IMG/VR virus record: IMGVR_UViG_3300025438_000010
Coordinates: 11,624-75,623 of that record
Source of the DNA: a virus
DNA: 64,000 bases
Reading direction: 5' to 3' (one strand)
Made by a program: the position numbers and the translations under genes
Shown: positions 1 through 64,000 of the stretch, piece by piece
How positions within the stretch are numbered: position 1 is the stretch's first letter
Layout: every line of letters begins with the position of its first letter
The notes under the pieces: model-generated
The model's database searches: none
Told to the model about the DNA's origin: nothing
The model's input: the letters and a program-made list of their open reading frames with translations, nothing else

Positions 1-293
1 GTTGCCATCCCTTGTCCCCAATGCTTCTTGTCAATCCAATAGGCAACTTGACACGTGAAGTAAGTAAAGTCTCTTAGAGATACTTCTCCCACCAATTCAT
101 CGTGAAGGAAGATTCCGTATATGACCTTCGTTTTGTCGGTTGCTTCTGATCTTTCAATCAACCACTCTCTGTGGTACTTCTTGTTCTCTTTTTTTAAAAA
201 AGAAAGATCAAGACTAGCCGAGCTGTCTAGGCTTTGAACCACAACGTTTTTATGTTCTAGATAAAGATGGGTGTCATGAAGATTTTTCCTCAC
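1..293 (-). CDS. RimJ/RimL-type GNAT N-acetyltransferase (runs off window start)
   Basis: Own translation from GTG at 293 (GAGGAG upstream): ...IYGIFLHDELVGEVSLRDFTYFTCQVAYWIDKKHWGQGMA, with the acetyl-CoA-binding 'YWI...WGQG' motif. Confidence 0.75.
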   Translation of the reverse strand, partial: MRKNLHDTHLYLEHKNVVVQSLDSSASLDLSFLKKENKKYHREWLIERSEATDKTKVIYGIFLHDELVGEVSLRDFTYFTCQVAYWIDKKHWGQGMA

Positions 294-390
294 TGTAATG
301 GCGCTCCTCACAATCTCGGGCAAAACTTGGAACTACATAGATTTGGGAGCAAACGGCGCAAGTCCACTGATTATCATGTGTTTTAGTCAT
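274..390 (-). CDS. 38-aa zinc-finger-like protein
   Basis: Own translation MTKTHDNQWTCAVCSQIYVVPSFARDCEERH...; AGAAGGAG RBS. Confidence 0.55.
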   Translation of the reverse strand: MTKTHDNQWTCAVCSQIYVVPSFARDCEERHYSEEKSS

Positions 391-402
391 ACTCCTTCTA
401 TT

Positions 403-885
<483 letters not shown>

Positions 886-921
886 TATTATTCCTTACTC
901 CTTTTACGATAGGATTTCCCT

Positions 922-1581
922 ATGAATCACTATAACGTTGTATTTGCCACTCCCGGTAAAGATATGCACAGGGAATATGTCATGAGCCTTGTAGCTAGCT
1001 GCGCCTGGCTGGCGGAGCAGGGTATGACCTTTACGCTGATTAATCGTACATCATCCTTTGTCGCTAGCGCAAGGGAGTGGACGGCTGTCTTTAGTGAAGG
1101 CAGTAGATGGGACGTGAATGAGATTGGTTCGGGAGCTTTCACATACGATCGATTAGTGTGGATCGACTCGGACATCTCGTGGACTGTCGAGGCGCTGAAG
1201 AATTTGTTGGCGCATGATCTTGATGTTGTCTCAGGGGTTATGCCGATAGATGTTAACGGTCGAGTAGGTATGACGAGGTTCACGGAGGGGGGAGCTCCTA
1301 CTGTTATGAGCTGGACGGACATTCTGTTTGAAGATGACGTCTTTGAAGTAGACGGTGTTAGTTTTGGATTCCTTGCGGTGAAGAGTGGAGTTTTTGAGAA
1401 GATGCCACGTCCTTGGTTCAAGATTCGAGAAGTTCCTCTCCCTGAGGGGGGTGAAGATTTCTTCGTAAATTTAGGTGAAGACTACTCGTGGTGTCTCAAT
1501 GCTCGAGAATCTGGGTTCACAATTTGGGTTGATAAAAATATTTCAGTCAACCACCAAAAAGAGAACACTCTTCATTTTTAA
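922..1581 (+). CDS. GT-A fold glycosyltransferase-like protein
   Basis: LVWIDSDI (DxD) and GEDYSWC motifs, terminal H. Confidence 0.75.
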   Translation: MNHYNVVFATPGKDMHREYVMSLVASCAWLAEQGMTFTLINRTSSFVASAREWTAVFSEGSRWDVNEIGSGAFTYDRLVWIDSDISWTVEALKNLLAHDLDVVSGVMPIDVNGRVGMTRFTEGGAPTVMSWTDILFEDDVFEVDGVSFGFLAVKSGVFEKMPRPWFKIREVPLPEGGEDFFVNLGEDYSWCLNARESGFTIWVDKNISVNHQKENTLHF

Positions 1582-1948
1582 ATTAAAAACCAGCAAAACT
1601 ATGACGAAGCGACTAACTTAACAAAACTATCAACTACCTTAATACTGCATGATTAGCTTAATAACAGACCTTTTCTACCTAACCCCACGTATAAAAGTTT
1701 TTTAAATCTGAGGAGGGGTAAATTAGGTCTTATATTATCGTAATTACCGTATTGCCAGTTTCGCTAAGTTAGTGTTTGGTCGCTTCGTTAGTAGATATAA
1801 GGATTTTGCAAAAAAAACACGTTTCCCCTTGTCAGCTACTTCGGAGGGTGGTAGGTTAAAGTTGCATTGCATTGCATGCATTGCATGTATTGATATGTTT
1901 TAGTCTACATTGCAAAAAAAATAATACGATATACAGATAGGAAAGGCA

Positions 1949-2503
1949 GTGGTTAATAATTCAAAAAAGATACTTGAGGGACTTGGCTATGATATTGAAG
2001 ATGCAATAGCTAAAGACGCAGCCCTCACTAAGGCACGATCAAAAAGTCCATACGTGTGTCTGTGTGGACACCCGGTGAGTAGTCATACTCCAGATCCTGA
2101 GGACGAGAGCAAGACTGTTTGTAAGCCAACCAGGATGTGGTGTCACTGCACGTCTCTCAATCCCGTACTCAAGGTGCAGGACACGAGAAAGTTCTACCGA
2201 AAGACAAATAGTTACGGAGTTGAGCACGCACTGATACGTGGAATTGTTGCCTCAATGCAGGCTGACAAACACACTGAGGTGATTGAGGAACGATACAAGT
2301 GCATGATTCCCAAGTGTAAAGTCAAAGGCTCTTCGAGTGCTATCCATCCTGTTCTTGTGGAATACGGACTCCCAAACTTCCCCAAGGGGAAGCTAGTCAA
2401 GAACCATAAGTTCACCAAACTTTCAGAGTATGAAGTAGACTTGAGAGATATTTTGATGTGCCAGGAACACCTAGATGAGTTCGTATTAAGGAGCATTAGA
2501 TAA
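1949..2503 (+). CDS. hypothetical Cys/His zinc-binding protein
   Basis: CLCGHPVSSH...C...CHC and further Cys/His; RBS GGAAAGG. Confidence 0.6.
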   Translation: MVNNSKKILEGLGYDIEDAIAKDAALTKARSKSPYVCLCGHPVSSHTPDPEDESKTVCKPTRMWCHCTSLNPVLKVQDTRKFYRKTNSYGVEHALIRGIVASMQADKHTEVIEERYKCMIPKCKVKGSSSAIHPVLVEYGLPNFPKGKLVKNHKFTKLSEYEVDLRDILMCQEHLDEFVLRSIR

Positions 2504-2733
2504 TGGAAAAGAAACTACGTGAACTAAAAGAAATGGGAATCTTGAATGATGTCTCCTTCTTCAGCGTCTTATCAATAGTCACTGAATTCAAGGCAGATGT
2601 TCTTTCAATGATTGAAGACTGGGAAGCAGGTATTGATCCCGAAGATAAAACTCTGTACAGTCTTGCTTTACGGAGAACGGTTGACCTTATCAACGGCAAC
2701 AGTTCTGTGGATAATAGAGACGAGGAAGGATAA
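2503..2733 (+). CDS. hypothetical protein
   Basis: TAATG coupling to upstream gene. Confidence 0.6.
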   Translation: MEKKLRELKEMGILNDVSFFSVLSIVTEFKADVLSMIEDWEAGIDPEDKTLYSLALRRTVDLINGNSSVDNRDEEG

Positions 2734-2735
2734 CA

Positions 2736-3416
2736 ATGTCTGACGAAATAAATAAAACCCCCAGGGAGTACTGGGCTGGTCCTCACATGCCACCTCCAGC
2801 TCCTGCACCACTTACACCGTTTGTCTCTTCTCGTGTACCTGAGACAAAGTGGGAAATCACCCCCGAGCCAATAACCGAGGAAGAGTCAGGGCGCATTATG
2901 AACGTAATTGATTCGGGACTAGAGCCTGAAGAGGGAAATATAAATCCCAAAACCCCCACAGAGAAGGCGCACAAATCAGCCAGGATTAATCCGGACACTC
3001 CTCGAGTTCTTGGACTTGCAGTGTTCCTGGTGTTTGTCCTCATGGTCTCCTCGTTCATTGTTTCGTTCTTTGGTATCTGGGGAGTCTCTCAAGAAACAAC
3101 AAACATCCCTGATGCAATTACCTGGCTACCGGCACTCTTCTTGGATGCTGCGATTCTCGCCTACACAATCAGCTACTTTGTGTTTAAGGCTAGGGGTGAG
3201 CCAGTTGTCAAAACCAGGTTTGCTTTGTGGGCCTTCGCTTTGCTGTCAGTTGCAGCGAACATTGCTCACACACTTGACGGCATTACTCCAGAGATGAGTA
3301 CCTACTCTGTGGCAATCGGTCTGATGATTACCGGATCGGCTCCTATTGCTGTGGTCCTCTCTATGGAGGAGATTGCACGACTGGCCTTTGAAAGGTCACC
3401 GGATAAGAAAAAGTAA
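2736..3416 (+). CDS. four-TM membrane protein (DUF2637-like)
   Basis: Four hydrophobic segments, LSVAANIAH motif. Confidence 0.6.
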   Translation: MSDEINKTPREYWAGPHMPPPAPAPLTPFVSSRVPETKWEITPEPITEEESGRIMNVIDSGLEPEEGNINPKTPTEKAHKSARINPDTPRVLGLAVFLVFVLMVSSFIVSFFGIWGVSQETTNIPDAITWLPALFLDAAILAYTISYFVFKARGEPVVKTRFALWAFALLSVAANIAHTLDGITPEMSTYSVAIGLMITGSAPIAVVLSMEEIARLAFERSPDKKK

Positions 3417-3449
3417 ATCAGTTTATATAATAACTAAATAGCACTACGA

Positions 3450-3487
3450 GAAACCCGCTGGTTGTCATACGACTGGCGGGTTTTTTG
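3450..3487 (+). terminator. intrinsic terminator
   Basis: AAACCCGCTGGTTG-loop-CGACTGGCGGGTTTTTT. Confidence 0.7.
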
Positions 3488-3606
3488 CCCCCGGTCACCA
3501 ACCTGATTGTTTGGTAAAGTCTAGATTGTCCCCAGAGACCTCTCTCGGGATGTCGTACTCTGATGTATGAGTGCGAAACTCTGTAATGAAATAGAAGGAG
3601 AACTAT

Positions 3607-3912
3607 ATGCTCACCTCGAAGGACTTCTGGACTGCTGCACTTGAGCGTGCGGTCACGGCCTTCGCAGCTGCACTTATTGCAGCTATCGGATCGGACCAGA
3701 TCGGTGTCCTTGACATTGACTGGACTGGAGCGGCCTCCCTTGCGGGAACAGTCGCTGTGCTGTCCATCCTCACTTCCATCGTCTCCGGCGGATCAAGCAA
3801 GACCCACTCGGTCGCTTTGTTCGGCCCGGAACGAATCCAGGTTCCTGAGCCCCCTAAAAAGGCAACGGCAACCAAGAAGGCCCCTGTCAAGAAGGCAACG
3901 GCCAAGAAGTAG
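3607..3912 (+). CDS. holin, r1t-like
   Basis: FWTAALERAVTAF...IDWTGAASLAGTVAVLSILTS signature of actinophage r1t holins; basic C-tail. Confidence 0.8.
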   Translation: MLTSKDFWTAALERAVTAFAAALIAAIGSDQIGVLDIDWTGAASLAGTVAVLSILTSIVSGGSSKTHSVALFGPERIQVPEPPKKATATKKAPVKKATAKK

Positions 3913-3975
3913 GAACACCAACGGTCCCCGCCCTGGGTAAAAATGCCCGGGGTGGGTCTGACCAAAAAGGACTAG

Positions 3976-4884
3976 ATGTTAGATTCTTTAGAAAGTACAC
4001 CCGAAGACGAGGATACTGAGCCAGCTCACGATACTCCTGTAGATTTACGGCCTGACCTCTCCGAGATCGGCCTGAACGAAATGGAAAAAGGTGTCGTTGA
4101 GGATACCTATGACAACCGTAGCGCTCTGCGTCGAGCAAAATTCACTTGGGATCCGGTCTACTCCCAGAACGGCACGCCCACTGGGTTGATAGCGGCCCGC
4201 TCTCCAGAACAACTTAAGGAACGGAGACTCCTTTCTCTCGTTGAGAAGAAGCCTCTCCTAGTAGATCCTTCTAATGTCAACGGTGACTACCTCACAGGCC
4301 TGGATCTTTTGGTAGATGAGGAAGCTTCTAAGCTCTCCCCACCGTGGGTTATCGCCTCAACGCGGGCCTGGTTGAAGGAGCAAGACAACGGCGGGCCTGC
4401 TTCCCCTACTCGTGCCCCGCTCGCTCACCCGCACCGCTGTATTCGAGTTAAGTCTGACGGTGTGCGCTGCATGCTGTGGGGATCCGGAAGGATCAAAGAC
4501 GGTGGGCTATGCCGTATGCACTTGAAGTCGGCCCGGAAACCCGGCGAGGACGTAGAACGCGCCCGCCGTAAGCTTATGCAGTCCGCACCTTACGCGGTAG
4601 ACGTTCTTGAAGAGTTGATGGAGAATGCTGCTCTTGAGCAGGTACGCCTGAAAGCCTCAACGGAGATCCTAGACCGAGCCGGAGTACGAGCTGGGATGGA
4701 TATCGGCGTGGAGATAGGGCTTATGGACGCCCGTAGCCCTGCTCAGATCGTAGCTGAAAGACTTTCACGGCTTGCAGAAGGAGCCAACGCTCTTCAAGCA
4801 CGGCTTGCTCATCAAGAAGAAGAAGAAGTAGTAGAAGCAGAAGTAGTTAAGGAAGAGAAATCTGATGACACAACAGATAGCTGA
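3976..4884 (+). CDS. putative terminase small subunit-like DNA-binding protein
   Basis: C-x9-C-x13-C-x2-H finger followed by ARRKL...AVDVLEEL...VRLKASTEILDRAG helical motif. Confidence 0.5.
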   Translation: MLDSLESTPEDEDTEPAHDTPVDLRPDLSEIGLNEMEKGVVEDTYDNRSALRRAKFTWDPVYSQNGTPTGLIAARSPEQLKERRLLSLVEKKPLLVDPSNVNGDYLTGLDLLVDEEASKLSPPWVIASTRAWLKEQDNGGPASPTRAPLAHPHRCIRVKSDGVRCMLWGSGRIKDGGLCRMHLKSARKPGEDVERARRKLMQSAPYAVDVLEELMENAALEQVRLKASTEILDRAGVRAGMDIGVEIGLMDARSPAQIVAERLSRLAEGANALQARLAHQEEEEVVEAEVVKEEKSDDTTDS

Positions 4885-5020
4885 TCAAGCGGCCCGGCTT
4901 GCAGACAGACTCTTTGAGGATATACAGCTGGCAAGGACACGAGACGAGCACATTCGTGTAACGGCTAGGGCTAATGAGGCTCGCGAGCTAGCCAACGGCT
5001 TGCAATTATTAATTAAATAA
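4865..5020 (+). CDS. 51-aa hypothetical protein
   Basis: Own translation MTQQIADQAARLADRLFEDIQLARTRDEHIRV... Confidence 0.55.
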   Translation: MTQQIADQAARLADRLFEDIQLARTRDEHIRVTARANEARELANGLQLLIK

Positions 5021-5076
5021 AATACTATGCTATTTTATTAATTAATAATTTGTTTGTCAAATCGACAGGAGAGGAC

Positions 5077-5175
5077 ATGAACGAACCTACAACCTGCTTC
5101 TGGTGCGATCACCCGCTGAATTCCGAGGGGATCTGCTCTCACTGCGCCAGCGATTTGCGTATACTAGATAAGTAG
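5077..5175 (+). CDS. 32-aa zinc-ribbon peptide
   Basis: MNEPTTCFWCDHPLNSEGICSHCAS..., two CxxC, GGAGAGG RBS. Confidence 0.5.
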   Translation: MNEPTTCFWCDHPLNSEGICSHCASDLRILDK

Positions 5176-5295
5176 TGTAGAAATAGACACTACCTGCACC
5201 GAAGGGGCTTACCTCCTTTCACCCTAGCGGTGTAGGGCTCAGAGAAGAGCTACTGAAGGCCCCCCGTTCTTCCCAGCGGGGGGTCTTCTTCTTTT
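5172..5295 (+). ncRNA. candidate small RNA with anti-Shine-Dalgarno loop
   Basis: Four consecutive hairpins; loop of the second is CTTACCTCCTTTC; the fourth is a GC-rich terminator followed by TTCTTTT. Confidence 0.5.
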
Positions 5296-5398
5296 ATTGC
5301 CAGGATTCAGAAGATCTGTCGAGACTTTCCGTGAGACGGAAAAGGTCCCCGTACAAAGTTAATTTTAAACTTGTACGGAAATGTGCTATAAATGAACT

Positions 5399-5545
5399 AT
5401 GACAGAAACAGAAGCACTACCCAGCATATTCGCAATATTTATTGTTGTTCCTACATTGGTATCCGCTTTCGTAATCATTTGGTTCTTTGGCCGTGCACAG
5501 ATGAAGGCGGATTACTACCCCGAGCACTGGAAAGATGTTCCGTAA
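5399..5545 (+). CDS. 48-aa single-TM peptide, probably leaderless
   Basis: MTETEALPSIFAIFIVVPTLVSAFVIIWFFGRAQ...; ATG 6 nt after TG-c-TATAAA; stop is the TAA of the first CCGTAA box. Confidence 0.5.
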   Translation: MTETEALPSIFAIFIVVPTLVSAFVIIWFFGRAQMKADYYPEHWKDVP

Positions 5546-5601
5546 AAAAATTTAACCGGGTGCTATATAATAAAAACACGACGGCCAGAAAGGAGAAAAA
5601 A

Positions 5602-5961
5602 ATGGCTACCACATATGAAGGGAAGGAATTCATTTTTACCTTCCCCGGTTCAGAGACAAACTACGATCTCAACATCTGGGATCGCAGGGGGTACGAGACC
5701 GAATACGCAGAGGAGGGCTGGGCTATCAGTGTCTATGAGATCCCATACATCGGCTCACCGTATGGCTCAGGCGAGTTCCGTGAGGACCTCAGCTTTGACC
5801 TCACCCCAGAAGAAGCCAAGAGCCTAACCCTGGGATGGGATCCGGCGCTCGGAGGGGACTACTGCCCGGACTCCGACTTCTGGCTTGATGTTCAGGGGTT
5901 CATGGACACCTACACGAACATCCCGGCTCGAGTACGCGAACTACTCGAGAACCTGCCCTAG
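5602..5961 (+). CDS. hypothetical protein (start moved to ATG 5602)
   Basis: AGAAAGGAG RBS downstream of array promoter. Confidence 0.75.
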   Translation: MATTYEGKEFIFTFPGSETNYDLNIWDRRGYETEYAEEGWAISVYEIPYIGSPYGSGEFREDLSFDLTPEEAKSLTLGWDPALGGDYCPDSDFWLDVQGFMDTYTNIPARVRELLENLP

Positions 5962-6042
5962 ATTGCTGGCGAGGACCTCCGTAAAAAACGACGGGGGTCC
6001 TTGCTACAATACAAATACAACGGTCCGAGAAAAGGAGAAAAA

Positions 6043-6285
6043 ATGGACTACATGTTAGAACAACCCGAGCCCCAGGCTATTCGGGAAGAAAAAAGAAACC
6101 TAGTTTGTTTCAACGACGACTGCGCCATGTTTGAGTCCGAGGTAGAGATTCTTGTAGAGATTGAATACTGGAGTGACACCGAGGCACGGTTCGATTGGGA
6201 GTGCGACTCCTGCCGAACAATGTACGATCGAGAGTTCAATCCGATGGATGACATCGATTGGGATTCCTACTACGAAGGGAGATAG
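6043..6285 (+). CDS. acidic zinc-ribbon-like hypothetical protein
   Basis: CFNDDC...CDSC; AAAGGAG RBS. Confidence 0.7.
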   Translation: MDYMLEQPEPQAIREEKRNLVCFNDDCAMFESEVEILVEIEYWSDTEARFDWECDSCRTMYDREFNPMDDIDWDSYYEGR

Positions 6286-6287
6286 TG

Positions 6288-6482
6288 ATGTATAACGGCA
6301 GGTATGGCACTGTTGAGTGCCTGGTGTGTGGGAAAGATATAGAGCCAGGATCGGAGGAGGCCGTAAGCCTTCACGACGGCGAGGATATCTCACCCGTTGC
6401 TCACCTATTCAGCTGGATGTGCGACAGCGATTGCGTTGAAGAATACGCCGACAACAATGAGTCAAGCTACTTCGAAGGGTAG
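6288..6482 (+). CDS. small Cys-containing hypothetical protein
   Basis: CLVC...CDSDC; GGGAG RBS, coupled to upstream gene. Confidence 0.6.
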   Translation: MYNGRYGTVECLVCGKDIEPGSEEAVSLHDGEDISPVAHLFSWMCDSDCVEEYADNNESSYFEG

Positions 6483-6561
6483 CTACCACGAGGGGCCTGT
6501 CCGTAAAAAACGGATGGGCCTCTCGCTATAATAAAAATGTCCGAACGAAAAGGAGAAAAAA

Positions 6562-7086
6562 ATGGGATTGGACATGTATCTATCAGTACGGAAATACGTC
6601 AGTGCAATTGATTGGAGAGGAGTTGACAAGCTTGGCCCGGAAGAGTCAATCAGCGATTACCCCAACCTTGACTACGCCGAGGTCACGGAACGGCTTGGAT
6701 TGAAGCCTTTCATCGCAAATGCGGCACACTCCGGCATGAACGTGACCGCAACCGCTGTCTACTGGAGAAAAGCTAATGCCATCCACAAGTGGTTCGTAGA
6801 CAACCTCGCTGACGGCGTGGATGACTGCAGACCGCTGTGGGTTTCAACCGACCACCTGAAGGAGTTGTTTTTTAACGTGTGCGAGGTATTAGCTAGCAAT
6901 AAAGACCCACAGGTAGCCGAGGAGGTTCTTCCATCAGAAGACGGGTTCTTCTTTGGCGACACCAGTTACGGTGAGGCGTACTGGGATGACCTGGAATACA
7001 CACAGAAAGCCCTAGAAAAAATCTTGACTCTGGCTGAGTCGGATGAGGGTAAGGCTGTGGACTTCGAGTATCAAGCCTCCTGGTAG
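6562..7086 (+). CDS. conserved phage protein of unknown function
   Basis: MGLDMYL...YWRKANAIHKWF...GFFFG...YQASW pattern recognised as a widespread phage family. Confidence 0.8.
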   Translation: MGLDMYLSVRKYVSAIDWRGVDKLGPEESISDYPNLDYAEVTERLGLKPFIANAAHSGMNVTATAVYWRKANAIHKWFVDNLADGVDDCRPLWVSTDHLKELFFNVCEVLASNKDPQVAEEVLPSEDGFFFGDTSYGEAYWDDLEYTQKALEKILTLAESDEGKAVDFEYQASW

Positions 7087-7199
7087 GCCTCAAGCGGAAA
7101 GACCCTCGGTGAAAGCCGGGGGTTTTTCTGTTTCCGTAAAAAAACAACAATAGGGGTTATATAATAAAAACATAACGACGGAGCTACGAAAGGAGAATC

Positions 7200-7916
7200 A
7201 TGAAGCTCAAGCGTTCCAAGGACCGGAAGGTCACCAATCTAGTCACACCGAACGGGAAGGCCCCGTCCATTGCTAACACCTTTGGACTACCAGCAGGTAA
7301 GGCCTACTCATGCCCCGGCGCGACGTCCATCTGTGAGAGTGTCTGCTACGCGGGCAAGCTCGAGAAGGTATACAAGAACGTCAAGGCGGTCCTGGTACAC
7401 AACTGGGAACTGCTGAAGGACGCGGATCTCGATGAGATGCGACGACTACTCACTGAGATGGTCGACGACTTCATCACGGACTGCAACCGACGGCAAGCGC
7501 CTAAGGACTTCAGAATCCACTGGGACGGCGACTTCTTCTCGGACACCTACGCTATGGCGTGGAGGATGACGATGGAGTCACGGCCCGAGGTCAACTTCTG
7601 GGTCTACACCCGGACCATGAGTGCGGCACGGTTGCTCAAAGGCACATCCAATCTGTCCCTGTACTTCTCGGCAGACAACGAGAACATGCCGATAGCGCTC
7701 ACGTTACGGCGTGAAGGGATACTGCTTGCCTACCTGGCGGATACTTTTCAGGAAGGTCAGGCACGGATGAAAGAGGCAACGGGCAAGCCCGGAGCCAAAT
7801 GCCCGGAGAACACTAAGCAGATCCCATTGATTAGTGTCAACGGCTCGGCATGCATGGTGTGCCAGCTATGTCCTAAGGGCAAGGCTGACATCGTATTCAG
7901 TGCCAGCAAGTCCTAG
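7200..7916 (+). CDS. GP88-like (radical-SAM-fold-related) protein
   Basis: CPGATSICESVCYA Cys cluster, FRIHWDGDF, FWVYTR, C-terminal C...CxxCxxC. Confidence 0.75.
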   Translation: MKLKRSKDRKVTNLVTPNGKAPSIANTFGLPAGKAYSCPGATSICESVCYAGKLEKVYKNVKAVLVHNWELLKDADLDEMRRLLTEMVDDFITDCNRRQAPKDFRIHWDGDFFSDTYAMAWRMTMESRPEVNFWVYTRTMSAARLLKGTSNLSLYFSADNENMPIALTLRREGILLAYLADTFQEGQARMKEATGKPGAKCPENTKQIPLISVNGSACMVCQLCPKGKADIVFSASKS

Positions 7917-8010
7917 CGGAGTCCCCCGGTGAGAGCCGGGGGTACTTCCGTAAAAAATAAAATTGCTTGGAGATATAATAAAGATAGCAACGACGAAAAG
8001 GAGCAAGACA

Positions 8011-8232
8011 ATGGAAACAACTGAGATGACAAATTTCTACCGGAAGCACTACGGAGTTTTGGTAGGGAGAAAAATAATCGCAATACGATCAATGTACCCC
8101 GAAGAGATGAAACTTTTTATGTGGTACGGAGACCCCGGTGTGGTTATTGAGACCGACAAGGGACTGATTGTCCCCTCGAGCGACCCGGAAGGCAACTCTC
8201 CCGGACAGCTACTGCTAGACGGATTCGAGTAG
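8011..8232 (+). CDS. hypothetical protein
   Basis: AAAAGGAG RBS; PSSDPEGNSPG motif. Confidence 0.7.
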   Translation: METTEMTNFYRKHYGVLVGRKIIAIRSMYPEEMKLFMWYGDPGVVIETDKGLIVPSSDPEGNSPGQLLLDGFE

Positions 8233-8318
8233 TCCGTAAAAAATTGGGGAGCCTCTCGCTATAATAAAAACAGATAGCGAGGGGCTTCCCTCAAAAAAAA
8301 CGACAAAAGGAGAATGAC

Positions 8319-8963
8319 ATGCCTAACTGGGTATCTAATCAAATAAATATCACGGGACCTAAAGAAGAACTCGATAGGCTCCAAAAGCAAGCCGCAACGC
8401 CTTACCAGACTAAATCGTCTGTACTCACCGAAGACGGATTCGAGTGGGTGGACGCAGAGAACCAGGAGGAACTTTCATTCTGGAACTTTGTCAGTCCCGA
8501 CGAATCAATCCTGGAGGAGTATTTTGGCCCGGAGGCTAACAAGACTCTGGAGCAAGCGCTTCGACACGAGACCAACCACTGGTACGACTGGAATGTCCGC
8601 AACTGGGGAGTCAAGTGGGACGCCAGCTATGTGGGAGTGACCCAAGTGTCTGACACGGAGATTGCCTACACCTTTGAGACACCGTGGGACGCAGTCGTTC
8701 CGGTATTCCTGAAGATGGTGGAGGAGTATCCTGCCCTTGACTTCGAGTACCGATATCTGGAGGAGCAAGGCTGGGGAGGGGAGCTTCACGCCTCAGAAGG
8801 TATCTACTGGATAATGGACGAGTGGGAGATTCCGGAGACACACGAAGACCGCGTGGACAAAATTGGCTACTGCCACTGTGCGGAGGTCGGCACGCGCGAG
8901 GAGGACATCAAGTACTTGTTCGACGATTGTCCCCCAAAAATGGTCTTGATGGCCAGCAAGTAA
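8319..8963 (+). CDS. DUF1281/YubB ferredoxin-like-fold protein
   Basis: MPNWVSN...WYDWNVRNWGVKWD...FETPW. Confidence 0.75.
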   Translation: MPNWVSNQINITGPKEELDRLQKQAATPYQTKSSVLTEDGFEWVDAENQEELSFWNFVSPDESILEEYFGPEANKTLEQALRHETNHWYDWNVRNWGVKWDASYVGVTQVSDTEIAYTFETPWDAVVPVFLKMVEEYPALDFEYRYLEEQGWGGELHASEGIYWIMDEWEIPETHEDRVDKIGYCHCAEVGTREEDIKYLFDDCPPKMVLMASK

Positions 8964-9020
8964 GATACTGGAGGGGGCGAGTAACGGCTCGCCCTCTCTA
9001 GTCCTAGAAAAGGAAGAAAA

Positions 9021-9296
9021 ATGGAAGAAGAAACAGAAACTATCGGCGAGGTCGAAAGAACTCTTCACTACTTCGCTGATGACGGTAACTATGGGTCTGC
9101 GGACGGACTTACGATCATGGAGTCTACCCATTGGGACGAAATTGATTGGTCAATTATTGAGGGAGCACCCGAGCACTTCCGCCCAATGGTTGCCCGGTTG
9201 ATTACAGAAAGCTATGAACCGGACGCTAATGAACAAGCCCTACGCGCTGAGTTTGCTAAGTACGGGGTTGACATTAGTGACTATGAGAAAGACTAG
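9021..9296 (+). CDS. acidic hypothetical protein
   Basis: ORF with AAAGGA RBS. Confidence 0.65.
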   Translation: MEEETETIGEVERTLHYFADDGNYGSADGLTIMESTHWDEIDWSIIEGAPEHFRPMVARLITESYEPDANEQALRAEFAKYGVDISDYEKD

Positions 9297-9479
9297 TAAG
9301 TAACTGGGGGGAATTGACTTGGGGGTTTCCCGTCGTTTCCTCCACGGTGTTGGTGGTCACCGTTATCAAAATCACTATTTTAGTTTCCGTAAAAAATGTC
9401 TGAGGTGGGAGATACAATAAAGACAACACAGCAACAAGCCCGTTGTTGTGAAAAAATGACGGAGTGAAAGGAGATAGCA

Positions 9480-9830
9480 ATGGCTATCGTCAGAAAGCGC
9501 AAGGTAAGCAAGGTTACGATTGTCGAGGACACCAAGACGGTCACCAAGACCGCCGTGGAACTTACGGACAGCGAGCAGGAAATCCTGGAGTCGTTTCTGA
9601 AGGCACGAACTGAAGAAACCGAAGCCAAGAAGGAGAAGGAACGCCTCTCCGCCCTGGTGAAGGACATTATCGGTGACGCTCAGGTCGCTCTGGTGAACGG
9701 CGAAGTCCGAGTGGAGTTGCTCCGCTACCCACGAGTGACAATCGACTCGAAGTTGTTGTTCGAGAGTTTCACCGAAGCCTACGAAGCCACGGCACGCCAG
9801 TCCGTGGTCACCCGTATCCAAGCCAAGTAA
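9480..9830 (+). CDS. hypothetical protein
   Basis: Array promoter plus AAAGGAG RBS. Confidence 0.7.
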   Translation: MAIVRKRKVSKVTIVEDTKTVTKTAVELTDSEQEILESFLKARTEETEAKKEKERLSALVKDIIGDAQVALVNGEVRVELLRYPRVTIDSKLLFESFTEAYEATARQSVVTRIQAK

Positions 9831-9886
9831 CACACGGGTCGGCTCCCCTCCGGGGGAGTCGGCTCACCCTAACGAAAGGAAACAAA

Positions 9887-10168
9887 ATGGGAAACATGAC
9901 GGCACGAGAATTAGCGTTTCTAGGTAATGAAGGATTAGGACTAGACACCGCTATCTCATTCCACCTTACGAGCAATCACTTTCCGCCGGTACCGACGATT
10001 ATGGTCGGCGCGTGTGTCGAAGCGATAGACAACGCTAATGAAGGCGAGTGGGACAAGTTAGTCCAACTACCAGAAGGTGTGGGGTACCGGGGAAGGACTG
10101 TCGCACCGACAAAAGCGATCATTGAGCAACACCACCTTGACTCATTCCTAGACGACACCGAGGACTGA
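9887..10168 (+). CDS. hypothetical phage protein
   Basis: HLTSNHFPPVP motif; AAAGGA RBS. Confidence 0.7.
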   Translation: MGNMTARELAFLGNEGLGLDTAISFHLTSNHFPPVPTIMVGACVEAIDNANEGEWDKLVQLPEGVGYRGRTVAPTKAIIEQHHLDSFLDDTED

Positions 10169-10280
10169 GCGACAAGGAAGCCCCTGAGAAATCAGGGGTT
10201 TCTTTGGTTCCGTAAAAAACTGAAGCGCACGGTTATACAATAGAAGCATACAGGGACAAGCCCTGGAAAAGGAGAACGAC

Positions 10281-10622
10281 ATGAGTGATGTAGTAATTAT
10301 CAAAACTGACGGTACTGTCGAAGCCCACAAGTTGTCCGGGGATTCAACCGCCGACTTCAACCTCATCAGAAACGCCGTCGAGGGCTTTGTGGAGCGAGTT
10401 CCTATCTCTGACTACACCCAACTGATGTGGGTGAACGAGGAGGGCAAGTTGCGTGGACTCCCCCACAACCCGAAGGCTCAGACCCTCTGGGACTCACAAT
10501 GGGGAGCCGGAACTGACCGGATTGTGGGAAATGTGGTCATCACGGGTGACGACACCGAAGAAGGCGAAACAGGCACTCTCCCCGAAGGAGAAGCCGAACG
10601 GCTAGTGGCGCTACTGTCCTAG
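10281..10622 (+). CDS. DUF3846 family protein
   Basis: VEGFVERV...MWVNEEGKLRGLPHNPKA...IVGNVVITG. Confidence 0.75.
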   Translation: MSDVVIIKTDGTVEAHKLSGDSTADFNLIRNAVEGFVERVPISDYTQLMWVNEEGKLRGLPHNPKAQTLWDSQWGAGTDRIVGNVVITGDDTEEGETGTLPEGEAERLVALLS

Positions 10623-10755
10623 CCGACACGGAGAAGCCCCTGCTACGGCAGGGGTTTCTTTGTTCCGTAAAAAATGTAAAGGCGTGGCTATATAATAAAA
10701 CTACTAGCCCAAACGGGTTAGTAAGACGGGAAACATAAAACGAAAGGGGCCAGAA

Positions 10756-11196
10756 ATGGCTAGAAGTATCGCAGTCCGTATCAAGACGGAGAAGGTTATA
10801 GCCTCGCTAGAAGCCTCACTTGAGAAGATGCAGCACGACAAGGAGAACGAGAAGCCACTCAGGGAGAAGTACGACAAGGAGTTGGAGGCTTGGACTCAGA
10901 AGGTCAAGAAGTACGCTCTCACCATGCCCAAGCCTAAGGACATGGACATGGTCGCGGTTGGGGGAGGCTACTACCACCGTATTGCCTCGGACAACCCTGA
11001 GGATATTGCTGTTCAAATAGTCCTTGCGGTTCCGGCTAATAAGGTTCCAGAACGCCCCGAGGCTCCTGACGCTGTTGCGGCTTGGCAGTACCGTGATGCG
11101 GTGGAGAACATTGAGAACGCGCTCCGGTTGCTCCGTATGACCGACCAAGAAGAAATCAGCACGGGTACTTACAGCAAAATTGCTCAGTACCTCTAA
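10756..11196 (+). CDS. hypothetical protein
   Basis: Cassette ORF between promoter and hairpin. Confidence 0.7.
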   Translation: MARSIAVRIKTEKVIASLEASLEKMQHDKENEKPLREKYDKELEAWTQKVKKYALTMPKPKDMDMVAVGGGYYHRIASDNPEDIAVQIVLAVPANKVPERPEAPDAVAAWQYRDAVENIENALRLLRMTDQEEISTGTYSKIAQYL

Positions 11197-11319
11197 CGGC
11201 TGGACAGCCCCTCACTACGGTGGGGGTTGTTCCCGTAAAAAATATCGGGCACGGTCTATACAATAAAGACATACCGACACCGAGTAAAAGGCTGGGTGCG
11301 GTCTACTGAGGAGGTAGTA

Positions 11320-11649
11320 ATGATTATCGAGAGTGCGGTCAGGGATAGTTCCCTGGAGTTGTACCTGGACAATGCTCACGGCATTGCCTTTGACACCTGC
11401 CACAAGATTTATGTCTTGATGGACAGCGAGCAGATGGGTCTGATGCGGGAGTATGAGTATGACCCTTTGATTTCTTCAGACGAGATGACACCTGCCGAGA
11501 TGTACGAAACGGTGGCTGGCTGGTACGAGGAGTCTTGCCAACTGCGGTTTATCCAAGCCGTCACCACAGCCCCAGATAACCCCAACGAGGGCTATGTAGA
11601 TATAGTTCCCCAGTTCCTACTGTTCAACGAGGACGAGGACGAGGACTGA
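11320..11649 (+). CDS. hypothetical protein
   Basis: GAGGAGG RBS before ATG 11320; IAFDTCHKIY motif. Confidence 0.7.
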   Translation: MIIESAVRDSSLELYLDNAHGIAFDTCHKIYVLMDSEQMGLMREYEYDPLISSDEMTPAEMYETVAGWYEESCQLRFIQAVTTAPDNPNEGYVDIVPQFLLFNEDEDED

Positions 11650-11743
11650 TAAGGAGAGTGCCCCTCTACGGAGGGGTACTTTCCGTAAAAAGTGGCGTGG
11701 TGCGCCGATACAATAAAGACACGGACAGCAAAGGAGGACAATT

Positions 11744-11926
11744 ATGTCTGAAAAAGTGACGGTGGCACACCTGCCTACCTGTAACTTCTGTACCAACCTG
11801 GCAGGATATGACGCTAGGACGGTGTTAGGCGCGTGGGCTTACCTATGCGAGGAACATTTCTACCCCATGACCGAGGGACGGCTTGGGACTGGCTACGGTC
11901 AGAAACTAATCCTGGAGGAGGCATGA
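11744..11926 (+). CDS. small zinc-binding phage protein
   Basis: CNFC...YDARTVLGAWAYLC..H...LGTGYGQ. Confidence 0.7.
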   Translation: MSEKVTVAHLPTCNFCTNLAGYDARTVLGAWAYLCEEHFYPMTEGRLGTGYGQKLILEEA

Positions 11927-12069
11927 TGGCAATAGTAGTTAGGCGCTACGGCGTTACACCAACACGCGCCGGTCTGGTATCGACCTGCGTGGAGTGTGGG
12001 AGAGTATTCGACCTCACCGATGAAACTGACGCTAACGAGTTAGCCTACGGACACGACTGCGAGGTGTGA
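11923..12069 (+). CDS. small zinc-binding protein
   Basis: CVECG...GHDC; GGAGGAGG RBS, ATGA overlap. Confidence 0.6.
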   Translation: MMAIVVRRYGVTPTRAGLVSTCVECGRVFDLTDETDANELAYGHDCEV

Positions 12070-12167
12070 GTGACACGGCACGCCCCCTCTCCGGAGGGGG
12101 TGCTGTCGTTGTCCCGTAAAAAATTGGGAGTAGTGGGAATAAAATAAAGGTATCAACGGGAGGAGGA

Positions 12168-12344
12168 ATGATGATATGTCAATACTGTAATGAGAACCCT
12201 GTCCGGGAAGGCTGGGCTATCACCTGCGCCGTGTGTACTTTCATGTGTACACGGTGCAAGGAGGACACACCCTACGAATTAGGAGTGTCCTGGGATAGGT
12301 ACTGTGACCCCTGCGGTGTTGCGGTGGCTTCTGTCCCATTCTAA
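12168..12344 (+). CDS. 58-aa double zinc-ribbon protein
   Basis: Own translation: CQYC, CAVC, CTRC, CDPC; GGAGGAGG RBS. Confidence 0.65.
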   Translation: MMICQYCNENPVREGWAITCAVCTFMCTRCKEDTPYELGVSWDRYCDPCGVAVASVPF

Positions 12345-12463
12345 GCGACTCCCCCTCTCCGGAGGGGGTTTCGCCGTTCCGTAAAAAACATGGAGGGGGG
12401 CTTATACAATAAAGACATGACGGGGGGACACTAGGGCTTTCCGCATAACCTGAGGAGGACACC

Positions 12464-12802
12464 ATGGGTGACCGTTCGAATATCGCGATTGTCTACCACA
12501 CCGGAGAAACTATCTACCTGTACGGGCATTGGCTCGGGCATGAAAGTCAGAGGATTGTCGCACGCGCAATTTCTGAGGGCAGGCGAATGGAAGACGAGTC
12601 TTATTTCGCTCGGATTCTTTTTAGCAAAATGATTGCTGAGGACATTGCCGGCGAAACCGGCTTCGGTATCGCACCGTATGAGGTAGACCAGGACTACGGC
12701 AATCCCACAGTTACCGTGGATTTTCGTGACCACACGGTGATGCACGACAACTGGGATAACGCTGTCCCGTTCGCTGACTACCCCCGGCTAGTACTGGTAT
12801 AG
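12464..12802 (+). CDS. conserved phage hypothetical protein
   Basis: MGDRSNI...IYLYGHWLG N-terminus. Confidence 0.7.
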   Translation: MGDRSNIAIVYHTGETIYLYGHWLGHESQRIVARAISEGRRMEDESYFARILFSKMIAEDIAGETGFGIAPYEVDQDYGNPTVTVDFRDHTVMHDNWDNAVPFADYPRLVLV

Positions 12803-12916
12803 CCTGACGGGAGCCCCTCACTTCGGTGAGGGGCTACCCCGTTCCGTAAAAAATTGGCTACGGCATGGATACAATAAAGACAACAGCAGGGGAAATACCC
12901 CTACGGGAGGAGAGTC

Positions 12917-13252
12917 ATGGATACGGCTACGGTAGTAGGATTGGTGGCTACTACACCACGATATGTAGAAACTATTGACGGGAAGCGTGTTTTATCTTTT
13001 CGTCTGGCGTGCCCTCAGAAGGGTTACGACAGGGACACCGGCGAGTGGGTGCCTAAAGACACAAACTGGTACACGGTGCTGTGCTTTGACGATGTAGCAA
13101 GCGACTGTGTCGACAGGGTTGGCAAGGGGAGTCGGATTGTTGTAGTTGGTAATCTGATGAAAGTCACAGATTGGTCTGCTGACAGCCCCTCGGGTACTTC
13201 GGTAGAAATACACGCCCACACCCTGGGTAACCTGGGGAAGAACATATCCTAA
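12917..13252 (+). CDS. ssb: single-stranded DNA-binding protein (OB fold, no acidic tail)
   Basis: TVVGLVATTPR...SFRLA...YDRDTGEW...TNWYTVLCF...KGSRIVVVG resembles actinobacterial SSB. Confidence 0.8.
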   Translation: MDTATVVGLVATTPRYVETIDGKRVLSFRLACPQKGYDRDTGEWVPKDTNWYTVLCFDDVASDCVDRVGKGSRIVVVGNLMKVTDWSADSPSGTSVEIHAHTLGNLGKNIS

Positions 13253-13344
13253 CGGTAACCCCCTCTCCGGAGGGGGATTACCCGTCTCCGTAAAAAATCA
13301 CACGGTGCTTCGGTACAATAAAGATATGGAAAGGAGGTCAGCAA

Positions 13345-13548
13345 ATGTCTGACATAAAATACCCTGAGGTGGAAGTAGAACTGGTAGGACAGGACGGCAA
13401 CGCGTTCGCTGTTATGGCAAGAGTGAGCAAGGCTCTCCGCCGGGCTAGTGTGGCTCAGCAGGAGATTGACGAGTACCTCAAGGAATCTACCTCTGGGGAC
13501 TACGACCACCTAGTGGCAACCGCCACCCGGTGGGTTACGGTTCACTAA
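13345..13548 (+). CDS. conserved small phage protein
   Basis: LVGQDGNAFAVM...SGDYDHL motif. Confidence 0.75.
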   Translation: MSDIKYPEVEVELVGQDGNAFAVMARVSKALRRASVAQQEIDEYLKESTSGDYDHLVATATRWVTVH

Positions 13549-13676
13549 CCCCACACGGCACTAGCCCCTCTTCGGAGGGGTTATTGTCGTCCGTAAAAAA
13601 TGCGGTGAGGACACCATACAATAAAGACATAGACAAGGAGGCACTAGAACTCTTTGCTATAACCTGAGGAGGAACT

Positions 13677-13898
13677 ATGTACGAGGTCGAGACCAGAATG
13701 GTCATAACCACACCACGGTGTCCCGAGTGCGGAGAGGCTGGCATTCTCCAAATCCCGGCAGACGGCTACGACCGCTGGGCAGAGGGTGCGCTTATTCAAG
13801 AAGCCTTTCCCAACCTTTCCCTAGCCCTTAGGGAACAACTGAAGACCGGCTATCACGGCGCTTGCTGGGATACGGCTTTTGGACCCGTCCCTTTTTAG
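13677..13898 (+). CDS. small zinc-binding actinophage protein
   Basis: CPECG...LIQEAFP...REQLKTGYHGACW. Confidence 0.7.
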   Translation: MYEVETRMVITTPRCPECGEAGILQIPADGYDRWAEGALIQEAFPNLSLALREQLKTGYHGACWDTAFGPVPF

Positions 13899-14027
13899 CC
13901 CCACACGGCAATTCCCCGGCTTAGGCTGGGGTTTTGTCGTCCCGTAAAAAATGAGGGAACACGGGAATATAATAAAGACATAGACACCAAGCAAAAGGCT
14001 TAGTGTCACTACCCTGGAGGAGTACCT

Positions 14028-14303
14028 ATGAGTACACGGGCAAAGGTAAGGGCAAAAGTCCTTGCAGATGGTGGGACCTTTGAGGAGGGCTACACCGGCT
14101 GGGCAAGCGACACCTACTGGGTCGAGGTAACACTCTCCGATTCAGAAACGGTGTGGGCTTGTGAGGCGACAGAGTACGACAGCCTCTGGACCCTGAGGGT
14201 CGAGCAAGAGGATAGCGAAACTCGCGCTCAGATGTGGAGCTATGTCTGGGACAAGGTACGCTTTCCCGTAGTTCGCCGTGATAGCTTCTCACAAGCTGTC
14301 TAA
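14028..14303 (+). CDS. hypothetical protein
   Basis: Cassette ORF, GGGAGGAG RBS. Confidence 0.7.
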   Translation: MSTRAKVRAKVLADGGTFEEGYTGWASDTYWVEVTLSDSETVWACEATEYDSLWTLRVEQEDSETRAQMWSYVWDKVRFPVVRRDSFSQAV

Positions 14304-14428
14304 CCCCCAAGCCCCTGTCAGAAATGGCAGGGGTTCCTGGGGTGCCGTAAAAAAATTCTATCGAAGGTCGTACAATAAAGACAACGGCACACGGGGTACG
14401 CCTGTGAGCCACTACCTGAGGAGGCACT

Positions 14429-14542
14429 ATGAGTGACAACCCTTTCGACAACCTGGACATTATCAACCAGGACGCGATTGACGCGATGGATGACGAAACC
14501 GTCAAGACGGTTTGGGAAATCCTTACCAAAGCCGGCTACTAG
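14429..14542 (+). CDS. 37-aa acidic peptide
   Basis: Own translation MSDNPFDNLDIINQDAIDAMDDETVKTVWEILTKAGY; GAGGAGG RBS. Confidence 0.65.
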   Translation: MSDNPFDNLDIINQDAIDAMDDETVKTVWEILTKAGY

Positions 14543-14599
14543 GCGAGAGAGGGCGGGGAAACCCGCTCTCTCCCCCTACCCCAACAGAAAGAGGAAAGA

Positions 14600-14827
14600 A
14601 TGTTAGAAAGAATTACACGGGTAAATTACTACTGGAAAGACACGGTAATCCCTGGAGATACTGACGCACAAGTAGTTATCCTGAACGATAGCGACAAGTA
14701 CGAACAAATGTCTAATGATGGAAGTTTCGATGAGCGTATCTGGTTCTACTTTCAGAATGAAGATGAGTTCCAACGAGCCTTTGACCCCGCTAACACGGAG
14801 TTCGAGTTCGTCCTCACCGGAGGATAG
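14600..14827 (+). CDS. hypothetical protein
   Basis: GAGGA RBS, followed by hairpin. Confidence 0.65.
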   Translation: MLERITRVNYYWKDTVIPGDTDAQVVILNDSDKYEQMSNDGSFDERIWFYFQNEDEFQRAFDPANTEFEFVLTGG

Positions 14828-14968
14828 GTTTTCCTCCCAGGGAAAAAGCACAAGCCCCGCCATTTCTGGCGGGGTTTTGTGTGTCCGTAAAAAGTTAGGG
14901 GACACGGGGATACAATAAAAACATCAGCACGGAACAAGCGGTGTTCTGTGTCTAACCCTGGAGGAACT

Positions 14969-15124
14969 ATGTATTACTTTGTTACGGTTATAGAAAAAGC
15001 CTCACGAGAGATTGTGGCGACTTATCTTGACGCCTTTGAGTCTGACGCTCACGAGAGGGCTCAGACCATTGGAACCATTGAAGGCTACGCGGTGTTCATT
15101 ACTAGTGGTGACCCACTCTCATAG
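14969..15124 (+). CDS. 51-aa hypothetical protein
   Basis: Own translation MYYFVTVIEKASREIV...; GGAGG RBS. Confidence 0.6.
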   Translation: MYYFVTVIEKASREIVATYLDAFESDAHERAQTIGTIEGYAVFITSGDPLS

Positions 15125-15250
15125 CAACTAGGGGAGCCCCAGCTTAGGCTGGGGTTTCTGCTGTCCGTAAAATTCGATCGACACGGACGATACAATAAAA
15201 GCACAGACAGGGACACAAGGTTTCTGTCCTAACCCTGGAGGATAGCAATT

Positions 15251-15439
15251 ATGCGTTCACACGATGGATTGGCAGAATGGGCTTTGGAACAAGCCACCAC
15301 ACGGGAGCAAATTGCTCACCACATCGAGCGTTTGCGCGATGATGCCCTGATGATTCACGACTACCCCGAGCAGGCTATCGCCTTTATCGAGGACGAACTC
15401 CGTGAGATTCGGGTGCTACTGGCTAGGGATTCAGACTAG
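15251..15439 (+). CDS. hypothetical protein
   Basis: Cassette ORF. Confidence 0.65.
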   Translation: MRSHDGLAEWALEQATTREQIAHHIERLRDDALMIHDYPEQAIAFIEDELREIRVLLARDSD

Positions 15440-15556
15440 CCAGACACGGAACCCCTCTCCGGAGGGGTTTCGGTCGTCCGTAAAAATCGATCGAAGGACG
15501 GAATACAATAAAAACATCAGCACGGAAATACCGGGCGATTGCTGGGAGGAGTGGCT

Positions 15557-15763
15557 ATGCCCACTTTGGTTGTCACGGACACCAACAAGATTGGTGTCGA
15601 TGGTTTGGTGGAAAGGCTTGCCGACCACATCATTATGGTAGTCGATAGGCGCGGGTATGGTGAGCAGGACAATGTCCACACCATCACGCTTGCCGACACC
15701 ATTCGCAACACGGAGGCGCACGGGCTTGCCTGTCGCCTAGGGTTTCTCGCCCACATCGAGTAG
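15557..15763 (+). CDS. hypothetical protein
   Basis: GGGAGGAG RBS before ATG 15557. Confidence 0.65.
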   Translation: MPTLVVTDTNKIGVDGLVERLADHIIMVVDRRGYGEQDNVHTITLADTIRNTEAHGLACRLGFLAHIE

Positions 15764-15893
15764 CCCTGCCCATACTGTCCCCTCTCCGGAGGGGATAGTG
15801 TGCGTTTGCTGTCCGTAAAATTCGATCGAAGCACGGAATATAATAAAGACACAAGCACACGGGAACCCCTGTGGCTTACCTGAGGAGGAACTA

Positions 15894-15977
15894 ATGAGTG
15901 AAAATATGTGTTCAGGCTGTGGCGATATCTGCCGGGCAAGTGAATCAAAGTGCGGTATCTGTAGAGGGGGGTGGTGA
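15894..15977 (+). CDS. 27-aa Cys-rich peptide
   Basis: MSENMCSGCGDICRASESKCGICRGGW; GAGGAGG RBS. Confidence 0.55.
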   Translation: MSENMCSGCGDICRASESKCGICRGGW

Positions 15978-15980
15978 GAG

Positions 15981-16157
15981 ATGGGCATCACGGAAATGTT
16001 CCAACTGATTCGCCAAGTCTGGTCAGACTCTATGTCAGACAATGGCGCTATCTGGGAACGCTCTAACGCGGAACTACAGAATGCTAAGGCTAACTACCCC
16101 GACCTGTACGAAGAAGCCCTGGCTATGGCATACGAGGCGAGTGTGAATCAACGATGA
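15981..16157 (+). CDS. 58-aa hypothetical protein
   Basis: Own translation; fills the gap and overlaps the next gene by ATGA. Confidence 0.55.
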   Translation: MGITEMFQLIRQVWSDSMSDNGAIWERSNAELQNAKANYPDLYEEALAMAYEASVNQR

Positions 16158-16357
16158 GCCAGACACCAGACACGGCTTATGGGGTAACGCTCAGTTTCAC
16201 ATTCCACGAGCCACGGAACAAGACACGGGAAGAAGCCGAGCGCTTTATCAACGAGTATGTGAGCAGACTCGCCGAGAATGACGAGAGTGACCTACCCGAA
16301 GTCCGATGGGACGATGTGGAGTGGAACATCGTGGAACTACTGCCAGAAGCACAGTAA
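16154..16357 (+). CDS. hypothetical protein
   Basis: Coupled ORF ending before hairpin. Confidence 0.6.
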   Translation: MSQTPDTAYGVTLSFTFHEPRNKTREEAERFINEYVSRLAENDESDLPEVRWDDVEWNIVELLPEAQ

Positions 16358-16486
16358 GCCACAAGCAAGCCCCTGGCGAGAGCCGGGGGTTTTGCTGTCC
16401 CGTAAAATTCGATCGAAGCACGGAATATAATAAAGACATAGCACAAGGGCACAAGGTCCTAGTGCTCTAACCCTGAGGAGAAAGAA

Positions 16487-16807
16487 ATGCTGAAAGAGAA
16501 ACTGACCACACTGCCGGAGTTGTACAGCACGGACGAGACGAAGGGCGACCTGCCTGCTGTTTATGTGTTCACACCAGACGCTGGAGCGACCTGGGTGCTT
16601 TGGGAGTACAGCCCCGAAGAAGGACTGGCGTTCGGGCTGTGCGACCTGGGCTTGGGCTTTCCCGAGATGGGATATGTCTCAGTCCCCGAGTTGGAATCAC
16701 TACGCGGTAAGTTTGGCTTGCCTGTCGAGGTAGACACCAGCGTCACCACACGGTTCCAGGGCTACGAGAAGGCTGGAGTGTCGACCCCTGAGTACCTGAT
16801 GGCTTGA
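16487..16807 (+). CDS. DUF2958 family protein
   Basis: FTPDAGATW...FGLCDLGLGFPEMGYVSVPEL...GLPVE.D. Confidence 0.8.
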   Translation: MLKEKLTTLPELYSTDETKGDLPAVYVFTPDAGATWVLWEYSPEEGLAFGLCDLGLGFPEMGYVSVPELESLRGKFGLPVEVDTSVTTRFQGYEKAGVSTPEYLMA

Positions 16808-16916
16808 GAGCCGTACCCCCCAGCCCCCACTCCGGTGAGGGTTGGGGCAGTGTGCTCGTAAAATTCGATCGAAGCACGGGTTATACTAAAAACATCACAA
16901 GGGAAAGGAGACAATA

Positions 16917-17069
16917 ATGTCTTACACTTACAAAATAGTGTTTGTGATAATCACCCTGGGAGTGGTACTCTCTTTCCACGACACCTACTGGCCTTGGGCT
17001 ATGGTTCCTCTGGTGCTTTCGGCACTGGTTGGCGCTATTGGGCTCAGGCTCGGGGGTCGAGGAAAATAA
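16917..17069 (+). CDS. 50-aa two-TM membrane peptide
   Basis: Own translation MSYTYKIVFVIITLGVVLSFHDTYWPWAMVPLVLSALVGAIGLRLGGRGK; AAAGGAG RBS. Confidence 0.6.
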   Translation: MSYTYKIVFVIITLGVVLSFHDTYWPWAMVPLVLSALVGAIGLRLGGRGK

Positions 17070-17211
17070 GTTTTCCTCCCAGGGGAAAAGGCAGACCCCC
17101 TACTTCGGTAGGGGGTTCTGTCATTCCGTAAAAAAGACATAGCACGGAGAATATAATAAAGACATAGACAGGGAGACAAAAGGGCTTTCTGCTATAACCT
17201 GGGAGGTCATT

Positions 17212-17421
17212 ATGGCTAAGCAGTTTCGAGTCCTCGCAAGCAAGTCGGGCTTCAAGACGTTCGACTTCACTTATGACGCACACGAGGAGTCATACGCTCG
17301 CAAGGTCGCTAACACACTGAGCGATGAAAATTGGTCAGTGTGGTTTGAGACCCTCGATGACAAGCACCAGAGTGCGGTCATCAACGACCTAGACTTTGTC
17401 TTCGGCAAGACACAGTTCTAA
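17212..17421 (+). CDS. hypothetical protein
   Basis: Cassette ORF, GGGAGGT RBS. Confidence 0.65.
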   Translation: MAKQFRVLASKSGFKTFDFTYDAHEESYARKVANTLSDENWSVWFETLDDKHQSAVINDLDFVFGKTQF

Positions 17422-17554
17422 GGCGCACGGCAGACCCCTGGCTTCGGCTAGGGGTTTTGTCGTTCCCCGTAAAATTCGATCAACACGACTTGTAGAATAG
17501 AGATATCACAGAGAGACACTAGGGCTTTCTGGATATCTGGGAAGGAAACAAATT

Positions 17555-17746
17555 ATGTATCAGGTAAAAATCTTTACACACAGAGATGCCTCGCTCTTCG
17601 CCGAGTCTGAGACGTTCCAGACTAGGGAGGAAGCCGATGCCTACGCCACGTCTGTTGGCACGGGAGAGGGCTACTGGACCGAGATTCACCACTCGCAGGC
17701 GGTGTGGAGCAACTTCACATCACACGAGAGGCTTGCCCACCAGTAA
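17555..17746 (+). CDS. hypothetical protein
   Basis: Cassette ORF. Confidence 0.65.
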   Translation: MYQVKIFTHRDASLFAESETFQTREEADAYATSVGTGEGYWTEIHHSQAVWSNFTSHERLAHQ

Positions 17747-17869
17747 GCCCTCACCCCAGGACCCCACTTCGGTGGGGCTTCTGGCATTCCGTAAAATTCG
17801 ATCGACCCTAGGAATACAATAAAGACATAGACAGCAGGGAAATGCCCTGTGTCTACCTGGGAGGCACTA

Positions 17870-18091
17870 ATGGCTCACAACTACAAGGTCAATGGCTGGT
17901 TCGGTTCTACCACGGCAGGGTGGCGTATCGCCCTGGAGCCTGCTTTCTTCGAGGACATCGAGGAGGCACGGCTCTATGCCCAGGGACTCCACCTAGCCAA
18001 TCAGGAGGCTAACACGGAAGCCTACGAGGTCGAGGTCTTCAGACTTCGGGAGCGAGGTCTTGCTCTCCGAGTCCTGGAGTACAGCGCCTAG
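17870..18091 (+). CDS. hypothetical protein
   Basis: GGGAGG RBS before ATG 17870. Confidence 0.65.
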   Translation: MAHNYKVNGWFGSTTAGWRIALEPAFFEDIEEARLYAQGLHLANQEANTEAYEVEVFRLRERGLALRVLEYSA

Positions 18092-18341
18092 GACTACCCC
18101 AGGGACCCCACTTCGGTGGGGTTTCTGGAGTTCTTGCGCCGTAAAAATCCCGGAGTGAGATTGGTACAATGGAACCACACCACAAGGGAGCACAGGGCTC
18201 CTCGCGGAGCTCTCCACGAGAGCAAGCTCTAGCTCATCACCAGGACCCCACTTCGGTGGGGTTTCTGGCGTTTATAGGTTTTTACGATAAAGGTGTGTAG
18301 GGTAGTGGCAACTAACTAATATTTATTTCTAGGGGGGAATA

Positions 18342-18800
18342 GTGGCTAATCCAGATACGGACTTACAAGGGGTAGGGGTCTACTTAGAACAAAGATCCCC
18401 TAACAGACTGACCGGAGCTACTCACCAGCTGTTTATTTTTCCGGAGGGCTATACGCCTACACTTCAAAGGATTGTCCCTAAGGTTTTCCATAGGCATCTC
18501 AACAGGTACGCCCCACGGAAGAACTGGATCTGTGCGCCATTACACCTTAACGAGGTTGACTTTTCTGATGAGGAAACTGTGGCTGAGTTACTACTACCTC
18601 CGCTGGCTCGAGCTGTATGGGGAGAGTACACACTGGTTGGGAAGCCACTACTCTTCGAGGTATCAAAGAAGGACATGTTCGAGGTTGCTAGGAGAAAACT
18701 ACCTACGCGGATTAATTTAAAGATAAAGACAATGCGGAGTGCTCACGGCTACCCAGAATCTGTAGTCGAGATCGAGAAGAAGGAGGAAGCAGATGGTTGA
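18342..18800 (+). CDS. hypothetical protein
   Basis: 152-aa ORF overlapping the ATPase start. Confidence 0.65.
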   Translation: MANPDTDLQGVGVYLEQRSPNRLTGATHQLFIFPEGYTPTLQRIVPKVFHRHLNRYAPRKNWICAPLHLNEVDFSDEETVAELLLPPLARAVWGEYTLVGKPLLFEVSKKDMFEVARRKLPTRINLKIKTMRSAHGYPESVVEIEKKEEADG

Positions 18801-19845
18801 TGTAGCACGGGATGGTGTAGGTAGGTTCCAGGGCCCGGTAAAAGGCTCAAGGGCAGTTACTGAGCTCGAATCATGGGACATCTTGGTTGATATCCTTAAA
18901 CAGAGCTCAGACGAGGCTGTGGCCAAGAGATTACTTGGTGAGGTCCCTGGAGATGGAAGATACATCCCACGGAAGCCTAAAGGCTCCGGGATGTCACAAA
19001 AGGAAAAGAAGTTAATGAATATTGATGCTCTAGAAGGCCACACCAGCTACGAGAGGCCAAATGGGGATCTCTACTACAGCAGACCCTGGGGAGCTCACGC
19101 GGATGTCGAGGTCCTGAGGAAAGCCAGGGAAGCCACGGCTTCTGGCTCTGGCTCGTCGCTGTTTGCCTTGCTCTATGGATCACCAGGGTGTGGCAAGACT
19201 GCACTGGTCGAAGCGGCGTTCCCGGATGTTTATACGTTGATGGGAACTGGCGACACTGAGGTTGCTGACCTGGTTGGTGGTTACATCCAGAATGACGATG
19301 GTGGCTTCGAGTGGGTTGATGGTGATCTGTTGAAGGCTGCAGAAAATGGAGCTGTCTACTTCATCGACGAGATTGGGTTGATTGACCCCAAGGTTCTTTC
19401 AGTCGTGTACGGGCTGATGGATGGGCGGCGAGAGCTTTCTGTTACTGCCAACCCCCAACGCGGAACCATTAAAGCTCATCCCAACTTTTATGTGGTGGCT
19501 GCAACAAACCCCAATGCTCCTGGCGTGCGGCTTTCAGAGGCGCTGCTGTCACGCTTCACGATGCAGGCAGAGATGACCACGGACTGGGGACTGGCCAAGA
19601 AGTTAGGTGCCTCGGTCCGAATCGTCACTGCCGCCCAGAACCTGGCTAAGAAGCAGAGCTCGCGTGAGGTGTCTTGGGCACCTCAGATGCGAGAGCTCCT
19701 GGCGTTCAGGGATGTGTCAGAGCTTTATGGAACTGATTTTGCGATCTCTAATCTCCTGGCTTTGGCTCCAGAGATGGATCGTCCAATGGTTGCAGATGTG
19801 TTGACCAGGGTCTATGCTGAGGACCACCGACCAGCGAGGATTTAA
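18793..19845 (+). CDS. MoxR/CobS/CbbQ-family AAA+ ATPase
   Basis: Walker A GSPGCGKT, Walker B YFIDE, AATN sensor, EALLSRF Arg finger. Confidence 0.9.
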   Translation: MVDVARDGVGRFQGPVKGSRAVTELESWDILVDILKQSSDEAVAKRLLGEVPGDGRYIPRKPKGSGMSQKEKKLMNIDALEGHTSYERPNGDLYYSRPWGAHADVEVLRKAREATASGSGSSLFALLYGSPGCGKTALVEAAFPDVYTLMGTGDTEVADLVGGYIQNDDGGFEWVDGDLLKAAENGAVYFIDEIGLIDPKVLSVVYGLMDGRRELSVTANPQRGTIKAHPNFYVVAATNPNAPGVRLSEALLSRFTMQAEMTTDWGLAKKLGASVRIVTAAQNLAKKQSSREVSWAPQMRELLAFRDVSELYGTDFAISNLLALAPEMDRPMVADVLTRVYAEDHRPARI

Positions 19846-19846
19846 G

Positions 19847-21595
19847 ATGGAGCATTTGAGGCACAGTGATCCAGAAGGGGAGAGCCCTCCGCCCCCGATC
19901 GAGTGGCTGAAGGTCGGGACCACTGTTGCTGACCTGACCAATCAGCTCTCTGCCCGGAATGACATCATCGCCCTCGTCGGGCCTGATGCGGCACATGGTG
20001 CGCCAGCCTGCTTCTTCCCCCACCACTCTGAGGTTGAGCTCAACACCAACACAGCTTTTGGGCCCAGAACAGCCCCAGAGGATGTCGGGGACCTCACTGA
20101 TCCCAAGAGGCAGTACGAGTTTCCTCGTGCAGTTGGTCTGATTGCCCACGAAGCCTTCCATGCTCGATACAGCAGGTGGAGTGCGTCTGAAACAGCAGAT
20201 CAGCTCAATGCGGAGGAGTTCAAGGCCTTCGAGCTGCTGGAGGAGTCACGAATTGAGTATCAGGGGCTTCAGGATGTCCCACGGGTTCGTGAGTTCATTA
20301 GATCGGCTGTGATTGACATTAATCTTGAGCACCGCCCCGAGATGGAGCACACAGAGGCCGCTTTCCAGGTTTTTGGTTTAATCAATGCACGCGTTCAGGC
20401 TGGCACGCTCGAGGAGCGAGAGGTCGAGGATGTTGTGGGCCAAGTCACTGACTTTTTAGGCGCAGAGCTTTCCCTGCACTTGTCTGGAATTGTCTCGACG
20501 TTCCATGAGTCCAGAGATCTTTCGGAGAGGCACCAGCTGGCTCGTGAGTGGGTCGCTGCAAAGCATGAGGCGGCTGATCAGAGAGGGGAGAAGCCTGATG
20601 GTGGTTTTGACCCCGCAGCCCTGGCTCAGGCCGTAAAAAATGCGCTAGAAGATATTATCCTTACAGCTAGCATTGCTTTAGCTGACCAAGAGTCAGACGA
20701 GGTAGCCGAAGCTTTCGTGCTTGATGTCCAACAAAAGACAAAGCAGCGTAAGCGCAACGAGCAGGAGGCAGAGAAGCTGTTCAGCAAAGCTTCGGAGCTT
20801 AGCTCAAGCTTCACTCGGTCACACATGAAGCAGATGCGGGATCCAACCCCCGAGGAGCGTGCGGCTGCAGTTATCGTCGCCACCGAGCTGGAGAAGGCAA
20901 AGTACCACGACCGCATTGAGATTGAGACAGACAACTATCTTCCTCCTGGTCGACTTCGCACACGAGCACTTGTCCAAGCACGGGCAGCTGAGAGCAAGGG
21001 CCTCAGGCTGGCAAGCACACCCTGGCGTAGGACCAAGCGCAAGCACACTATCGACCCTTCTCTCACAGTGGGGGTGATGGTGGACATCTCTGGCTCTATG
21101 TCGAGCGCCATGGAGCCTATGGCAGTGACAGCCTGGGTCATGAGCGAGGCAGTTCGTAGGATTCAGGGGCGAGCGGCTATGATCTACTATGGCGACTCAG
21201 TGTTCCCCACACTCAGCCCTGGGCAGCACCTAGAGAAGGTCTACATCTACGGAGCCTATGATGGCAGCGAGGAGTTTGACAAGGCTTTTCGTGGGCTAGA
21301 TGGGGCCCTTGGACTTCTTGAGGGCTCGGGTGCTAGACTGTTAGTGATATCGTCTGATGGACACTATCGGTCTGATCAGATTGAGCAGGCACGACATTGG
21401 ATCACAGAGTGCGCCAAAGCCGGGGTTGCGATTCTTTGGTTGCCCTACGACACAGGGCGTAGTCTCAGCAGGCTCCTGGGCCCTGGTGTGCCCCAACATC
21501 ATATTTCGGTGGTCACAGGAACTATGTCTCCAGCAGGCGTAGCCACACGCATTGGCCGAGCTGCAGCCGCAGCCCTGGCTCAGGCAAGTCAATAG
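19847..21595 (+). CDS. CobT-like metallopeptidase (HExxH) plus vWA domain protein
   Basis: HEAFH...LEESRIE; MIDAS DISGSM and ISSDG; adjacent to MoxR ATPase. Confidence 0.85.
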   Translation: MEHLRHSDPEGESPPPPIEWLKVGTTVADLTNQLSARNDIIALVGPDAAHGAPACFFPHHSEVELNTNTAFGPRTAPEDVGDLTDPKRQYEFPRAVGLIAHEAFHARYSRWSASETADQLNAEEFKAFELLEESRIEYQGLQDVPRVREFIRSAVIDINLEHRPEMEHTEAAFQVFGLINARVQAGTLEEREVEDVVGQVTDFLGAELSLHLSGIVSTFHESRDLSERHQLAREWVAAKHEAADQRGEKPDGGFDPAALAQAVKNALEDIILTASIALADQESDEVAEAFVLDVQQKTKQRKRNEQEAEKLFSKASELSSSFTRSHMKQMRDPTPEERAAAVIVATELEKAKYHDRIEIETDNYLPPGRLRTRALVQARAAESKGLRLASTPWRRTKRKHTIDPSLTVGVMVDISGSMSSAMEPMAVTAWVMSEAVRRIQGRAAMIYYGDSVFPTLSPGQHLEKVYIYGAYDGSEEFDKAFRGLDGALGLLEGSGARLLVISSDGHYRSDQIEQARHWITECAKAGVAILWLPYDTGRSLSRLLGPGVPQHHISVVTGTMSPAGVATRIGRAAAAALAQASQ

Positions 21596-21611
21596 AAGGA
21601 GAAAGAGCATT

Positions 21612-21875
21612 ATGAGAGAAGAAGGATCCATAGTTATAAGCAGGCGCTACACCCCGATGCTGAGCGCAGCCCTGGGGCACTACATGAAATTCCTCACGGC
21701 CTCCCTCCATCGAGAAGAAGACATGGACATTGATCAAATGGCTGATTTCATGGAGGTGTACACGACAGCCGGAAGCCTCTGGGTCAAGGCAATGAAGTCC
21801 CAGGGGTTTGACCAGAAGGACATTGCAGCCCTGATGTCCATGATCGATGGTAGGCGCTTAGATGGTCTACTCTGA
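21612..21875 (+). CDS. hypothetical protein
   Basis: AAGGAG RBS upstream of ATG 21612. Confidence 0.55.
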   Translation: MREEGSIVISRRYTPMLSAALGHYMKFLTASLHREEDMDIDQMADFMEVYTTAGSLWVKAMKSQGFDQKDIAALMSMIDGRRLDGLL

Positions 21876-22077
21876 TCTCATCCCCCTGATTCGAGAGGTG
21901 CTGTTTGTCGGAGAGCATTTCACGATGATGACTTCGGTTGCTGTGGACGAGGCCCTACGGGAGCCTGGTGAGTCGGACGACGAGTTTTACATCCGTCTTG
22001 CTTCGGTGGGTATAGAGCAGTACTACGGGTGGAATGTGCGGGAGCAGTCGGTCGATATTGCTGTCGTCCTGGAGTAG
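21862..22077 (+). CDS. hypothetical protein
   Basis: Coupled ORF. Confidence 0.5.
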   Translation: MVYSDLIPLIREVLFVGEHFTMMTSVAVDEALREPGESDDEFYIRLASVGIEQYYGWNVREQSVDIAVVLE

Positions 22078-22116
22078 GGTTGCTATCATATAGGGGTGGA
22101 TAAATCATATCGCCCC

Positions 22117-22263
22117 GTGGCCAACCCTGCATACGCCAAGGCCATCTCCGAGCTTCGTCGAAGCAACGCGGCGGGCACTCACGCGGACGCCAGATCGCGT
22201 AGAGAGAGAAGTCGAGAGGCGGCTCTCAAGGCGGCAATTAAACGAGAAACCGAGGCCGAGTGA
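22117..22263 (+). CDS. 48-aa basic protein
   Basis: Own translation MANPAYAKAISELRRSNAAGTHADARSRRERSR...; GTGA overlap with next gene. Confidence 0.55.
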   Translation: MANPAYAKAISELRRSNAAGTHADARSRRERSREAALKAAIKRETEAE

Positions 22264-22505
22264 ATGTACTAGAGGTTACATACGTAACTCCTACCACCGC
22301 AGTTGCACTGGTCGACGACCCCAAGGATGGCTCCACTAAATTGGTGGTGGTGCACCTCACCGGGGAGGATGCTGTCGTGCTAGACTTTGACTCCTTGATA
22401 ACTACTGAAGCACTGACTGCGGCAGGACCTCGAGAGGCGATGCGAGTCACTCGGGAACTTCGGAGTCAGCTGTGGGATAGTGAGAGCGGTCATGCGGTAT
22501 CCTAA
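22260..22505 (+). CDS. hypothetical protein
   Basis: Coupled ORF. Confidence 0.55.
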   Translation: MNVLEVTYVTPTTAVALVDDPKDGSTKLVVVHLTGEDAVVLDFDSLITTEALTAAGPREAMRVTRELRSQLWDSESGHAVS

Positions 22506-22548
22506 TATAGCGCCCCTCGTAGGGGCCGTGAAAGAACGGTTTAACACA

Positions 22549-22710
22549 ATGAAAGTTGATCTGAGTCGAGTAGTCTGGACCTCAGTTGCAGCCACTGGTT
22601 GCGCACTGGGCTCCATTGCCTCAGCCATCTGGGGCTCTTTGGATCTGACGCTGGCCCTTGGGCTGGTTGCAGTGGCCTCGGCTTTGCTGTCAACGCGAGA
22701 GGTTAGGTAA
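22549..22710 (+). CDS. small two-TM membrane protein
   Basis: Hydrophobic C-terminal part of ORF 22480-22710; start uncertain. Confidence 0.5.
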   Translation: MKVDLSRVVWTSVAATGCALGSIASAIWGSLDLTLALGLVAVASALLSTREVR

Positions 22711-23102
22711 TGGATAACGAGAAGACCCCAGAAACAAAAGCAGATGAGCAGGAGAGTGCAGTAGTCATTGAGGCTGTGGAGCCCCAAGAGACTCCCAAGC
22801 CCAAGGCTCCAGTTGCTTCGACCCCAGCTAGTTCTATCGAGCATGGCTCAGTCGTTTCGATGTCGGCGATTGTCGCAGGCAGTAACAGCCGGAACTCTAC
22901 TTCTGTGCGGCTGGTCCAAAGACGGCTAATTGAACTTGGCCACATGGGTGCAGGGTCTGACCTTCCCGGTTGGCTCAGCAATGGCACTCTCGACGCCCTG
23001 GCTGAGTACATGGACAAGGCACGAGTCAAGGCGTCAAGCGAAACTGATCATGCGGTGATTGAGTCCCTGATGAAGGGCACACCCGCCAAAGTCACCAAGT
23101 AG
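22710..23102 (+). CDS. protein with peptidoglycan-binding-like three-helix domain
   Basis: SVRLVQRRLIELGH...GWLSNGTLDALAEY resembles PG_binding_1. Confidence 0.5.
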   Translation: MDNEKTPETKADEQESAVVIEAVEPQETPKPKAPVASTPASSIEHGSVVSMSAIVAGSNSRNSTSVRLVQRRLIELGHMGAGSDLPGWLSNGTLDALAEYMDKARVKASSETDHAVIESLMKGTPAKVTK

Positions 23103-23305
23103 CCCACACGGTTCTAACACGGGCAACCTTGGGCGCTTTTTCTGTTGGGGTGGTGCCCCCTGTGGGAGTGCCCCCTTACCCTAGCCAGGGGGGCGCTGGG
23201 GGTGACTTGAGTAGGCGCTACCCCAGGGGCTGAGACTCTACTAGGACAGTCTCCACCCCCAACGACTAAGCCCCCCTCTTTCGAGGGGGGCTAGCCTGTG
23301 ATGAC

Positions 23306-23530
23306 CTACCAGGTGGCGACTGTGCGAGCCCCTGTGAACTCCCAGGGGAGTGAGCCGTAAGCCAAGCGAGCCATGTCGTGGAATGCAAGCTCTTCGTTCT
23401 TGTAGGTTGCGCTAGCAATTCCAGTTCCCATTGCCTTGCAGTCTTTGGCGAACTCGCGAACCTGCGCGACTGTGTCGATTGCGAAGCTGTACTCTGTGCC
23501 GTTCATGTCCCTAGCTGTGATTCCAAACAT
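23306..23530 (-). CDS. 74-aa hypothetical protein, copy 1
   Basis: GGGAGGT RBS; hairpin terminator at about 23266-23294. Confidence 0.75.
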   Translation of the reverse strand: MFGITARDMNGTEYSFAIDTVAQVREFAKDCKAMGTGIASATYKNEELAFHDMARLAYGSLPWEFTGARTVATW

Positions 23531-23910
23531 TTTGCTACCTCCCAGATTGTGAGCCTGGCTTCGTGCCCTGCTCGTTGTAACTATTATTGCATGATTTATT
23601 AGAATAACCTAATCGCTTACATCCCGGGCGTGTCGCTTCTGGGTTGTAGGCTTTCATGCCGTGACCCCTCTAGAGTCACTTGCCTATGTCCCTGAGTAGC
23701 ACGGTTGCCCACACGGTTCTAACACGGGCAACCTTGGGCGCTTTTTCTGTTGGGGTGGTGCCCCCTGTGGGAGTGCCCCCTTACCCTAGCCAGGGGGGCG
23801 CTGGGGGTGACTTGAGTAGGCGCTACCCCAGGGGCTGAGACTCTACTAGGACAGTCTCCACCCCCAACGACTAAGCCCCCCTCTTTCGAGGGGGGCTAGC
23901 CTGTGATGAC

Positions 23911-24135
23911 CTACCAGGTGGCGACTGTGCGAGCCCCTGTGAACTCCCAGGGGAGTGAGCCGTAAGCCAAGCGAGCCATGTCGTGGAATGCAAGCTCTTC
24001 GTTCTTGTAGGTTGCGCTAGCAATTCCAGTTCCCATTGCCTTGCAGTCTTTGGCGAACTCGCGAACCTGCGCGACTGTGTCGATTGCGAAGCTGTACTCT
24101 GTGCCGTTCATGTCCCTAGCTGTGATTCCAAACAT
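23911..24135 (-). CDS. 74-aa hypothetical protein, copy 2 (identical)
   Basis: GAAAGGA RBS; start at 24135 by identity with copy 1. Confidence 0.75.
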   Translation of the reverse strand: MFGITARDMNGTEYSFAIDTVAQVREFAKDCKAMGTGIASATYKNEELAFHDMARLAYGSLPWEFTGARTVATW

Positions 24136-24184
24136 TTTGTTTCCTTTCCCAGGTAGCTTGGCCTTGTGCCTTGCTGATGTTTCT

Positions 24185-24215
24185 ATTATAGACACACCCC
24201 CCTAGGGGTTGTCAA
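24185..24215 (-). promoter_or_regulatory. consensus sigma70/SigA promoter
   Basis: TTGACA (24215-24210), 19-nt spacer, TATAAT (24190-24185). Confidence 0.75.
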
Positions 24216-24549
24216 GTCTGAATCTGTTTTTCTGCATCCCGGGCGTGTCGCGCTTAGGTATGCGGGTATGTCTCTAGGGGGGGGTGTGACTGTGTACACC
24301 TAGCCCCTAGCCCCTACACGGGTGTAACACGGGCGCGAATTGGGGCAACCCTTCATGCGGTGGGTGGTCGCCCAGAGAGTCCCTGAGGGTTCCCTAGTAC
24401 CTAGAGGGGAAGCCCCCCCCCTTACTTGCCTAGTTACTTGTGCGCCATTAGTCATACCCCAGGGGGCAGGGGTGTACTAGTTGAGCACGCTCTAGCACTT
24501 AGTTGCCTGTCTCTAGGTCAGGGGGTAGCCCTCAATGCTTAGGTGACCC

Positions 24550-24890
24550 TTACCCACCCCCACCCCTACGCTCAGGGAGTACACCTAGACATGCGGGTGA
24601 TGACCTTTTAGAGAGTCTCTGAATCTCTAGGTTGATTGACCAACACCCCACCCCCCCTATCCCCAGCACATCACCCCACCCCCCACCCCTAGCACCCCAC
24701 CCCCCTCACTAGTTGTCTCTCTTATGTCTCAATGTCTTAGTCGTGTCTAAATGTCCTAGTCAATGTCACTCAATGTCTTAGTTAATTTTTTTTTCGTCGA
24801 GTCTCCAAGATTTTTTTAGTGCCGGGTTTTTTAGCACAAACACAACACCCACCCCACCCCCCTGAATTACCCCACCCCCCTCCCGCCAAA
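24550..24890. repeat. C-tract low-complexity non-coding region with AATGTC short repeats
   Basis: Many CCCCACCCC runs; ATGTC/GTGTC repeated at 24723-24781. Confidence 0.7.
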
Positions 24891-25042
24891 CAGGAAACAA
24901 TCTCAACAGGGCTGAAATGTAAGCCCATCCAACTCACCGGTCAAATTCAAAAAAACATACTGTTCATATAAATAATGTTTCCGTACAATCTACGTTTCGC
25001 GATTCTCCGTACGATTCAGGTAAAGCCCTGTACAATAGAGAA

Positions 25043-25540
25043 ATGGCCTCCCTTTCCCCCGATGAAGTAGTTTTCCTCGAAAGTTTGCCTCGAGCAGCCT
25101 TTGAGTCAAGACTCCGCGCCTTGTGGAACACTGGCTGGTCTTTAAACTCTTTAGGCCAGTCTTTAAGGCCGCCACGCCCTAAAACAACAATCCACTTCTG
25201 GGTCCGCAGGGCTTCTGATGTGAAGCAGTTTCGTGCCGTACCTATGCCACCTAAGAAGTCTTTAGCGACCGAGACGCCAACAAAAAAGCCTCCCCGCCTG
25301 CGCTCAGTGTCCCCTGGGGTTCCGCAGGATATGAAACCTAGGCTTCTAGAGCTCTCATCCTTGGCGCGTCGCTATCGGTCAAAAACTTCGTCGTCCAGTC
25401 CTTTTGCGCAAGCAAATGAGGAGCTAACAACAATTTCCCTGACTCTCCGCAGTATGGGAGTGCCAACCGCCGCTATCGCTGAGGCTGCAGGGGTCTCGTA
25501 CCGTGCAATGGCTAAGAGATTGAGTAAGAATCAAAAATGA
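25043..25540 (+). CDS. double helix-turn-helix DNA-binding protein, probably leaderless
   Basis: GWSLNSLGQSL...KTTIHFWV and GVPTAAIAEAAGVSYRAMAKRL; ATG 6 nt after TACAAT (25031). Confidence 0.65.
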   Translation: MASLSPDEVVFLESLPRAAFESRLRALWNTGWSLNSLGQSLRPPRPKTTIHFWVRRASDVKQFRAVPMPPKKSLATETPTKKPPRLRSVSPGVPQDMKPRLLELSSLARRYRSKTSSSSPFAQANEELTTISLTLRSMGVPTAAIAEAAGVSYRAMAKRLSKNQK

Positions 25541-25869
25541 AAACGTATAAGACACAAAGCGGTACCTACAAAGAGGAGGACCTCGCTGTTGTAATCTGGG
25601 TAAACCCGAAACACCTCAAAAAAGCAAATGCTCGGTTCCTTGAGACCATGACCTCTGATAGCTCCCCACACCCGATGGCTTTTCCGATTACTTCTTTGAC
25701 TACCAATAAGATGTGGCGAAATGCTCGGATCGCTAACACCAAAGAAGATGTCTACGCCCTTATCGGGTCTACCGAACGAAACAAGCCGCTTCTCGTGCCA
25801 CTCCCCACGGCAAGAGAGGCTTTGGACTGGACAAGCTTTTACGTCCCCACAGAGTATGTGGATATGTAA
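25537..25869 (+). CDS. hypothetical protein
   Basis: ATGA-coupled ORF. Confidence 0.6.
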   Translation: MKTYKTQSGTYKEEDLAVVIWVNPKHLKKANARFLETMTSDSSPHPMAFPITSLTTNKMWRNARIANTKEDVYALIGSTERNKPLLVPLPTAREALDWTSFYVPTEYVDM

Positions 25870-26234
25870 TGCAGAAGACAATAGATATTTTCCCGGCAGT
25901 ATTGCGCCTAGCCCCACCAGGTTCGCTGGAAAATATTACAGACCTACCGGTCAGGGGTGATGCCCCCGCCGGGACAAGAAAACTGGATCGAGCACGGGCT
26001 GTGATTGTCCAGGGCACCCTTTACGTTGCGGTCGACTCTCCTACAGGCCCCGAGGTTGTTTTTAGGGAAAAGGTTGAGGAGCAGCACCACGAAAAAAAAG
26101 TTTCCCATGTAAGGACAGTTTCAGGTAAGATAATTGTTATTAGTAAAGACGAGAACTGCGGATGCGGCTCTCGCTTGAGAGGCTGGAACCCGTTCGGCTT
26201 CTTAGTATCATCATCGGAGGATCCTCTTGCATAG
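25869..26234 (+). CDS. hypothetical actinophage protein
   Basis: TAATG-coupled; CGCGSRL motif. Confidence 0.6.
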   Translation: MQKTIDIFPAVLRLAPPGSLENITDLPVRGDAPAGTRKLDRARAVIVQGTLYVAVDSPTGPEVVFREKVEEQHHEKKVSHVRTVSGKIIVISKDENCGCGSRLRGWNPFGFLVSSSEDPLA

Positions 26235-26409
26235 AGAAAATTTAGTGCGAGCCATAGAGCTTGCCATTAGAATGAGTGACAAAGACTGCGAGCACCACGC
26301 TCTGTCTGAAAGACACGCTCACGAGTGCACTCAGTGCACTGCTGAGATAGCTGTTGAAGCCCTAGAGAACAGGATTTCCCTTCCGTGGAATACGTCATCC
26401 TCGGTCTAG
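26227..26409 (+). CDS. small Cys/His protein
   Basis: GGAGG RBS; CEHH...HECTQC. Confidence 0.45.
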   Translation: MHRENLVRAIELAIRMSDKDCEHHALSERHAHECTQCTAEIAVEALENRISLPWNTSSSV

Positions 26410-26660
26410 CCACCTACAGGCTTACCCGTCTGTTTACAAGGGACACAATTCTTGAGTCTTTTCGCAATTGGTGGTGGTCCAAGTTTCCCCCCGAGAAAAA
26501 CCCTCTAGGCTATCTGCTTACATGCGAGTGGTGTTTGTCCTTTTGGTTCGGGTCACTTGTTTTTGTGTGTTATATGATTAGTACAGTAACTGTTTTAGTT
26601 GTGGTGCCTTTTGCACTGTCTGCTATTGCAGGCCTGTTGACCGCGTATGAGGACAAATAA
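26385..26660 (+). CDS. DUF1360 family membrane protein
   Basis: LATYRLTRLFTRDTI...LLTCEWCLSFW; directly before portal. Confidence 0.75.
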   Translation: MEYVILGLATYRLTRLFTRDTILESFRNWWWSKFPPEKNPLGYLLTCEWCLSFWFGSLVFVCYMISTVTVLVVVPFALSAIAGLLTAYEDK

Positions 26661-26693
26661 CTCATACTCCGCAACAACTGACAAGAGGAACAA

Positions 26694-28523
26694 GTGGGCA
26701 TATACACTCGAGGCGAGTCTGATGACTCCACCCCGACTCCCCCAAAAGCTAAAAGCCAGGGCATCAGGACCTCCGGCAAAAACAGTTCCCGGTCTACTCA
26801 GTATGTAGTCAACAAAAAAGTTCCGCAGCCTTCGGCATTCTCTAATCTTTTCATTGCCAACTCTCCAGCGTCGTCTGTTCCCTATAACTACCCTCGCTCG
26901 ATGACAGCGGCTGCTGCTCAAATGAAGGTCAACGACCGCGCTGAGTTTGAGCAGTTTAAGTCTCGCCGCTCCGCTTCTTCCAGCGCTTGGCAGTCTGAGG
27001 CCTGGGAATATTACGACGCAATCGGGGAAATTAAATACGCTTTTAATCTTGTTTCATCAGTAATCTCCAGAATCCGCATTTATTCAGCAACTGTTGACGA
27101 CCCCAGCCAGGCTCCCATCTCAGTACACGAGTCTGGAACAATTGAAGCCAACCTTGCTTCTGCTGCAGAGCGTGCTCTAGCCCGTCTTAGCTCTGCGTAC
27201 GGCGGACAGGCTGGTCTTTTGAGAGACGCCGCCTTGAACATCTCTGTCACAGGTGAGTGCTATCTCGTCCAGTTCCCAGCTCGCATTGGCTCCGGGGAAC
27301 CAGAGTCCTGGGACGTAAGATCCGTTGATGAAGTCCTTCCTGACTCTAAAGGTAACTTTGCTGTAGCCGGACGCCGTGAGCAGCTTAGTGGCCAGGGGGC
27401 TTCTCAGGGAATGGGACTGTACCCACTTCCTAAGTCAGCTTTTGTTGGGCGCATTTGGCGATCACACCCTCGCTTTTCCGATGAAGCAGACAGCTCCTTG
27501 CGCGGTCTTCTTGACCTGTGTGCTGAGCTTCTTTTGCTCAACCGCACATTCCGTGCAACAGCTCGTTCACGTCTTAACGCCGGTGCTCTCTACCTGCCAG
27601 ACGGACTTTCCGTTGCCGCCCAGGCTGACCCTAACTACCCCTTTGATGATGAAGATGGCATGGGCGCTTCGTTTACACCTGAAGAGGCAGAAGACGAGTT
27701 CGAAGAGCAACTGATTGACGCAATGACGACCCCCATCAGGGATGAAGAGTCTGCAAGCGCCGTTGTTCCTTTGATTATCCGTGGACCTGCCGAGCTTGGT
27801 GACGCAATCAAGCAGTTCAAGTTTGAGCGTTCCTTCGACCCAGCACTGGCTGAGCGTTCGGACCGCGTCCTTGAGCGCATCATGCAGGGCCTTGACGTTC
27901 CTAAGGACGTCGTTTCGGGAATGGCGAACGTTAAGTACTCCAACGCCCTACAAATCGACGAGAGCCTCTACAAGGCGCACATTGAGCCTTTGATGCTTCT
28001 TATTGTCGACGCGCTTACGGCTGTCTACCTTCGCCCCTACCTTATTGCTCAGGGGTACCCAGAAGTTGACGTAAACCGTCTTGTTGTTTGGTATGACCCC
28101 AGCGCTGTCTCTACTCGTAATGACCGAGCAACAGACGCAGACGCAGGGTTTGACCGGGGAGCAATCAGTTACGACACCTGGCGACGGGCTCATGGCTTCT
28201 CCGACCAAGACGCACCCAAGCCTACCGAGGTAGCCCTCCGGATGCTCCAAGAGCGCGGAGTTATCACGCCTGAGCTTACCGAGGCACTTCTTGGTGTGGT
28301 TGCGCCTGATGTCATGGAAGCGGTCCGTGGTGCCTCTCAGGGCGCTTCCGCAGGCCCCATCCCCCCTGAGCTAGAGCAAATACTGCAACAGGCAGCTGGC
28401 GGAGCCCCCGCAGACCCGGCTGCTGAAGAGTCAGAAGCTCCGGCAGCTCCCCAGGAGGAATCACCCGGAGCGCAGGCCGGGCAAGAGCCTCCAGGCCTGG
28501 GTATTCCCGAGGTAGCCCCGTAA
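26694..28523 (+). CDS. portal protein
   Basis: WQSEAWEYYDAIGEIKYA, NISVTGECYL, HPRFSDEADS motifs typical of actinophage portals; position at start of head module. Confidence 0.85.
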   Translation: MGIYTRGESDDSTPTPPKAKSQGIRTSGKNSSRSTQYVVNKKVPQPSAFSNLFIANSPASSVPYNYPRSMTAAAAQMKVNDRAEFEQFKSRRSASSSAWQSEAWEYYDAIGEIKYAFNLVSSVISRIRIYSATVDDPSQAPISVHESGTIEANLASAAERALARLSSAYGGQAGLLRDAALNISVTGECYLVQFPARIGSGEPESWDVRSVDEVLPDSKGNFAVAGRREQLSGQGASQGMGLYPLPKSAFVGRIWRSHPRFSDEADSSLRGLLDLCAELLLLNRTFRATARSRLNAGALYLPDGLSVAAQADPNYPFDDEDGMGASFTPEEAEDEFEEQLIDAMTTPIRDEESASAVVPLIIRGPAELGDAIKQFKFERSFDPALAERSDRVLERIMQGLDVPKDVVSGMANVKYSNALQIDESLYKAHIEPLMLLIVDALTAVYLRPYLIAQGYPEVDVNRLVVWYDPSAVSTRNDRATDADAGFDRGAISYDTWRRAHGFSDQDAPKPTEVALRMLQERGVITPELTEALLGVVAPDVMEAVRGASQGASAGPIPPELEQILQQAAGGAPADPAAEESEAPAAPQEESPGAQAGQEPPGLGIPEVAP

Positions 28524-29575
28524 TGGCAGACCCAAAAGAGGTATACGCAGCTCTTCACAAGACTGAAGAGCTTCTTGCCGAGATGCGCAAAGAGGCCCGG
28601 GAGCTTTCTACTAAGAAAACGGGAGCAGGAACCCCGGCTCCTAAGAAAGATCGGGTCAAGGGGTCTAAGAAAAACCCCAAAGGTTCTGCATCCGGGGATA
28701 AAAAAATTACTTTTGACGCCAAAACTGAGACAGCCATTAAAAACAAGGTTGAAGAGCACAACAAGACCGCTAAAAAGGGCCGTAAGGCCACCACAAGGAT
28801 GCTCAAGGCAGTCTACCGCCGTGGAGCTGGTGCCTACAGTACCTCACACCGCCCCGGAAAGACTCGCAATCAGTGGGCAATGGCTCGAGTAAACGCTTTC
28901 CTCAAGCTTTTGCGCTCTGGAAAGCCCTCCAAGGCTGCTTACACTCAGGATAACGACCTTCTTCCCGCTGCACACCCTAAGTCTTCAAAGAAAAGCGCTT
29001 CTACCCTTACTGCATCGGGGCTGATACCCGAAGAGCAAGCCTTAGCAGATGCTTTGGCGGAGGTTGTAGCAGTCCACGGCAAGTTTGACCAAGACGGTGA
29101 CGGCGTTTGGGCGGGCTACACTCCCGCAAACGAAAACGAAGACGCCGCAATTGGCGTTAAGTGTTCAAACTGCGTTTTTTACCAAGGCGGAGACCAGTGC
29201 GGAATCATCAGTCTCAGTGTTGAACCAGAGGGCAAGTGCCGCTTTGCTGTTTTGCCCGAGGGGGCCGTCCAGGGAGACAAAGTCCCCCTTCGAGACCCCG
29301 AGTCTCTCGATCTTTTGCTTGCCTCTGCGGACGCTTCCGGCGAGTTGGCCATCTCACTAAAGGACTATTCAGAGTATAATTCTGTAGAAGAAACAGTCAT
29401 CGCTTTAACAGAGGCTTCGGGTATGGGATACGACGCAGAATTTGCCATTAAGGCGGCTTGGATGCGTGCAGTTAGAAACGGAGAAGACCCGTTTGAGCGG
29501 GCAAAGCAGCTTGCGCTAAACCCCGCTGGTAGCCTTGATGTACACCTTCTTCCTGCAGACTGGGAGGACAGGTAG
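28523..29575 (+). CDS. head-associated multidomain protein (basic WAMARV domain plus HiPIP-like Cys domain)
   Basis: LKAVYRRGAGAY...QWAMARVNAF; CSNC...C...C. Confidence 0.7.
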   Translation: MADPKEVYAALHKTEELLAEMRKEARELSTKKTGAGTPAPKKDRVKGSKKNPKGSASGDKKITFDAKTETAIKNKVEEHNKTAKKGRKATTRMLKAVYRRGAGAYSTSHRPGKTRNQWAMARVNAFLKLLRSGKPSKAAYTQDNDLLPAAHPKSSKKSASTLTASGLIPEEQALADALAEVVAVHGKFDQDGDGVWAGYTPANENEDAAIGVKCSNCVFYQGGDQCGIISLSVEPEGKCRFAVLPEGAVQGDKVPLRDPESLDLLLASADASGELAISLKDYSEYNSVEETVIALTEASGMGYDAEFAIKAAWMRAVRNGEDPFERAKQLALNPAGSLDVHLLPADWEDR

Positions 29576-32500
29576 TGTCTGATAATATTCCCGTCTCCCC
29601 CCTTAACTATCACGGTTCCTTCGAGGACGAGAATAATCAAATTATTGACGCGGCTCTGGAGTTTGCACATGATGCCAACCAGGGCTATACGGGCACCCGG
29701 GTTGCCACAGACGGAGTAGTTCTCGACGTTGCCAGGCGGACTCTCCGGGAACTAGACAACCATCCTTTCTCTGTTCGTAAACATCTTACTTTGACAGATG
29801 TTTCTCACTTTATTGTTTTGCTTCAGAAAGACAAGGCTGTTACCGCCTCGGTCCAGCACACCGATCTTCTCCCCGTTGCCCACCCTCGGTCTTCCGCAGA
29901 GCACGAGCTGAGTAACCAAGATCTGTTCGCCGCCAAAGCCCGCTGGATTGCCGACGACCCGTCTATTAAAGACGAGGAAACTCGTGCCATGGTTGCCTCG
30001 ATGCTTACGGCTCCTGAGGGCTCTGCTGAGCGCGAATATTACGCAACCAGGCTTGAGAACAGCCCCCAGGGGGCTATTCCTGTAAGAGCCTTGATTGCGG
30101 CGTTTACCGGCGGCCTAGGCGCTAACAAGGGTTACTGGATGCGCCAGCGTCGTGACCGTAAGGGTCGCTTTGCTTTCGAGGGCGGTGGCCTTAGTGTATT
30201 GGTCAAGGGCAGCACAGGTGCTGTTCGCAGGCTGACTGGTCGTACTGTTGGTCCGGGTGTTGGTGAAAAAAATGACTATTTTGATATGGAAGTTTCTCCC
30301 GGAAGCCTTGTCCGTGTTCCAGCATCTGCAACCGAGTCTTCTAAAGCGTACTTGCCTAGCCCAAACGCCCCGGACGGATACAGCCCTCAAAAGGCTCGGG
30401 TCCAAGCTGGCGACCCCGTCATCGACGAAAAAGACTTAATTCGTCCTGATGCTCCCAGTGGCTTTAATAAAGTTGCCGACGGAGCTGATGTCGACTCTCC
30501 CGAGGAAAAAGAGTACTATGGCGAAGACGCCGACTTTGGTACAGTGTACGAAGACGAAAATTATACTGTCCGGCAGTTTGACTCAGGGTCTTCCCCCGTT
30601 GCCCGAGACAATTTTAACTTGGCTCAGGAAGCCGAGCAGTCTTGTGGGCTCACCGCAGCCGGTGAGGGCGATAACTGTCCGATTAAAACTAGTGGCGCTG
30701 GTGAAAACGGAAGCTTTGACCCAGAGAAGCCGGTTTTGTTTGTCAGCCGTACAGACGACGCGAGCAATCCTGACATCTTTGCGGCCTCCCAGAGCTGGGC
30801 GGACACCCTAGACTACATTCGTCAGGATGAGCCTCGGTACGAAGCCGAAGATAGACCAGCCCCTTACATCAAACTTGGTGACCCGAGTAGGCGGGATAAC
30901 CTTGACCCCACTAGGCGCGAAGAGGGCCCACGCGGCCCCGATAATAGAAGAGTCGATCCACACGGCTTTATTATTCCGGATAAACCCGGCCTTATTGATG
31001 GCGGGGGAAGAGTAAGACCTGACGGAACAAGAGAGTTGCTCGAGGGGCGTCGGCCGGACAGCTATCCGATGCGCATCCCCCTCCCGGGCCCCTGGAACCC
31101 CCGCATTCCCGGCACTGGGCGAAGGCCCCGCCCCGGAGGAGGCCGCGCTCCTGGCGGAGGCGGACGCTCTCCCGGAACAGGACGCCGCTGGGGCTCCAAC
31201 GGCCCTAACGAGGGCCACGCTCCCTACCCAATCCCTGGGCGTCGTGTCTACCCCGGCGAAATTGCGGACATGCGCGTTGGATCAGAGATGGAGCAATATC
31301 TCGGAGGATTCCTTTCGACTCTCTTTGGAACAGCAAAAAAGCGACAGCTACGAAAAACTGGTGCTGACGAGTGGGTTGACCTGGAGACCGGAGAGACTTA
31401 CACTAACGATCAAGTCTCAGAGATGGCCGCAACTAGTGGTAAAGATAGTTCTCCTTTTACGGGACTTGCGACAGGACCCGAGGTACGCCCCGGAACATTT
31501 ACTAAAATGATGTCAGGCTCGCTTTTTAGCGAGCTTCCCACCGGCAGTGAGCTTAATGATCACCTAAGACTTTTTAACGTTATGACCCAGTTCCGCAAGG
31601 TTGGGTATAACCAGTGGCGTCGGTGGGACGGCAAAATCTTTACAGATGCTGAGGTGCAAAAAAAGAGCGGCACTATGCAGATTGACCGAGTTGGAGAATT
31701 TGGTCCTGGTAGACCCCCCGGTGGGGAAGTATCAGGAGAATCCTCTAAACCAAGACTCCCCAGAGGTCCACTGACCCCCGAAGAGCTGGCCGAGCTTCGC
31801 CCCGGATCCCTTATTTCTATACCTGGAGAAGACGATCAACCTCCTCGCTTCTTTGTAAAAGTAGGCGAAAACGACTGGCGCGAGATTGACCCAGAGAATT
31901 TTACGTCAGACCCTGCAGTTTCTTTCACTGATGAAGACATTCTCAACATGGGTAAGGACATTACTCTAGAGAAAGAGCCAGAGGCCTACGAACAGGGGCA
32001 ACTAGGCATGCGTCCATCAGATCTTTCTCCTGAGGCCCTGGAAAACCTCCCCGAGGGCACAGTTGTAGGGACTTCAGATGAAGAAATTGATAACCTCAAC
32101 ATTCCCCGGCAGCCCTATGCGACTGAAGAGGCGTACCAAGCAGCCCTAGAAGAAGCCAAAGAGTTTTACCGCCGCAATAGGTGGCGTAAGCGTGGTCCCA
32201 ACGAGTGGGTAAATGACTTTGGTGAGTTTGCTACAGACGCAGATATTGCAGACGGAAAGAAAACTCCTGGACTTATTATCTCTCTCGGCGATGAGGTTAG
32301 CACCCCCGAAGGCTACTACGATTTAAATCGAGAAGAGCTTTACACGCCTACAGGCGGCGCAGAAGGGCAAACCTCACCTGACTTCACCGATGACCCCGCA
32401 GAGCTGGCTCAACGTTTCTCAGAGGAAGAGCTGCAGGCAGCCCTTAAAGAAGCCCTCGAGAACCCCAACGGTTTTGGCTATCTAGAGTTTGCAGAAGGCG

Positions 32501-35500
32501 ACGAGCCGGTGCCTGCAGAAGCACTGTACTATGCCTTGGTTCGTAAGCTCGGTGTCGATGTAGCAGATAAATTTGTCAGCGTCGTTTATGGTGAAGGGCG
32601 AGCCTTTGACGCAGAGACTGAGCTTGCCCGAGAATTCCCCGACATTCTTAGTGATGACCCAGGCAAGCGCCAGGCTGCTCTTATCGAGGCTTGGAACACC
32701 CAATGGGGGCGCTCCAAGTTTGCACTAGATAGAGACGGAAACTTCACTGTTACCGGTAAAGACAATGACAGCATTGCCACTCAGTATCTGCTCGACAAAA
32801 TCAGGGCAGAAGAGTGGGGGCAAGAGTTTCTTAACGACTTCCAAGAGGAGTATGGCGAGGTTCTTAATGACCGCACTAAGGCGGCAATTAAAGATCTTTT
32901 CAAGGCTTATCCAGGACTAGAGAGCTCCGACCCCAAAGAGCGTGAAGCCGCAGTACTCAGGGCTCTAGACGATTTAATTAGTGACGACGAATATGTTGCT
33001 GATGAAGACGGAAACATCGTTGAGGTGAGCCCCAAGACTGCGCTTACTAAACTTTTGTGGGACATGGCTCAAGAGTTTATTGGTGGAACATCCGCCCCTA
33101 CTGGTAGAAAAGAAGAAGGAAATCTTCCTTCCGTGATCGAGGGGGCTTCCGAAGAGGAGAAAGCTGAGTTCGATAAAACAGGTGACCCCACTCCTTTCCT
33201 CCCTAAAGACAACCCCGAGTCCTTTGAAAACGTGTGGAACAACTACTACAACCCACTTCCCGAGCCTTATGACCCCAAAGACGGTCCTGACCAGATCAAT
33301 CCGGTAAATCTTGCTCGTAAATTCACCCCTGATCAGCTGAAAGAGCAGCTTCGCGAGGCCATTCTTGATGGGAGTGGTTACGGTGTCGTTGCTTTCGAGG
33401 GCCCCTCCGGCGAGCCCATTGAGTTCCGAGTCCCAGCCGAAGCGCTGAGGGATGCACTGCAGCTTCAGGGCGAGGATGCAAACGCCTTTATTCAAGATAT
33501 TTTTAACGAAAACCTTTCACCAGCCAAGCAGGTTCAAAAACTTATTGACGAAATTGCTGACCTTAAAGCTAGGCGTGATGCGGAGACAAACTCCACGGAG
33601 AAGGGCAAACTTACTCGACAGATTAACAAGAAGACCGCTGAGATCGGGATGCGCTATAAGGCTATTGTGGCTCTTAAAAAGCGCGAGGCCCAGCTAGACC
33701 GTCTATCCAAGCAGAGCAGCTTGTCTGACGAAGAGCGCCAGCAGGTTCTGGACAAACTTGAGCAGGTTCGAGCACGTCGGGAGCAAGAAGAAGGCATCTT
33801 CAATGGAGACCTAGAGCAGGGCGAAAGCATGACCCCGTTCGAGGAAAATGTAGATGCTGAGCTTGAGAAGTTTGACTTTGAGCAGGCCTCTACTCGTACG
33901 CCAGTCGAGCCCCCTGCAGCTGAATCTCCTGAAACGGTAGAAAAGGATAAGCCTAAGCCCGTTGTCTCCTACAAGAGGGTAGGCAACAAAGTATTCATCA
34001 GACAGCGGACTGGTCGCGTTATCACCAACAACCCTGAGTTTAAAGAGTTTATTAAGGAAAACGGTTTTGTCTACGACTCTAAAGTAGACAAGGTGTTTGA
34101 AATTTCTGAAATGGATGACACTGAATTTAACGAATTTATGCGTACCGTTCGTGACCGGTTCGGTATTAGTCTTGAGCCCGAGAAGGGTCAAGAAGCCATT
34201 GACTTTGATGCCTCGCCTTCACCTACTCCTCGCCCCGTGCCCAGCCCAGCTGAGTTTGGAAAGTCCCCCAATAGTGCGTCTATTATCGAGTCTCTTCAGC
34301 GCCGAATTGCGGATATTCAAGAATTTGTTAGAAAAAAAGTTGTCCCACTTCTGCGCTCCGATAAAAGTGACGAGAGCCGGCAGGGACAGCAGCTTAATCG
34401 CAGAGCAGAGAACATTACTCGTAAGCTTAAGAATCGGATTAGTCGTCATCAAGATGAGGCACCAGTCGGCAAGGATGCTCGTGACCCCCGTGTCCTCAAC
34501 ATCCGCCCTACGGACTACCAAGTAGGGGATGTCTTTGTAGACGATTTGTTCACTGTTGATCGAATTGAAGTATCAGAGCCCATCACAGACCGGCAAAGTC
34601 CCTACTTTGGTGAGCGCGAAATTGTCTACTTCGGGCACTACCCGGGTGGCGTGGAGCAAATGAAAAAGCGCCCGGAGAACTTCAGAACCGATGGAGTTTA
34701 CCGAGGCTTAGGGTCACCTGCTGGGGGGGACCTGCCCGCCCTGAATTCTCCCAAGGGTGAGGAGTATCTCCCCGAGGCAGCTCGTAATCAGCCTAGAGGA
34801 AATCTGGAGCAGATTGAGCGAGAGCCTCTTGACGGCCGCGAGAGACGGAATCTTTATGGTCCTAAGCAAAGAGACTTCCCCGAAGAACACGACAAATTCC
34901 TTAGAGACTATGAAAAGTACGAAGCTGACCTAGCGGAAAGAAGGGCTAGCTGGTCTCCCCCGGCTCCTTCTGGTGAAACACGACCCACCACTACATCAGA
35001 AGGCCAAGGAGCTCCAACTCCTGGTCCTCGCCCCAAGATTGTAACCGGGTCTGACGAAGCTCAAAACTTGAAGCCCGGGGATATTACATACAGGGAAAAC
35101 CCAGACGGCTCTCTTGAGTTTTTTGTTGTCCAAACTGTTGAAAACCGTAAGGTAAAGACCGGGACTAAGACTGTTACGCAGGAGGCCCCCGAAGCCCCTC
35201 AGGTCGTAGACACTGAGACGGCCCAATCGGCTCTTGACGAGGCCGTCAGGCGCTACCCCGAGCTGGGGGAGGATGATCCGGCTAGACGGAAACGTGCGTA
35301 CGCCAAACTTATCGGAGAGTTTTACGCAGAGGCCCAGCAGGCTGGAGAAGCCCGTAAAGAAGGTAAAGACTATGTTCCACTGGAGGGCCCTTTAGGAGAG
35401 CGCTTTGGTTGGCTGCTTAGTCAGCGAGAACGAGTTGTCGCAGGTGAGCCCCTTAGTGTAGAAGAAGTGGTTCCAGGCGAGCCTCGAGAAATTGAAGAAG

Positions 35501-38500
35501 ATGTTTTCGAAGAAAAAACATTTGTAACTGGTTACCACCCAGGGCACGAAATTCAAGAAAAGTCTTGGAGCCCCCAGACTACTATTAATTACGTCAGAGG
35601 TGAGACTGGTCTTCCCCCGGCTGGGGATAAGCCAGCTGTTCCCGGAAAAACAGATATCTACGCTTCTACTTCCAACAAAGCGGAGCGTGCGAGGCTCCTA
35701 GCAGAGAGAGAATCCACCCTTTCTGAGTCATCAAAGCTCTACGCTCTTGACTCTGCTGCTAAAGTCAACGCTGTCCCGAGTAAAGTTAAAAACCCCAATA
35801 GTTTTGTGATGATTGGAAAGTTTGTTCCGGCTTTCTTTGGGAAAAAGATTTTGGACCTTGTCCGTGGTAAGACTGGCAAGGAAATTAAAGAAGAGCTGAA
35901 GAGCAAGAGGGTTGTGTTCCTTGACTTTGAAAGTGTTGGTAAGGGATTTGATAGACGAAACCCAGATGCCCCAATTCAGGTCGCGGCGGTTGTCTACGAA
36001 AACGGTCAAGAAACTGGTCGTAAGGTTCTCTTTATCAACCCCGGTGAGCGCCTTGGCGGGTATTACTACGAGGCCTACCCTAAGAAAGACCAAGATGCTG
36101 CTCCTGGTGATGTCACCCCCGGAAAACTGCCAGACGGCTCACGTGTAGGACAAATTGTTGGCGATGAGCTTATTACCTACACAAGGCAGGGAGCGCGTTG
36201 GGTTAATGATGCCAACTCCGAGGATGTTTTAAACACAACCCAGCTAAAAACCCGCTCTTCTGAAACTCTAAAGCTAAACGAAGAAGGACAGCCCACTCTA
36301 AGAGGTAATCGTCTTCGTGATTCTGACGGTAATCCCATCACTGATGAGTTTTTGTCCTCGCAAAAGGGACTCGAGGAGTCCTTCCGCGAGCTGATTGACT
36401 TTATCGGGGAAGATGCATACCTCTCCGCTTTTAACGCCGATTTCGACATTAATTTATTGGATAGTTTTGCGGAGCGTTTAGGGCTTGACTTCCGCAGTGA
36501 CGGGTTTATCGACCCTCTAGCCCTGGCCCGGGCCCTCAATCCAGATGACTCTGTCCCCAACAACCTTCCCTCGGTCGCAACCAGATACGGGATTATTAGG
36601 GACCCAGATGACTGGCACAACGCTGAGATTGACGTTGAGGTTCTTCCAGATCTTCTGGACAAAATGCTTGATGAAGTAACCCCCGACAACTCTGTTCTTG
36701 ACGCAGACAAAAGAGCAGCCGAGTATGAGAACGGGATTCGCAGATATTTTGAACAGCTAGACCAGTGGGAGGCCCAAGAGGGGATTACACCTAGGTCGCC
36801 CGCGCCGGTAGAAGCCCAAGAGGAGCCTACACCTACACCTACACCTACACCTGCTCCTGCTCCTGCGCCTCAGGGCGAAGACACCTCTTCAGATCAAGAA
36901 ATTGATGCTATGGGGATCGGGGCCAACCCTCGCTCTATATTTGGTGACACAATAAATGAAGAGTGGATTGCAGACGAAGAAAACACTATCGTTGTGGCCA
37001 ATAGTGCTAGCAATGTCAGAGACCTGCGGATTGGTGACTTTTTCGGAGATCAAAACGGAGAGTACAACGAGCTTCTTGTAGTAGAGACAGATCCCATCAC
37101 CGGCAGGGAGACATTTACTTACCGAAATGTCAACACAGGAGAGATTTTTAGGGCTTTTGGGGCTCCAGGGTCTCAGGCGCGGGTGGGTACAGATCAAATG
37201 CCTTTGCGCAGGCGATCCGAACTAGACGGGCTGAGTAACGCTGAAATTCTAGGTCTTTTAAATAATCGCGCACGTAGAGACTCTCTAAATATGGCCGTCC
37301 CTGAGGTTCAATTTGAAGACGGGGCAAGTAGGGCTGTTTCTAAAGCTATTGACGACTTTATTAACGAAGGTCGTGGAGACGCCTCCGTCTCGGACGGCTT
37401 GCCTGCTCGCGAGACAAGTGCCATGCACACCGATAAAAACGGATTTGCTCTTGCCGTAGACGACCTTGTCTATAACCCTAAGACAGGTACTACACATAAA
37501 GTAACCCAAACTTACCCAACGTACTCTAAAAATGAATACGTTAACTACGTTCGAATAAGTTTTATTAATTCCAAAGGCCAGGCCGACTCTAAGCCTATGG
37601 CGTCCGACAAACTTGAACTGATCAATCCCCCTGCTCAGGAAGAGGCCCTTTCGCCTCTGTCAGATGTTTTTGGCGAGCAGGTCGTTATCGGAGGTAAGAA
37701 AGAAAAGCCTAGAGATCCAATTTTAATTGCTCGCACAATAGAGCGACTTATGGGCTACCTGAACCCCGGGCCAGGATATATTCGTCCGATTGGCAATGCC
37801 ATTAAGGCGGCTATTAAAGCCTATAGAAATAATGATTTTGCATCTGCTGAACGCTTTGCGGGGGCGGCAGTAGACTACGCTGACTCCATAGAAGCCCCAA
37901 AAATCACTGTTGAAGACATCAAAAACCAGGTTGCTGACAGAGCAAGAGGTCTTGCTGGCCTGATTCAGCTGCCTGAGACAGGTCCTGCACCCAGGGAGGC
38001 CTTTGCTGAAGCCGTTGGTCTGTACAACACCGGGAAGTATGCCCAGGCTCGCAGGAAGCTTGACACGGTGGAAGATCTACTCTGGAACGAGGCAGAAGAA
38101 GCTCGTCAATCTGCAGGTCGCTCACCGCAAACTGCTGTTAAAAAGTTTATTGATGGAGTTGGAGAACTAGAATCTGCGATTGATGCTCCCCTAACCAGAG
38201 AATATTTTGCTCGGCTACTCCGAGATGCTCAACGCAAAGACTATGATTTTGAAAATAAAGAGGGGATTATTCAAGAGGCACTTCAAGCCATTAGAGACGG
38301 ATTTATTATCCCCGGATATCAAGTTCTTGAAAGACTTGCTCGCACCAGAGAACGCCAGCTTGATCAAAAAAATCCAAAGCGGAGAAAGCTTGGAGAAGAA
38401 AGCTATACTCAGCGGCTCACAGCTGAGATTAACTCTGACGTTGCTGAGAAGCCGGGGTCCTCTGCAGATGAATTAGCGGAGACAGGGACACCCGAAGAGG

Positions 38501-41500
38501 CTGCTCAGGAGCAATTAGACCAAGTTGTCAACACGGAAGGTCGTCGTGGTCTTTTTTACACAGACGCTGCGAGTATTCAAGAAAAAGATATTGTCTTTAC
38601 AGAAAGCGGTGTTGGGACTGTCATAAAGAGGCGGGACCTTGAAGACGGGTCCATTGAATTGACTGTTACGTCTTCGCGTGCTGTCCTTGATGCAGATGGT
38701 AACGAAGTAGATCTTCTTACCTCCTACAATAAACTGTCCTCCCAGCCCGATGATGAAATACTTCTTCTTCAACGACCCGCCAAGGACAATGCCCCTCTCC
38801 CCCAGAAAGCTCGCAGTATTGGGTCCTCTGAGATTTCTGACTCTGATTATAACGAATTTGAAGGATTCACTGGGCCAGAAATTGTTGATGAAGAGGATAA
38901 CGAAATTGAGCCTCCCCCCGTCCTTAACATGGCAGTCCCGGGAACTTCTCCAGCAGAGGACGTAAATGCTACCCCAGAGCAGGCAGCCATTATGGATGCT
39001 ATCGCAGAGGGAGTTAAACGCGTTAAGGTTCTAGCATTTGCTGGAAGCGGTAAGACCACCAGTCTTAAGATGGCTGCTAAGTCAATTCTTAAAAAGAACC
39101 CTAAAGCCAAGATTCTTATGGTTATGTTTAATGTCTCTTTGAAGGAAGAGACCTCTGCAAAAATGCCAAAAGGCGTCGAGGTTCGTACCTCTGGATCACT
39201 TGCTTTCCAGGCCTTAGACCCCCAGCTTAAAAACAAACTGAGTAACCAGGCAAATACAGCCAAGTTCCCCGACATGGCCGTTTCCCTCCGGCAGGAAACT
39301 AAAAAGCTCGGCATCCAGGGTCCTCGTAAGCTTACGGTTGATGGCTCAGAAGAAGAATTCAGTGCCACTAGAGTAGCTCGGGAAGTTAAGAGAGCTGCTA
39401 TTAAATTTTCATACAGCTCAGATGATAGAGTTACTGCTGAGCACTTTGGTGATAAATTTGATGAGGTTCCAGCCGAGCTGATTAATTTAGCGCAGAATTA
39501 CTTTGACATGGCTGTATCGCCAAATGGTGATATTAAGCTAGAGAATCACCACATTGTAAAGCTTTGGTCAATGTCCAACCCCGATCTGACAAAGTTTGGC
39601 TCTGGTGTCTGGAACACCGGAGCTCAGTATCTCTTTTTTGATGAGGCGCAAGACATCAACCCAGCCGTGGAAAAAGTTATCACCAACCAGAAAAACTTTG
39701 AGTCTATGGTCTGGGTCGGGGATAGCCGACAGGCTATTTATCAATTTATGGGTGCTGTAGATGCAATCAAGAGGTTCTCTGCCGACCGTGTGCTGGCACT
39801 CACACAGTCGTTCCGCTTCGGGGAAAAAATTGCTGGGATTGCGAATCGTGTGCTCAGTCTTATCGGTGAGCCAAGACGCATTAAAGGCTCCGGCCCGAGC
39901 GGTGAGATTATCGATGGCATGTCTGATCCGACCATTGTTATCAGTCGAACTAACCCTGGTGGCTTGGCCAAGTTGGCTCAGTTTATTGAAGAAGGAAAAG
40001 CTGTCGCCATAGACGAAGACGCACTCATGGAGTACACATCTCTGCTCGACGGTATTGCTTTCCTCAGAGCACGCACTAACAATCCGGGACTAGAGCGCCC
40101 CGCCACACTGCACCCGCAACTTGTTGCATATGACGACTATAGCCAACTCCTTGAGGAGAAAAAAGAGGGAATGCTTGGCGGAGGTGCTTCTGCAATGCTC
40201 AACATTTTGCAGAAGTTCCAAGAGTCTCCTAACGACATCGGAGCTGTGCGTGATCTCATAAATCAGTTCTCCGTGGTTCGAGACATCCCCACTGCAAAGC
40301 GTAGTGAAGACTATAAAGCTCTTGATTACGACGACATTGAGCCCGGAAGTATTGTCCAGGTCAACGCGGAGTCCGAGCAGGCTCGCAGGGGGAACTCCGC
40401 AGCTTACGCCTGGGTGGGAGACGACGGCACAGTTTTTGCCCGAGCTTTTGGATTCAACCGAGGTCAAGGAGCTGCTCAAGAGCGCAAAGCTATGCATGCT
40501 TACTTTAAGTCTCTAGGGTTTAAATGGGACCCAGAGGCAAGCATCCCCGACTCCTTGCGCCAGATAAAAAACTCTAACGGTAAGTCTATGCAGACTCCGC
40601 CCGAGGGGCAGGGTGGAGCATATGTTATGCCCGCCGGGTCTCCCACAAATCTGGACGAAAACGGTCGCTGGATGCTCGCCAATCAAATTAAAAAATACGC
40701 TAATAACTACTTCCAAACTCCAGAAACTCCCATCTCGTTTACCACTGCCCACAGGGCAAAAGGCCGTGAGTGGGATCAAGTTCTAATTGCCGGGGACTTC
40801 CCAAAGCCAGATATGGACGAAGAAAGCCTTGAATGGAAGCTTCCCGATGAGGAGGAGCTAAACCTTATTTACGTAGCAGTCACTCGAGCAATTAAAGGCT
40901 TAGATCTTGGCTCCCTGAGTTGGGTGCTGGAGGAGACCACGGACGACGACGCCGCGTATCGTCAGCCAAGTGCTGAAGAGAGCGTCTTGAACATGGCTAT
41001 TCCTACTAAAAAAGTCAGCAAAGTTGAATTTGTTGAAATGGTAGATGAAGCCGATCAAGCCTTGGCTGCCCAAACCCAGCGGGTTCTGGATGAGATTAAA
41101 ACAGCAATTGCGGACGGGGAAACCCCCCCGTGGGTCGCCCCATGGCAGGCAACAACCAGAAATCAAAATACTACTCCGGGTCGTCTTCCTATAAGTGTTA
41201 CTACCGGTAACGCCTACTCGGGAAGCAATCTTCTTTATCTGCAGGCAGTAGCTAAGAACAACGGTTGGTCAGATAACCGCTGGGCCACCCAGGGCGAAAT
41301 AGATAAGCGCGGGGGCAAAGTAAAAGCAGGTGAGCTCCCCACTAGGATGACTGCTTGGTTGCCCAACTACACCACAATTTTAGATGACGAAGGCAACGAA
41401 CTTGAGACCATTTATTCGGTAAGCCCTCAAGATCACTTTGTATATAACGTTGAGCAAGTAGACGGTCTAAGCAACCTTGGAAATACCCCTAGTGCCGCAT

Positions 41501-43158
41501 CTCTTACCCCTTCAGAAGCAGAAAATGCTATGTTGGCTTCCTACGTAGACGCACCCTCTATTGTTAACCAAGAATCCAGCCCCGAAGACGTCGAAAGCGG
41601 CCGGGCTGCCGCTAACTACCAGCTAACCACGGACACCATCTCTCTGCCTCTCAGGGAAAACTTTCCTTCTAATGAGAAATATTTTGAAGCACTCGCCCAT
41701 GAACTTATTCACTCAACAGGCGCGACTCAGCGACTCAATAGGGAAAGTGTTGCCTTCCCCGGAGGGGTGAGTGCCTACTCCGCTGAGCAGTATGACGAAA
41801 TGAGAGTCGAGGAAGAGTTTATTGCTCAGATTGGTACAGCTATTCTGGCCTCCCGGTTAGGGGTTAGCCTAGATATTCCAAACTTGGCTTCTTACATGAA
41901 AGCCTGGCAAGATGTGTACAGTGACGACCCAGACCGCCTTGTGCGAGCAGCCAGAAAAGCTCAGGATGCTGCTGATTACATTCTTCGAGGCGGTGGCGGA
42001 GGCTCCGCGTCAGCCCCTGAGGCCGCCCCGCTAGATGATTTTCTTGTCTCCTCTACTGGCTGGCAGCTAGCCGTTCCCACAGAGCGTTTTAACATGGCTA
42101 TCCCGTCGGAAGACACAACTCCGGAAAAACTAAAGAGTGAAGTTTCCGAAACTAAGACTAAAGCTCAAGAAATTTCTGAAAAAGTGACCAACATGGTTGT
42201 ACAGGCCATTGAAGATGGAAAGGAGCTTCCATGGAACAAGCCGTGGACAAGCGACAACATTTTCTCGATGCCCTACAGCGTGACCTCAAATAAGCCCTAC
42301 CGAGGATCTAACATTGTTTCCTTGTGGGTAGCGGCGGCAGTAAACGACTGGGAAGATAATCGCTGGATTACTTTCAACGAAGCCAAAAAGCGTGGTGGGT
42401 CCGTCAAAAAGGGCTCCAAAGGCACTCAAATTGTTAACTGGAGCCCAGTCAAGAAGAACGTAGAACAGCCAGACGGAAGCATGAAAGAGGAAGTAGCCTT
42501 TATGCGGCCCTCAGTCTACACTGTGTTCAACGTGGAGCAGACAGAGGGTGTGCAAGACCTCCCCGAGCCCGAGTTGATGGAGCCAGTGCCGATTCTAGAG
42601 GCAGAAACTGCTGTCCTCGATCGGTACAAAGATGCGCCTCCTATTAGCAATAAGCTTCAAGATGCCGCCTTCTGGCGTCCCTCAACAGACGAAATTGTTA
42701 TGCCGCTTCGGGAACAATTTAGTGATGTAGGAGAGTACATCGCTACCCTATTTCACGAACTTACCCACAGTACCGGGCACAAGAATCGGCTAGACCGTAG
42801 TGACCTTGGCGATAAGTATTCAACACACCTTGATGCTCGAGGAGAGGAGGAGCTTGTTGCCGAAATAGGCTCTGCTATTCTTGCCGCCCGCATGGGAATA
42901 GAGCTAGACCTCACTCGAACAGCTGGTTACGCACAGTCCTGGTTGCGCCCTTTGAAGAATGATCCCGACATGATAACCAAGGCAGCTCAGAAGGCGCAGG
43001 CTGCAGTAGACTACATTCTCGGAGACTCCCCCTACCGGGGAGAATCCGGTCGGACTGGTGAGGAGCGTGCAGCGGACCTAGAGGCCCCTGAAGCAAATGC
43101 CGAGCCCACTGCCCCAAACCTAGGAGAGCAGGGAGTACCTGGAGATAGCAATGATTGA
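29575..43158 (+). CDS. 4527-aa polyvalent protein: repeats, DEDDh exonuclease, SF1 (UvrD-like) helicase, two ArdC (ssDNA-binding plus zincin) modules
   Basis: FLDFES/FNADFD/HNAEID; AFAGSGKT/DEAQD/GDSRQAIY/SFRFG/HRAKGRE/YVAVTRA; PWVAPW...HELIH and PWNKPW...HELTH. Confidence 0.9.
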   Translation: MSDNIPVSPLNYHGSFEDENNQIIDAALEFAHDANQGYTGTRVATDGVVLDVARRTLRELDNHPFSVRKHLTLTDVSHFIVLLQKDKAVTASVQHTDLLPVAHPRSSAEHELSNQDLFAAKARWIADDPSIKDEETRAMVASMLTAPEGSAEREYYATRLENSPQGAIPVRALIAAFTGGLGANKGYWMRQRRDRKGRFAFEGGGLSVLVKGSTGAVRRLTGRTVGPGVGEKNDYFDMEVSPGSLVRVPASATESSKAYLPSPNAPDGYSPQKARVQAGDPVIDEKDLIRPDAPSGFNKVADGADVDSPEEKEYYGEDADFGTVYEDENYTVRQFDSGSSPVARDNFNLAQEAEQSCGLTAAGEGDNCPIKTSGAGENGSFDPEKPVLFVSRTDDASNPDIFAASQSWADTLDYIRQDEPRYEAEDRPAPYIKLGDPSRRDNLDPTRREEGPRGPDNRRVDPHGFIIPDKPGLIDGGGRVRPDGTRELLEGRRPDSYPMRIPLPGPWNPRIPGTGRRPRPGGGRAPGGGGRSPGTGRRWGSNGPNEGHAPYPIPGRRVYPGEIADMRVGSEMEQYLGGFLSTLFGTAKKRQLRKTGADEWVDLETGETYTNDQVSEMAATSGKDSSPFTGLATGPEVRPGTFTKMMSGSLFSELPTGSELNDHLRLFNVMTQFRKVGYNQWRRWDGKIFTDAEVQKKSGTMQIDRVGEFGPGRPPGGEVSGESSKPRLPRGPLTPEELAELRPGSLISIPGEDDQPPRFFVKVGENDWREIDPENFTSDPAVSFTDEDILNMGKDITLEKEPEAYEQGQLGMRPSDLSPEALENLPEGTVVGTSDEEIDNLNIPRQPYATEEAYQAALEEAKEFYRRNRWRKRGPNEWVNDFGEFATDADIADGKKTPGLIISLGDEVSTPEGYYDLNREELYTPTGGAEGQTSPDFTDDPAELAQRFSEEELQAALKEALENPNGFGYLEFAEGDEPVPAEALYYALVRKLGVDVADKFVSVVYGEGRAFDAETELAREFPDILSDDPGKRQAALIEAWNTQWGRSKFALDRDGNFTVTGKDNDSIATQYLLDKIRAEEWGQEFLNDFQEEYGEVLNDRTKAAIKDLFKAYPGLESSDPKEREAAVLRALDDLISDDEYVADEDGNIVEVSPKTALTKLLWDMAQEFIGGTSAPTGRKEEGNLPSVIEGASEEEKAEFDKTGDPTPFLPKDNPESFENVWNNYYNPLPEPYDPKDGPDQINPVNLARKFTPDQLKEQLREAILDGSGYGVVAFEGPSGEPIEFRVPAEALRDALQLQGEDANAFIQDIFNENLSPAKQVQKLIDEIADLKARRDAETNSTEKGKLTRQINKKTAEIGMRYKAIVALKKREAQLDRLSKQSSLSDEERQQVLDKLEQVRARREQEEGIFNGDLEQGESMTPFEENVDAELEKFDFEQASTRTPVEPPAAESPETVEKDKPKPVVSYKRVGNKVFIRQRTGRVITNNPEFKEFIKENGFVYDSKVDKVFEISEMDDTEFNEFMRTVRDRFGISLEPEKGQEAIDFDASPSPTPRPVPSPAEFGKSPNSASIIESLQRRIADIQEFVRKKVVPLLRSDKSDESRQGQQLNRRAENITRKLKNRISRHQDEAPVGKDARDPRVLNIRPTDYQVGDVFVDDLFTVDRIEVSEPITDRQSPYFGEREIVYFGHYPGGVEQMKKRPENFRTDGVYRGLGSPAGGDLPALNSPKGEEYLPEAARNQPRGNLEQIEREPLDGRERRNLYGPKQRDFPEEHDKFLRDYEKYEADLAERRASWSPPAPSGETRPTTTSEGQGAPTPGPRPKIVTGSDEAQNLKPGDITYRENPDGSLEFFVVQTVENRKVKTGTKTVTQEAPEAPQVVDTETAQSALDEAVRRYPELGEDDPARRKRAYAKLIGEFYAEAQQAGEARKEGKDYVPLEGPLGERFGWLLSQRERVVAGEPLSVEEVVPGEPREIEEDVFEEKTFVTGYHPGHEIQEKSWSPQTTINYVRGETGLPPAGDKPAVPGKTDIYASTSNKAERARLLAERESTLSESSKLYALDSAAKVNAVPSKVKNPNSFVMIGKFVPAFFGKKILDLVRGKTGKEIKEELKSKRVVFLDFESVGKGFDRRNPDAPIQVAAVVYENGQETGRKVLFINPGERLGGYYYEAYPKKDQDAAPGDVTPGKLPDGSRVGQIVGDELITYTRQGARWVNDANSEDVLNTTQLKTRSSETLKLNEEGQPTLRGNRLRDSDGNPITDEFLSSQKGLEESFRELIDFIGEDAYLSAFNADFDINLLDSFAERLGLDFRSDGFIDPLALARALNPDDSVPNNLPSVATRYGIIRDPDDWHNAEIDVEVLPDLLDKMLDEVTPDNSVLDADKRAAEYENGIRRYFEQLDQWEAQEGITPRSPAPVEAQEEPTPTPTPTPAPAPAPQGEDTSSDQEIDAMGIGANPRSIFGDTINEEWIADEENTIVVANSASNVRDLRIGDFFGDQNGEYNELLVVETDPITGRETFTYRNVNTGEIFRAFGAPGSQARVGTDQMPLRRRSELDGLSNAEILGLLNNRARRDSLNMAVPEVQFEDGASRAVSKAIDDFINEGRGDASVSDGLPARETSAMHTDKNGFALAVDDLVYNPKTGTTHKVTQTYPTYSKNEYVNYVRISFINSKGQADSKPMASDKLELINPPAQEEALSPLSDVFGEQVVIGGKKEKPRDPILIARTIERLMGYLNPGPGYIRPIGNAIKAAIKAYRNNDFASAERFAGAAVDYADSIEAPKITVEDIKNQVADRARGLAGLIQLPETGPAPREAFAEAVGLYNTGKYAQARRKLDTVEDLLWNEAEEARQSAGRSPQTAVKKFIDGVGELESAIDAPLTREYFARLLRDAQRKDYDFENKEGIIQEALQAIRDGFIIPGYQVLERLARTRERQLDQKNPKRRKLGEESYTQRLTAEINSDVAEKPGSSADELAETGTPEEAAQEQLDQVVNTEGRRGLFYTDAASIQEKDIVFTESGVGTVIKRRDLEDGSIELTVTSSRAVLDADGNEVDLLTSYNKLSSQPDDEILLLQRPAKDNAPLPQKARSIGSSEISDSDYNEFEGFTGPEIVDEEDNEIEPPPVLNMAVPGTSPAEDVNATPEQAAIMDAIAEGVKRVKVLAFAGSGKTTSLKMAAKSILKKNPKAKILMVMFNVSLKEETSAKMPKGVEVRTSGSLAFQALDPQLKNKLSNQANTAKFPDMAVSLRQETKKLGIQGPRKLTVDGSEEEFSATRVAREVKRAAIKFSYSSDDRVTAEHFGDKFDEVPAELINLAQNYFDMAVSPNGDIKLENHHIVKLWSMSNPDLTKFGSGVWNTGAQYLFFDEAQDINPAVEKVITNQKNFESMVWVGDSRQAIYQFMGAVDAIKRFSADRVLALTQSFRFGEKIAGIANRVLSLIGEPRRIKGSGPSGEIIDGMSDPTIVISRTNPGGLAKLAQFIEEGKAVAIDEDALMEYTSLLDGIAFLRARTNNPGLERPATLHPQLVAYDDYSQLLEEKKEGMLGGGASAMLNILQKFQESPNDIGAVRDLINQFSVVRDIPTAKRSEDYKALDYDDIEPGSIVQVNAESEQARRGNSAAYAWVGDDGTVFARAFGFNRGQGAAQERKAMHAYFKSLGFKWDPEASIPDSLRQIKNSNGKSMQTPPEGQGGAYVMPAGSPTNLDENGRWMLANQIKKYANNYFQTPETPISFTTAHRAKGREWDQVLIAGDFPKPDMDEESLEWKLPDEEELNLIYVAVTRAIKGLDLGSLSWVLEETTDDDAAYRQPSAEESVLNMAIPTKKVSKVEFVEMVDEADQALAAQTQRVLDEIKTAIADGETPPWVAPWQATTRNQNTTPGRLPISVTTGNAYSGSNLLYLQAVAKNNGWSDNRWATQGEIDKRGGKVKAGELPTRMTAWLPNYTTILDDEGNELETIYSVSPQDHFVYNVEQVDGLSNLGNTPSAASLTPSEAENAMLASYVDAPSIVNQESSPEDVESGRAAANYQLTTDTISLPLRENFPSNEKYFEALAHELIHSTGATQRLNRESVAFPGGVSAYSAEQYDEMRVEEEFIAQIGTAILASRLGVSLDIPNLASYMKAWQDVYSDDPDRLVRAARKAQDAADYILRGGGGGSASAPEAAPLDDFLVSSTGWQLAVPTERFNMAIPSEDTTPEKLKSEVSETKTKAQEISEKVTNMVVQAIEDGKELPWNKPWTSDNIFSMPYSVTSNKPYRGSNIVSLWVAAAVNDWEDNRWITFNEAKKRGGSVKKGSKGTQIVNWSPVKKNVEQPDGSMKEEVAFMRPSVYTVFNVEQTEGVQDLPEPELMEPVPILEAETAVLDRYKDAPPISNKLQDAAFWRPSTDEIVMPLREQFSDVGEYIATLFHELTHSTGHKNRLDRSDLGDKYSTHLDARGEEELVAEIGSAILAARMGIELDLTRTAGYAQSWLRPLKNDPDMITKAAQKAQAAVDYILGDSPYRGESGRTGEERAADLEAPEANAEPTAPNLGEQGVPGDSND

Positions 43159-43297
43159 AAACTTTCTAGACAAAAAATCGGTTGAAGACTACTATTATAT
43201 TGTGGACAGTGCTTTCTATGACGGAACTGCTGCAGAAGACGTAGAGTCCGATAAAAAGTACGCTGAAGAGAATCCCGAAAAGGCGGAGGATTTATAA
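43151..43297 (+). CDS. 48-aa acidic protein
   Basis: Own translation MIENFLDKKSVEDYYYIVDS...; GGAG RBS. Confidence 0.5.
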   Translation: MIENFLDKKSVEDYYYIVDSAFYDGTAAEDVESDKKYAEENPEKAEDL

Positions 43298-43455
43298 TGG
43301 ATAAAGATAAAACACCCACAATGTGGACTGAAGAGATCCTTGAAAAGTATCTCCGAGTAATCGAGCTAGCCGAAGTAGACCCAAATGTTCTTCAAGAAAG
43401 AGCAGATGCTGTTGTACCCATAGAGTTGCCAGAAGGAGAGAAGCCCCGTGAGTGA
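43297..43455 (+). CDS. 52-aa acidic protein
   Basis: Own translation MDKDKTPTMWTEEILEKYL...; GGAGG RBS, TAATG coupling. Confidence 0.55.
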   Translation: MDKDKTPTMWTEEILEKYLRVIELAEVDPNVLQERADAVVPIELPEGEKPRE

Positions 43456-43732
43456 TTCTCCTGAAGAAAAATTAACAGATCATATGTACATTATTTATGA
43501 CGCTCCCACGGGTCAAGTCACCCAGGTTAAGTACGAAACAGCTGCGCACGGGCTGTGGACCAGAATTCAAGGGGAGTGGCGGGAATTAGCTTTAGAAGAT
43601 GAGAGCGAAGATTTTATGGAGCGCAGAGAAATTGCTGGAAAAAACTACCTAGAAACTCGTGACTATTTTGACGACCAAACCGAGCAAAAGATACTTACCT
43701 ACGAGCCAGAGTACAGGATGTGGTTTGCTTAA
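43448..43732 (+). CDS. 94-aa acidic hypothetical protein
   Basis: AAGGAG RBS, coupled on both sides. Confidence 0.6.
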   Translation: MSDSPEEKLTDHMYIIYDAPTGQVTQVKYETAAHGLWTRIQGEWRELALEDESEDFMERREIAGKNYLETRDYFDDQTEQKILTYEPEYRMWFA

Positions 43733-46700
43733 TGATTGAGCTCTTAGGGCATAGAGGCAATAGAGTCTTATTCGACGATGACGGATATGGCGTCATTATC
43801 GACGCCCAAGAAAACACTGTAGTCGAGTACGGAGAGACCGACTCTTTGGTTGCCTCGGCAGACTGGAGCTCCTCTACGGAGTCAGGGAATTATGCACTTG
43901 CAGAAGAGCTGGCTTCTGCCGCGCTTACTGATTTAGATATAAATGTACTCTCAGCCAATGACCGTATGTACACCATCCCCGCCGGTGTGAAAGAAGAGGC
44001 AAAAAGAGGACTTAAGTGGCGCAAAGAGGAAAGCCGTGGAGGCACTAGCGTTGGCCTGAATACCGCCCGGACTTTGGCAAAAGGTGGCCAAATTGGGATT
44101 AAAAAAGTTAGGCACATTGCTAAATATTTTCCACGGCATGAGGTTGATAAAAAAGGTAAAGGCTACAAGCCCAAAGAAGACGGGTACCCCAGCAATGGTC
44201 GTATTGCATGGGCACTTTGGGGAGGCGACTCCGGTAAGAGCTGGGCCTCAAGGATTGTAGAAAGCGAAGACAAAAAAAATAAAAAAGGTGTCTCCGCCGG
44301 GGGGTATGACCAGAGCCCTAGGGTAGATTTCTCTGCTTTTACAGAAAAAACAGATTTTTATGTACGAATTAGATTAGATGGAACCGGCATTGACAGGCTT
44401 TATCGCGTTCTGACAGACGGCATGTGCCAAGTTTGGGACGACGGCTGCTGGGACGATATGGGCGATATTTCGTTTGACTTTATCACCTATGACAAAGCCC
44501 TGGACGACCCCTACGACTCCTGTAAAAAAATTCATGTTCCCGTAGACCTTAAAACAGCTGTAGCCGTTTCTGCTTTGTTTGACAGTGACCCCTACAGAGC
44601 TGTGAAAATAGTAGAAATTGAGCCAGAGGAAACAACCCTATTTGAAAAATCCATGGCTGAGCTTGACTGGGATGTTTTTGACCAGCTAAGTGATGACCAG
44701 CTTGAGGTAGACGACTACTGGGACGACGGTCTTACAGCTTCAGGAACAGCTACTTTTGCAGAAGAAGCTGACAGTACCCCGGGTGTCTACACCGAAGAGG
44801 AGCGCTCCGAGAACGCCTCGACTCAGGTTAGAGACCGTCTTGGTCGCTTTGCCGAGGTGGGCCAGCGAGTTGTTATTGGTGGGAACTACAACTACCAGGG
44901 AAACATTACAGCACTAGACGGAGCCACAAAGCAGATTAGTGTCGAACTAGACAACGGCACGTCTGTTGATGTGCCGGGGGACTCTGTGCAGGATGTCTCC
45001 ACTTTTGAACCAATCCCAGTGTCTAGTCCTACTGCCACTCCTTTGGATTACACAGGAATCCTCGGAGAGCCCAGAGTTCCCATCGACCAGCCCAATGCCA
45101 TGCTGCCTGGACGCCTCCCCCCTCTCACCGCAACTGACACAAATCTTCTGGTAAACGACTGGGATTCCTGGGTTGCGGGGCAGCGGCTAGCCCCTGAATA
45201 CTCAGGCGACCCCCTCCCTCCTTTTGTTCCCAAAGAGGTTCCTGATATTAATACGGCTATGGGGCGCTACTACGAGGGAGCATTTAATCCTGACGGATCC
45301 ACCAAACCTGGTTGGAACCCCGCAGTGGCGCAGAACGTATTTAACGAACCGCTTCTACGCGACTGGCTAGATGAGCGGTACGCCAACAATTCTGGGGAAA
45401 TCGGGTACCACAACCGTGGTTGGTATACGCCTCCTGTAACGCCAAGGTCCACGCCTGTTGAGCAAAAAAAGACTCGTAGTGAGGTATACGACCCCACCAA
45501 CGTGGCCTACTGGAATGATAGATTTAATCCAGTTAACTTCTCTATTACCGCTGCTGCTGACGATAAGCCCCTAACTCCCGAAACAAGTGATGTTCCGGTC
45601 ATGTACCTGGCTATTGTAGCTGACGACGACCCCCAGGCGGTTATGGAGCTTGTAGCGTTGGTGCCTGCGTCAAAAACAAGCAACGCTCCTTTCGCGTACA
45701 AGCGTGAGCCCGGCAAGTGGGTTGCTGATAACCAGATTATCTCTGATCTTAGAAGTGCAACACCACCCCCCGTAATTGTCCTTGACAACGAAATGCTTTC
45801 AGAAGTCACTGAGCAGATTGATAGTATACAAGCCTCTGTGAAGCTTCCCTACTTTATTGCCCACACAGACAACAAGATTATTCGGGCATTAGTAGCCGCC
45901 GGTGGAGCTGACCGCAACCGTGGCAACGCTGAAAAGCTTCGCAGGTACTGGACTGTTGGCAAAGGCGGATTGAAAATTCGCTGGAACACTCCTGGTGATT
46001 GGACTCGGTGTAACCGCCAACTTAAGAAGTACATGGGTCCCCGTGCAAAAGGCTACTGCGCTCTCCGCCACAAAGAGATGACAGGTGTCTGGCCTGGAGA
46101 TAAGAAAAATATTGGTAAGAAAACCAAGAAAGCACTGAAAGCATCTGCTGAACTAGAAACACTTAAATCTGAAGACCAGATTATTTCTGAATTTACTTTA
46201 AGAGCTAAGGCCGAGTCCGCCAGGTCACGAGTTGCTGGGAGGCACGGAGTTTCTCCAACTCTGCACGGCCTTGAGTTTGTAATCCCCCTCGTCATCCCTG
46301 AAAACGTAGAAACGGGGGATGGACGTATATTTAAAAAAGGATCGATCACCCTAAGAAGTCTTCCTCTGCCTCTTCTATGGCAGATTAAAACAGGGGACGG
46401 CCATGACGGGTCCGTTGTGGTTGGTCAAATTATTTATATGGAAAGAACTAATGAAGGCATAGGAAATGCCTATGGAGTTTTTGATACAGGACCCTTCGCT
46501 AAAGAAGCAGAGCGTTTAGTTCGTCATGGGTTTATTCGTGGGGTTTCTGCGGACATGGATAAATTTGAAACTGTAGACGAAATTCTCCCTGAAGACGAAG
46601 CCGGAGAGAAGTCAGATGATGACAACGCCGGTAAAATAAATATAAAGAGCGCCCGTGTGATGGCTGTAACTATTGTCCCTAAACCAGCTTTCCAAGAGTG

Positions 46701-48522
46701 CTACATTCAAATTGTTGATAACTCCAAATCGAGTTATCAGGAGGAAGATATGATCCCCGACGGCATTTACATTGATGAAGTGGACCCCCTGGGTGCGTCT
46801 GCTCTTGTAGCTAGTGGCCTCATAGCCGGAGCAGTCCCTCTAGAGCCCCCCACAGAGTGGTTCAATGACCCACGGCTGCGGCAGGCTACCCCTCTTACAA
46901 TTGATGACGATGGAAGAGTTTTTGGGCACGTTGCCGCTTGGAATGTTGACCACATTGGAATGACGTCTGGGACTCGTCCTCCCCGTAGCCGCTCCAAGTA
47001 CGCTTATTTCCACACGGGAGCCCTCAGGACAGCCGAAGGAGCAAACGTCCCCGTGGGGCAGCTTACCCTGGCTGGTGGACATGCGGGTCTAGAAGCTTCG
47101 GCGCAGGAAGCTGTTCGTCATTATGATGACACCGCTTCCGCGTTTGCAGACGTTCACGCTGGCGAAGATTCTTTCGGCATCTGGGTCGCCGGCTCTTTGC
47201 GACCCGGCATTACCCCAGAACAGGTTCGTGCAGCCCGTGCGTCAGCTCCCTCTGGTGACTGGCGTCCGATTAACGGTCGCCTAGAGCTGGTAGCAGTGTG
47301 TCAAGTAAATGTCCCCGGATTTCCCATTGCGCGGGCTCGTGTTGCCTCCGGTCAGGTTATGGCTTTAGTCGCAGCAGGTGCGAACGTTCTTGCTCACATG
47401 AAGCACGACCCACTCGCAGAGTTGAATCAAAAAGTTGATGAGGTTCTCCGGCAACAAAATCAGCCCTACTTTGAAAAAGCAGAGGAGCTAAAATCTCGCT
47501 TTAGCTCACTGACTTCTGATATTTACACGGAAAAAGCATCTGAGCTTTCCGCCCGTGTGAGTAAGGCTAAGAAGGAAGACGAAGAAAGCTCTGACTACAT
47601 GATCCAGATGATGGATGATGATCCCGAATCAGAAATGGCCGTTGTCCCTCGTAGAGTCCGCCAGCGTCTTGCAAAAGAGGGTAAGGCAATGCCAGATGGC
47701 TCCTTCCCCATCCGCAACCCCCAGGACTTGAAAAATGCCATTCGCGCTTATGGCCGGGCAAAGCCAGGAAGTAAGGGTGCGGTTCGTAAGCACATTATGC
47801 GACGAGCTAAGGGCTTAAAGCTGACAGACCTGATTCCACCCAAATGGAGTACCGCGTATTCAGAGGACGGAGAAGAGCTGTCGCTAAGGCAGAGAGCCGA
47901 GGCCGCCGCCTCTTTTTTAAAAAGTGAGGCAGTTTTTGCACAAGCCGTAGAGCTGGACCCGGACGAAATCAATGTCATTAAGCAGCTTCCGGGGCGGGAT
48001 GAAGATGGCAGGATTAAGTACACACCTGAGACACAGCCTCGTGATGCCGAGGGGAAGTTTCGCAGGGTCTTGGCTCGTCTAAAGAATGATCTGGGCACTT
48101 CAGGTCTTCAAGATGTTGTCGAAAAGGTCGAAGAGGCAGAGGGTATGGCATTTGCCGGAAACTACGCTCAAGCCGCTGAGTCCGCCGCTGCTCTTATCGA
48201 TATTTTAGAGCGCCTAGACACTAACGCCCTTAATTCGGATGCGCTGGAGAATATTAAATCCAGTACTGCAGAGCTAGGCAAGGTAATTGCCAATCTTCCT
48301 CTTGCCTTCGGTGAAGATGCAGAGAAAATTCGCTTCAGTGATGTCCCTCCGGCGCTGCAAAGATTGATGGAAGAAATGATTGAGCGAGTCGAGGAAAAGA
48401 TTGGTCAAGAAGACGCCGACATCGCTACGCAGGGGCTGAAGTCCTTTATGTCCGGGTCAGACCTGTACAGCCAGTCAGAGATATCCAGCGAAATGTCTAC
48501 GCTTTTGAGGCTCCTCACCTAA
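43732..48522 (+). CDS. capsid maturation protease fusion protein (about 1600 aa)
   Basis: ETGDGRIF...LPLPLLW...GHDG...RGVSAD...VTIVPKPAF; second domain GGHA...GIWVAG...SGDWR...VNVPGFP; just upstream of major capsid gene. Confidence 0.85.
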   Translation: MIELLGHRGNRVLFDDDGYGVIIDAQENTVVEYGETDSLVASADWSSSTESGNYALAEELASAALTDLDINVLSANDRMYTIPAGVKEEAKRGLKWRKEESRGGTSVGLNTARTLAKGGQIGIKKVRHIAKYFPRHEVDKKGKGYKPKEDGYPSNGRIAWALWGGDSGKSWASRIVESEDKKNKKGVSAGGYDQSPRVDFSAFTEKTDFYVRIRLDGTGIDRLYRVLTDGMCQVWDDGCWDDMGDISFDFITYDKALDDPYDSCKKIHVPVDLKTAVAVSALFDSDPYRAVKIVEIEPEETTLFEKSMAELDWDVFDQLSDDQLEVDDYWDDGLTASGTATFAEEADSTPGVYTEEERSENASTQVRDRLGRFAEVGQRVVIGGNYNYQGNITALDGATKQISVELDNGTSVDVPGDSVQDVSTFEPIPVSSPTATPLDYTGILGEPRVPIDQPNAMLPGRLPPLTATDTNLLVNDWDSWVAGQRLAPEYSGDPLPPFVPKEVPDINTAMGRYYEGAFNPDGSTKPGWNPAVAQNVFNEPLLRDWLDERYANNSGEIGYHNRGWYTPPVTPRSTPVEQKKTRSEVYDPTNVAYWNDRFNPVNFSITAAADDKPLTPETSDVPVMYLAIVADDDPQAVMELVALVPASKTSNAPFAYKREPGKWVADNQIISDLRSATPPPVIVLDNEMLSEVTEQIDSIQASVKLPYFIAHTDNKIIRALVAAGGADRNRGNAEKLRRYWTVGKGGLKIRWNTPGDWTRCNRQLKKYMGPRAKGYCALRHKEMTGVWPGDKKNIGKKTKKALKASAELETLKSEDQIISEFTLRAKAESARSRVAGRHGVSPTLHGLEFVIPLVIPENVETGDGRIFKKGSITLRSLPLPLLWQIKTGDGHDGSVVVGQIIYMERTNEGIGNAYGVFDTGPFAKEAERLVRHGFIRGVSADMDKFETVDEILPEDEAGEKSDDDNAGKINIKSARVMAVTIVPKPAFQECYIQIVDNSKSSYQEEDMIPDGIYIDEVDPLGASALVASGLIAGAVPLEPPTEWFNDPRLRQATPLTIDDDGRVFGHVAAWNVDHIGMTSGTRPPRSRSKYAYFHTGALRTAEGANVPVGQLTLAGGHAGLEASAQEAVRHYDDTASAFADVHAGEDSFGIWVAGSLRPGITPEQVRAARASAPSGDWRPINGRLELVAVCQVNVPGFPIARARVASGQVMALVAAGANVLAHMKHDPLAELNQKVDEVLRQQNQPYFEKAEELKSRFSSLTSDIYTEKASELSARVSKAKKEDEESSDYMIQMMDDDPESEMAVVPRRVRQRLAKEGKAMPDGSFPIRNPQDLKNAIRAYGRAKPGSKGAVRKHIMRRAKGLKLTDLIPPKWSTAYSEDGEELSLRQRAEAAASFLKSEAVFAQAVELDPDEINVIKQLPGRDEDGRIKYTPETQPRDAEGKFRRVLARLKNDLGTSGLQDVVEKVEEAEGMAFAGNYAQAAESAAALIDILERLDTNALNSDALENIKSSTAELGKVIANLPLAFGEDAEKIRFSDVPPALQRLMEEMIERVEEKIGQEDADIATQGLKSFMSGSDLYSQSEISSEMSTLLRLLT

Positions 48523-48685
48523 GTGACCGAAAAGGGTTAAAAATCGTCCAATCACCTTTTTTAAACCCTAGTAACATTATTACTAGGTGGAGTGCCTCTA
48601 CACGCACTGCGGTTGGAAGTCCCTCGGCCTCGACTAACAAGCAATAGAACAACCCCGTTCTATCTGACTGCCCTAAGGAGGGACA

Positions 48686-50731
48686 GTGGACCAAATCAAA
48701 GAAATGCTGAATCAGCTTTCTGAGTTGGCCGACGATCAAGTCGGCGAACTTCAAAGCCAGATTGTCGGCGAATTTGAAGCGGTCGAGAAAGAAGACCCTT
48801 CTCCGCAGACAGTTGACGCTATGACGTCTCTTGCCGATATGCTCGACTCGGTTCGCACCGAGATGAAGCAGCGCGAGGCCGCAGCCCAGGAGCTTGCCCA
48901 GCGAGCCGCCGAGGCCGCTTCTCGTGTATATGGCGAAGGCGACTCAGCCGAAGAAGAAATGATGGCCGACTCAGAGACCCCGATGGAAGAGGGTACTGAA
49001 GAGGCTGGCATGGACCCTGAGGCTGAAGAAATGGATAAAGAAATGGCTATGGAAAAAGAAGGAATCGTGGACACCGAGGACGGCCCTATGGAGGTCGAAA
49101 TTGAGCCCGCAGATTCTGACGACATTGCTGAGGCTGAAGGCGAAATGCCTGATGACGAAGAAGAAAAAGCCATGATGTCCGAAGCGTCAATTGACGAAGA
49201 GAAGACTACCGAACTCTCGACCGAAGAAACAACTACTTCTGAAGCACCTGCTGAAGAAGCACCTGAGGATGAAGAGACCGACTCTTCTGAATCTGACGAA
49301 TCAGCCGATGAAGATGCTGAAGGAACCGACGAAGCCGAGGCTTCCGTTGAGTCCGATGCAACTACAGAAGCTTCCGTCGAAACTCAAGAAACCCCAACTG
49401 AGCTTTCCGCTCAAGAAACTATGGAGGCACCCGTGACCGCCGCTGCACAAAACGCAGAAAACCTCGAGATTGAGGTACCAGCGGACCGCCGCCCTGTTGC
49501 TCAGGTATCAGCAGCTCCCGTGGCTATCACGGCAGGTGCTGACATCCCAGGCTACACAGCTGGTAGTACGCTAGAAAGCATGGACACCGTCGCAGAGGCG
49601 ATGTCCAAACGAATTCACTCGCTTCGCCGCGTGAATGGTGGAGATGGAGAGCAGCACATTGTTGCTTCTGTTACCACCTCCTTCCCCGAAGAGCGTACGC
49701 TCTCAACCGATGCAGAAGCGAACTGGAACAAAATTCAGGACGTCGTTGGCCCCGAGGCCCTCGTCGCTGCTGGTGGACACCAGGCTCCCTTTGAAGTTCG
49801 TTATGACATCTTTGGATTCGGTTCAACAAACCGTCCCGTCCGAGAGGCCCTTCCGAGCTTTCAAGCAGATCGTGGTGGAATTCGCTTCATTACTCCGCCA
49901 ATTCTCTCTGACTACCCCGACGCAATAGGCGTGTGGACAGCTGCTAATGACGCAGCTGAAACCCCCAGCCCTAGCACCAAGAACAGTCTGACTGTTGCTG
50001 CCGCTCAGGAGAACACCGTTGCTACTGACGCTGTGACCCTTCAGCTGCAGTTCGGCAACCTGGCAACTCGCGCGTACCCTGAACTGATTGCTCGTCACAA
50101 CGAGCTCGGTCTTGTTCAGCACGCACGCGAGGCAGAGCAGAACCTGCTCAGCAAGATTGCTGCTGGTTCGACAGCCGTAACCTCCACCAGCCTCATTGGT
50201 GTTGGTCGCGACTTCCTCGTCCAGCTTGGTCGCGCTGCTACAGGCTACCGTGCCCGGCACCGTCTTGAGCCAGATGCTCCATTGCGCATTATCCTCCCCG
50301 TGTGGGTTAAGGATGCAATGGTAGCTGACCTGGCTCTGTCGATGCCTGGTGACAGCCTGCTCAACGCATACAGCGAGATTGACGGCCTGATGGCCTCTCG
50401 TGGCATCAACGCTAGCTACACCCTGGACAGTGGCATGGCCACCGCTCAAGGCGCTAACGCGCTGAACGAGTTCGCTGATACCTTCGTTTGGTACATCTTC
50501 GCTGAAGGAACATTCTTGTTCCTTGATGGCGGAACACTGGACCTGGGTATCATCCGAGACAGCTCGCTCGCTGGAACCAACGACTACAAGATGTTCGTTG
50601 AAACCTTCGAAGGTGTTGCAAAGGTCGGTGTCGAGAGCCTTGCGGTTACTTCCACTATCCAGGTGAATGGTGCGGCTGCTGCCCTCCGTGACACCCTTGG
50701 TGGGGTTGCCTCAGCGGTAATCGAGTACTAA
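48686..50731 (+). CDS. major capsid protein with N-terminal acidic scaffold region
   Basis: Coiled/acidic N-terminal part, ALVAAGG..AP, RGGIRF, GTLDLGIIRDS...NDY..FVETFE. Confidence 0.9.
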   Translation: MDQIKEMLNQLSELADDQVGELQSQIVGEFEAVEKEDPSPQTVDAMTSLADMLDSVRTEMKQREAAAQELAQRAAEAASRVYGEGDSAEEEMMADSETPMEEGTEEAGMDPEAEEMDKEMAMEKEGIVDTEDGPMEVEIEPADSDDIAEAEGEMPDDEEEKAMMSEASIDEEKTTELSTEETTTSEAPAEEAPEDEETDSSESDESADEDAEGTDEAEASVESDATTEASVETQETPTELSAQETMEAPVTAAAQNAENLEIEVPADRRPVAQVSAAPVAITAGADIPGYTAGSTLESMDTVAEAMSKRIHSLRRVNGGDGEQHIVASVTTSFPEERTLSTDAEANWNKIQDVVGPEALVAAGGHQAPFEVRYDIFGFGSTNRPVREALPSFQADRGGIRFITPPILSDYPDAIGVWTAANDAAETPSPSTKNSLTVAAAQENTVATDAVTLQLQFGNLATRAYPELIARHNELGLVQHAREAEQNLLSKIAAGSTAVTSTSLIGVGRDFLVQLGRAATGYRARHRLEPDAPLRIILPVWVKDAMVADLALSMPGDSLLNAYSEIDGLMASRGINASYTLDSGMATAQGANALNEFADTFVWYIFAEGTFLFLDGGTLDLGIIRDSSLAGTNDYKMFVETFEGVAKVGVESLAVTSTIQVNGAAAALRDTLGGVASAVIEY

Positions 50732-50778
50732 TCCCCTAATCATCTACACGAGCAACGCTTACAGTCTAAGGAGTAAAA

Positions 50779-51666
50779 ATGGCAACATTTCAAGGAGTAT
50801 TTGAAGCTCACAAGCTTACTCCCGCTCCCGCCGGACTGCTAAGCGTTGCTCGTGTGATGACACACACCGCTCGTGCCTATGACGAGCGCTGGGTTAGAGA
50901 GTTCTCTCAGGAGTATGACTCACTTCCCACATCAGTTCAACTATTAACAGTTAATGATGCGACCGTCGCAGACGGTGTTATTTCGACTGATTCTGGATCT
51001 AGTTACCTAGACTATGTTCCTTTTTACATTGATGTTGAGGATTTCGCCTCAACTTTTGGTCTTCTCGGAGAAGATCGGTTTAAGCGTGTTATCACAGAAC
51101 TTGAGTCAGTTACTCAAAAGGTGATAGAGCGTGAGTTCTGGGAGGGTAAAGCCGCTCAGGCAGAGACTACTGCCAATTCAAACATGTATTTGACCAAGTC
51201 TGGCTTAGCCACTATTCCCGTTGCGGGGGCCTTTAAGCCCGAAAACGCTTTGATGCACCTGGAACAGGCTATCTCTTCCTCCCCCGTAGGTGAGACCGGT
51301 GTTATTCACGTGACGCGCGACGTCGCCTCCATCCTGGGATCCCGGTTGGTTTACCTTAAAGCAAAAGACGACAACCCCGCTCAGGTGATGACTCGCCTTG
51401 GAACCCCCGTAGTCATCGGCTCGGGGTACACAGGGAAGGGCCCCATCGGGGACACAAACGCAGCGGCTTCGGCCACAAACAAATGGATTTTTGCCACAGG
51501 GAGCGTAGACGTTCACCTAGGCAAGATAGAGGTTGTAAACGACACCTTGGCTCAAGGTGCCGATGTTACAATTAATAATATGAGAATCAAAGCGTATCGC
51601 CCAGCGGCGGTGCTCTCTGACCCAGCAATGCATTTTGCAATGCGAGTGACACTTCCCAGCGATTAA
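50779..51666 (+). CDS. minor capsid/decoration protein
   Basis: Follows capsid gene; GVIH...TRLGTPVVIGSGY...WIFATG. Confidence 0.6.
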   Translation: MATFQGVFEAHKLTPAPAGLLSVARVMTHTARAYDERWVREFSQEYDSLPTSVQLLTVNDATVADGVISTDSGSSYLDYVPFYIDVEDFASTFGLLGEDRFKRVITELESVTQKVIEREFWEGKAAQAETTANSNMYLTKSGLATIPVAGAFKPENALMHLEQAISSSPVGETGVIHVTRDVASILGSRLVYLKAKDDNPAQVMTRLGTPVVIGSGYTGKGPIGDTNAAASATNKWIFATGSVDVHLGKIEVVNDTLAQGADVTINNMRIKAYRPAAVLSDPAMHFAMRVTLPSD

Positions 51667-51700
51667 CCCACAAACAAGAAAGAAATAGGAGCACACTGGT

Positions 51701-52750
51701 ATGGCTACACAGGACTACGCGGCCAGCGTCCAAGGTGTGGCGATCCGAGTCACTCGACTGGACGCCGCAGGCAATCTGCTTAATGGACCCGGAGATTCCT
51801 ACGCCACTTCGGCGTTTCTCCGAGCATCATTTACACCCGAATACGAAGAAGGCGACGAAATCACCGAGAAGGCTGCTGACGGCACAATTTGTGTTTCGTA
51901 CAAAGCACCTGACACCCTCAAGCGAATCACCATGGAAATTGCGATCTGTGAGCCCGACCCCGAGCTTACAGCGTTGATGTCCGGTGGATTGCTTCTTCGC
52001 AAGAACTACGGAAGCTTTGCTTCACCTGACAACAAGAGCATTGGTTGGGCCGCACCTGGTGTGGGCGACGACCCCGCTGGAAACGGTGTTTCCATCGAGG
52101 TTTGGTCCTTTGCTATTAAAGACGGCAAGCGTGACGCTGCTCTTCCCTACTTCTACTGGGTTTTCCCCTACGCCAAGTTGCGTCAGAGTGGTGACCGCGT
52201 TATCGAGAACGGCCTTCTCGCTAACACTTTTGAAGGACACGGACTGGGTAATGCGCTCTTCTCGACAGGTCTTGACGACCGCTGGGAGTTCCCCATCGCC
52301 ACAGAGCGTCCCTACAGCTACGCACGTGGCACATGGGCACCTGAAGGCCTTAAGGGCTTCTACCGTTGGTTTGGTCTTAGCGCAAACACAGCTACGAACA
52401 AGTCCATCACCTCTGAGGTTGGGACCATCACAACTGGTACCGCCCACGGCTTTGAGGTTGGGCAGTCAGTAACCATTGCTGGCGTTGATTCTAGCTTCAA
52501 TGGTACCCACCTTATTACGGCAGCTCCGACTACCACAACCTTTAGGGTTTTGCTGACAGGTGCTTCAGATGTTGCAAGCACCCCGGTATCTCCCGCTGGT
52601 GAGGTTGTCCGCAATCGTGGCTACCTCGCAGTAACTGACTTTGCCAGCCAGGGCTCTACTTCAGAGTACAACGTACCTGGTGGTGAGGACTTCAACCCAG
52701 ACCTCCCGATCGACTTCATTATCGCATCGAGCGAGGACCCCACCCCTTAA
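51701..52750 (+). CDS. major tail tube protein with inserted beta-repeat domain
   Basis: IRVTRLDAAG, EYEEGDEITEKAADGTIC, SIEVWS, YFYWVFP. Confidence 0.85.
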   Translation: MATQDYAASVQGVAIRVTRLDAAGNLLNGPGDSYATSAFLRASFTPEYEEGDEITEKAADGTICVSYKAPDTLKRITMEIAICEPDPELTALMSGGLLLRKNYGSFASPDNKSIGWAAPGVGDDPAGNGVSIEVWSFAIKDGKRDAALPYFYWVFPYAKLRQSGDRVIENGLLANTFEGHGLGNALFSTGLDDRWEFPIATERPYSYARGTWAPEGLKGFYRWFGLSANTATNKSITSEVGTITTGTAHGFEVGQSVTIAGVDSSFNGTHLITAAPTTTTFRVLLTGASDVASTPVSPAGEVVRNRGYLAVTDFASQGSTSEYNVPGGEDFNPDLPIDFIIASSEDPTP

Positions 52751-52762
52751 GAGATTAGTCAG

Positions 52763-52804
52763 AGCGGGCAGTTAGCGATGGGAGTCCCGTCGGCTGCCCG
52801 CTTT
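52763..52804 (+). terminator. hairpin after tail tube gene
   Basis: AGCGGGCAGT...GCTGCCCGCTTT. Confidence 0.55.
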
Positions 52805-52821
52805 ACTAATAAGGAGACAAA

Positions 52822-53961
52822 ATGAGCAACCTCTGGGTAGATGTCGAAGAGCTAGGACAATACGCTAATTCAGACTATGCTTATGAAGCAGTTAAAAATG
52901 CTTCGTATCTCTTGTGGGGAATGTCCGGAAGAAAGTTTTCCGGAGTTACCACTGTAACCGAAAGATATGTCTCAGCCTATGACCCGTATCTTAGGTCCGG
53001 AGGCTCGAGATTTAATTTTTATCCTATTCTTATCGGGGGTCAAGTCGAGAATATTCCTGTTGGTTCTGTCGACCGAAACTCTCACCACGACTTTAATGGC
53101 GACGGGACATCTTCTTATTCAAGACTTAGGCTGAGAGGCCGTAAGGTTGTTAAGATACACAATCTTAGGGATCAAAAAGGGGAGATAATTGATTCCAGCA
53201 CCTACTATCTTTCAGACCACTCCACTATTTATGGGACTCCTAATGCCAAGTGGAGCCCTTCAAACGTAGAGGTCACCTACACTTACGGGTCACCTCCCCC
53301 GCAGGCGGGTAAGACAGCGGCAAGACTTCTGGCGACCGAGTTGGTTAAACTTTATGAGGGTGACGACACATGTGCGCTTCCTCAAAGAGTTTCTACTGCC
53401 TCACGGCAGGGTGTTAGCTACACCATCCTAGACAACCAATCCTTTATTGATGAGCTTAAAACGGGCGTCTACGCTGTAGACCTTTTTCTTAAGACCGCTA
53501 ATCCTGATAAGGCCAGGGCTCGTTCTAGAGTGTTTTCTCCTGATGTCCCGAGGGCTCGTAGAATAACCGGGGAGTCTCCCGCTTTTGAGCTTAGTGCGTA
53601 TGACCTTTATTTCAACGCAGAGGGCGGAAGCAACATTTACTACCTTAACGAGTTCGGAGGAGACTTCCTCACTGACGACAGCTCGTGGACAACGTACGCT
53701 GTGGTTTCAAACAACAAAAACACAATTAACGAAACTTTGAGTAGCTCTGCTACCCTCGACCCAATTGAGGGAACTATTCGACTTAGTGCCAGTTACTCCG
53801 AACTTCTTGCTATACTTGGCCCAAGAGATCCGGGAACTCTGGACCTCTATGCCAGCAGACCAAGCCTAGGAAACCCTGAGGTAGATGAGGTTATTAATTT
53901 GCTAACCTCTAATGTAATCTATCAACTGGGTGATCGAGCTAGGCCTATTTTAATACCCTAA
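52822..53961 (+). CDS. head-to-tail adaptor
   Basis: LLWGMSGRKF, VTYTYG.PPP, CALPQRVST.SRQGVS, TGVYAVDLFL...NP. Confidence 0.75.
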   Translation: MSNLWVDVEELGQYANSDYAYEAVKNASYLLWGMSGRKFSGVTTVTERYVSAYDPYLRSGGSRFNFYPILIGGQVENIPVGSVDRNSHHDFNGDGTSSYSRLRLRGRKVVKIHNLRDQKGEIIDSSTYYLSDHSTIYGTPNAKWSPSNVEVTYTYGSPPPQAGKTAARLLATELVKLYEGDDTCALPQRVSTASRQGVSYTILDNQSFIDELKTGVYAVDLFLKTANPDKARARSRVFSPDVPRARRITGESPAFELSAYDLYFNAEGGSNIYYLNEFGGDFLTDDSSWTTYAVVSNNKNTINETLSSSATLDPIEGTIRLSASYSELLAILGPRDPGTLDLYASRPSLGNPEVDEVINLLTSNVIYQLGDRARPILIP

Positions 53962-53969
53962 GGACACCT

Positions 53970-54473
53970 ATGCCAGTCAACGTCACTGATGTATCAGATG
54001 ATGCAAAAAATATTGACACTTTTATGAACGAAGTTCTTACTCGTCTAGAAGCCGTCTATGAAAGTTTTAGTATGCCTCTACCGACAAGACGGTACTACAC
54101 CTTTGGATCCCCTGTAGTTGACTGTGAGCAAGCAGTTGTTTCTCTAGCTCAGATTTATCTAGGAGCGCCAGGAGACGAGGTCTCGGAGCCCCGTCGTTGC
54201 AATGACCCGAGGACAGCTACTTTAAATATCTCTATTTCCAGGGAAGTACCCATTGCTCAGCCAAACGGGAATCCTCCAACCCCGGAAGCAATGACGGCGG
54301 CCAACAGGGTTGCTGCATATGACTCTTGGGTTCTTATGGAGAGTATTAATGAGCTTGATGCCTGGGCCAGCCCCGGGGGTTTTGGCCTGGGGGTAATTGC
54401 AACTTTAGACTACGAACCACCTCAGGGCGGTTTTCATACTACAGTTTTGACTCTTACAATGGCTGTCCCATAA
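53970..54473 (+). CDS. tail completion/terminator protein
   Basis: Position; VVDCEQ and PQGG motifs. Confidence 0.55.
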   Translation: MPVNVTDVSDDAKNIDTFMNEVLTRLEAVYESFSMPLPTRRYYTFGSPVVDCEQAVVSLAQIYLGAPGDEVSEPRRCNDPRTATLNISISREVPIAQPNGNPPTPEAMTAANRVAAYDSWVLMESINELDAWASPGGFGLGVIATLDYEPPQGGFHTTVLTLTMAVP

Positions 54474-54865
54474 TGTTGAATGATATTAGATGGAGAGAGA
54501 CAAGCGTGGAGAGAGTTCTAAACTCTGAGGGTGGCTTAGTCGGGAGACACTTGTCCGCGCAGGGGAGGGAAATAGTTTCCCTGGCTAAGGCTCAGGCGGG
54601 TAAAAAAACCGGCGCGTTACGGGCCTCTATTCACGCTACAAAAAGGGGGCGCAATCTTGGAGGGCAGTATGTCCAAGTAGGCTCTTACCTTCCTTATGCT
54701 CTCATGCACCACCAGGGCACCCGTCCTCGAGTCATTGTTCCTCGAAAAAGAAGAGTTTTAAGATTTTATGTTAAAGGTACTCTTGTTTTTACCAAAATAG
54801 TTCTGCACCCGGGGACACGGCCGAATCGTTACCTCACTGACTCCATGCGTAAGGTGATAAACTAG
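54473..54865 (+). CDS. HK97 gp10-like neck protein
   Basis: KTGALRASI...YALMHHQGT...HPGTRPNRYL. Confidence 0.75.
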   Translation: MLNDIRWRETSVERVLNSEGGLVGRHLSAQGREIVSLAKAQAGKKTGALRASIHATKRGRNLGGQYVQVGSYLPYALMHHQGTRPRVIVPRKRRVLRFYVKGTLVFTKIVLHPGTRPNRYLTDSMRKVIN

Positions 54866-54902
54866 AATCTCCAACGACACAGAATAAAAGGAAAAATAGA
54901 CA

Positions 54903-55241
54903 ATGGCAACAAAATTTAAAGACTTTGGGTCTACAAAAACTGAAGAGTTTGACGAAATTAAATTTAAACTGTACGGAGAAGAATTTAATTGCTTCAGAGC
55001 AATTCAAGGAAAAGTTCTCCTTGAAGTTGCAGGAAGTTTTGATGACAACCGCGCGTCTAACGCAAACGACGTCATCGAAAAGTTTTTTAAAGCTGTTCTA
55101 GAACCAGAAAGCTATGAAAGATTTGACGCTCTTATCCATGATCCAGATAAAATTGTTCCCGTCGAAGACCTCGGCGAAATTACAGGTTGGTTGGTAGAAC
55201 AGTACAGCGCCCGCCCTACTCAGGAGTCTTCGGGCTCCTAG
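54903..55241 (+). CDS. tail assembly chaperone (G-like)
   Basis: Two ORFs before tape measure; ends ...EQYSARPTQESSGS. Confidence 0.75.
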   Translation: MATKFKDFGSTKTEEFDEIKFKLYGEEFNCFRAIQGKVLLEVAGSFDDNRASNANDVIEKFFKAVLEPESYERFDALIHDPDKIVPVEDLGEITGWLVEQYSARPTQESSGS

Positions 55242-55621
55242 ACTGGGCGGCTGATAACTGGCCTTATGTGAACGGAAAAGTTATACTTTCCGGGATTATG
55301 CTACTAGAGCTGGACGCTTCAGACATGCTTGATGTAATTCACTACCTTTTTGAGGAAGACTTAAGAGTTTCTTCAGCTGAAGAGTCAGAAGCTGTTTCTA
55401 AAATACGAGAAACCATGTACCCACTGCTCTACGGAAGACCGTACAAATCCGTATTCACCAGCTCAGATACAAAGTATAATATGAGTACGGCTAGCAGTGG
55501 TCCTACTCCGGCAAATAGTACTCCTCCTGGCTCAGAAAGAAAGCCCTACATTCCGCCAACTCAATTTGACCCAGATAGTGTAGTTCCTTTTGGCGAAAAA
55601 CTAGACTCCCCTTTGAAATAG
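55217..55621 (+). CDS. tail assembly chaperone extension (T-like, -1 frame)
   Basis: Overlaps the G ORF in the -1 frame, no strong start of its own. Confidence 0.6.
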   Translation, partial: YSGVFGLLDWAADNWPYVNGKVILSGIMLLELDASDMLDVIHYLFEEDLRVSSAEESEAVSKIRETMYPLLYGRPYKSVFTSSDTKYNMSTASSGPTPANSTPPGSERKPYIPPTQFDPDSVVPFGEKLDSPLK

Positions 55622-55634
55622 CGACAGGTAAACC

Positions 55635-58600
55635 ATGGCAGTACTCGGCTCAGCTGAAATCATTGTTCGGGCTGTAACTAAAGACTTTAAAAGACAAGTA
55701 GAAGAAGGCTTTAAGAGCGCCGCACCTACTGCAGAAAAAGAAGGCGAAAAAACTTCTAAAGCTTTTGGGCGAGGGTTTTCCCGAGGAGCTGGTGATGGGC
55801 GGAGTGGTATAGATCGGTTTATTCCGAGAGATTTTGCGGATAGAGCCGAACGTGCTCGGATTGCATTTAGAAATCTTAACCGAGTATTCACCCTGGCTTT
55901 TCCCGCCATTGTGGGGGTGGGTGGAGCTATCGGAGCCTTGGGAGGTGGACTAGTAGCCCTTGTAGGCCTTGCAGGCAACGCTGCCAGATCTGTTGGAATT
56001 GTCCTTGTAGCCGCCTTGGGGGCTCTAGGGCAGGCGGGACTTGCAGCGGTAATCGCTCTTAAAGGCGTAAGTGAGGCCATTAACGCGCAAAGCGGTGGAG
56101 GCAACACAGCGGCAGAGGAAGCCGCCCTAAAAAGACTGCGTGACGCTAGGATTGCACTTCGTAACATAATTGAAAAAGAAAAACCAGAAGAGCTGGAACA
56201 AGCGCGTCAAAGGGCGGCAGAAGCCGCCGATTCGGCTGCAGATGCCGTGCTCAATGCGGAGCGAGCTGAAAGAGGCTATTTTCAGGCCCAGAAGGACACA
56301 CTAAACGCTCTGGAGGACCTCAACGACGCCCGAGAAGAGGCCAAAGAACGGCTGCAACAGCTGCGTTTTGAGGTCGAGGGTGGTGCTATCTCTGAAAAGA
56401 GAGCAAGAATTGAATTTGAAAAGGCTCGAGAAAGCCTACAAAGGGTCCAGGACCTCCCCCCCAACTCGAGGGCCCGTCAAGAAGCCGAGCTTGCCTTTGC
56501 TCAAGCCGACTTAAACCTTCGTAAAGCTATTGACCGCAATGCTGACCTTAAAAAGGAAGAGAACGCAGCTACAAGAGCCGGAGTCGAGGGCTCTGATCTT
56601 GTTATTAACGCAAAAGAGCGGCTTTCTAATGCTCAACAGGCCGAAACAGATGCCGCAATCGAGGCCGCTAGAGCCGTTAGGGATGCCTCAAGGGCTCAGG
56701 CGGCTGCTGCTCAGGCGGCTGCCGACGCCCAAGCGGGGGGACGAGTCGAGCAAGAGCTAGACGCCCGCATTGCCCGAGCTCGAGAAGCCCTCGAGGAGGC
56801 CGAAAAAGCCGCAAAGGATGCAGCGGGTGGTGGTATAGATAGGTTCGCTGAGGCACTAGCCAAACTTTCTCCTGCGGCCCAAAGATTTGTTTTAACCGTT
56901 AGAGACAATAAAAAAGAGTTTAACGACTTTAAAAAGACAGTTCAAGAACCGTTTTTCCAAGAATTTAACCGATCTTTGTTCCTTCTTTTAGATCGCTTGC
57001 CCGCTCTAGGGGACCTTTTTGCAAGTACGTCTGGAATTGTTGGCCGACTTGCGTCGGGGTTCGTGGATCTTTTCCTGGGCGCCGAGAACTTTGGCAGGAC
57101 CGGGCGTATTTTTAAAACCAATGATCGTCTTGTTGAAAAATTAGGACAAACCTTCCTCAACCTAGTGGACGGACTTTTGCTCCTTTTAGACGCTGCAGAG
57201 CCCGTAATTGATGCTTTTGGAGAGTGGGCTCTCCTGAGCAGCTCAGGGTGGTTAAAAAACCTGCAGGGTGACTTTGACGGTGTGCGGGAACGTTTAGAGC
57301 AGTCGGCAGAAAAAGCAGCTCGGCTTGGCGGTATATTCGGTGGTATTCGGACAATATTTAAGATTCTCGGTGGGGAGATTAACGAAGCTGGTGGAGCCGC
57401 TGATATACTCCTCGGGTGGCTGGAAAAAATAACCACCGAAGGTATTGCAAACCTCGAGGAACAGGCAGCTAGCGGCGATCTGAAACAATTCTTCATTGAC
57501 GTAACAGAAAACGCTATTGTAGTCCTTGAAATTATTGGAAATATTATTACAGGACTTCTCACTCTGGGTGCGCAGCCGGGGACAAAGCAATTCCTGGCCT
57601 CATTGAACAGCAGCACCGACGGGCTAAAAGGATTTTCGAAAGAATTTGGCGCAGAAAACGGGCCTCTTGCTTCTATTGGTTCATTTATTGAAAGTTTTTT
57701 TGCAAACTTCTCTGCTTTGCTTCAAAATGAGTCTTTTACGGTGTTTATTGACACTCTTGCAGAAGCACTTGACTGGGTAACCGAATTTTTAAATGAAAAT
57801 GAAGATTTTTTGAAGGCTATTGCTCCTATTCTTGCATACGTCCTGGCCCTTGGCGCAATTGGTTCGGTTATTAGAGGCTTATTTAATGTTTTTTCCGGAT
57901 TTGGATTGTTTGTTACTAGAATATTCCAAGGCGCTGGTGGAATTGTTGGAAAATTTGCCACCGGGTTTAAAACAGGGTTTGCCGGACTTACGACGGGGCC
58001 AGCCGTAGGAATGTTGAGACTCCTAGGAATAGTAGGAATTGTCATCACAGCTATTATGCTGATGTGGCAAAATAGCGAAACTTTTAGGACTGCAATTGCC
58101 GGCCTTTTCAGCGCTATCGGAGAAGCTTTTAGCGGGGTAATGTCAGACTTAAAAACTGTTTTTGGAGAGGGCACCAAGGGAGGAGAGGCAATTGCGCAGG
58201 TCTTCGGGTTCCTTGGTGATGTTATAGGCATAGCTTTGAGTGGGGTGGCTAGGGCTATCGGATTTATTATCGGCATTGTCGGCGGAGCTCTTCAGTTTGT
58301 TGGAAGTATTTTTGTTGCTATAGGGAACCTTTTTCAGGGTATTCAAGATGTTTTTATGGGTGTCTGGGCACTAATCACTGGAGACACCGAAAAAGCCGGA
58401 GAATATTTTAATTCAGCTATTGGCAACTTTAGGAAAATTTTCTTGAACTTAGGTATAGGAATTGGAAACTTCTTTATTTCTGTAATTAACGGAATTATTG
58501 ATGGCTGGAATGGGTTTGTCTCTAAAATTAAACTCCCAGATTGGCCTATTTTTGGAAACATGGCCGGAAAAAGTGCTGAGTTCCTAAGAATAAATCGTAT

Positions 58601-58868
58601 ACCTCCTCTGCAGTTGTTGGCGCAGGGTGGCATTGTTAACCCATCAGCGGGTGGAACAATGGCACTTATTGGTGAGGCGGGCCAGGCAGAGCGTGTAGAG
58701 CCGCTAGACTCCAGCGGGCTCTCCAAACGGGACAGAGCAATGATTGCTATGCTTGCGGGTAATGGGCCAGCCATCAATGTCTACCCAGCACCAGGAATGA
58801 ACGAAACCGAGTTGGCCAGAAAAATCTCCAGGGAGATGGCGTCTCAAATGCGTAGAGGGAGTCTTTAA
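55635..58868 (+). CDS. tape measure protein
   Basis: 1077 aa, Ala/Gly-rich helical, LAQGGIV...GEAG..E.VEPL C-terminus. Confidence 0.9.
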   Translation: MAVLGSAEIIVRAVTKDFKRQVEEGFKSAAPTAEKEGEKTSKAFGRGFSRGAGDGRSGIDRFIPRDFADRAERARIAFRNLNRVFTLAFPAIVGVGGAIGALGGGLVALVGLAGNAARSVGIVLVAALGALGQAGLAAVIALKGVSEAINAQSGGGNTAAEEAALKRLRDARIALRNIIEKEKPEELEQARQRAAEAADSAADAVLNAERAERGYFQAQKDTLNALEDLNDAREEAKERLQQLRFEVEGGAISEKRARIEFEKARESLQRVQDLPPNSRARQEAELAFAQADLNLRKAIDRNADLKKEENAATRAGVEGSDLVINAKERLSNAQQAETDAAIEAARAVRDASRAQAAAAQAAADAQAGGRVEQELDARIARAREALEEAEKAAKDAAGGGIDRFAEALAKLSPAAQRFVLTVRDNKKEFNDFKKTVQEPFFQEFNRSLFLLLDRLPALGDLFASTSGIVGRLASGFVDLFLGAENFGRTGRIFKTNDRLVEKLGQTFLNLVDGLLLLLDAAEPVIDAFGEWALLSSSGWLKNLQGDFDGVRERLEQSAEKAARLGGIFGGIRTIFKILGGEINEAGGAADILLGWLEKITTEGIANLEEQAASGDLKQFFIDVTENAIVVLEIIGNIITGLLTLGAQPGTKQFLASLNSSTDGLKGFSKEFGAENGPLASIGSFIESFFANFSALLQNESFTVFIDTLAEALDWVTEFLNENEDFLKAIAPILAYVLALGAIGSVIRGLFNVFSGFGLFVTRIFQGAGGIVGKFATGFKTGFAGLTTGPAVGMLRLLGIVGIVITAIMLMWQNSETFRTAIAGLFSAIGEAFSGVMSDLKTVFGEGTKGGEAIAQVFGFLGDVIGIALSGVARAIGFIIGIVGGALQFVGSIFVAIGNLFQGIQDVFMGVWALITGDTEKAGEYFNSAIGNFRKIFLNLGIGIGNFFISVINGIIDGWNGFVSKIKLPDWPIFGNMAGKSAEFLRINRIPPLQLLAQGGIVNPSAGGTMALIGEAGQAERVEPLDSSGLSKRDRAMIAMLAGNGPAINVYPAPGMNETELARKISREMASQMRRGSL

Positions 58869-61420
58869 TGTCTAATACTTTTACCCAAGCCGAGGAAAAC
58901 TATTACGTTAATACCGGCCTCTCCGAGCTTTTCCCTGATGAGATTAAAAAGCTTAAGCTTGAGGGAAACATTGTTCTGGGAGATTTTATTTTTAACACCA
59001 TCGATGAGGACGGCGTCGTCTGGGTAATTTCAGAGATTAATGGCTGGTGGCAATCGCCTTCGGCAGACGTCCCAGAAATTGACAGAAGCGCTGGAGACGG
59101 TGGCTACGACGTGCCTGGACGGTACATGTCTCGATCTATCGAGATTGAAGGATCTTTTCTTGTAACAGACCCCTCGAAAGTAGAAGCAGCCCGAGACAAG
59201 CTGATTGAAGCATGTAACTTGGTCTATCAAGGGGCGTGGTTAAAAACGGGGTCTAGCCCAATACGTGCGTCTTACGTGTACATGGTAGACCAGATTGAGA
59301 CCCAAGTAGTCAATGCGCGTGGTAGGACAGAGTTTACAATTCCCCTTCGGGCTTCCGACCCCATCAAGTACTTGTGGAACGACGAAGATCCTGATGGCTA
59401 CGAAGTATTTGAAATTCCAGTAAAAAACTCTGCTACAGGGGCAACAGGGGCCAGGACACTAACTAATGTGGGCAATTACTCGGTTCCTTGCTTCTTAGAG
59501 ATTGTGGGTCCATACGCGGCTCCTGGCACGATTTTTAACCAAACTACCGAAGGGCTAGTTATTATCACCCAGCCGCTCCGGGGCATAAGCGCCAGGTCCG
59601 TGGTAAATAAAGAACTGACATTTAACGTAGACACTCTTATCGACACCGCTACGCTAACAACAACAAGCGAACACTCCTTTAGGGTGGGGGACACGGTCCT
59701 CATCAGCAACGTTGGCGCTGAGTTTGACGGCGAGCAGGTCATCACATCTACCCCCACTAGTACAACTTTTACTTACAACACTGTTGCCGCATCGATTGCT
59801 CCCGTAACTTTTAAAACCCTTCAGAGCGATGAGGCTCAGCTAGAAACCACTGTTGCCCATGGTTACTCCGTAGGGGATTCCGTAGTTGTCCGAGGAGTAG
59901 ACGCTACGTTCGACGGCACTTACACAATAACAGCCACTCCAAGCAGCAGACTGATTAAGTACGCACGTAAAAGAACTCCAACAAAAAACATTGTTTCTAC
60001 CTCTTTGGCTTCCAATATTGCAACAATATCTACTAGTGATCCACATGAATTTATTGTGGGCGAAGATGTCACTATTTCTGGCACCGGAATTAACTATGAC
60101 GGAGAGTATGAAATTCTCTCCACACCCACTGAGAATTCTTTTACCTGTGCCATTACCCGCACCAACTCCCGAGCTGTCACCAATAAAGCAATGTCTGGCG
60201 ACACAGTCACCCTAACCACAAGCAGTCCTCATGGGTTTGTTGTAGATGAACCAATCAATGTTACTGACGTAGATCTTTCACTTAACGGAGGATACTTCCT
60301 TAGCGGAGTGACCTCGAATACTTTTAGCTACCGCCGAGCCCGGTCCACACAGAGGGAAGTCACTATCACGGCTCGTGGAGCCAACCAAGCCACCCTCACT
60401 ACCTCTACTCCTCATGGGTTTGCCGAGGGGGAGAAAATTAAAATTGAAGGTGTAGATGAGACGTACAACGGGACCTACACTATCATCAATCTGCCCAGCA
60501 TAACTACTTTTACATTTAGCAGCACCGGGGGGGATCTCGTGTCAACCTCTGTAGTCGATGGTCGAGTTAGGGCTTTTAGTCGCAAAATAGATACCATTGC
60601 TCGAATTGGAAATTTAGTTACCGTCACAACAGACAACATCCACGGTGTGATTTTTGGTGAGCAAGTGACCATTACCGGGTATCCTGCGTTTAACGGTACA
60701 TATACAGTGAGTGATATCCCTTTTCTTAATACCTTTGAATTTGAAAGTGTCGGAGCCAACATAGAGGCTTTTACGCCGCTGATTGTCACACAGCGTAAAC
60801 GCTCCGCGACCACAGCTACTTTGACTACGGAGCTTAACCATGGGCTGACAACCGGAGATAAAATTAGAGTCTTTGGGGTTGGGTTTAATTTTGATGGGCT
60901 GCACACCATTACAGCCACTCCAAGCGTTAAACAAATCAGATTTACGCAAGAAGCTGGTCTAGAGGAAATACCCGAAGAAGACTCGGATGGGTTTGTCGGG
61001 CTTGACTATGGCTATGTAGAGCTGCCCGGGAGCATAACTAGTGCAGTCGTCTCCCCGGCGGGGCTTGTAAGAGCTTCCGGTAGCTTGCCTTTCACATCGA
61101 CCACTGGAGTCTCTACCGTGTCAGATGCGATAACTCGTCGTCAGGCTGCCGGAAACGCTATTAAAGAAAATAATGTTAAATTCACACCCGGCCTGTCAAG
61201 CGCCTCTGCCATCGTAGATGCCGATATCCTAGAAATTGACACAAAAAATAAAGAAGTTGCTTTCAATGGAGAAATTAGCGGTGCGCGGGGGAGGGTAGAC
61301 GTGCTGGCTGATTTTATCCAGCTTGCGCCAGGAGAAAATATTATTGAGTTTGAAGACACAGGAAACCCGGAGGGGACAGCCACCCTTAAAATTTTTTACA
61401 GGTCTGGGTGGTTGTCCTAG
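58868..61420 (+). CDS. distal tail (Dit-like) protein with 7 inserted beta repeats
   Basis: GWWQSPS...SRSIEIEG...LRASDP; C-terminal LAPGENIIEF...YRSGW. Confidence 0.75.
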   Translation: MSNTFTQAEENYYVNTGLSELFPDEIKKLKLEGNIVLGDFIFNTIDEDGVVWVISEINGWWQSPSADVPEIDRSAGDGGYDVPGRYMSRSIEIEGSFLVTDPSKVEAARDKLIEACNLVYQGAWLKTGSSPIRASYVYMVDQIETQVVNARGRTEFTIPLRASDPIKYLWNDEDPDGYEVFEIPVKNSATGATGARTLTNVGNYSVPCFLEIVGPYAAPGTIFNQTTEGLVIITQPLRGISARSVVNKELTFNVDTLIDTATLTTTSEHSFRVGDTVLISNVGAEFDGEQVITSTPTSTTFTYNTVAASIAPVTFKTLQSDEAQLETTVAHGYSVGDSVVVRGVDATFDGTYTITATPSSRLIKYARKRTPTKNIVSTSLASNIATISTSDPHEFIVGEDVTISGTGINYDGEYEILSTPTENSFTCAITRTNSRAVTNKAMSGDTVTLTTSSPHGFVVDEPINVTDVDLSLNGGYFLSGVTSNTFSYRRARSTQREVTITARGANQATLTTSTPHGFAEGEKIKIEGVDETYNGTYTIINLPSITTFTFSSTGGDLVSTSVVDGRVRAFSRKIDTIARIGNLVTVTTDNIHGVIFGEQVTITGYPAFNGTYTVSDIPFLNTFEFESVGANIEAFTPLIVTQRKRSATTATLTTELNHGLTTGDKIRVFGVGFNFDGLHTITATPSVKQIRFTQEAGLEEIPEEDSDGFVGLDYGYVELPGSITSAVVSPAGLVRASGSLPFTSTTGVSTVSDAITRRQAAGNAIKENNVKFTPGLSSASAIVDADILEIDTKNKEVAFNGEISGARGRVDVLADFIQLAPGENIIEFEDTGNPEGTATLKIFYRSGWLS

Positions 61421-63408
61421 TGAGTAACCCTATTTATCGATACTTTCTCACAGACCTCCTGAGTAACGAAGTCATTAGTGAAGTTCCCTTCAACGGAGTG
61501 TCCTTTGAACGGGCCAACCGGAGAGCAGGCAGCTTTAGTGGGACAATCCCATTTATTGAGGCAACCAAAGGACTAGATTTATACGAAGCCACCATGCCCG
61601 GGCGCACAGGGGTATACGTTCTTCGCGACAGTGTCTGCGTGTGGGGGGGAATTATCTGGTCAAGGAGCTACAGCGTTTCTGAAAAAGAGCTCTCTGTGTC
61701 CGGAGGAGAATTTCTTAGCTACTTCTACCATCGAAATATCTGGCAAACAATACAGTATGGGTCTGATTTTGTTGGGGTATCTTCGTATGAAGTTTCTGGA
61801 GGAGTCGGCACTGTCACCACTGAAATTGCGCATGGGTTCCGTGTGGGGGATCAGATTCGAATAACATTCACCAGTCCTTTGGTAGATGGGGTCCAAGAGA
61901 TACTTCAAGTCCCGTCTGCCAACAGCTTTCAATTTTCCACGACATCGGCAAACGGCGCTGGCTTTAGTACCAGTGGGGCATGTCGCAGCCTTGTGGATAC
62001 CTATGATTTTGCACGTAATATTGTGTTCCAAGTTTCAAATGACCTAGGCGGGGTTAATTTTGCTAGTGAAATAATCAAGCCAGCTAGAGAGTTCCAAGAA
62101 TCTGTTATCGCCAAAGAGCGCTCTGCGGGCCGAGTAACTATTAGGACCGCCAACGATCACGAAATTATTCCGGGTCAAGAGATAGAGCTTATTGAGGTGG
62201 ATCCAGAGCTGGACGGTATTCATATTGCAACACAGATACCTGATGCGCAGAGTGTGACTTTTGAACTGCAGGGAGGTGACATCCCCCGCACAACGCTACC
62301 CGGACTGAGAAATTTAAATGTTGTCAGTAAGCAGCTTACGGACAACCTCGCCACTCTTACCGTTGACCGTCCGCACAATGCCCAGCCGGGGGATACAGTT
62401 ATTGTCGAGGGCGTGGATGCCTTCTTCACTGGCCTTATTGATACCACATTTAATGGAAGATTTATTGTCATATCTACACCCACTACCACCAGTTTTACCT
62501 TTAGCAGTGGCGGTATTCTTAATGTTCTGGAGGAGCCCGTTGCAGGAGGTCTAGCGACATTTGGTTCTAAAGTAGTTTATGGGGATTTTGGAAGCTTTAC
62601 GTCTAATGGTGATATTGGAATAAACTTTGAAAACAACGCCAAGAGTGGGTTTTACCAGGACAAGCAAGTGTACCGAGGTTTTGAGCAACGAACTGCTGGT
62701 GAAATTCTTGAGGAGTATTCGAACACCACCGACGGCGGTTTTGAGTACCGCATTGACTGCGACTATGACTTTGACACCGCCAGTTTTTCTAGAACTTTTA
62801 AAGTGTTCCCTATTGACCTGGCAGAGCCTCCCCCACCCGGGGATGTTTACCCTGTCACTGCTTTTGGGGCCGACAAGGTTGTTTTTGAGTACCCAGGCAA
62901 TATCTCTACTTTTGAAATCGAAGAAGATGCCGAAGACGCTGCTACTAGATTTTTTGTGGTCGGGAGTATTGAAGACCTAGGAGATGAGGCAAGTCAGCCA
63001 TACGCGGGTGCTTCTGACCAAGAGCTTTTAGATAATAAATTTGGAAGAAGCTGGCCCCTACTCGATCTTAGCGAAAAATTAGACGAGGTTGCGGACGAAT
63101 TAAGCCTCCATCAGTACGCTCAAGACTATCTCTACGAGTCACGCCCACCGGTAGGAACATACACAGTGACTGTCAATGGATCTCTTGATCCTTTAGTGGG
63201 TTCTTATTTTCCTGGGGACTGGTGTTCTTTGATTGTCGACGACGAGTTTGTCCGTCAGCGCCTAGCAAATGACCAAGAGCCTAGGTCGGATATTCTTATT
63301 AGAAAAATTGATTCCTACTCGGTTGCTGTGCCCGATACTGCAAAGTTCCCCGAAGAGGTCACACTAACGCTAGTGACAGATTGGAAGGTTGATCAACGTG
63401 GCAACTAG
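61420..63408 (+). CDS. baseplate hub/minor tail protein with 3 beta repeats
   Basis: YRYFLTDLL...VWGGIIW...GGFEYRID...FEYPGNI; follows Dit; start taken as GTG 61420. Confidence 0.7.
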   Translation: MSNPIYRYFLTDLLSNEVISEVPFNGVSFERANRRAGSFSGTIPFIEATKGLDLYEATMPGRTGVYVLRDSVCVWGGIIWSRSYSVSEKELSVSGGEFLSYFYHRNIWQTIQYGSDFVGVSSYEVSGGVGTVTTEIAHGFRVGDQIRITFTSPLVDGVQEILQVPSANSFQFSTTSANGAGFSTSGACRSLVDTYDFARNIVFQVSNDLGGVNFASEIIKPAREFQESVIAKERSAGRVTIRTANDHEIIPGQEIELIEVDPELDGIHIATQIPDAQSVTFELQGGDIPRTTLPGLRNLNVVSKQLTDNLATLTVDRPHNAQPGDTVIVEGVDAFFTGLIDTTFNGRFIVISTPTTTSFTFSSGGILNVLEEPVAGGLATFGSKVVYGDFGSFTSNGDIGINFENNAKSGFYQDKQVYRGFEQRTAGEILEEYSNTTDGGFEYRIDCDYDFDTASFSRTFKVFPIDLAEPPPPGDVYPVTAFGADKVVFEYPGNISTFEIEEDAEDAATRFFVVGSIEDLGDEASQPYAGASDQELLDNKFGRSWPLLDLSEKLDEVADELSLHQYAQDYLYESRPPVGTYTVTVNGSLDPLVGSYFPGDWCSLIVDDEFVRQRLANDQEPRSDILIRKIDSYSVAVPDTAKFPEEVTLTLVTDWKVDQRGN

Positions 63409-64000
63409 AAGACGCGCGGCCAGTAAAACTATGACAGGAGCTGTGTCTGACCTGCAGAGACGAGTTAGGTACCTTCAAGCCTCCACCCCACCCTCCCGGC
63501 TAGCTACACAGGTGGTGGCGAGAACAAACGTCCGGCCTCGGGCAATTAACTCAGATCAGATTGAGCTGGCTGCTGTGACAAATGACCAGATCGCAGCAGA
63601 TGCTGTAAAACTGTCAAACATGGGCACCAACTCGGTAGGGGAGGGTCAAATTGTAGATGGCTCTGTCAGCAATGGAAAGCTAGCAGAGGACTCTGTGAGC
63701 GGCGATAAAATTCAAATTGACGCCATTACTACAAGCAAAGTCAACAACTCAGCAATTACTACTGCAAAATTGGCTAACTCTTCTGTTAATGATTCTAAAA
63801 TAACAAGCAATGCTGTTACAGAAGAAAAAATTAGAAACGGAGCGGTAGGAAGAAGTAAGCTACAAAATAATTCAGTAGGAAGAGATCAAATTGATAGCCG
63901 CGCCGTGGGTACAGCTCAAATTGCTGACAATGCCGTGGGCTCGGGGCAAATTGCGGGGAGCGCTGTGGGCTCGGGGCAGCTCGGTAATGGGTCTGTTACC
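63398..64000 (+). CDS. tail fibre-like protein with decapeptide repeats (runs off window end)
   Basis: Own translation MATRRRAASKTMTGAVSDLQRRVRYLQ... then (A/S)(V/I)xxxx(I/L)xxx repeats such as SAITTAKLAN. Confidence 0.7.
   Translation, partial: MATRRRAASKTMTGAVSDLQRRVRYLQASTPPSRLATQVVARTNVRPRAINSDQIELAAVTNDQIAADAVKLSNMGTNSVGEGQIVDGSVSNGKLAEDSVSGDKIQIDAITTSKVNNSAITTAKLANSSVNDSKITSNAVTEEKIRNGAVGRSKLQNNSVGRDQIDSRAVGTAQIADNAVGSGQIAGSAVGSGQLGNGSVT

Follow-up and report, generated by a model that had tools for sequence, protein, structure and literature searches.

How are 28 consecutive phage gene cassettes transcribed when each is preceded by the same short box at the -35 position, and that box is not TTGACA? 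The array that raises this question occupies positions 5540-18272 (+ strand) of a 64,000-nt stretch of viral DNA (the window), which belongs to a 75.6-kb record that is 57% complete, the remaining 43% of the genome being missing. Its source is an uncultured salt-lake actinobacteriophage, a siphovirus akin to DSL-LC01 and Microbacterium phage Pumpernickel; the portal protein is 70% identical to that of Actinomycetia phage DSL-LC01 and 57-62% identical to those of Microbacterium phages, in agreement with the actinobacterial host that a preliminary description of the locus had assumed. In the reading that we consider probable, the array is a set of PeSL-like early hyperplastic cassettes transcribed by the host's SigA-type RNA polymerase, with the box replacing the -35 element and being read jointly with the -10 element. 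(Where transcription of the array starts, whether it is early or middle, and that the promoters are active are predictions from sequence.)

A probable two-part promoter of fixed geometry

The window contains 38 copies of the heptamer CGTAAAA, where 7.4 +/- 3.2 would be expected, and none of 100 shuffles reaches that count. Twenty-eight of the 38 fall within 5541-18146 of the + strand, and each of these is followed exactly 18 nt later by TAnnnT. The preliminary description had reported 28 boxes with a hexamer at one invariable distance, and so it proves: from the first C of the box to the start of the hexamer the distance is 26 nt in 28/28. All (C)CGTAAAA copies of the promoter array are on the + strand in one region (5540-18177). 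A motif scan of the genome and its relatives confirmed these 28 pairs of box and hexamer, with no further copy in the 75.6-kb record when one mismatch is allowed, and found the box in none of the ~58 related contigs.

The array promoter consensus is tTCCGTAAAAAa-N15-A-TAYAAT-AAARAC-A(+1), with conserved blocks at -39 to -29 and -13 to +1. The box itself (-38 to -29) reads CCGTAAAA in 27 promoters and TCGTAAAA in one; in promoter 10, the C at 11233 (-38) is G in three other samples. The -10 hexamers are TACAAT (15), TATAAT (10), TAAAAT, TATACT and TAGAAT (one each), so that 25/28 have TACAAT or TATAAT and all 28 have the TAnnnT, with A-11 and T-7, of a primary-sigma -10 element. The upstream features of primary-sigma promoters are lacking: there is no TTGACA-like element at 16-18 nt and no TGn extended -10 in the array promoters, and a consensus promoter scan recovered 0/28. 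As had been noted at the outset, the box sits at the -35 position and is not TTGACA, matching it at no more than three of six positions and missing the key G.

Compared across 21 promoters, the 15-nt spacer core shows just 30% identity, approximately the random level, yet its length is constant. By contrast, leader length (16-55 nt) and the distance from hairpin to box (3-19 nt) vary. A spacer sequence TTCGATC(G/A)A is common to promoters 20-24, 26 and 27 despite unrelated flanking ORFs.

The cassettes

The region 5540-18270 would be a hyperplastic early-gene region of 28 self-contained expression cassettes, each with its regulatory elements in the order intrinsic terminator, two-part promoter, leader (usually with a protective 5' stem-loop) and strong Shine-Dalgarno site. 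A GC-rich tetraloop hairpin with a T-rich tail (-20 to -32 kcal/mol) directly precedes the box in 23/28, bearing out the earlier statement that most cassettes have such hairpins. The modules can be aligned with one another over 50-80 nt, and the repeated regulatory module that joins cassettes measures ~130-150 nt. Leaders of 16-55 nt, most of them starting with a 5' stem-loop, lead to strong ribosome sites (AAGGAG or GGAGG). The preliminary claim of 1-3 small, unrelated ORFs per cassette holds for 27/28, with ORFs of 27-238 aa (~35 in the array); one cassette has none, and no paralogs occur within the array. For 16 of the 34 array ORFs, 59 related loci contain no homolog, so that small ORFans are concentrated here as in hyperplastic regions. 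About half of the array ORFs have homologs in related phages at 30-66% identity, and are therefore real genes.

Promoters are numbered along the + strand and given from box to predicted +1. Promoter 1 (5540-5578) precedes a 119-aa ORF (5602-5961), promoter 2 (5979-6017) two ORFs (6043-6285 and 6285-6482), promoter 3 (6501-6539) a 174-aa ORF of phrog_7971 (6562-7086), and promoter 4 (7134-7172) a 238-aa ORF matching Pfam GP88 (7200-7916). Promoter 5 (7948-7986) is followed by a 73-aa ORF (8011-8232) with homologs in 17 related loci, promoter 6 (8234-8272) by a DUF1281_C/Api92-like ORF (8319-8963) and a second one (9021-9296), and promoter 7 (9387-9425) by ORFs 9480-9830 and 9887-10168. Promoter 8 (10210-10248), with a DUF3846 ORF (10281-10622), opens an 8.2-kb insertion relative to the gene order of relatives. 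Within this insertion, promoters 9 (10665-10703), 10 (11233-11271) and 11 (11683-11721) head ORFs 10756-11196, 11320-11649, and the pair 11744-11926 and 11923-12069, respectively. Promoter 12 (12114-12152), the one with TAAAAT, serves ORF 12168-12344; promoter 13 (12379-12417), ORF 12464-12802; and promoter 14 (12844-12882), a 111-aa ORF of the SSB family (12917-13252). Single ORFs follow promoters 15 (13288-13326; ORF 13345-13548), 16 (13591-13629; ORF 13677-13898) and 17 (13942-13980; ORF 14028-14303), two follow promoter 18 (14345-14383; ORFs 14433-14606 and 14600-14827), and one follows promoter 19 (14885-14923; ORF 14969-15124).

Promoters 20 (15165-15203; ORF 15251-15439), 21 (15478-15516; ORF 15557-15763) and 22 (15813-15851; ORFs 15894-15977, 15981-16157 and 16154-16357) form a subfamily with the TTCGATCGA spacer. 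Promoter 23 (16400-16438), which precedes a DUF2958 ORF (16487-16807), is identical to promoter 22 over 38 nt. Promoter 24 (16856-16894; ORF 16917-17069) combines the variant box with TATACT; promoter 25 (17126-17164; ORF 17212-17421) is followed by promoter 26 (17467-17505; ORF 17555-17746), which has TAGAAT, and by promoter 27 (17789-17827; ORF 17870-18091). Promoter 28 (18139-18177), with a divergent discriminator (GGAACC), heads the cassette that has no ORF. Its product would be a structured RNA of ~90 nt with its own terminator (18177-18272, + strand; MFE -42.7 kcal/mol, z = -3.85), a candidate small RNA with no Rfam match.

Each cassette would yield a short, insulated and probably abundant early transcript, and the products are likely to be small proteins of the establishment or anti-defence type (SSB, DUF2958, DUF3846, Api92-like, GP88).

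Borders of the array and other promoters

At the array entrance stands a canonical SigA-type promoter, TTGCAA-N17-TACTAT (5000-5034, +), and behind it a 32-aa zinc-ribbon mini-ORF (CFWC...CxxC; 5077-5175, +) with weak homologs in three related loci (L053, L009 and L012); a strong terminator with a 14-bp stem (5255-5288, +) ends this unit. A 30-bp palindrome with a box-like half-site, CCGTACAAAGTT..AACTTGTACGG (5349-5378, unstranded), then precedes a TGcTATAAA promoter with an apparently leaderless 48-aa membrane ORF (5399-5545). On its far side the array is bounded by a conserved operon (18342-21595, +) that encodes a 152-aa ORF, a MoxR-like AAA ATPase and a VWA protein. Beyond it, on the - strand, a TTGACA-N19-TATAAT promoter (24150-24215) has an array-like discriminator and hairpin leader, and its TTGACA stands exactly where the array promoters have CGTAAA. 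Further CCGTAC sites are found near a promoter at 25031.

Related arrays and the turnover of cassettes

With the bounding operon as anchor, analogous arrays with lineage-specific promoters were found in ~58 related contigs. These arrays of uncultured actinophages share the genome position (beside the AAA ATPase-VWA operon) and the architecture with the present one, and related pairs show cassette indels at promoter repeats; they differ from it in promoter type. Nearly every one has its own stereotyped repeated promoter, of the extended -10, TTGACA or spacer-box type. (More precisely, the array promoters of DSL-LC01, OQ999401 and 58 IMG/VR contigs are extended -10, CCTGATATAAT; spacer box with extended -10, TCTAAAGnnGTTATAAT; or canonical TTGACA; those of DSL-LC01 sit inside an inverted repeat, GATTCT..AGAATC.) No close relative sharing the CCGTAAAA box exists in IMG/VR.

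The preliminary description had suggested that the repeats are recombination points, and that they serve in this way is plausible. Comparison of six pairs of related phages gave 78 indel breakpoints, of which 22 are no more than 25 nt from a promoter repeat; 3.5 would be expected, and 5000 simulations never gave more than 12. L043 and L044 differ by clean one-cassette indels. Four relatives (L053, L012, L007 and L009) have g8319-g9021-(g9887)-g18342-ATPase-VWA as one uninterrupted gene block, into which the present phage has 8.2 kb with 21 cassettes (8-28) inserted, between g9887 and g18342. The expectation that cassette indels break at the repeats was upheld in the related pairs; contigs from four population samples of the present phage are nearly clonal in the array and show no cassette gain or loss. 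Since the box is shared by no close relative in IMG/VR, motif-mediated shuffling is seen in relatives and through synteny, and for the CCGTAAAA box itself would follow by analogy. The repeated modules would provide homology for recombination, with cassettes added, deleted and moved as PeSLs are in T4-like phages.

PeSLs, or promoter-early stem-loops, are known from T4-type phages (Arbiol et al. 2010, PMC2839356; Comeau et al. 2014, PMC4122927): each is a stem-loop terminator and a strong early promoter, conserved over ~100 bp and dense among small ORFans, whose recombination swaps cassettes (PMC2839356, PMC4122927). The present modules likewise form a composite of stem-loop terminator and adjoining predicted early promoter, and likewise lie among small ORFans where the genome is hyperplastic; relatives and synteny point to cassette indels and swaps by module recombination. 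They differ in belonging to an actinobacterial siphovirus instead of a T4-like myovirus, in having the hairpin always upstream of the promoter at rigid spacing, and in departing from the sigma-70 consensus, with CCGTAAAA at the -35 position where PeSLs have a sigma-70 -35 element and an AT-rich upstream region. The cassette architecture is thus of a known, PeSL-like kind; the box and its rigid geometry are the only new part.

Recognition of the box

The host RNA polymerase would transcribe the array because TAYAAT is the consensus -10 of the host primary (SigA-type) sigma. Searches of the 57%-complete record for sigma-70 region 2 or 4 and for WhiB, AsiA or MotA domains gave no match (in its 75.6 kb nothing fits the MotA/AsiA families PF09114 and PF09010). 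Five near-complete relatives likewise yielded no sigma region 2, and the annotation of DSL-LC01 shows no RNA polymerase within bases 1-100,000. Given this lack of sigma domains in the record and relatives, the consensus -10 indicates the host primary sigma. The 57%-complete record yielded no candidate for a box-binding protein, and none of the RNA runs searched for the sequence contains it.

The CCGTAAAA box would stand in for the -35 element, and one complex would read it together with the -10, since the spacer has drifted to randomness with its length unchanged in 28 copies. The host sigma reads TTGACA, as canonical TTGACA-N17-TAnnnT promoters in the phage itself and its nearest relatives imply; a box other than TTGACA therefore implies a different contact. 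This contact may be made by an accessory factor that binds DNA, or by sigma region 4 in a remodelled form, in the manner of a class-II activator or of T4 MotA/AsiA, a suggestion to which we give a little less than even confidence. In T4 middle promoters, a MotA box at about -30 accompanies a sigma-70 -10 element, and AsiA and MotA appropriate sigma. The analogy is one of layout only, a host-type -10 with a phage-specific box set at a constant distance from it where the -35 would be; no MotA/AsiA homolog was found in the record, and the box differs in sequence and position (-38 to -29 versus centred at -30).

It is possible, if doubtful, that the host RNA polymerase alone reads CCGTAAAA, as an unusual -35 element or UP-like A-tract that sigma region 4 or else the alpha C-terminal domain touches; the array would then be immediate-early. 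The consensus -10, the TTGACA of the sister promoter (24150-24215) at the box offset and the lack of an activator gene in the record are consistent with this, as is the gene content: SSB, DUF2958 and DUF3846 resemble the earliest-acting establishment genes, which should not need phage proteins. On the other hand, the box has at most three of six TTGACA matches and lacks the key G, canonical TTGACA at 17 nt is used by the same phage and its closest relatives, and an invariant block of 8-10 nt exceeds the needs of a weak -35 or an A-tract.

Promoters that consist of a -10 element only are common in actinobacteria, as TSS maps of Mycobacterium show, and the box could therefore be regulatory instead of part of the core promoter. 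It would then be the operator of a phage repressor or shut-off factor that silences the array at the middle/late switch, which we regard as unlikely. The sites are asymmetric, co-oriented and in short intergenic gaps, as are stoperators; the palindrome at 5349-5378 (CCGTACAA half-sites) and the CCGTAC sites near 25031 resemble operators of one protein, and the promoters of DSL-LC01 are embedded in their GATTCT..AGAATC repeat. Yet a repressor site needs no exact 18-nt distance to the -10 in 28/28 copies while spacers randomise, and Pfam searches found no repressor-like HTH protein in the record. The stoperators of cluster A mycobacteriophages are asymmetric 13-14-bp sites, co-oriented with transcription, bound by repressor and not tied to promoters. 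Assignment to that class was rejected: co-orientation is shared, but every site here is locked 18 nt from a -10 and no repressor was found.

Cultured actinobacteriophages have other intergenic motifs, the 18-bp motif of Cluster EC and the inverted repeats of Clusters EG and O (PMC7302621, PMC4351075). Like these and the stoperators, the present motif is short, conserved and repeated (5-35 repeats, often in one orientation) in short intergenic gaps; unlike them, it is denser (28 copies in 12.7 kb), paired with a terminator and at an invariant distance from a consensus -10, and this locking and pairing make the promoter reading clear.

Less likely still is a phage-encoded or alternative host sigma that reads box and -10 as its own elements. 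Rigidly spaced bipartite promoters would suit it, 43% of the genome is unseen, and SPO1 late promoters (consensus CGTTAGA-N-GATATT) have a similar -35; against it stand the primary-sigma consensus of the -10 (TATAAT/TACAAT) and the missing sigma regions (2 and 4 in the record, 2 in five near-complete relatives), although very divergent phage sigmas could escape the models. The host-takeover module of SPO1, which is located in the terminal redundancy, was reportedly described by Stewart et al. (1998) as about two dozen small early genes with numerous strong promoters and terminators. The present array is similarly a cluster of small, predicted early genes punctuated by promoters and terminators, and differs in that SPO1 early promoters are canonical sigma-A promoters.

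That the repeats are recombination or transposition sites (integron attC-like, or MITEs) with merely promoter-like looks is very improbable: they border cassettes, and relatives' indels break at such repeats, but every copy has a consensus -10 that would place the transcript start 16-55 nt before a strong ribosome site, all point the same way as the genes, the hairpins differ from attC in being perfect GC stems with a tetraloop and a T tail, and Pfam searches found no integrase or transposase in the region. Integron arrays have attC sites with R''/R' cores, an adjacent tyrosine-recombinase integrase and promoterless cassettes; an integron gene-cassette array was rejected here, each cassette having its own promoter and perfect terminator hairpins being present with no integrase in or near the array.

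A promoter dialect

Shuffling cassettes of promoter and terminator are known from T4-like phages, and the array represents a new promoter "dialect" of them. Going beyond the joint reading of box and -10 by a host enzyme, we can speculate, with more doubt than confidence, that CCGTAAAA is bound by a phage factor dedicated to it, perhaps a small early or virion-delivered protein, that redirects host SigA RNA polymerase to the 28 promoters. If so, this factor would be the actinophage counterpart of T4 sigma appropriation, and the dialects of the ~58 relatives would be co-evolving pairs of factor and box that keep cassette pools private while still allowing shuffling.

The predicted array promoter

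The array (28 cassettes at 5540-18272 on the plus strand) is built on a repeated (C)CGTAAAA-type element, the box, and a -10 hexamer that follows it at a fixed distance. The window contains 38 copies of CGTAAAA where 7.4 ± 3.2 would be expected, a count that 100 shuffles never reach, and 28 of these copies lie on the plus strand between 5541 and 18146, every one with TAnnnT exactly 18 nt past the box. The array and its coordinates are thus as the preliminary description gave them. No further copy of the box, even with one mismatch allowed, is present elsewhere in the 75,623-bp linear IMG/VR virus record (of which the window is bases 11624-75623; CheckV completeness 57%).

Twenty-seven boxes read CCGTAAAA and the remaining one TCGTAAAA; the hexamers are TACAAT (15), TATAAT (10), and TAAAAT, TATACT and TAGAAT (one each). 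A position-specific tally yields the consensus tTCCGTAAAAAa-N15-A-TAYAAT-AAARAC-A, with no TGn extended -10 in the array promoters. Setting the hexamer at -12 to -7 places the box at -38 to -29 and a C-A step at -1/+1. A simple σ70 consensus scan detects none of the 28 promoters.

The gap between box and hexamer has the same length in all 28 promoters, and the 15-nt cores of the spacers are 30% identical, which is about random, among 21 of them (the other seven, which have the spacer TTCGATC(G/A)A, make up a recent subfamily). Other distances within the modules are free to vary: leaders, counted from the predicted +1, are 16-55 nt long and hairpins stand 3-19 nt from the box. Indels thus appear to be tolerated elsewhere in the module and not between box and -10. 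A fixed gap across random spacers is the mark of a single complex reading both elements, and box and -10 are probably read in this way. The position of the box is indicated by a sister promoter at 24215 on the minus strand, in which TTGACA-N19-TATAAT precedes a discriminator and a hairpin leader of the array type. The TTGACA of this promoter lies at the exact offset of CGTAAA in the array, which argues that the box is, by position, a -35 substitute. It is not TTGACA, as had been remarked from the start: CCGTAAAA matches that hexamer at no more than three of six positions.

Two words are unevenly distributed over the region. GATC is absent from 10118-18300 except at position +10 of the seven TTCGATC(G/A)A promoter spacers, and throughout the phage it is under-represented, with 163 sites against about 250 expected. 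At 5500-18300 CACGG favors the plus strand (58 copies, as opposed to 9 on the minus strand) and is found in promoter spacers, in leader hairpins and in the 5' flanks of terminator stems; only part of this bias can be put down to extended terminator stems.

Recognition of the box

The enzyme that transcribes the array is likely to be the host SigA polymerase, because the array -10 is the consensus of primary σ factors, no phage σ domain was found in the record, and the related phage DSL-LC01 has no annotated RNA polymerase within its first 100 kb. (No σ70 region 2 or 4, WhiB, AsiA or MotA domain is present in the 57%-complete record, and Pfam and PHROG scans of ~55 ORFs find no HTH, σ or RNA polymerase-binding domain. 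In five near-complete relatives no σ region 2 is found, and region 4 is matched only by HTH below threshold.)

Canonical promoters exist in the phage itself (+5000 and -5060), and its nearest relatives also have TTGACA-N17; the host σ evidently recognizes TTGACA. Since the box matches that hexamer poorly, an accessory factor or a remodelled σ region 4 is tentatively favored as its reader. Direct recognition of the box by the polymerase itself, against which the same two points speak, is judged somewhat less likely. Readings of the box as an NtcA/CRP-type site, and of the repeats as an integron or MITEs, were rejected on anatomy.

There are weak leads toward a protein that might bind CCGTA, namely a palindrome at 5349-5378, CCGTAC sites ahead of the promoter at 25031 and the (G/C)GTAAA(A/G) boxes of relatives. 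A 32-residue zinc-ribbon ORF (5077-5175) is at most a candidate for a box-related factor.

Cassettes and their products

In 23 of the 28 cassettes (4, 5 and 8-28) the box stands directly behind a GC-rich tetraloop hairpin that carries a T-rich tail (-20 to -32 kcal/mol) and is predicted to be the terminator of the preceding unit. Leaders end in AAGGAG or GGAGG, and from cassette 6 on most of them open with a stable 5' stem-loop. In 27 cassettes one to three ORFs of 27-238 residues follow. These ORFs are mutually unrelated; related phages have homologs, 30-66% identical, of about half of them, and on that ground the ORFs are genes. The domains recognized are GP88, Api92-like DUF1281_C, DUF3846, SSB and DUF2958, families of a type found in phage early establishment or anti-defense regions and in plasmid leading regions. 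By this analogy they support, but do not prove, an early role for the array. In the ESM Atlas the first cassette protein and the zinc-ribbon mini-ORF have only unnamed or weak zinc-ribbon neighbors.

No ORF stands between promoter and terminator in cassette 28 (18177-18272, plus strand). The ~90-nt transcript predicted for this cassette folds strongly (-42.7 kcal/mol, z = -3.85), which makes it a candidate phage small RNA; it ends in its own terminator, a near duplicate of those at 17756 and 18100. Scans of the window find no Rfam families or tRNAs.

The phage and the regions flanking the array

The portal protein shares 70% identity with its counterpart in Actinomycetia phage DSL-LC01 (129 kb, Dishui Lake), 57-62% with the portals of Microbacterium phages Pumpernickel, Zooman and A3Wally, and 47% with those of Arthrobacter phages Mimi, Racecar and Atuin. 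These similarities point to an actinobacterial host, in agreement with the preliminary description. Other products encoded in the record are M23 peptidases (candidate lysins), an r1t-type holin and NrdB. Between portal and protease lies the gene of a 4527-residue polyvalent protein (29575-43158, plus strand), which combines an RNase T-like exonuclease and a UvrD-like helicase with two modules of ArdC-N plus MPTase. The large terminases of DSL-LC01 and Pumpernickel, which are encoded just upstream of the portal in those phages, have no homolog in the 75.6-kb record; the gene is presumably in the missing 43%, or else gene order differs. The phage sequence is contained, at 98-100% of sampled words, in 24 salt-lake DNA runs, possibly the source samples; no RNA run is listed among those containing it.

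Upstream of the array, two canonical promoters stand back-to-back in an AT-rich island, TTGCAA-N17-TACTAT at 5000 (plus strand) and TTGACA-N17-TAAAAT at 5060 (minus strand). The former is the only canonical plus-strand promoter near the array and drives the four-Cys (CFWC...CxxC) zinc-ribbon ORF at 5077-5175 (plus strand), for which the closest relatives have weak homologs. This ORF and a structured RNA are followed by a very strong terminator (5255-5288). The 30-bp palindrome at 5349-5378, CCGTACAAAGTT..AACTTGTACGG, has half-sites (CCGTACAA) resembling the array box. Downstream of it is a TGcTATAAA promoter with an ATG 7 nt past its -10, which suggests that the mRNA of a 48-residue membrane protein (within 5349-5545) is leaderless. 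The stop codon of this ORF falls within the first array box.

Farther downstream, at 23100-24340 on the minus strand, a 74-residue gene and its terminator are tandemly duplicated under two different promoter modules, one of them TTGACA-N19-TATAAT with an array-like leader. About 650 nt of non-coding DNA at 24400-25040, with C-rich repeats (CCCCACCCC), at least five CAATGTCT-like repeats and T-runs, separate this minus-strand block from a plus-strand block starting at 25043, and may constitute an origin, packaging site or control region. At 25031 stands the promoter TGTACAAT, which appears to be leaderless.

Promoters of related phages

With the AAA ATPase that follows the array as anchor, 58 related IMG/VR loci (59-75% identity) were collected in addition to DSL-LC01. 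Nearly every lineage has its own stereotyped promoter in 10-28 copies around the ATPase operon: gATTCTAAAGatGTTATAATwGAATCA in DSL-LC01; CCTGATATAAT(A/T) in several lineages spanning 48-61% GC; TTCCAGAGtTTnTATAAT, GGAcTGTATAAT, cGGTATAATA and TGCTATCAAGG in others; and canonical TTGACA-N17-TAnnnT in the lineages closest to the studied phage. The CCGTAAAA box occurs in none of the 58 loci or DSL-LC01. Two scans of 2.9 million IMG/VR contigs for correctly spaced box and -10 return only single chance matches in unrelated contigs, and megablast of the array against 50,697 phage records returns no match.

In DSL-LC01, ~22 copies of an extended -10 promoter at 23600-40650 are embedded in the inverted repeat GATTCT/AGAATC, suggesting that an operator overlaps every early promoter; the published description of this phage mentions neither promoters nor terminators. 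GTAAAAA repeats in four loci (L007, L012, L022 and L053) were considered as the same promoter and rejected: they are mostly in ribosome-site contexts (GGAGGTAAAAAATG) or are boxes variably upstream of TTGACA, and are not -35 substitutes. In L012, L022, L053 and L058, (G/C)GTAAA(A/G) boxes (for example GGGGTAAAAAttt, GAGGTAAAAA and AACGTAAAGAAtGTGTAC) stand, at distances that vary, between a terminator and a TTGACA promoter; they may represent a conserved site for a regulator, related to the array box.

Proposed cassette shuffling

It had been proposed that cassettes shuffle at the repeats, and that related genomes be aligned to look for indels at the motif. Blastn alignments were chained for six pairs of related loci, 80-95% identical. 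Indels of 100 nt or more in these pairs have 78 breakpoints, of which 22 lie within 25 nt of the lineage's own promoter repeat; random placement gives a mean of 3.5 and a maximum of 12 in 5000 simulations. One pair, L043 and L044, has four clean indels, with repeat-cassette-repeat in one locus and a single repeat with identical flanks in the other. Such indels are the signature of PeSLs, the promoter-early stem-loop modules of T4-type phages (PMC2839356, PMC4122927).

Synteny bears on the array itself. In L053, L012, L007 and L009 the array-region ORFs g8319, g9021 (and g9887) are contiguous with g18342, a 152-residue ORF, and with the ATPase and VWA genes; in the studied phage 8.2 kb with cassettes 8-28 lie between g9887 and g18342. 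The inserted cassettes have the most uniform modules of the array, and the few homologs of their genes occupy other places in the relatives, in most cases downstream of the ATPase. Contigs of four sequencing runs, compared with the array, have a few SNPs (such as C to G at the -38 C of promoter 10) and breaks at the identical promoters 22 and 23, but no cassette indels or joints at promoters: compared across these four runs, the array is stable at the population level. Indels at promoter repeats are seen in pairs of relatives, and for the array itself synteny makes shuffling of this kind plausible.

Relation to known systems

The array shares its architecture and, to judge by relatives and synteny, its evolutionary behavior with the PeSLs of T4-type phages, and would constitute a PeSL-like system in an actinobacterial siphovirus; it differs from PeSLs in lacking a canonical σ70 -35. 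The likeness to T4 middle promoters is one of layout only, MotA and AsiA homologs being absent from the studied record. Motifs that recur between genes and have no known function are familiar from cultured actinophages (PMC7302621, PMC4351075). The architecture is accordingly of a known kind; the interesting part is the non-canonical -35, and the rigid box is a good experimental handle.

CCGTAAAA-N18-TAYAAT is a compact, information-rich, non-canonical predicted promoter that could expose a new recognition mode in actinobacteria, where -35 recognition is poorly understood. The array may also be a source of strong orthogonal parts (promoters, terminators and leaders) for the engineering of actinobacteria, and its cassettes form a list of candidate early anti-defense or host-takeover genes. 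Close phage relatives employ sharply different promoter types, each invariant within its genome, and the reach of PeSL-type modular shuffling would be widened from T4-like myoviruses of Gram-negatives to a large group of aquatic actinobacteriophages.

Follow-up and report, generated by a model that had tools for sequence, protein, structure and literature searches.

A hexapeptide, [LF]NMA[VI]P, recurs at four module joints of a 4527-aa giant protein of an actinobacterial phage and, as judged by comparison with homologous giants, is a real junction element that is selected for and held under purifying selection at the homologous joints. It is quite possible, if somewhat short of an even chance, that this lineage-specific junction tag is a proteolytic processing tag, cut most likely by one or both of the giant's own zincin (MPTase) domains. 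The source phage is uncultured, with an IMG/VR record estimated to be 57% complete, and a 4527-aa protein identical to the giant is found in a public protein collection. The giant is probably packed in the virion head.

Architecture of the giant protein

In the window (the whole 64-kb stretch of DNA that was analysed), the giant and its parts are laid out as follows:

29575..43158, + strand, giant polyvalent protein gene, 4527 aa, single ORF
29575..37284, + strand, tag-free N-terminal part, 2570 residues, with header, repeats, low-complexity stretches and exonuclease
37285..37302, + strand, junction tag 1, LNMAVP (aa 2571-2576), before module B
37303..38922, + strand, module B (aa 2577-3116), AlphaFold2 (AF2) model, no Pfam match
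38923..38940, + strand, junction tag 2, LNMAVP (aa 3117-3122), before the helicase
38941..40986, + strand, UvrD/SF1 helicase module (aa 3123-3804), Pfam UvrD-helicase, AAA_19 and UvrD_C
40987..41004, + strand, junction tag 3, LNMAIP (aa 3805-3810), before ArdC module 1
41005..42060, + strand, ArdC module 1 (ArdC-N ssDNA-binding and zincin MPTase), by Pfam, HELIH at 41698-41712
42061..42078, + strand, weaker fifth copy, WQLAVP (aa 4163-4168), 9 residues before tag 4
42088..42105, + strand, junction tag 4, FNMAIP (aa 4172-4177), before ArdC module 2
42106..43155, + strand, ArdC module 2 (ArdC-N and MPTase), by Pfam, HELTH at 42754-42768

Pfam matches on the giant ORF include RNase_T, a UvrD helicase, two ArdcN and two MPTase-PolyVal domains; several unrelated effector domains, MPTase and ArdC-N among them, thus reside in one ORF, as is characteristic of polyvalent proteins. 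The likeness extends to the many-domain, virion-module proteins with ArdC-N, MPTase, helicase and nuclease domains that are described in the available portion of Iyer, Burroughs, Anand, de Souza and Aravind 2017 (PMC5512222). By contrast, that portion of the account defines no cleavage site, while the giant carries a conserved hexapeptide at its module joints as a candidate substrate.

The N-terminal 2570 residues comprise a conserved header, internal repeats and Pro/Gly/Arg low-complexity stretches, with a DnaQ-like exonuclease at about aa 2090-2400 (nt 35842-36774). The giant of Actinomycetia phage DSL-LC01 has this header and repeat as well. Module B is modelled (pLDDT 67) as a small beta domain, a helical region, a second beta domain and a disordered tail, and neither a Pfam search (no match) nor a fold search (no significant match) relates it to other proteins. 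In Arthrobacter phage Racecar, the helicase portion of gp78 is ~28-29% identical to the helicase module. PF08401 and PF18818 both score over their cut-offs on two stretches each, in the order ArdC-N then gluzincin HExxH, and a conserved tail element (G-E-S-G-R-T-G-E-E-R-A, aa 4489-4499) follows ArdC module 2.

ArdC module 2 matches the ArdC of R388 (6I89) with an E-value of 5.5e-48, chain residues 4-284 corresponding to aa 4194-4481 of the giant. The alignment, which includes HEATH and the EEL.AE helix, keeps the HExxH and the downstream Glu helix, by which the module resembles R388 ArdC (6I89/6SNA; Gonzalez-Montes et al. 2020, PMC7213743). The R388 enzyme is a standalone protein of 297 aa for which no substrate is known and whose anti-restriction does not require the protease (PMC7213743); the giant, by contrast, has two ArdC copies, each joined to the rest of its 4527 aa through a tagged linker.

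The junction tag and its linkers

The preliminary description had reported LNMAVP (twice), LNMAIP and FNMAIP at the module boundaries of the giant, within otherwise unrelated flanks. A DNA pattern search with translation confirms the four copies, comparison of the copies finds their flanks unrelated to one another, and the placement relative to the modules is right, with the Pfam UvrD helicase starting at aa 3142 and ArdC-N/MPTase domains following tags 3 and 4. The peptide pattern occurs four times in the 64-kb window, always inside the giant ORF and in no other reading frame. The corresponding DNA pattern (AAYATGGCNRTNCC) likewise has 4 matches (37288, 38926, 40990 and 42091), each on the + strand and in frame with the giant ORF, against a mean of 0.01 in dinucleotide shuffles, in which four or more matches were found in 0 of 100; strict matches in the shuffled giant protein average 0.0005. 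Synonymous codon differences occur among the copies (AAT/AAC, GCC/GCA/GCT and GTC/ATT/ATC); thus, the repeat is at the peptide level. A simple duplication of the linker is rejected as the origin of the tag, as the modules after tags 1 and 2 are non-homologous.

In the AF2 models, the tags lie in linkers of pLDDT <50 between well-folded domains, with ArdC module 1 among the well-folded. Tags 1 and 3 have pLDDT <50, and tag 4 is inside a 38-residue stretch of pLDDT about 30. The tag-bearing linkers are, thus, predicted to be disordered and accessible. A short consensus that is repeated at module borders, in linkers predicted to be disordered, and conserved in relatives is the pattern expected of a proteolytically processed viral polyprotein.

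Conservation in homologous giants

About 20 homologous giants keep the tag at the same joints in the form hydrophobic-x-[M>L]-[A/S/T]-[V/I/L]-(x)-P. Seven homologues of 45-76% identity have it at the same four joints, and it is present in a further clade with a helicase of only 31-33% identity, where the linkers are otherwise unalignable. The conservation at homologue junctions on which the preliminary description had made its reading depend is, thus, borne out at the same four joints despite flanks that do not align. The variants in homologues include: (i) LNMAVP, FNMSVP, LEMAVP and LGLQLP for tag 1, (ii) LNMALP, IAMAVP, FAMAVP, LFLAVP, LGMARP and FNMALP for tag 2, with AMAVMP or AMAIMP in the distant clade, (iii) LNMAIP, IGMAVP, FDMALP, LNLAIP, LGMSVP and MAMALP for tag 3, with GMSVIP or GMTVNP in the distant clade, and (iv) IRMAVP, IAMAVP, FNLDVP, FNLAIP, FNMALP and LGMARP for tag 4. 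The weaker fifth copy also has a counterpart, P0003 having WQLALP where the giant has WQLAVP. The Asn of the tag is not conserved in homologues, which leaves hydrophobic-x-M-A-[VIL]-P as the core. Succinimide-type autoproteolysis at this Asn is unlikely, as G, A, D, E or R takes its place in homologues. The search for close relatives of the giant by a single-protein scan of viral contigs found none, a degenerate DNA pattern for the helicase retrieved only distant helicases from viral contigs, and blastn of phage records gave no match.

Among the 44 tag instances collected, Met is found in 40, Ala in 35 and Pro at +3 in 33, counts that refer to the same positions used to pick the instances. The prominence of Met, the most conserved position, and the Ala at the second codon would also suit internal translation starts that yield the modules as separate proteins in addition to the giant. 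Such starts are very improbable, in keeping with the preliminary description, which had noted no convincing SD before these Mets. The anti-SD pairing energies upstream of the four Mets (-2.9, +1.2, -5.5 and -2.7 kcal/mol) are at the background level of 63 internal ATGs (mean -2.8), compared to a mean of -6.7 for gene starts. Residues before the Met (the hydrophobic at -2) and after it (V/I and P) are conserved with synonymous changes, homologues P0004, P0005 and P0006 have Leu in place of the Met, and both R388 ArdC and other standalone ArdCs start about 20 residues downstream of the position of the tag Met. The latter offset also rejects the tags as vestigial N-termini of fused genes. Leaderless internal transcripts are rejected on inspection of the sequences, in which no -10-like hexamer is suitably spaced ahead of the Mets.

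Co-occurrence of the tag with MPTase domains

At the helicase joints, the tag is found in 13 of 21 giants that bear an MPTase compared to none of the 16 MPTase-free giants whose helicase is related; the 8 MPTase-bearing giants without the tag have a different domain order. At least one HExxH is kept in every tag-bearing giant, and the nearest cultured phages (DSL-LC01, Racecar and Pumpernickel) encode giants with neither MPTase nor tag. In a quick helicase tree, the tag-bearing rows form two clades, which leaves room for a single origin; the co-occurrence of tag and MPTase is not independent and represents one or two evolutionary events.

Other MPTase-bearing giants (P0036-P0042) carry a different short tag, G-F-[A/S]-Q, in 3-7 copies each, including sites directly before ArdC modules. 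Thus, short tags at module joints are a general feature of such proteins. The broader proposal that the hexapeptide is a self-processing site of ArdC-type MPTases, and that the different tags of the lineages (G-F-[A/S]-Q included) co-evolve with their MPTases, is rather doubtful.

Proposed processing

The tags may mark cuts that would divide the giant into an N-terminal piece of 285 kDa and four cargo modules, with predicted products of 60 kDa (module B), 76 kDa (helicase), 40 kDa (ArdC-1) and 39 kDa (ArdC-2). The cutter would be one or both of the ArdC-type zincin (MPTase) domains of the giant itself, although the AF2 model has neither tag docked onto a zincin. Cutting would need to take place after entry into the capsid or after ejection into the host, since cuts made sooner would separate the cargo from the N-terminal header. 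Cleavage, its enzyme, its timing and the scissile bond at the tag are all what we infer from this arrangement.

The preliminary description had proposed the release of separate effectors. For the four C-terminal modules, which the tags delimit, this would fit the tag pattern; the N-terminal part with its exonuclease is tag-free over 2570 residues and, thus, release of all effectors is not predicted by the tag pattern. As the N-terminal part has many domain joints, the tag is also not a general domain delimiter.

Autoprocessing of polyvalent proteins by their MPTase is predicted by Iyer et al. 2017 (PMC5512222), in which DdrB of phage P1 is given as processed, while N4 vRNAP, pSa ArdC and TraC1 are given as MPTase-bearing proteins that are transferred unprocessed. 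The study of R388 ArdC found no substrate, and its E229A mutant remains functional (PMC7213743). Spartan and IrrE, the nearest folds, depend on DNA or Mn.

PPEP-1 provides a precedent for a zincin that recognises six residues of a linker. The motif of this enzyme is repeated in the linkers of its substrates. The HExxH zinc protease cleft of PPEP-1 (6R5C; 10.1101/2024.03.15.585006, PMC12828418) reads the six residues P3-P3' of VNP|PVP, a motif with a formal likeness to the tag (hydrophobic-N-x-x-V-P). Unlike the tag system, PPEP-1 is secreted, belongs to a different protease family and cuts a Pro-Pro bond. Pfam finds no M34 (Pro-Pro endopeptidase) domain in the giant, and the Pro-Pro of PPEP substrates is replaced by Met-Ala in the tag, which places the giant outside the M34 system. 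PPEP-1, thus, serves as an analogy solely for the mechanism.

A protease function has been predicted for the MPTase of ArdC and polyvalent proteins since 2017 (PMC5512222), and the structure of R388 ArdC followed in 2020 (PMC7213743). The tag offers a concrete candidate substrate for an ArdC-type MPTase that is cheap to test. If the self-processing reading is true, this widespread type of zincin would gain in the tag its first defined substrate and specificity, and large dsDNA phages would run a true polyprotein strategy in which anti-defence and DNA-processing enzymes come from one packaged precursor. The phage would then load a helicase, two anti-restriction modules and module B as one precursor that is freed on demand, and the tag would provide a rule for predicting the mature products of many giant phage proteins in metagenomes.

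Other candidate cutters

The giant gene follows a portal gene (26694-28523) and an ORF of 350 aa with DUF5824, and is itself followed by a protease-bearing ORF, a capsid protein, an adaptor and a tape measure, i.e., a virion gene context:

43720..48522, + strand, 1600-aa ORF with a prohead (HK97/S78-type) protease region, no tag
48686..50731, + strand, major capsid protein, the canonical substrate of a prohead protease, scaffold-like domain at its N-terminus, domain boundary free of the tag

The protease region is in the middle of the 1600-aa ORF (E 5e-58 to the PHROG head maturation protease, with only a weak Pfam S78 match). The protease that the preliminary description placed at 43732 corresponds to this ORF.

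The processing of packaged proteins by head proteases at short consensus sites is well established: in T4 and in phiKZ/SPN3US-like phages, a single prohead protease trims many internal proteins, and capsid protein and cargo share its cleavage consensus. The position of the giant gene in the head module, between the portal gene and the protease-bearing ORF, would fit a similar cut of the tag by the prohead protease inside the procapsid. The likeness to those phages (e.g., PMC10052503) is a short consensus repeated in packaged or ejected proteins; unlike in those phages, a search of the capsid protein (its N-terminal region and the boundary of scaffold and fold), the 1600-aa protease ORF and the portal found no copy of the tag. 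Relatives that combine a homologous head module with MPTase-free giants also lack the tag, and a cut by the prohead protease is distinctly unlikely. Between the two cutters named in the preliminary description, the prohead protease and the protein's own zincins, the evidence leans to the zincins, because neither the capsid protein nor the protease protein has the tag, which is present only in giants that carry an MPTase.

A host protease that cuts the tag after ejection into the cytoplasm is slightly less probable again. A conserved host enzyme could explain why the tag is kept in phages whose hosts are probably different Actinobacteria, and a cut before the Met would give products that start with Met-Ala like ordinary cytoplasmic proteins. 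To our knowledge, however, no actinobacterial protease has the specificity of the tag, and this explanation accounts neither for the restriction of the tag to MPTase-carrying giants nor for the different tag of other MPTase giants.

A docking role and the neck-region protein o167

The tag may instead be a docking motif, by which a partner of the portal, the neck, the capsid interior or the host would position or order the modules for packaging or ejection. This explanation is unlikely, though less so than a cut by a head or host protease. The predicted disorder and accessibility of the linkers suit docking as well as cutting, and a neck-region protein, o167 (53970-54473), ends together with 120 homologues in [LI]-T-[M>S,L,V,A]-A-[VI]-P-COOH, which matches the tag pattern; by a rough post hoc estimate, the probability of this likeness by chance is 0.001-0.01. 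By contrast, no partner is known, the o167 tail is equally conserved where giants have no tag (e.g., DSL-LC01), and its alternation of T and hydrophobic residues resembles a last beta strand rather than a free peptide. The o167 tail of P0172 also shows no co-variation with the Leu variants of P0006, if both are from the same contig, as the equal length of their contigs suggests. An Atlas look-up of o167 returned no named family. The o167 family, which is unrelated to the giant and ends in the tag peptide, hints at a binding role.

Tag repeats in the giant protein

The 4527-aa polyvalent protein of ORF 29575-43158 (+ strand), here termed the giant, combines a DnaQ-like exonuclease and UvrD helicase with two ArdC modules, each composed of ArdC-N and a zincin (MPTase) domain with an HExxH motif; module 2 aligns to R388 ArdC (6I89) with an E of 5.5e-48. 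Only two of the giant's 4527 residues are cysteines, at aa 357 and 368; its homologues have 0-4. The preliminary description reported a hexapeptide, [LF]NMA[VI]P (the tag), repeated at module boundaries of this protein in linkers with otherwise unrelated flanks. In the window, AAYATGGCNRTNCC matches four times, always on the + strand and in frame of the giant ORF:

Tag 1, nt 37285, + strand: LNMAVP, before the 540-residue module B
Tag 2, nt 38923, + strand: LNMAVP, before the UvrD helicase
Tag 3, nt 40987, + strand: LNMAIP, before ArdC module 1
Tag 4, nt 42088, + strand: FNMAIP, before ArdC module 2

Both observations hold: dinucleotide-preserving shuffles of the window DNA give an expectation of 0.01 matches, protein shuffles of the giant a mean of 0.0005 strict matches, and the flanks of the four copies are unrelated. 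As synonymous codons also vary among the copies, what recurs is the peptide. Tag 4 is preceded, 9 residues upstream, by a weaker copy (WQLAVP); residues 1-2570 have zero tags, and a scan of the giant for further recurring short peptides yielded no non-trivial one besides the tag.

Conservation of the tag

The tag is a selected junction element. Conservation at domain junctions in homologues, proposed earlier as a check, is found at the same four aligned joints in seven homologous giants of 45-76% identity (with variants that include LEMAVP, IAMAVP, IGMAVP, LGMARP, IRMAVP, FNLAIP and FNMSVP) and extends to a second clade, in which the helicase is just 31-33% identical to that of the giant and the linkers are otherwise unalignable. 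In this distant clade, the tag takes the form A-M-A-[VI]-M-P at the joint leading into the helicase, and [LI]-G-M-[STK]-V-x-P at the helicase-ArdC joint; ten more representatives with the helicase-ArdC order have the same pattern. Of 44 instances, 40 have Met and 4 have Leu at the anchor, +1 is Ala in 35, +2 is V/L/I in 39 and +3 is Pro in 33, all four positions having belonged to the selection rule. Position -1, outside this rule, is N, G or A in most instances, while -2 is hydrophobic in 40/44 (permitted, not required, by the search pattern). The homologue variants at -1 indicate that an Asn there, as in the four tags of the window, is not essential; the core is hydrophobic-x-M-A-[VIL]-P.

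Linkers and internal starts

None of the tags is docked onto a domain in the AlphaFold2 models. For aa 3785-4527 (mean pLDDT 79), both ArdC modules are well folded and pLDDT is <50 at tags 3 and 4; it is also <50 at both ends of the module B model, where tags 1 and 2 sit. Module B (aa 2577-3116; 37303-38922, + strand, 540 aa) is modelled as a helical region between two small beta domains, with no Pfam family and no significant match in a fold search.

Translation starting internally at the tag Mets is unlikely, as had been argued from the want of a convincing SD. Anti-SD pairing, computed on the 18 nt upstream of each Met (-2.9, +1.2, -5.5 and -2.7 kcal/mol), is at the background level set by the giant gene's 63 in-frame ATGs (mean -2.8; 22 gene starts average -6.7). 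Furthermore, conserved residues flank the Met on both sides, Leu replaces it in some homologues, and standalone ArdCs, R388 ArdC included, begin ~20 residues past it. The best reading, and a moderately probable one, is that the tag is a proteolytic processing signal, whichever the protease. Cuts at the tags would release predicted products of 285, 60, 76, 40 and 39 kDa; we infer the cleavage, as well as its enzyme, timing and scissile bond.

Candidate proteases

The source IMG/VR virus record is 75.6 kb (estimated completeness 57%), and its head genes are ordered as follows:

26694-28523: portal, first in the order, followed by a DUF5824 ORF
29575-43158, + strand: giant
43720-48522, + strand: 1600-aa ORF with a central prohead-protease region (~730 residues before and ~325 after; three annotated genes in the equivalent region of DSL-LC01)
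48686-50731, + strand: capsid protein (N-terminal scaffold-like coiled coil, acidic linker of >150 residues, then HK97-type fold), with adaptor, neck proteins and tape measure downstream

Capsid protein identities of 71% to Actinomycetia phage DSL-LC01 and ~50% to Microbacterium and Arthrobacter phages make an actinobacterium the probable host.

Of the two cutters named earlier, the prohead protease and the giant's own zincins, the evidence leans to the latter, because the tag is missing from three of the head proteins and confined to MPTase-bearing giants. The portal, protease-bearing ORF and capsid protein contain no copy, and the scaffold/fold boundary of the capsid protein, conserved also in DSL-LC01, Pumpernickel and Racecar, is unrelated to the tag in sequence. 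In a set of 37 giants whose helicases are related, the tag occurs at helicase joints in 13/21 with an MPTase and 0/16 MPTase-free, a correlation that amounts to one or two events, not 13, since the tag-bearing rows of the helicase tree fall in two clades, possibly one. The DSL-LC01, Racecar and Pumpernickel giants have neither MPTase nor tag, HExxH is kept in all tag-bearing giants, and eight MPTase giants of different domain order are tag-free. That the giant's own MPTase cuts the tag is a tentative and somewhat doubtful proposal.

In the sections of Iyer et al. 2017 drawn on here (PMC5512222), MPTases are predicted to process polyvalent proteins, the cleavage site is not named, and P1 DdrB is processed while N4 vRNAP, pSa ArdC and TraC1 are unprocessed. 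R388 ArdC, with Spartan and IrrE as nearest folds, has no substrate found, and its E229A mutant still supports conjugation (PMC7213743). PPEP-1 is a zincin that reads a six-residue linker motif, VNP|PVP (10.1101/2024.03.15.585006), and compares to the giant's MPTase and tag by analogy only.

A tag-like tail and other junction peptides

That the tag is a docking motif is kept alive by o167, a 167-aa neck-region protein (53970-54473, + strand) with the C-terminus LTLTMAVP. This terminal peptide has the same pattern as the tag, a match unlikely by chance; across 120 homologues, the corresponding ending is [ML]-T-[LI]-T-[M>S,L,V,A]-A-[VI]-P (terminal Pro in 114/120). However, the tail resembles a terminal beta strand and, if P0172 and P0006 (collected homologues) share one contig, as the equal length of their contigs suggests, does not co-vary with the Leu variants of the giant. 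Such tails are also present in phages whose giants are tag-free.

The MPTase-bearing giants P0036-P0042 have no M-A-V-P-type tag and carry G-F-[A/S]-Q 3-7 times per protein, with a copy immediately preceding every ArdC module. MPTase-bearing giants seem commonly to have, at their module joints, short peptides that are specific to a lineage. In the distant giants of IMG/VR contigs L084, L085 and L091, a second small HExxH domain (H-E-I-A-H), which the window's giant does not have, ends the protein after ArdC. The last ArdC module of the window's giant is followed by G-E-S-G-R-T-G-E-E-R-A (aa 4489-4499; window ~43039-43071, + strand), an element conserved in both clades (G-E-[SQ]-G-x-[TS]-G-E-E-[IR]-A) that reads G-[SE]-[EQ]-G-[QK]-[ST]-G-E-[EQ]-I-A, in 1-2 copies, in the distant one (L084, L091, P0010, P0032 and P0035).
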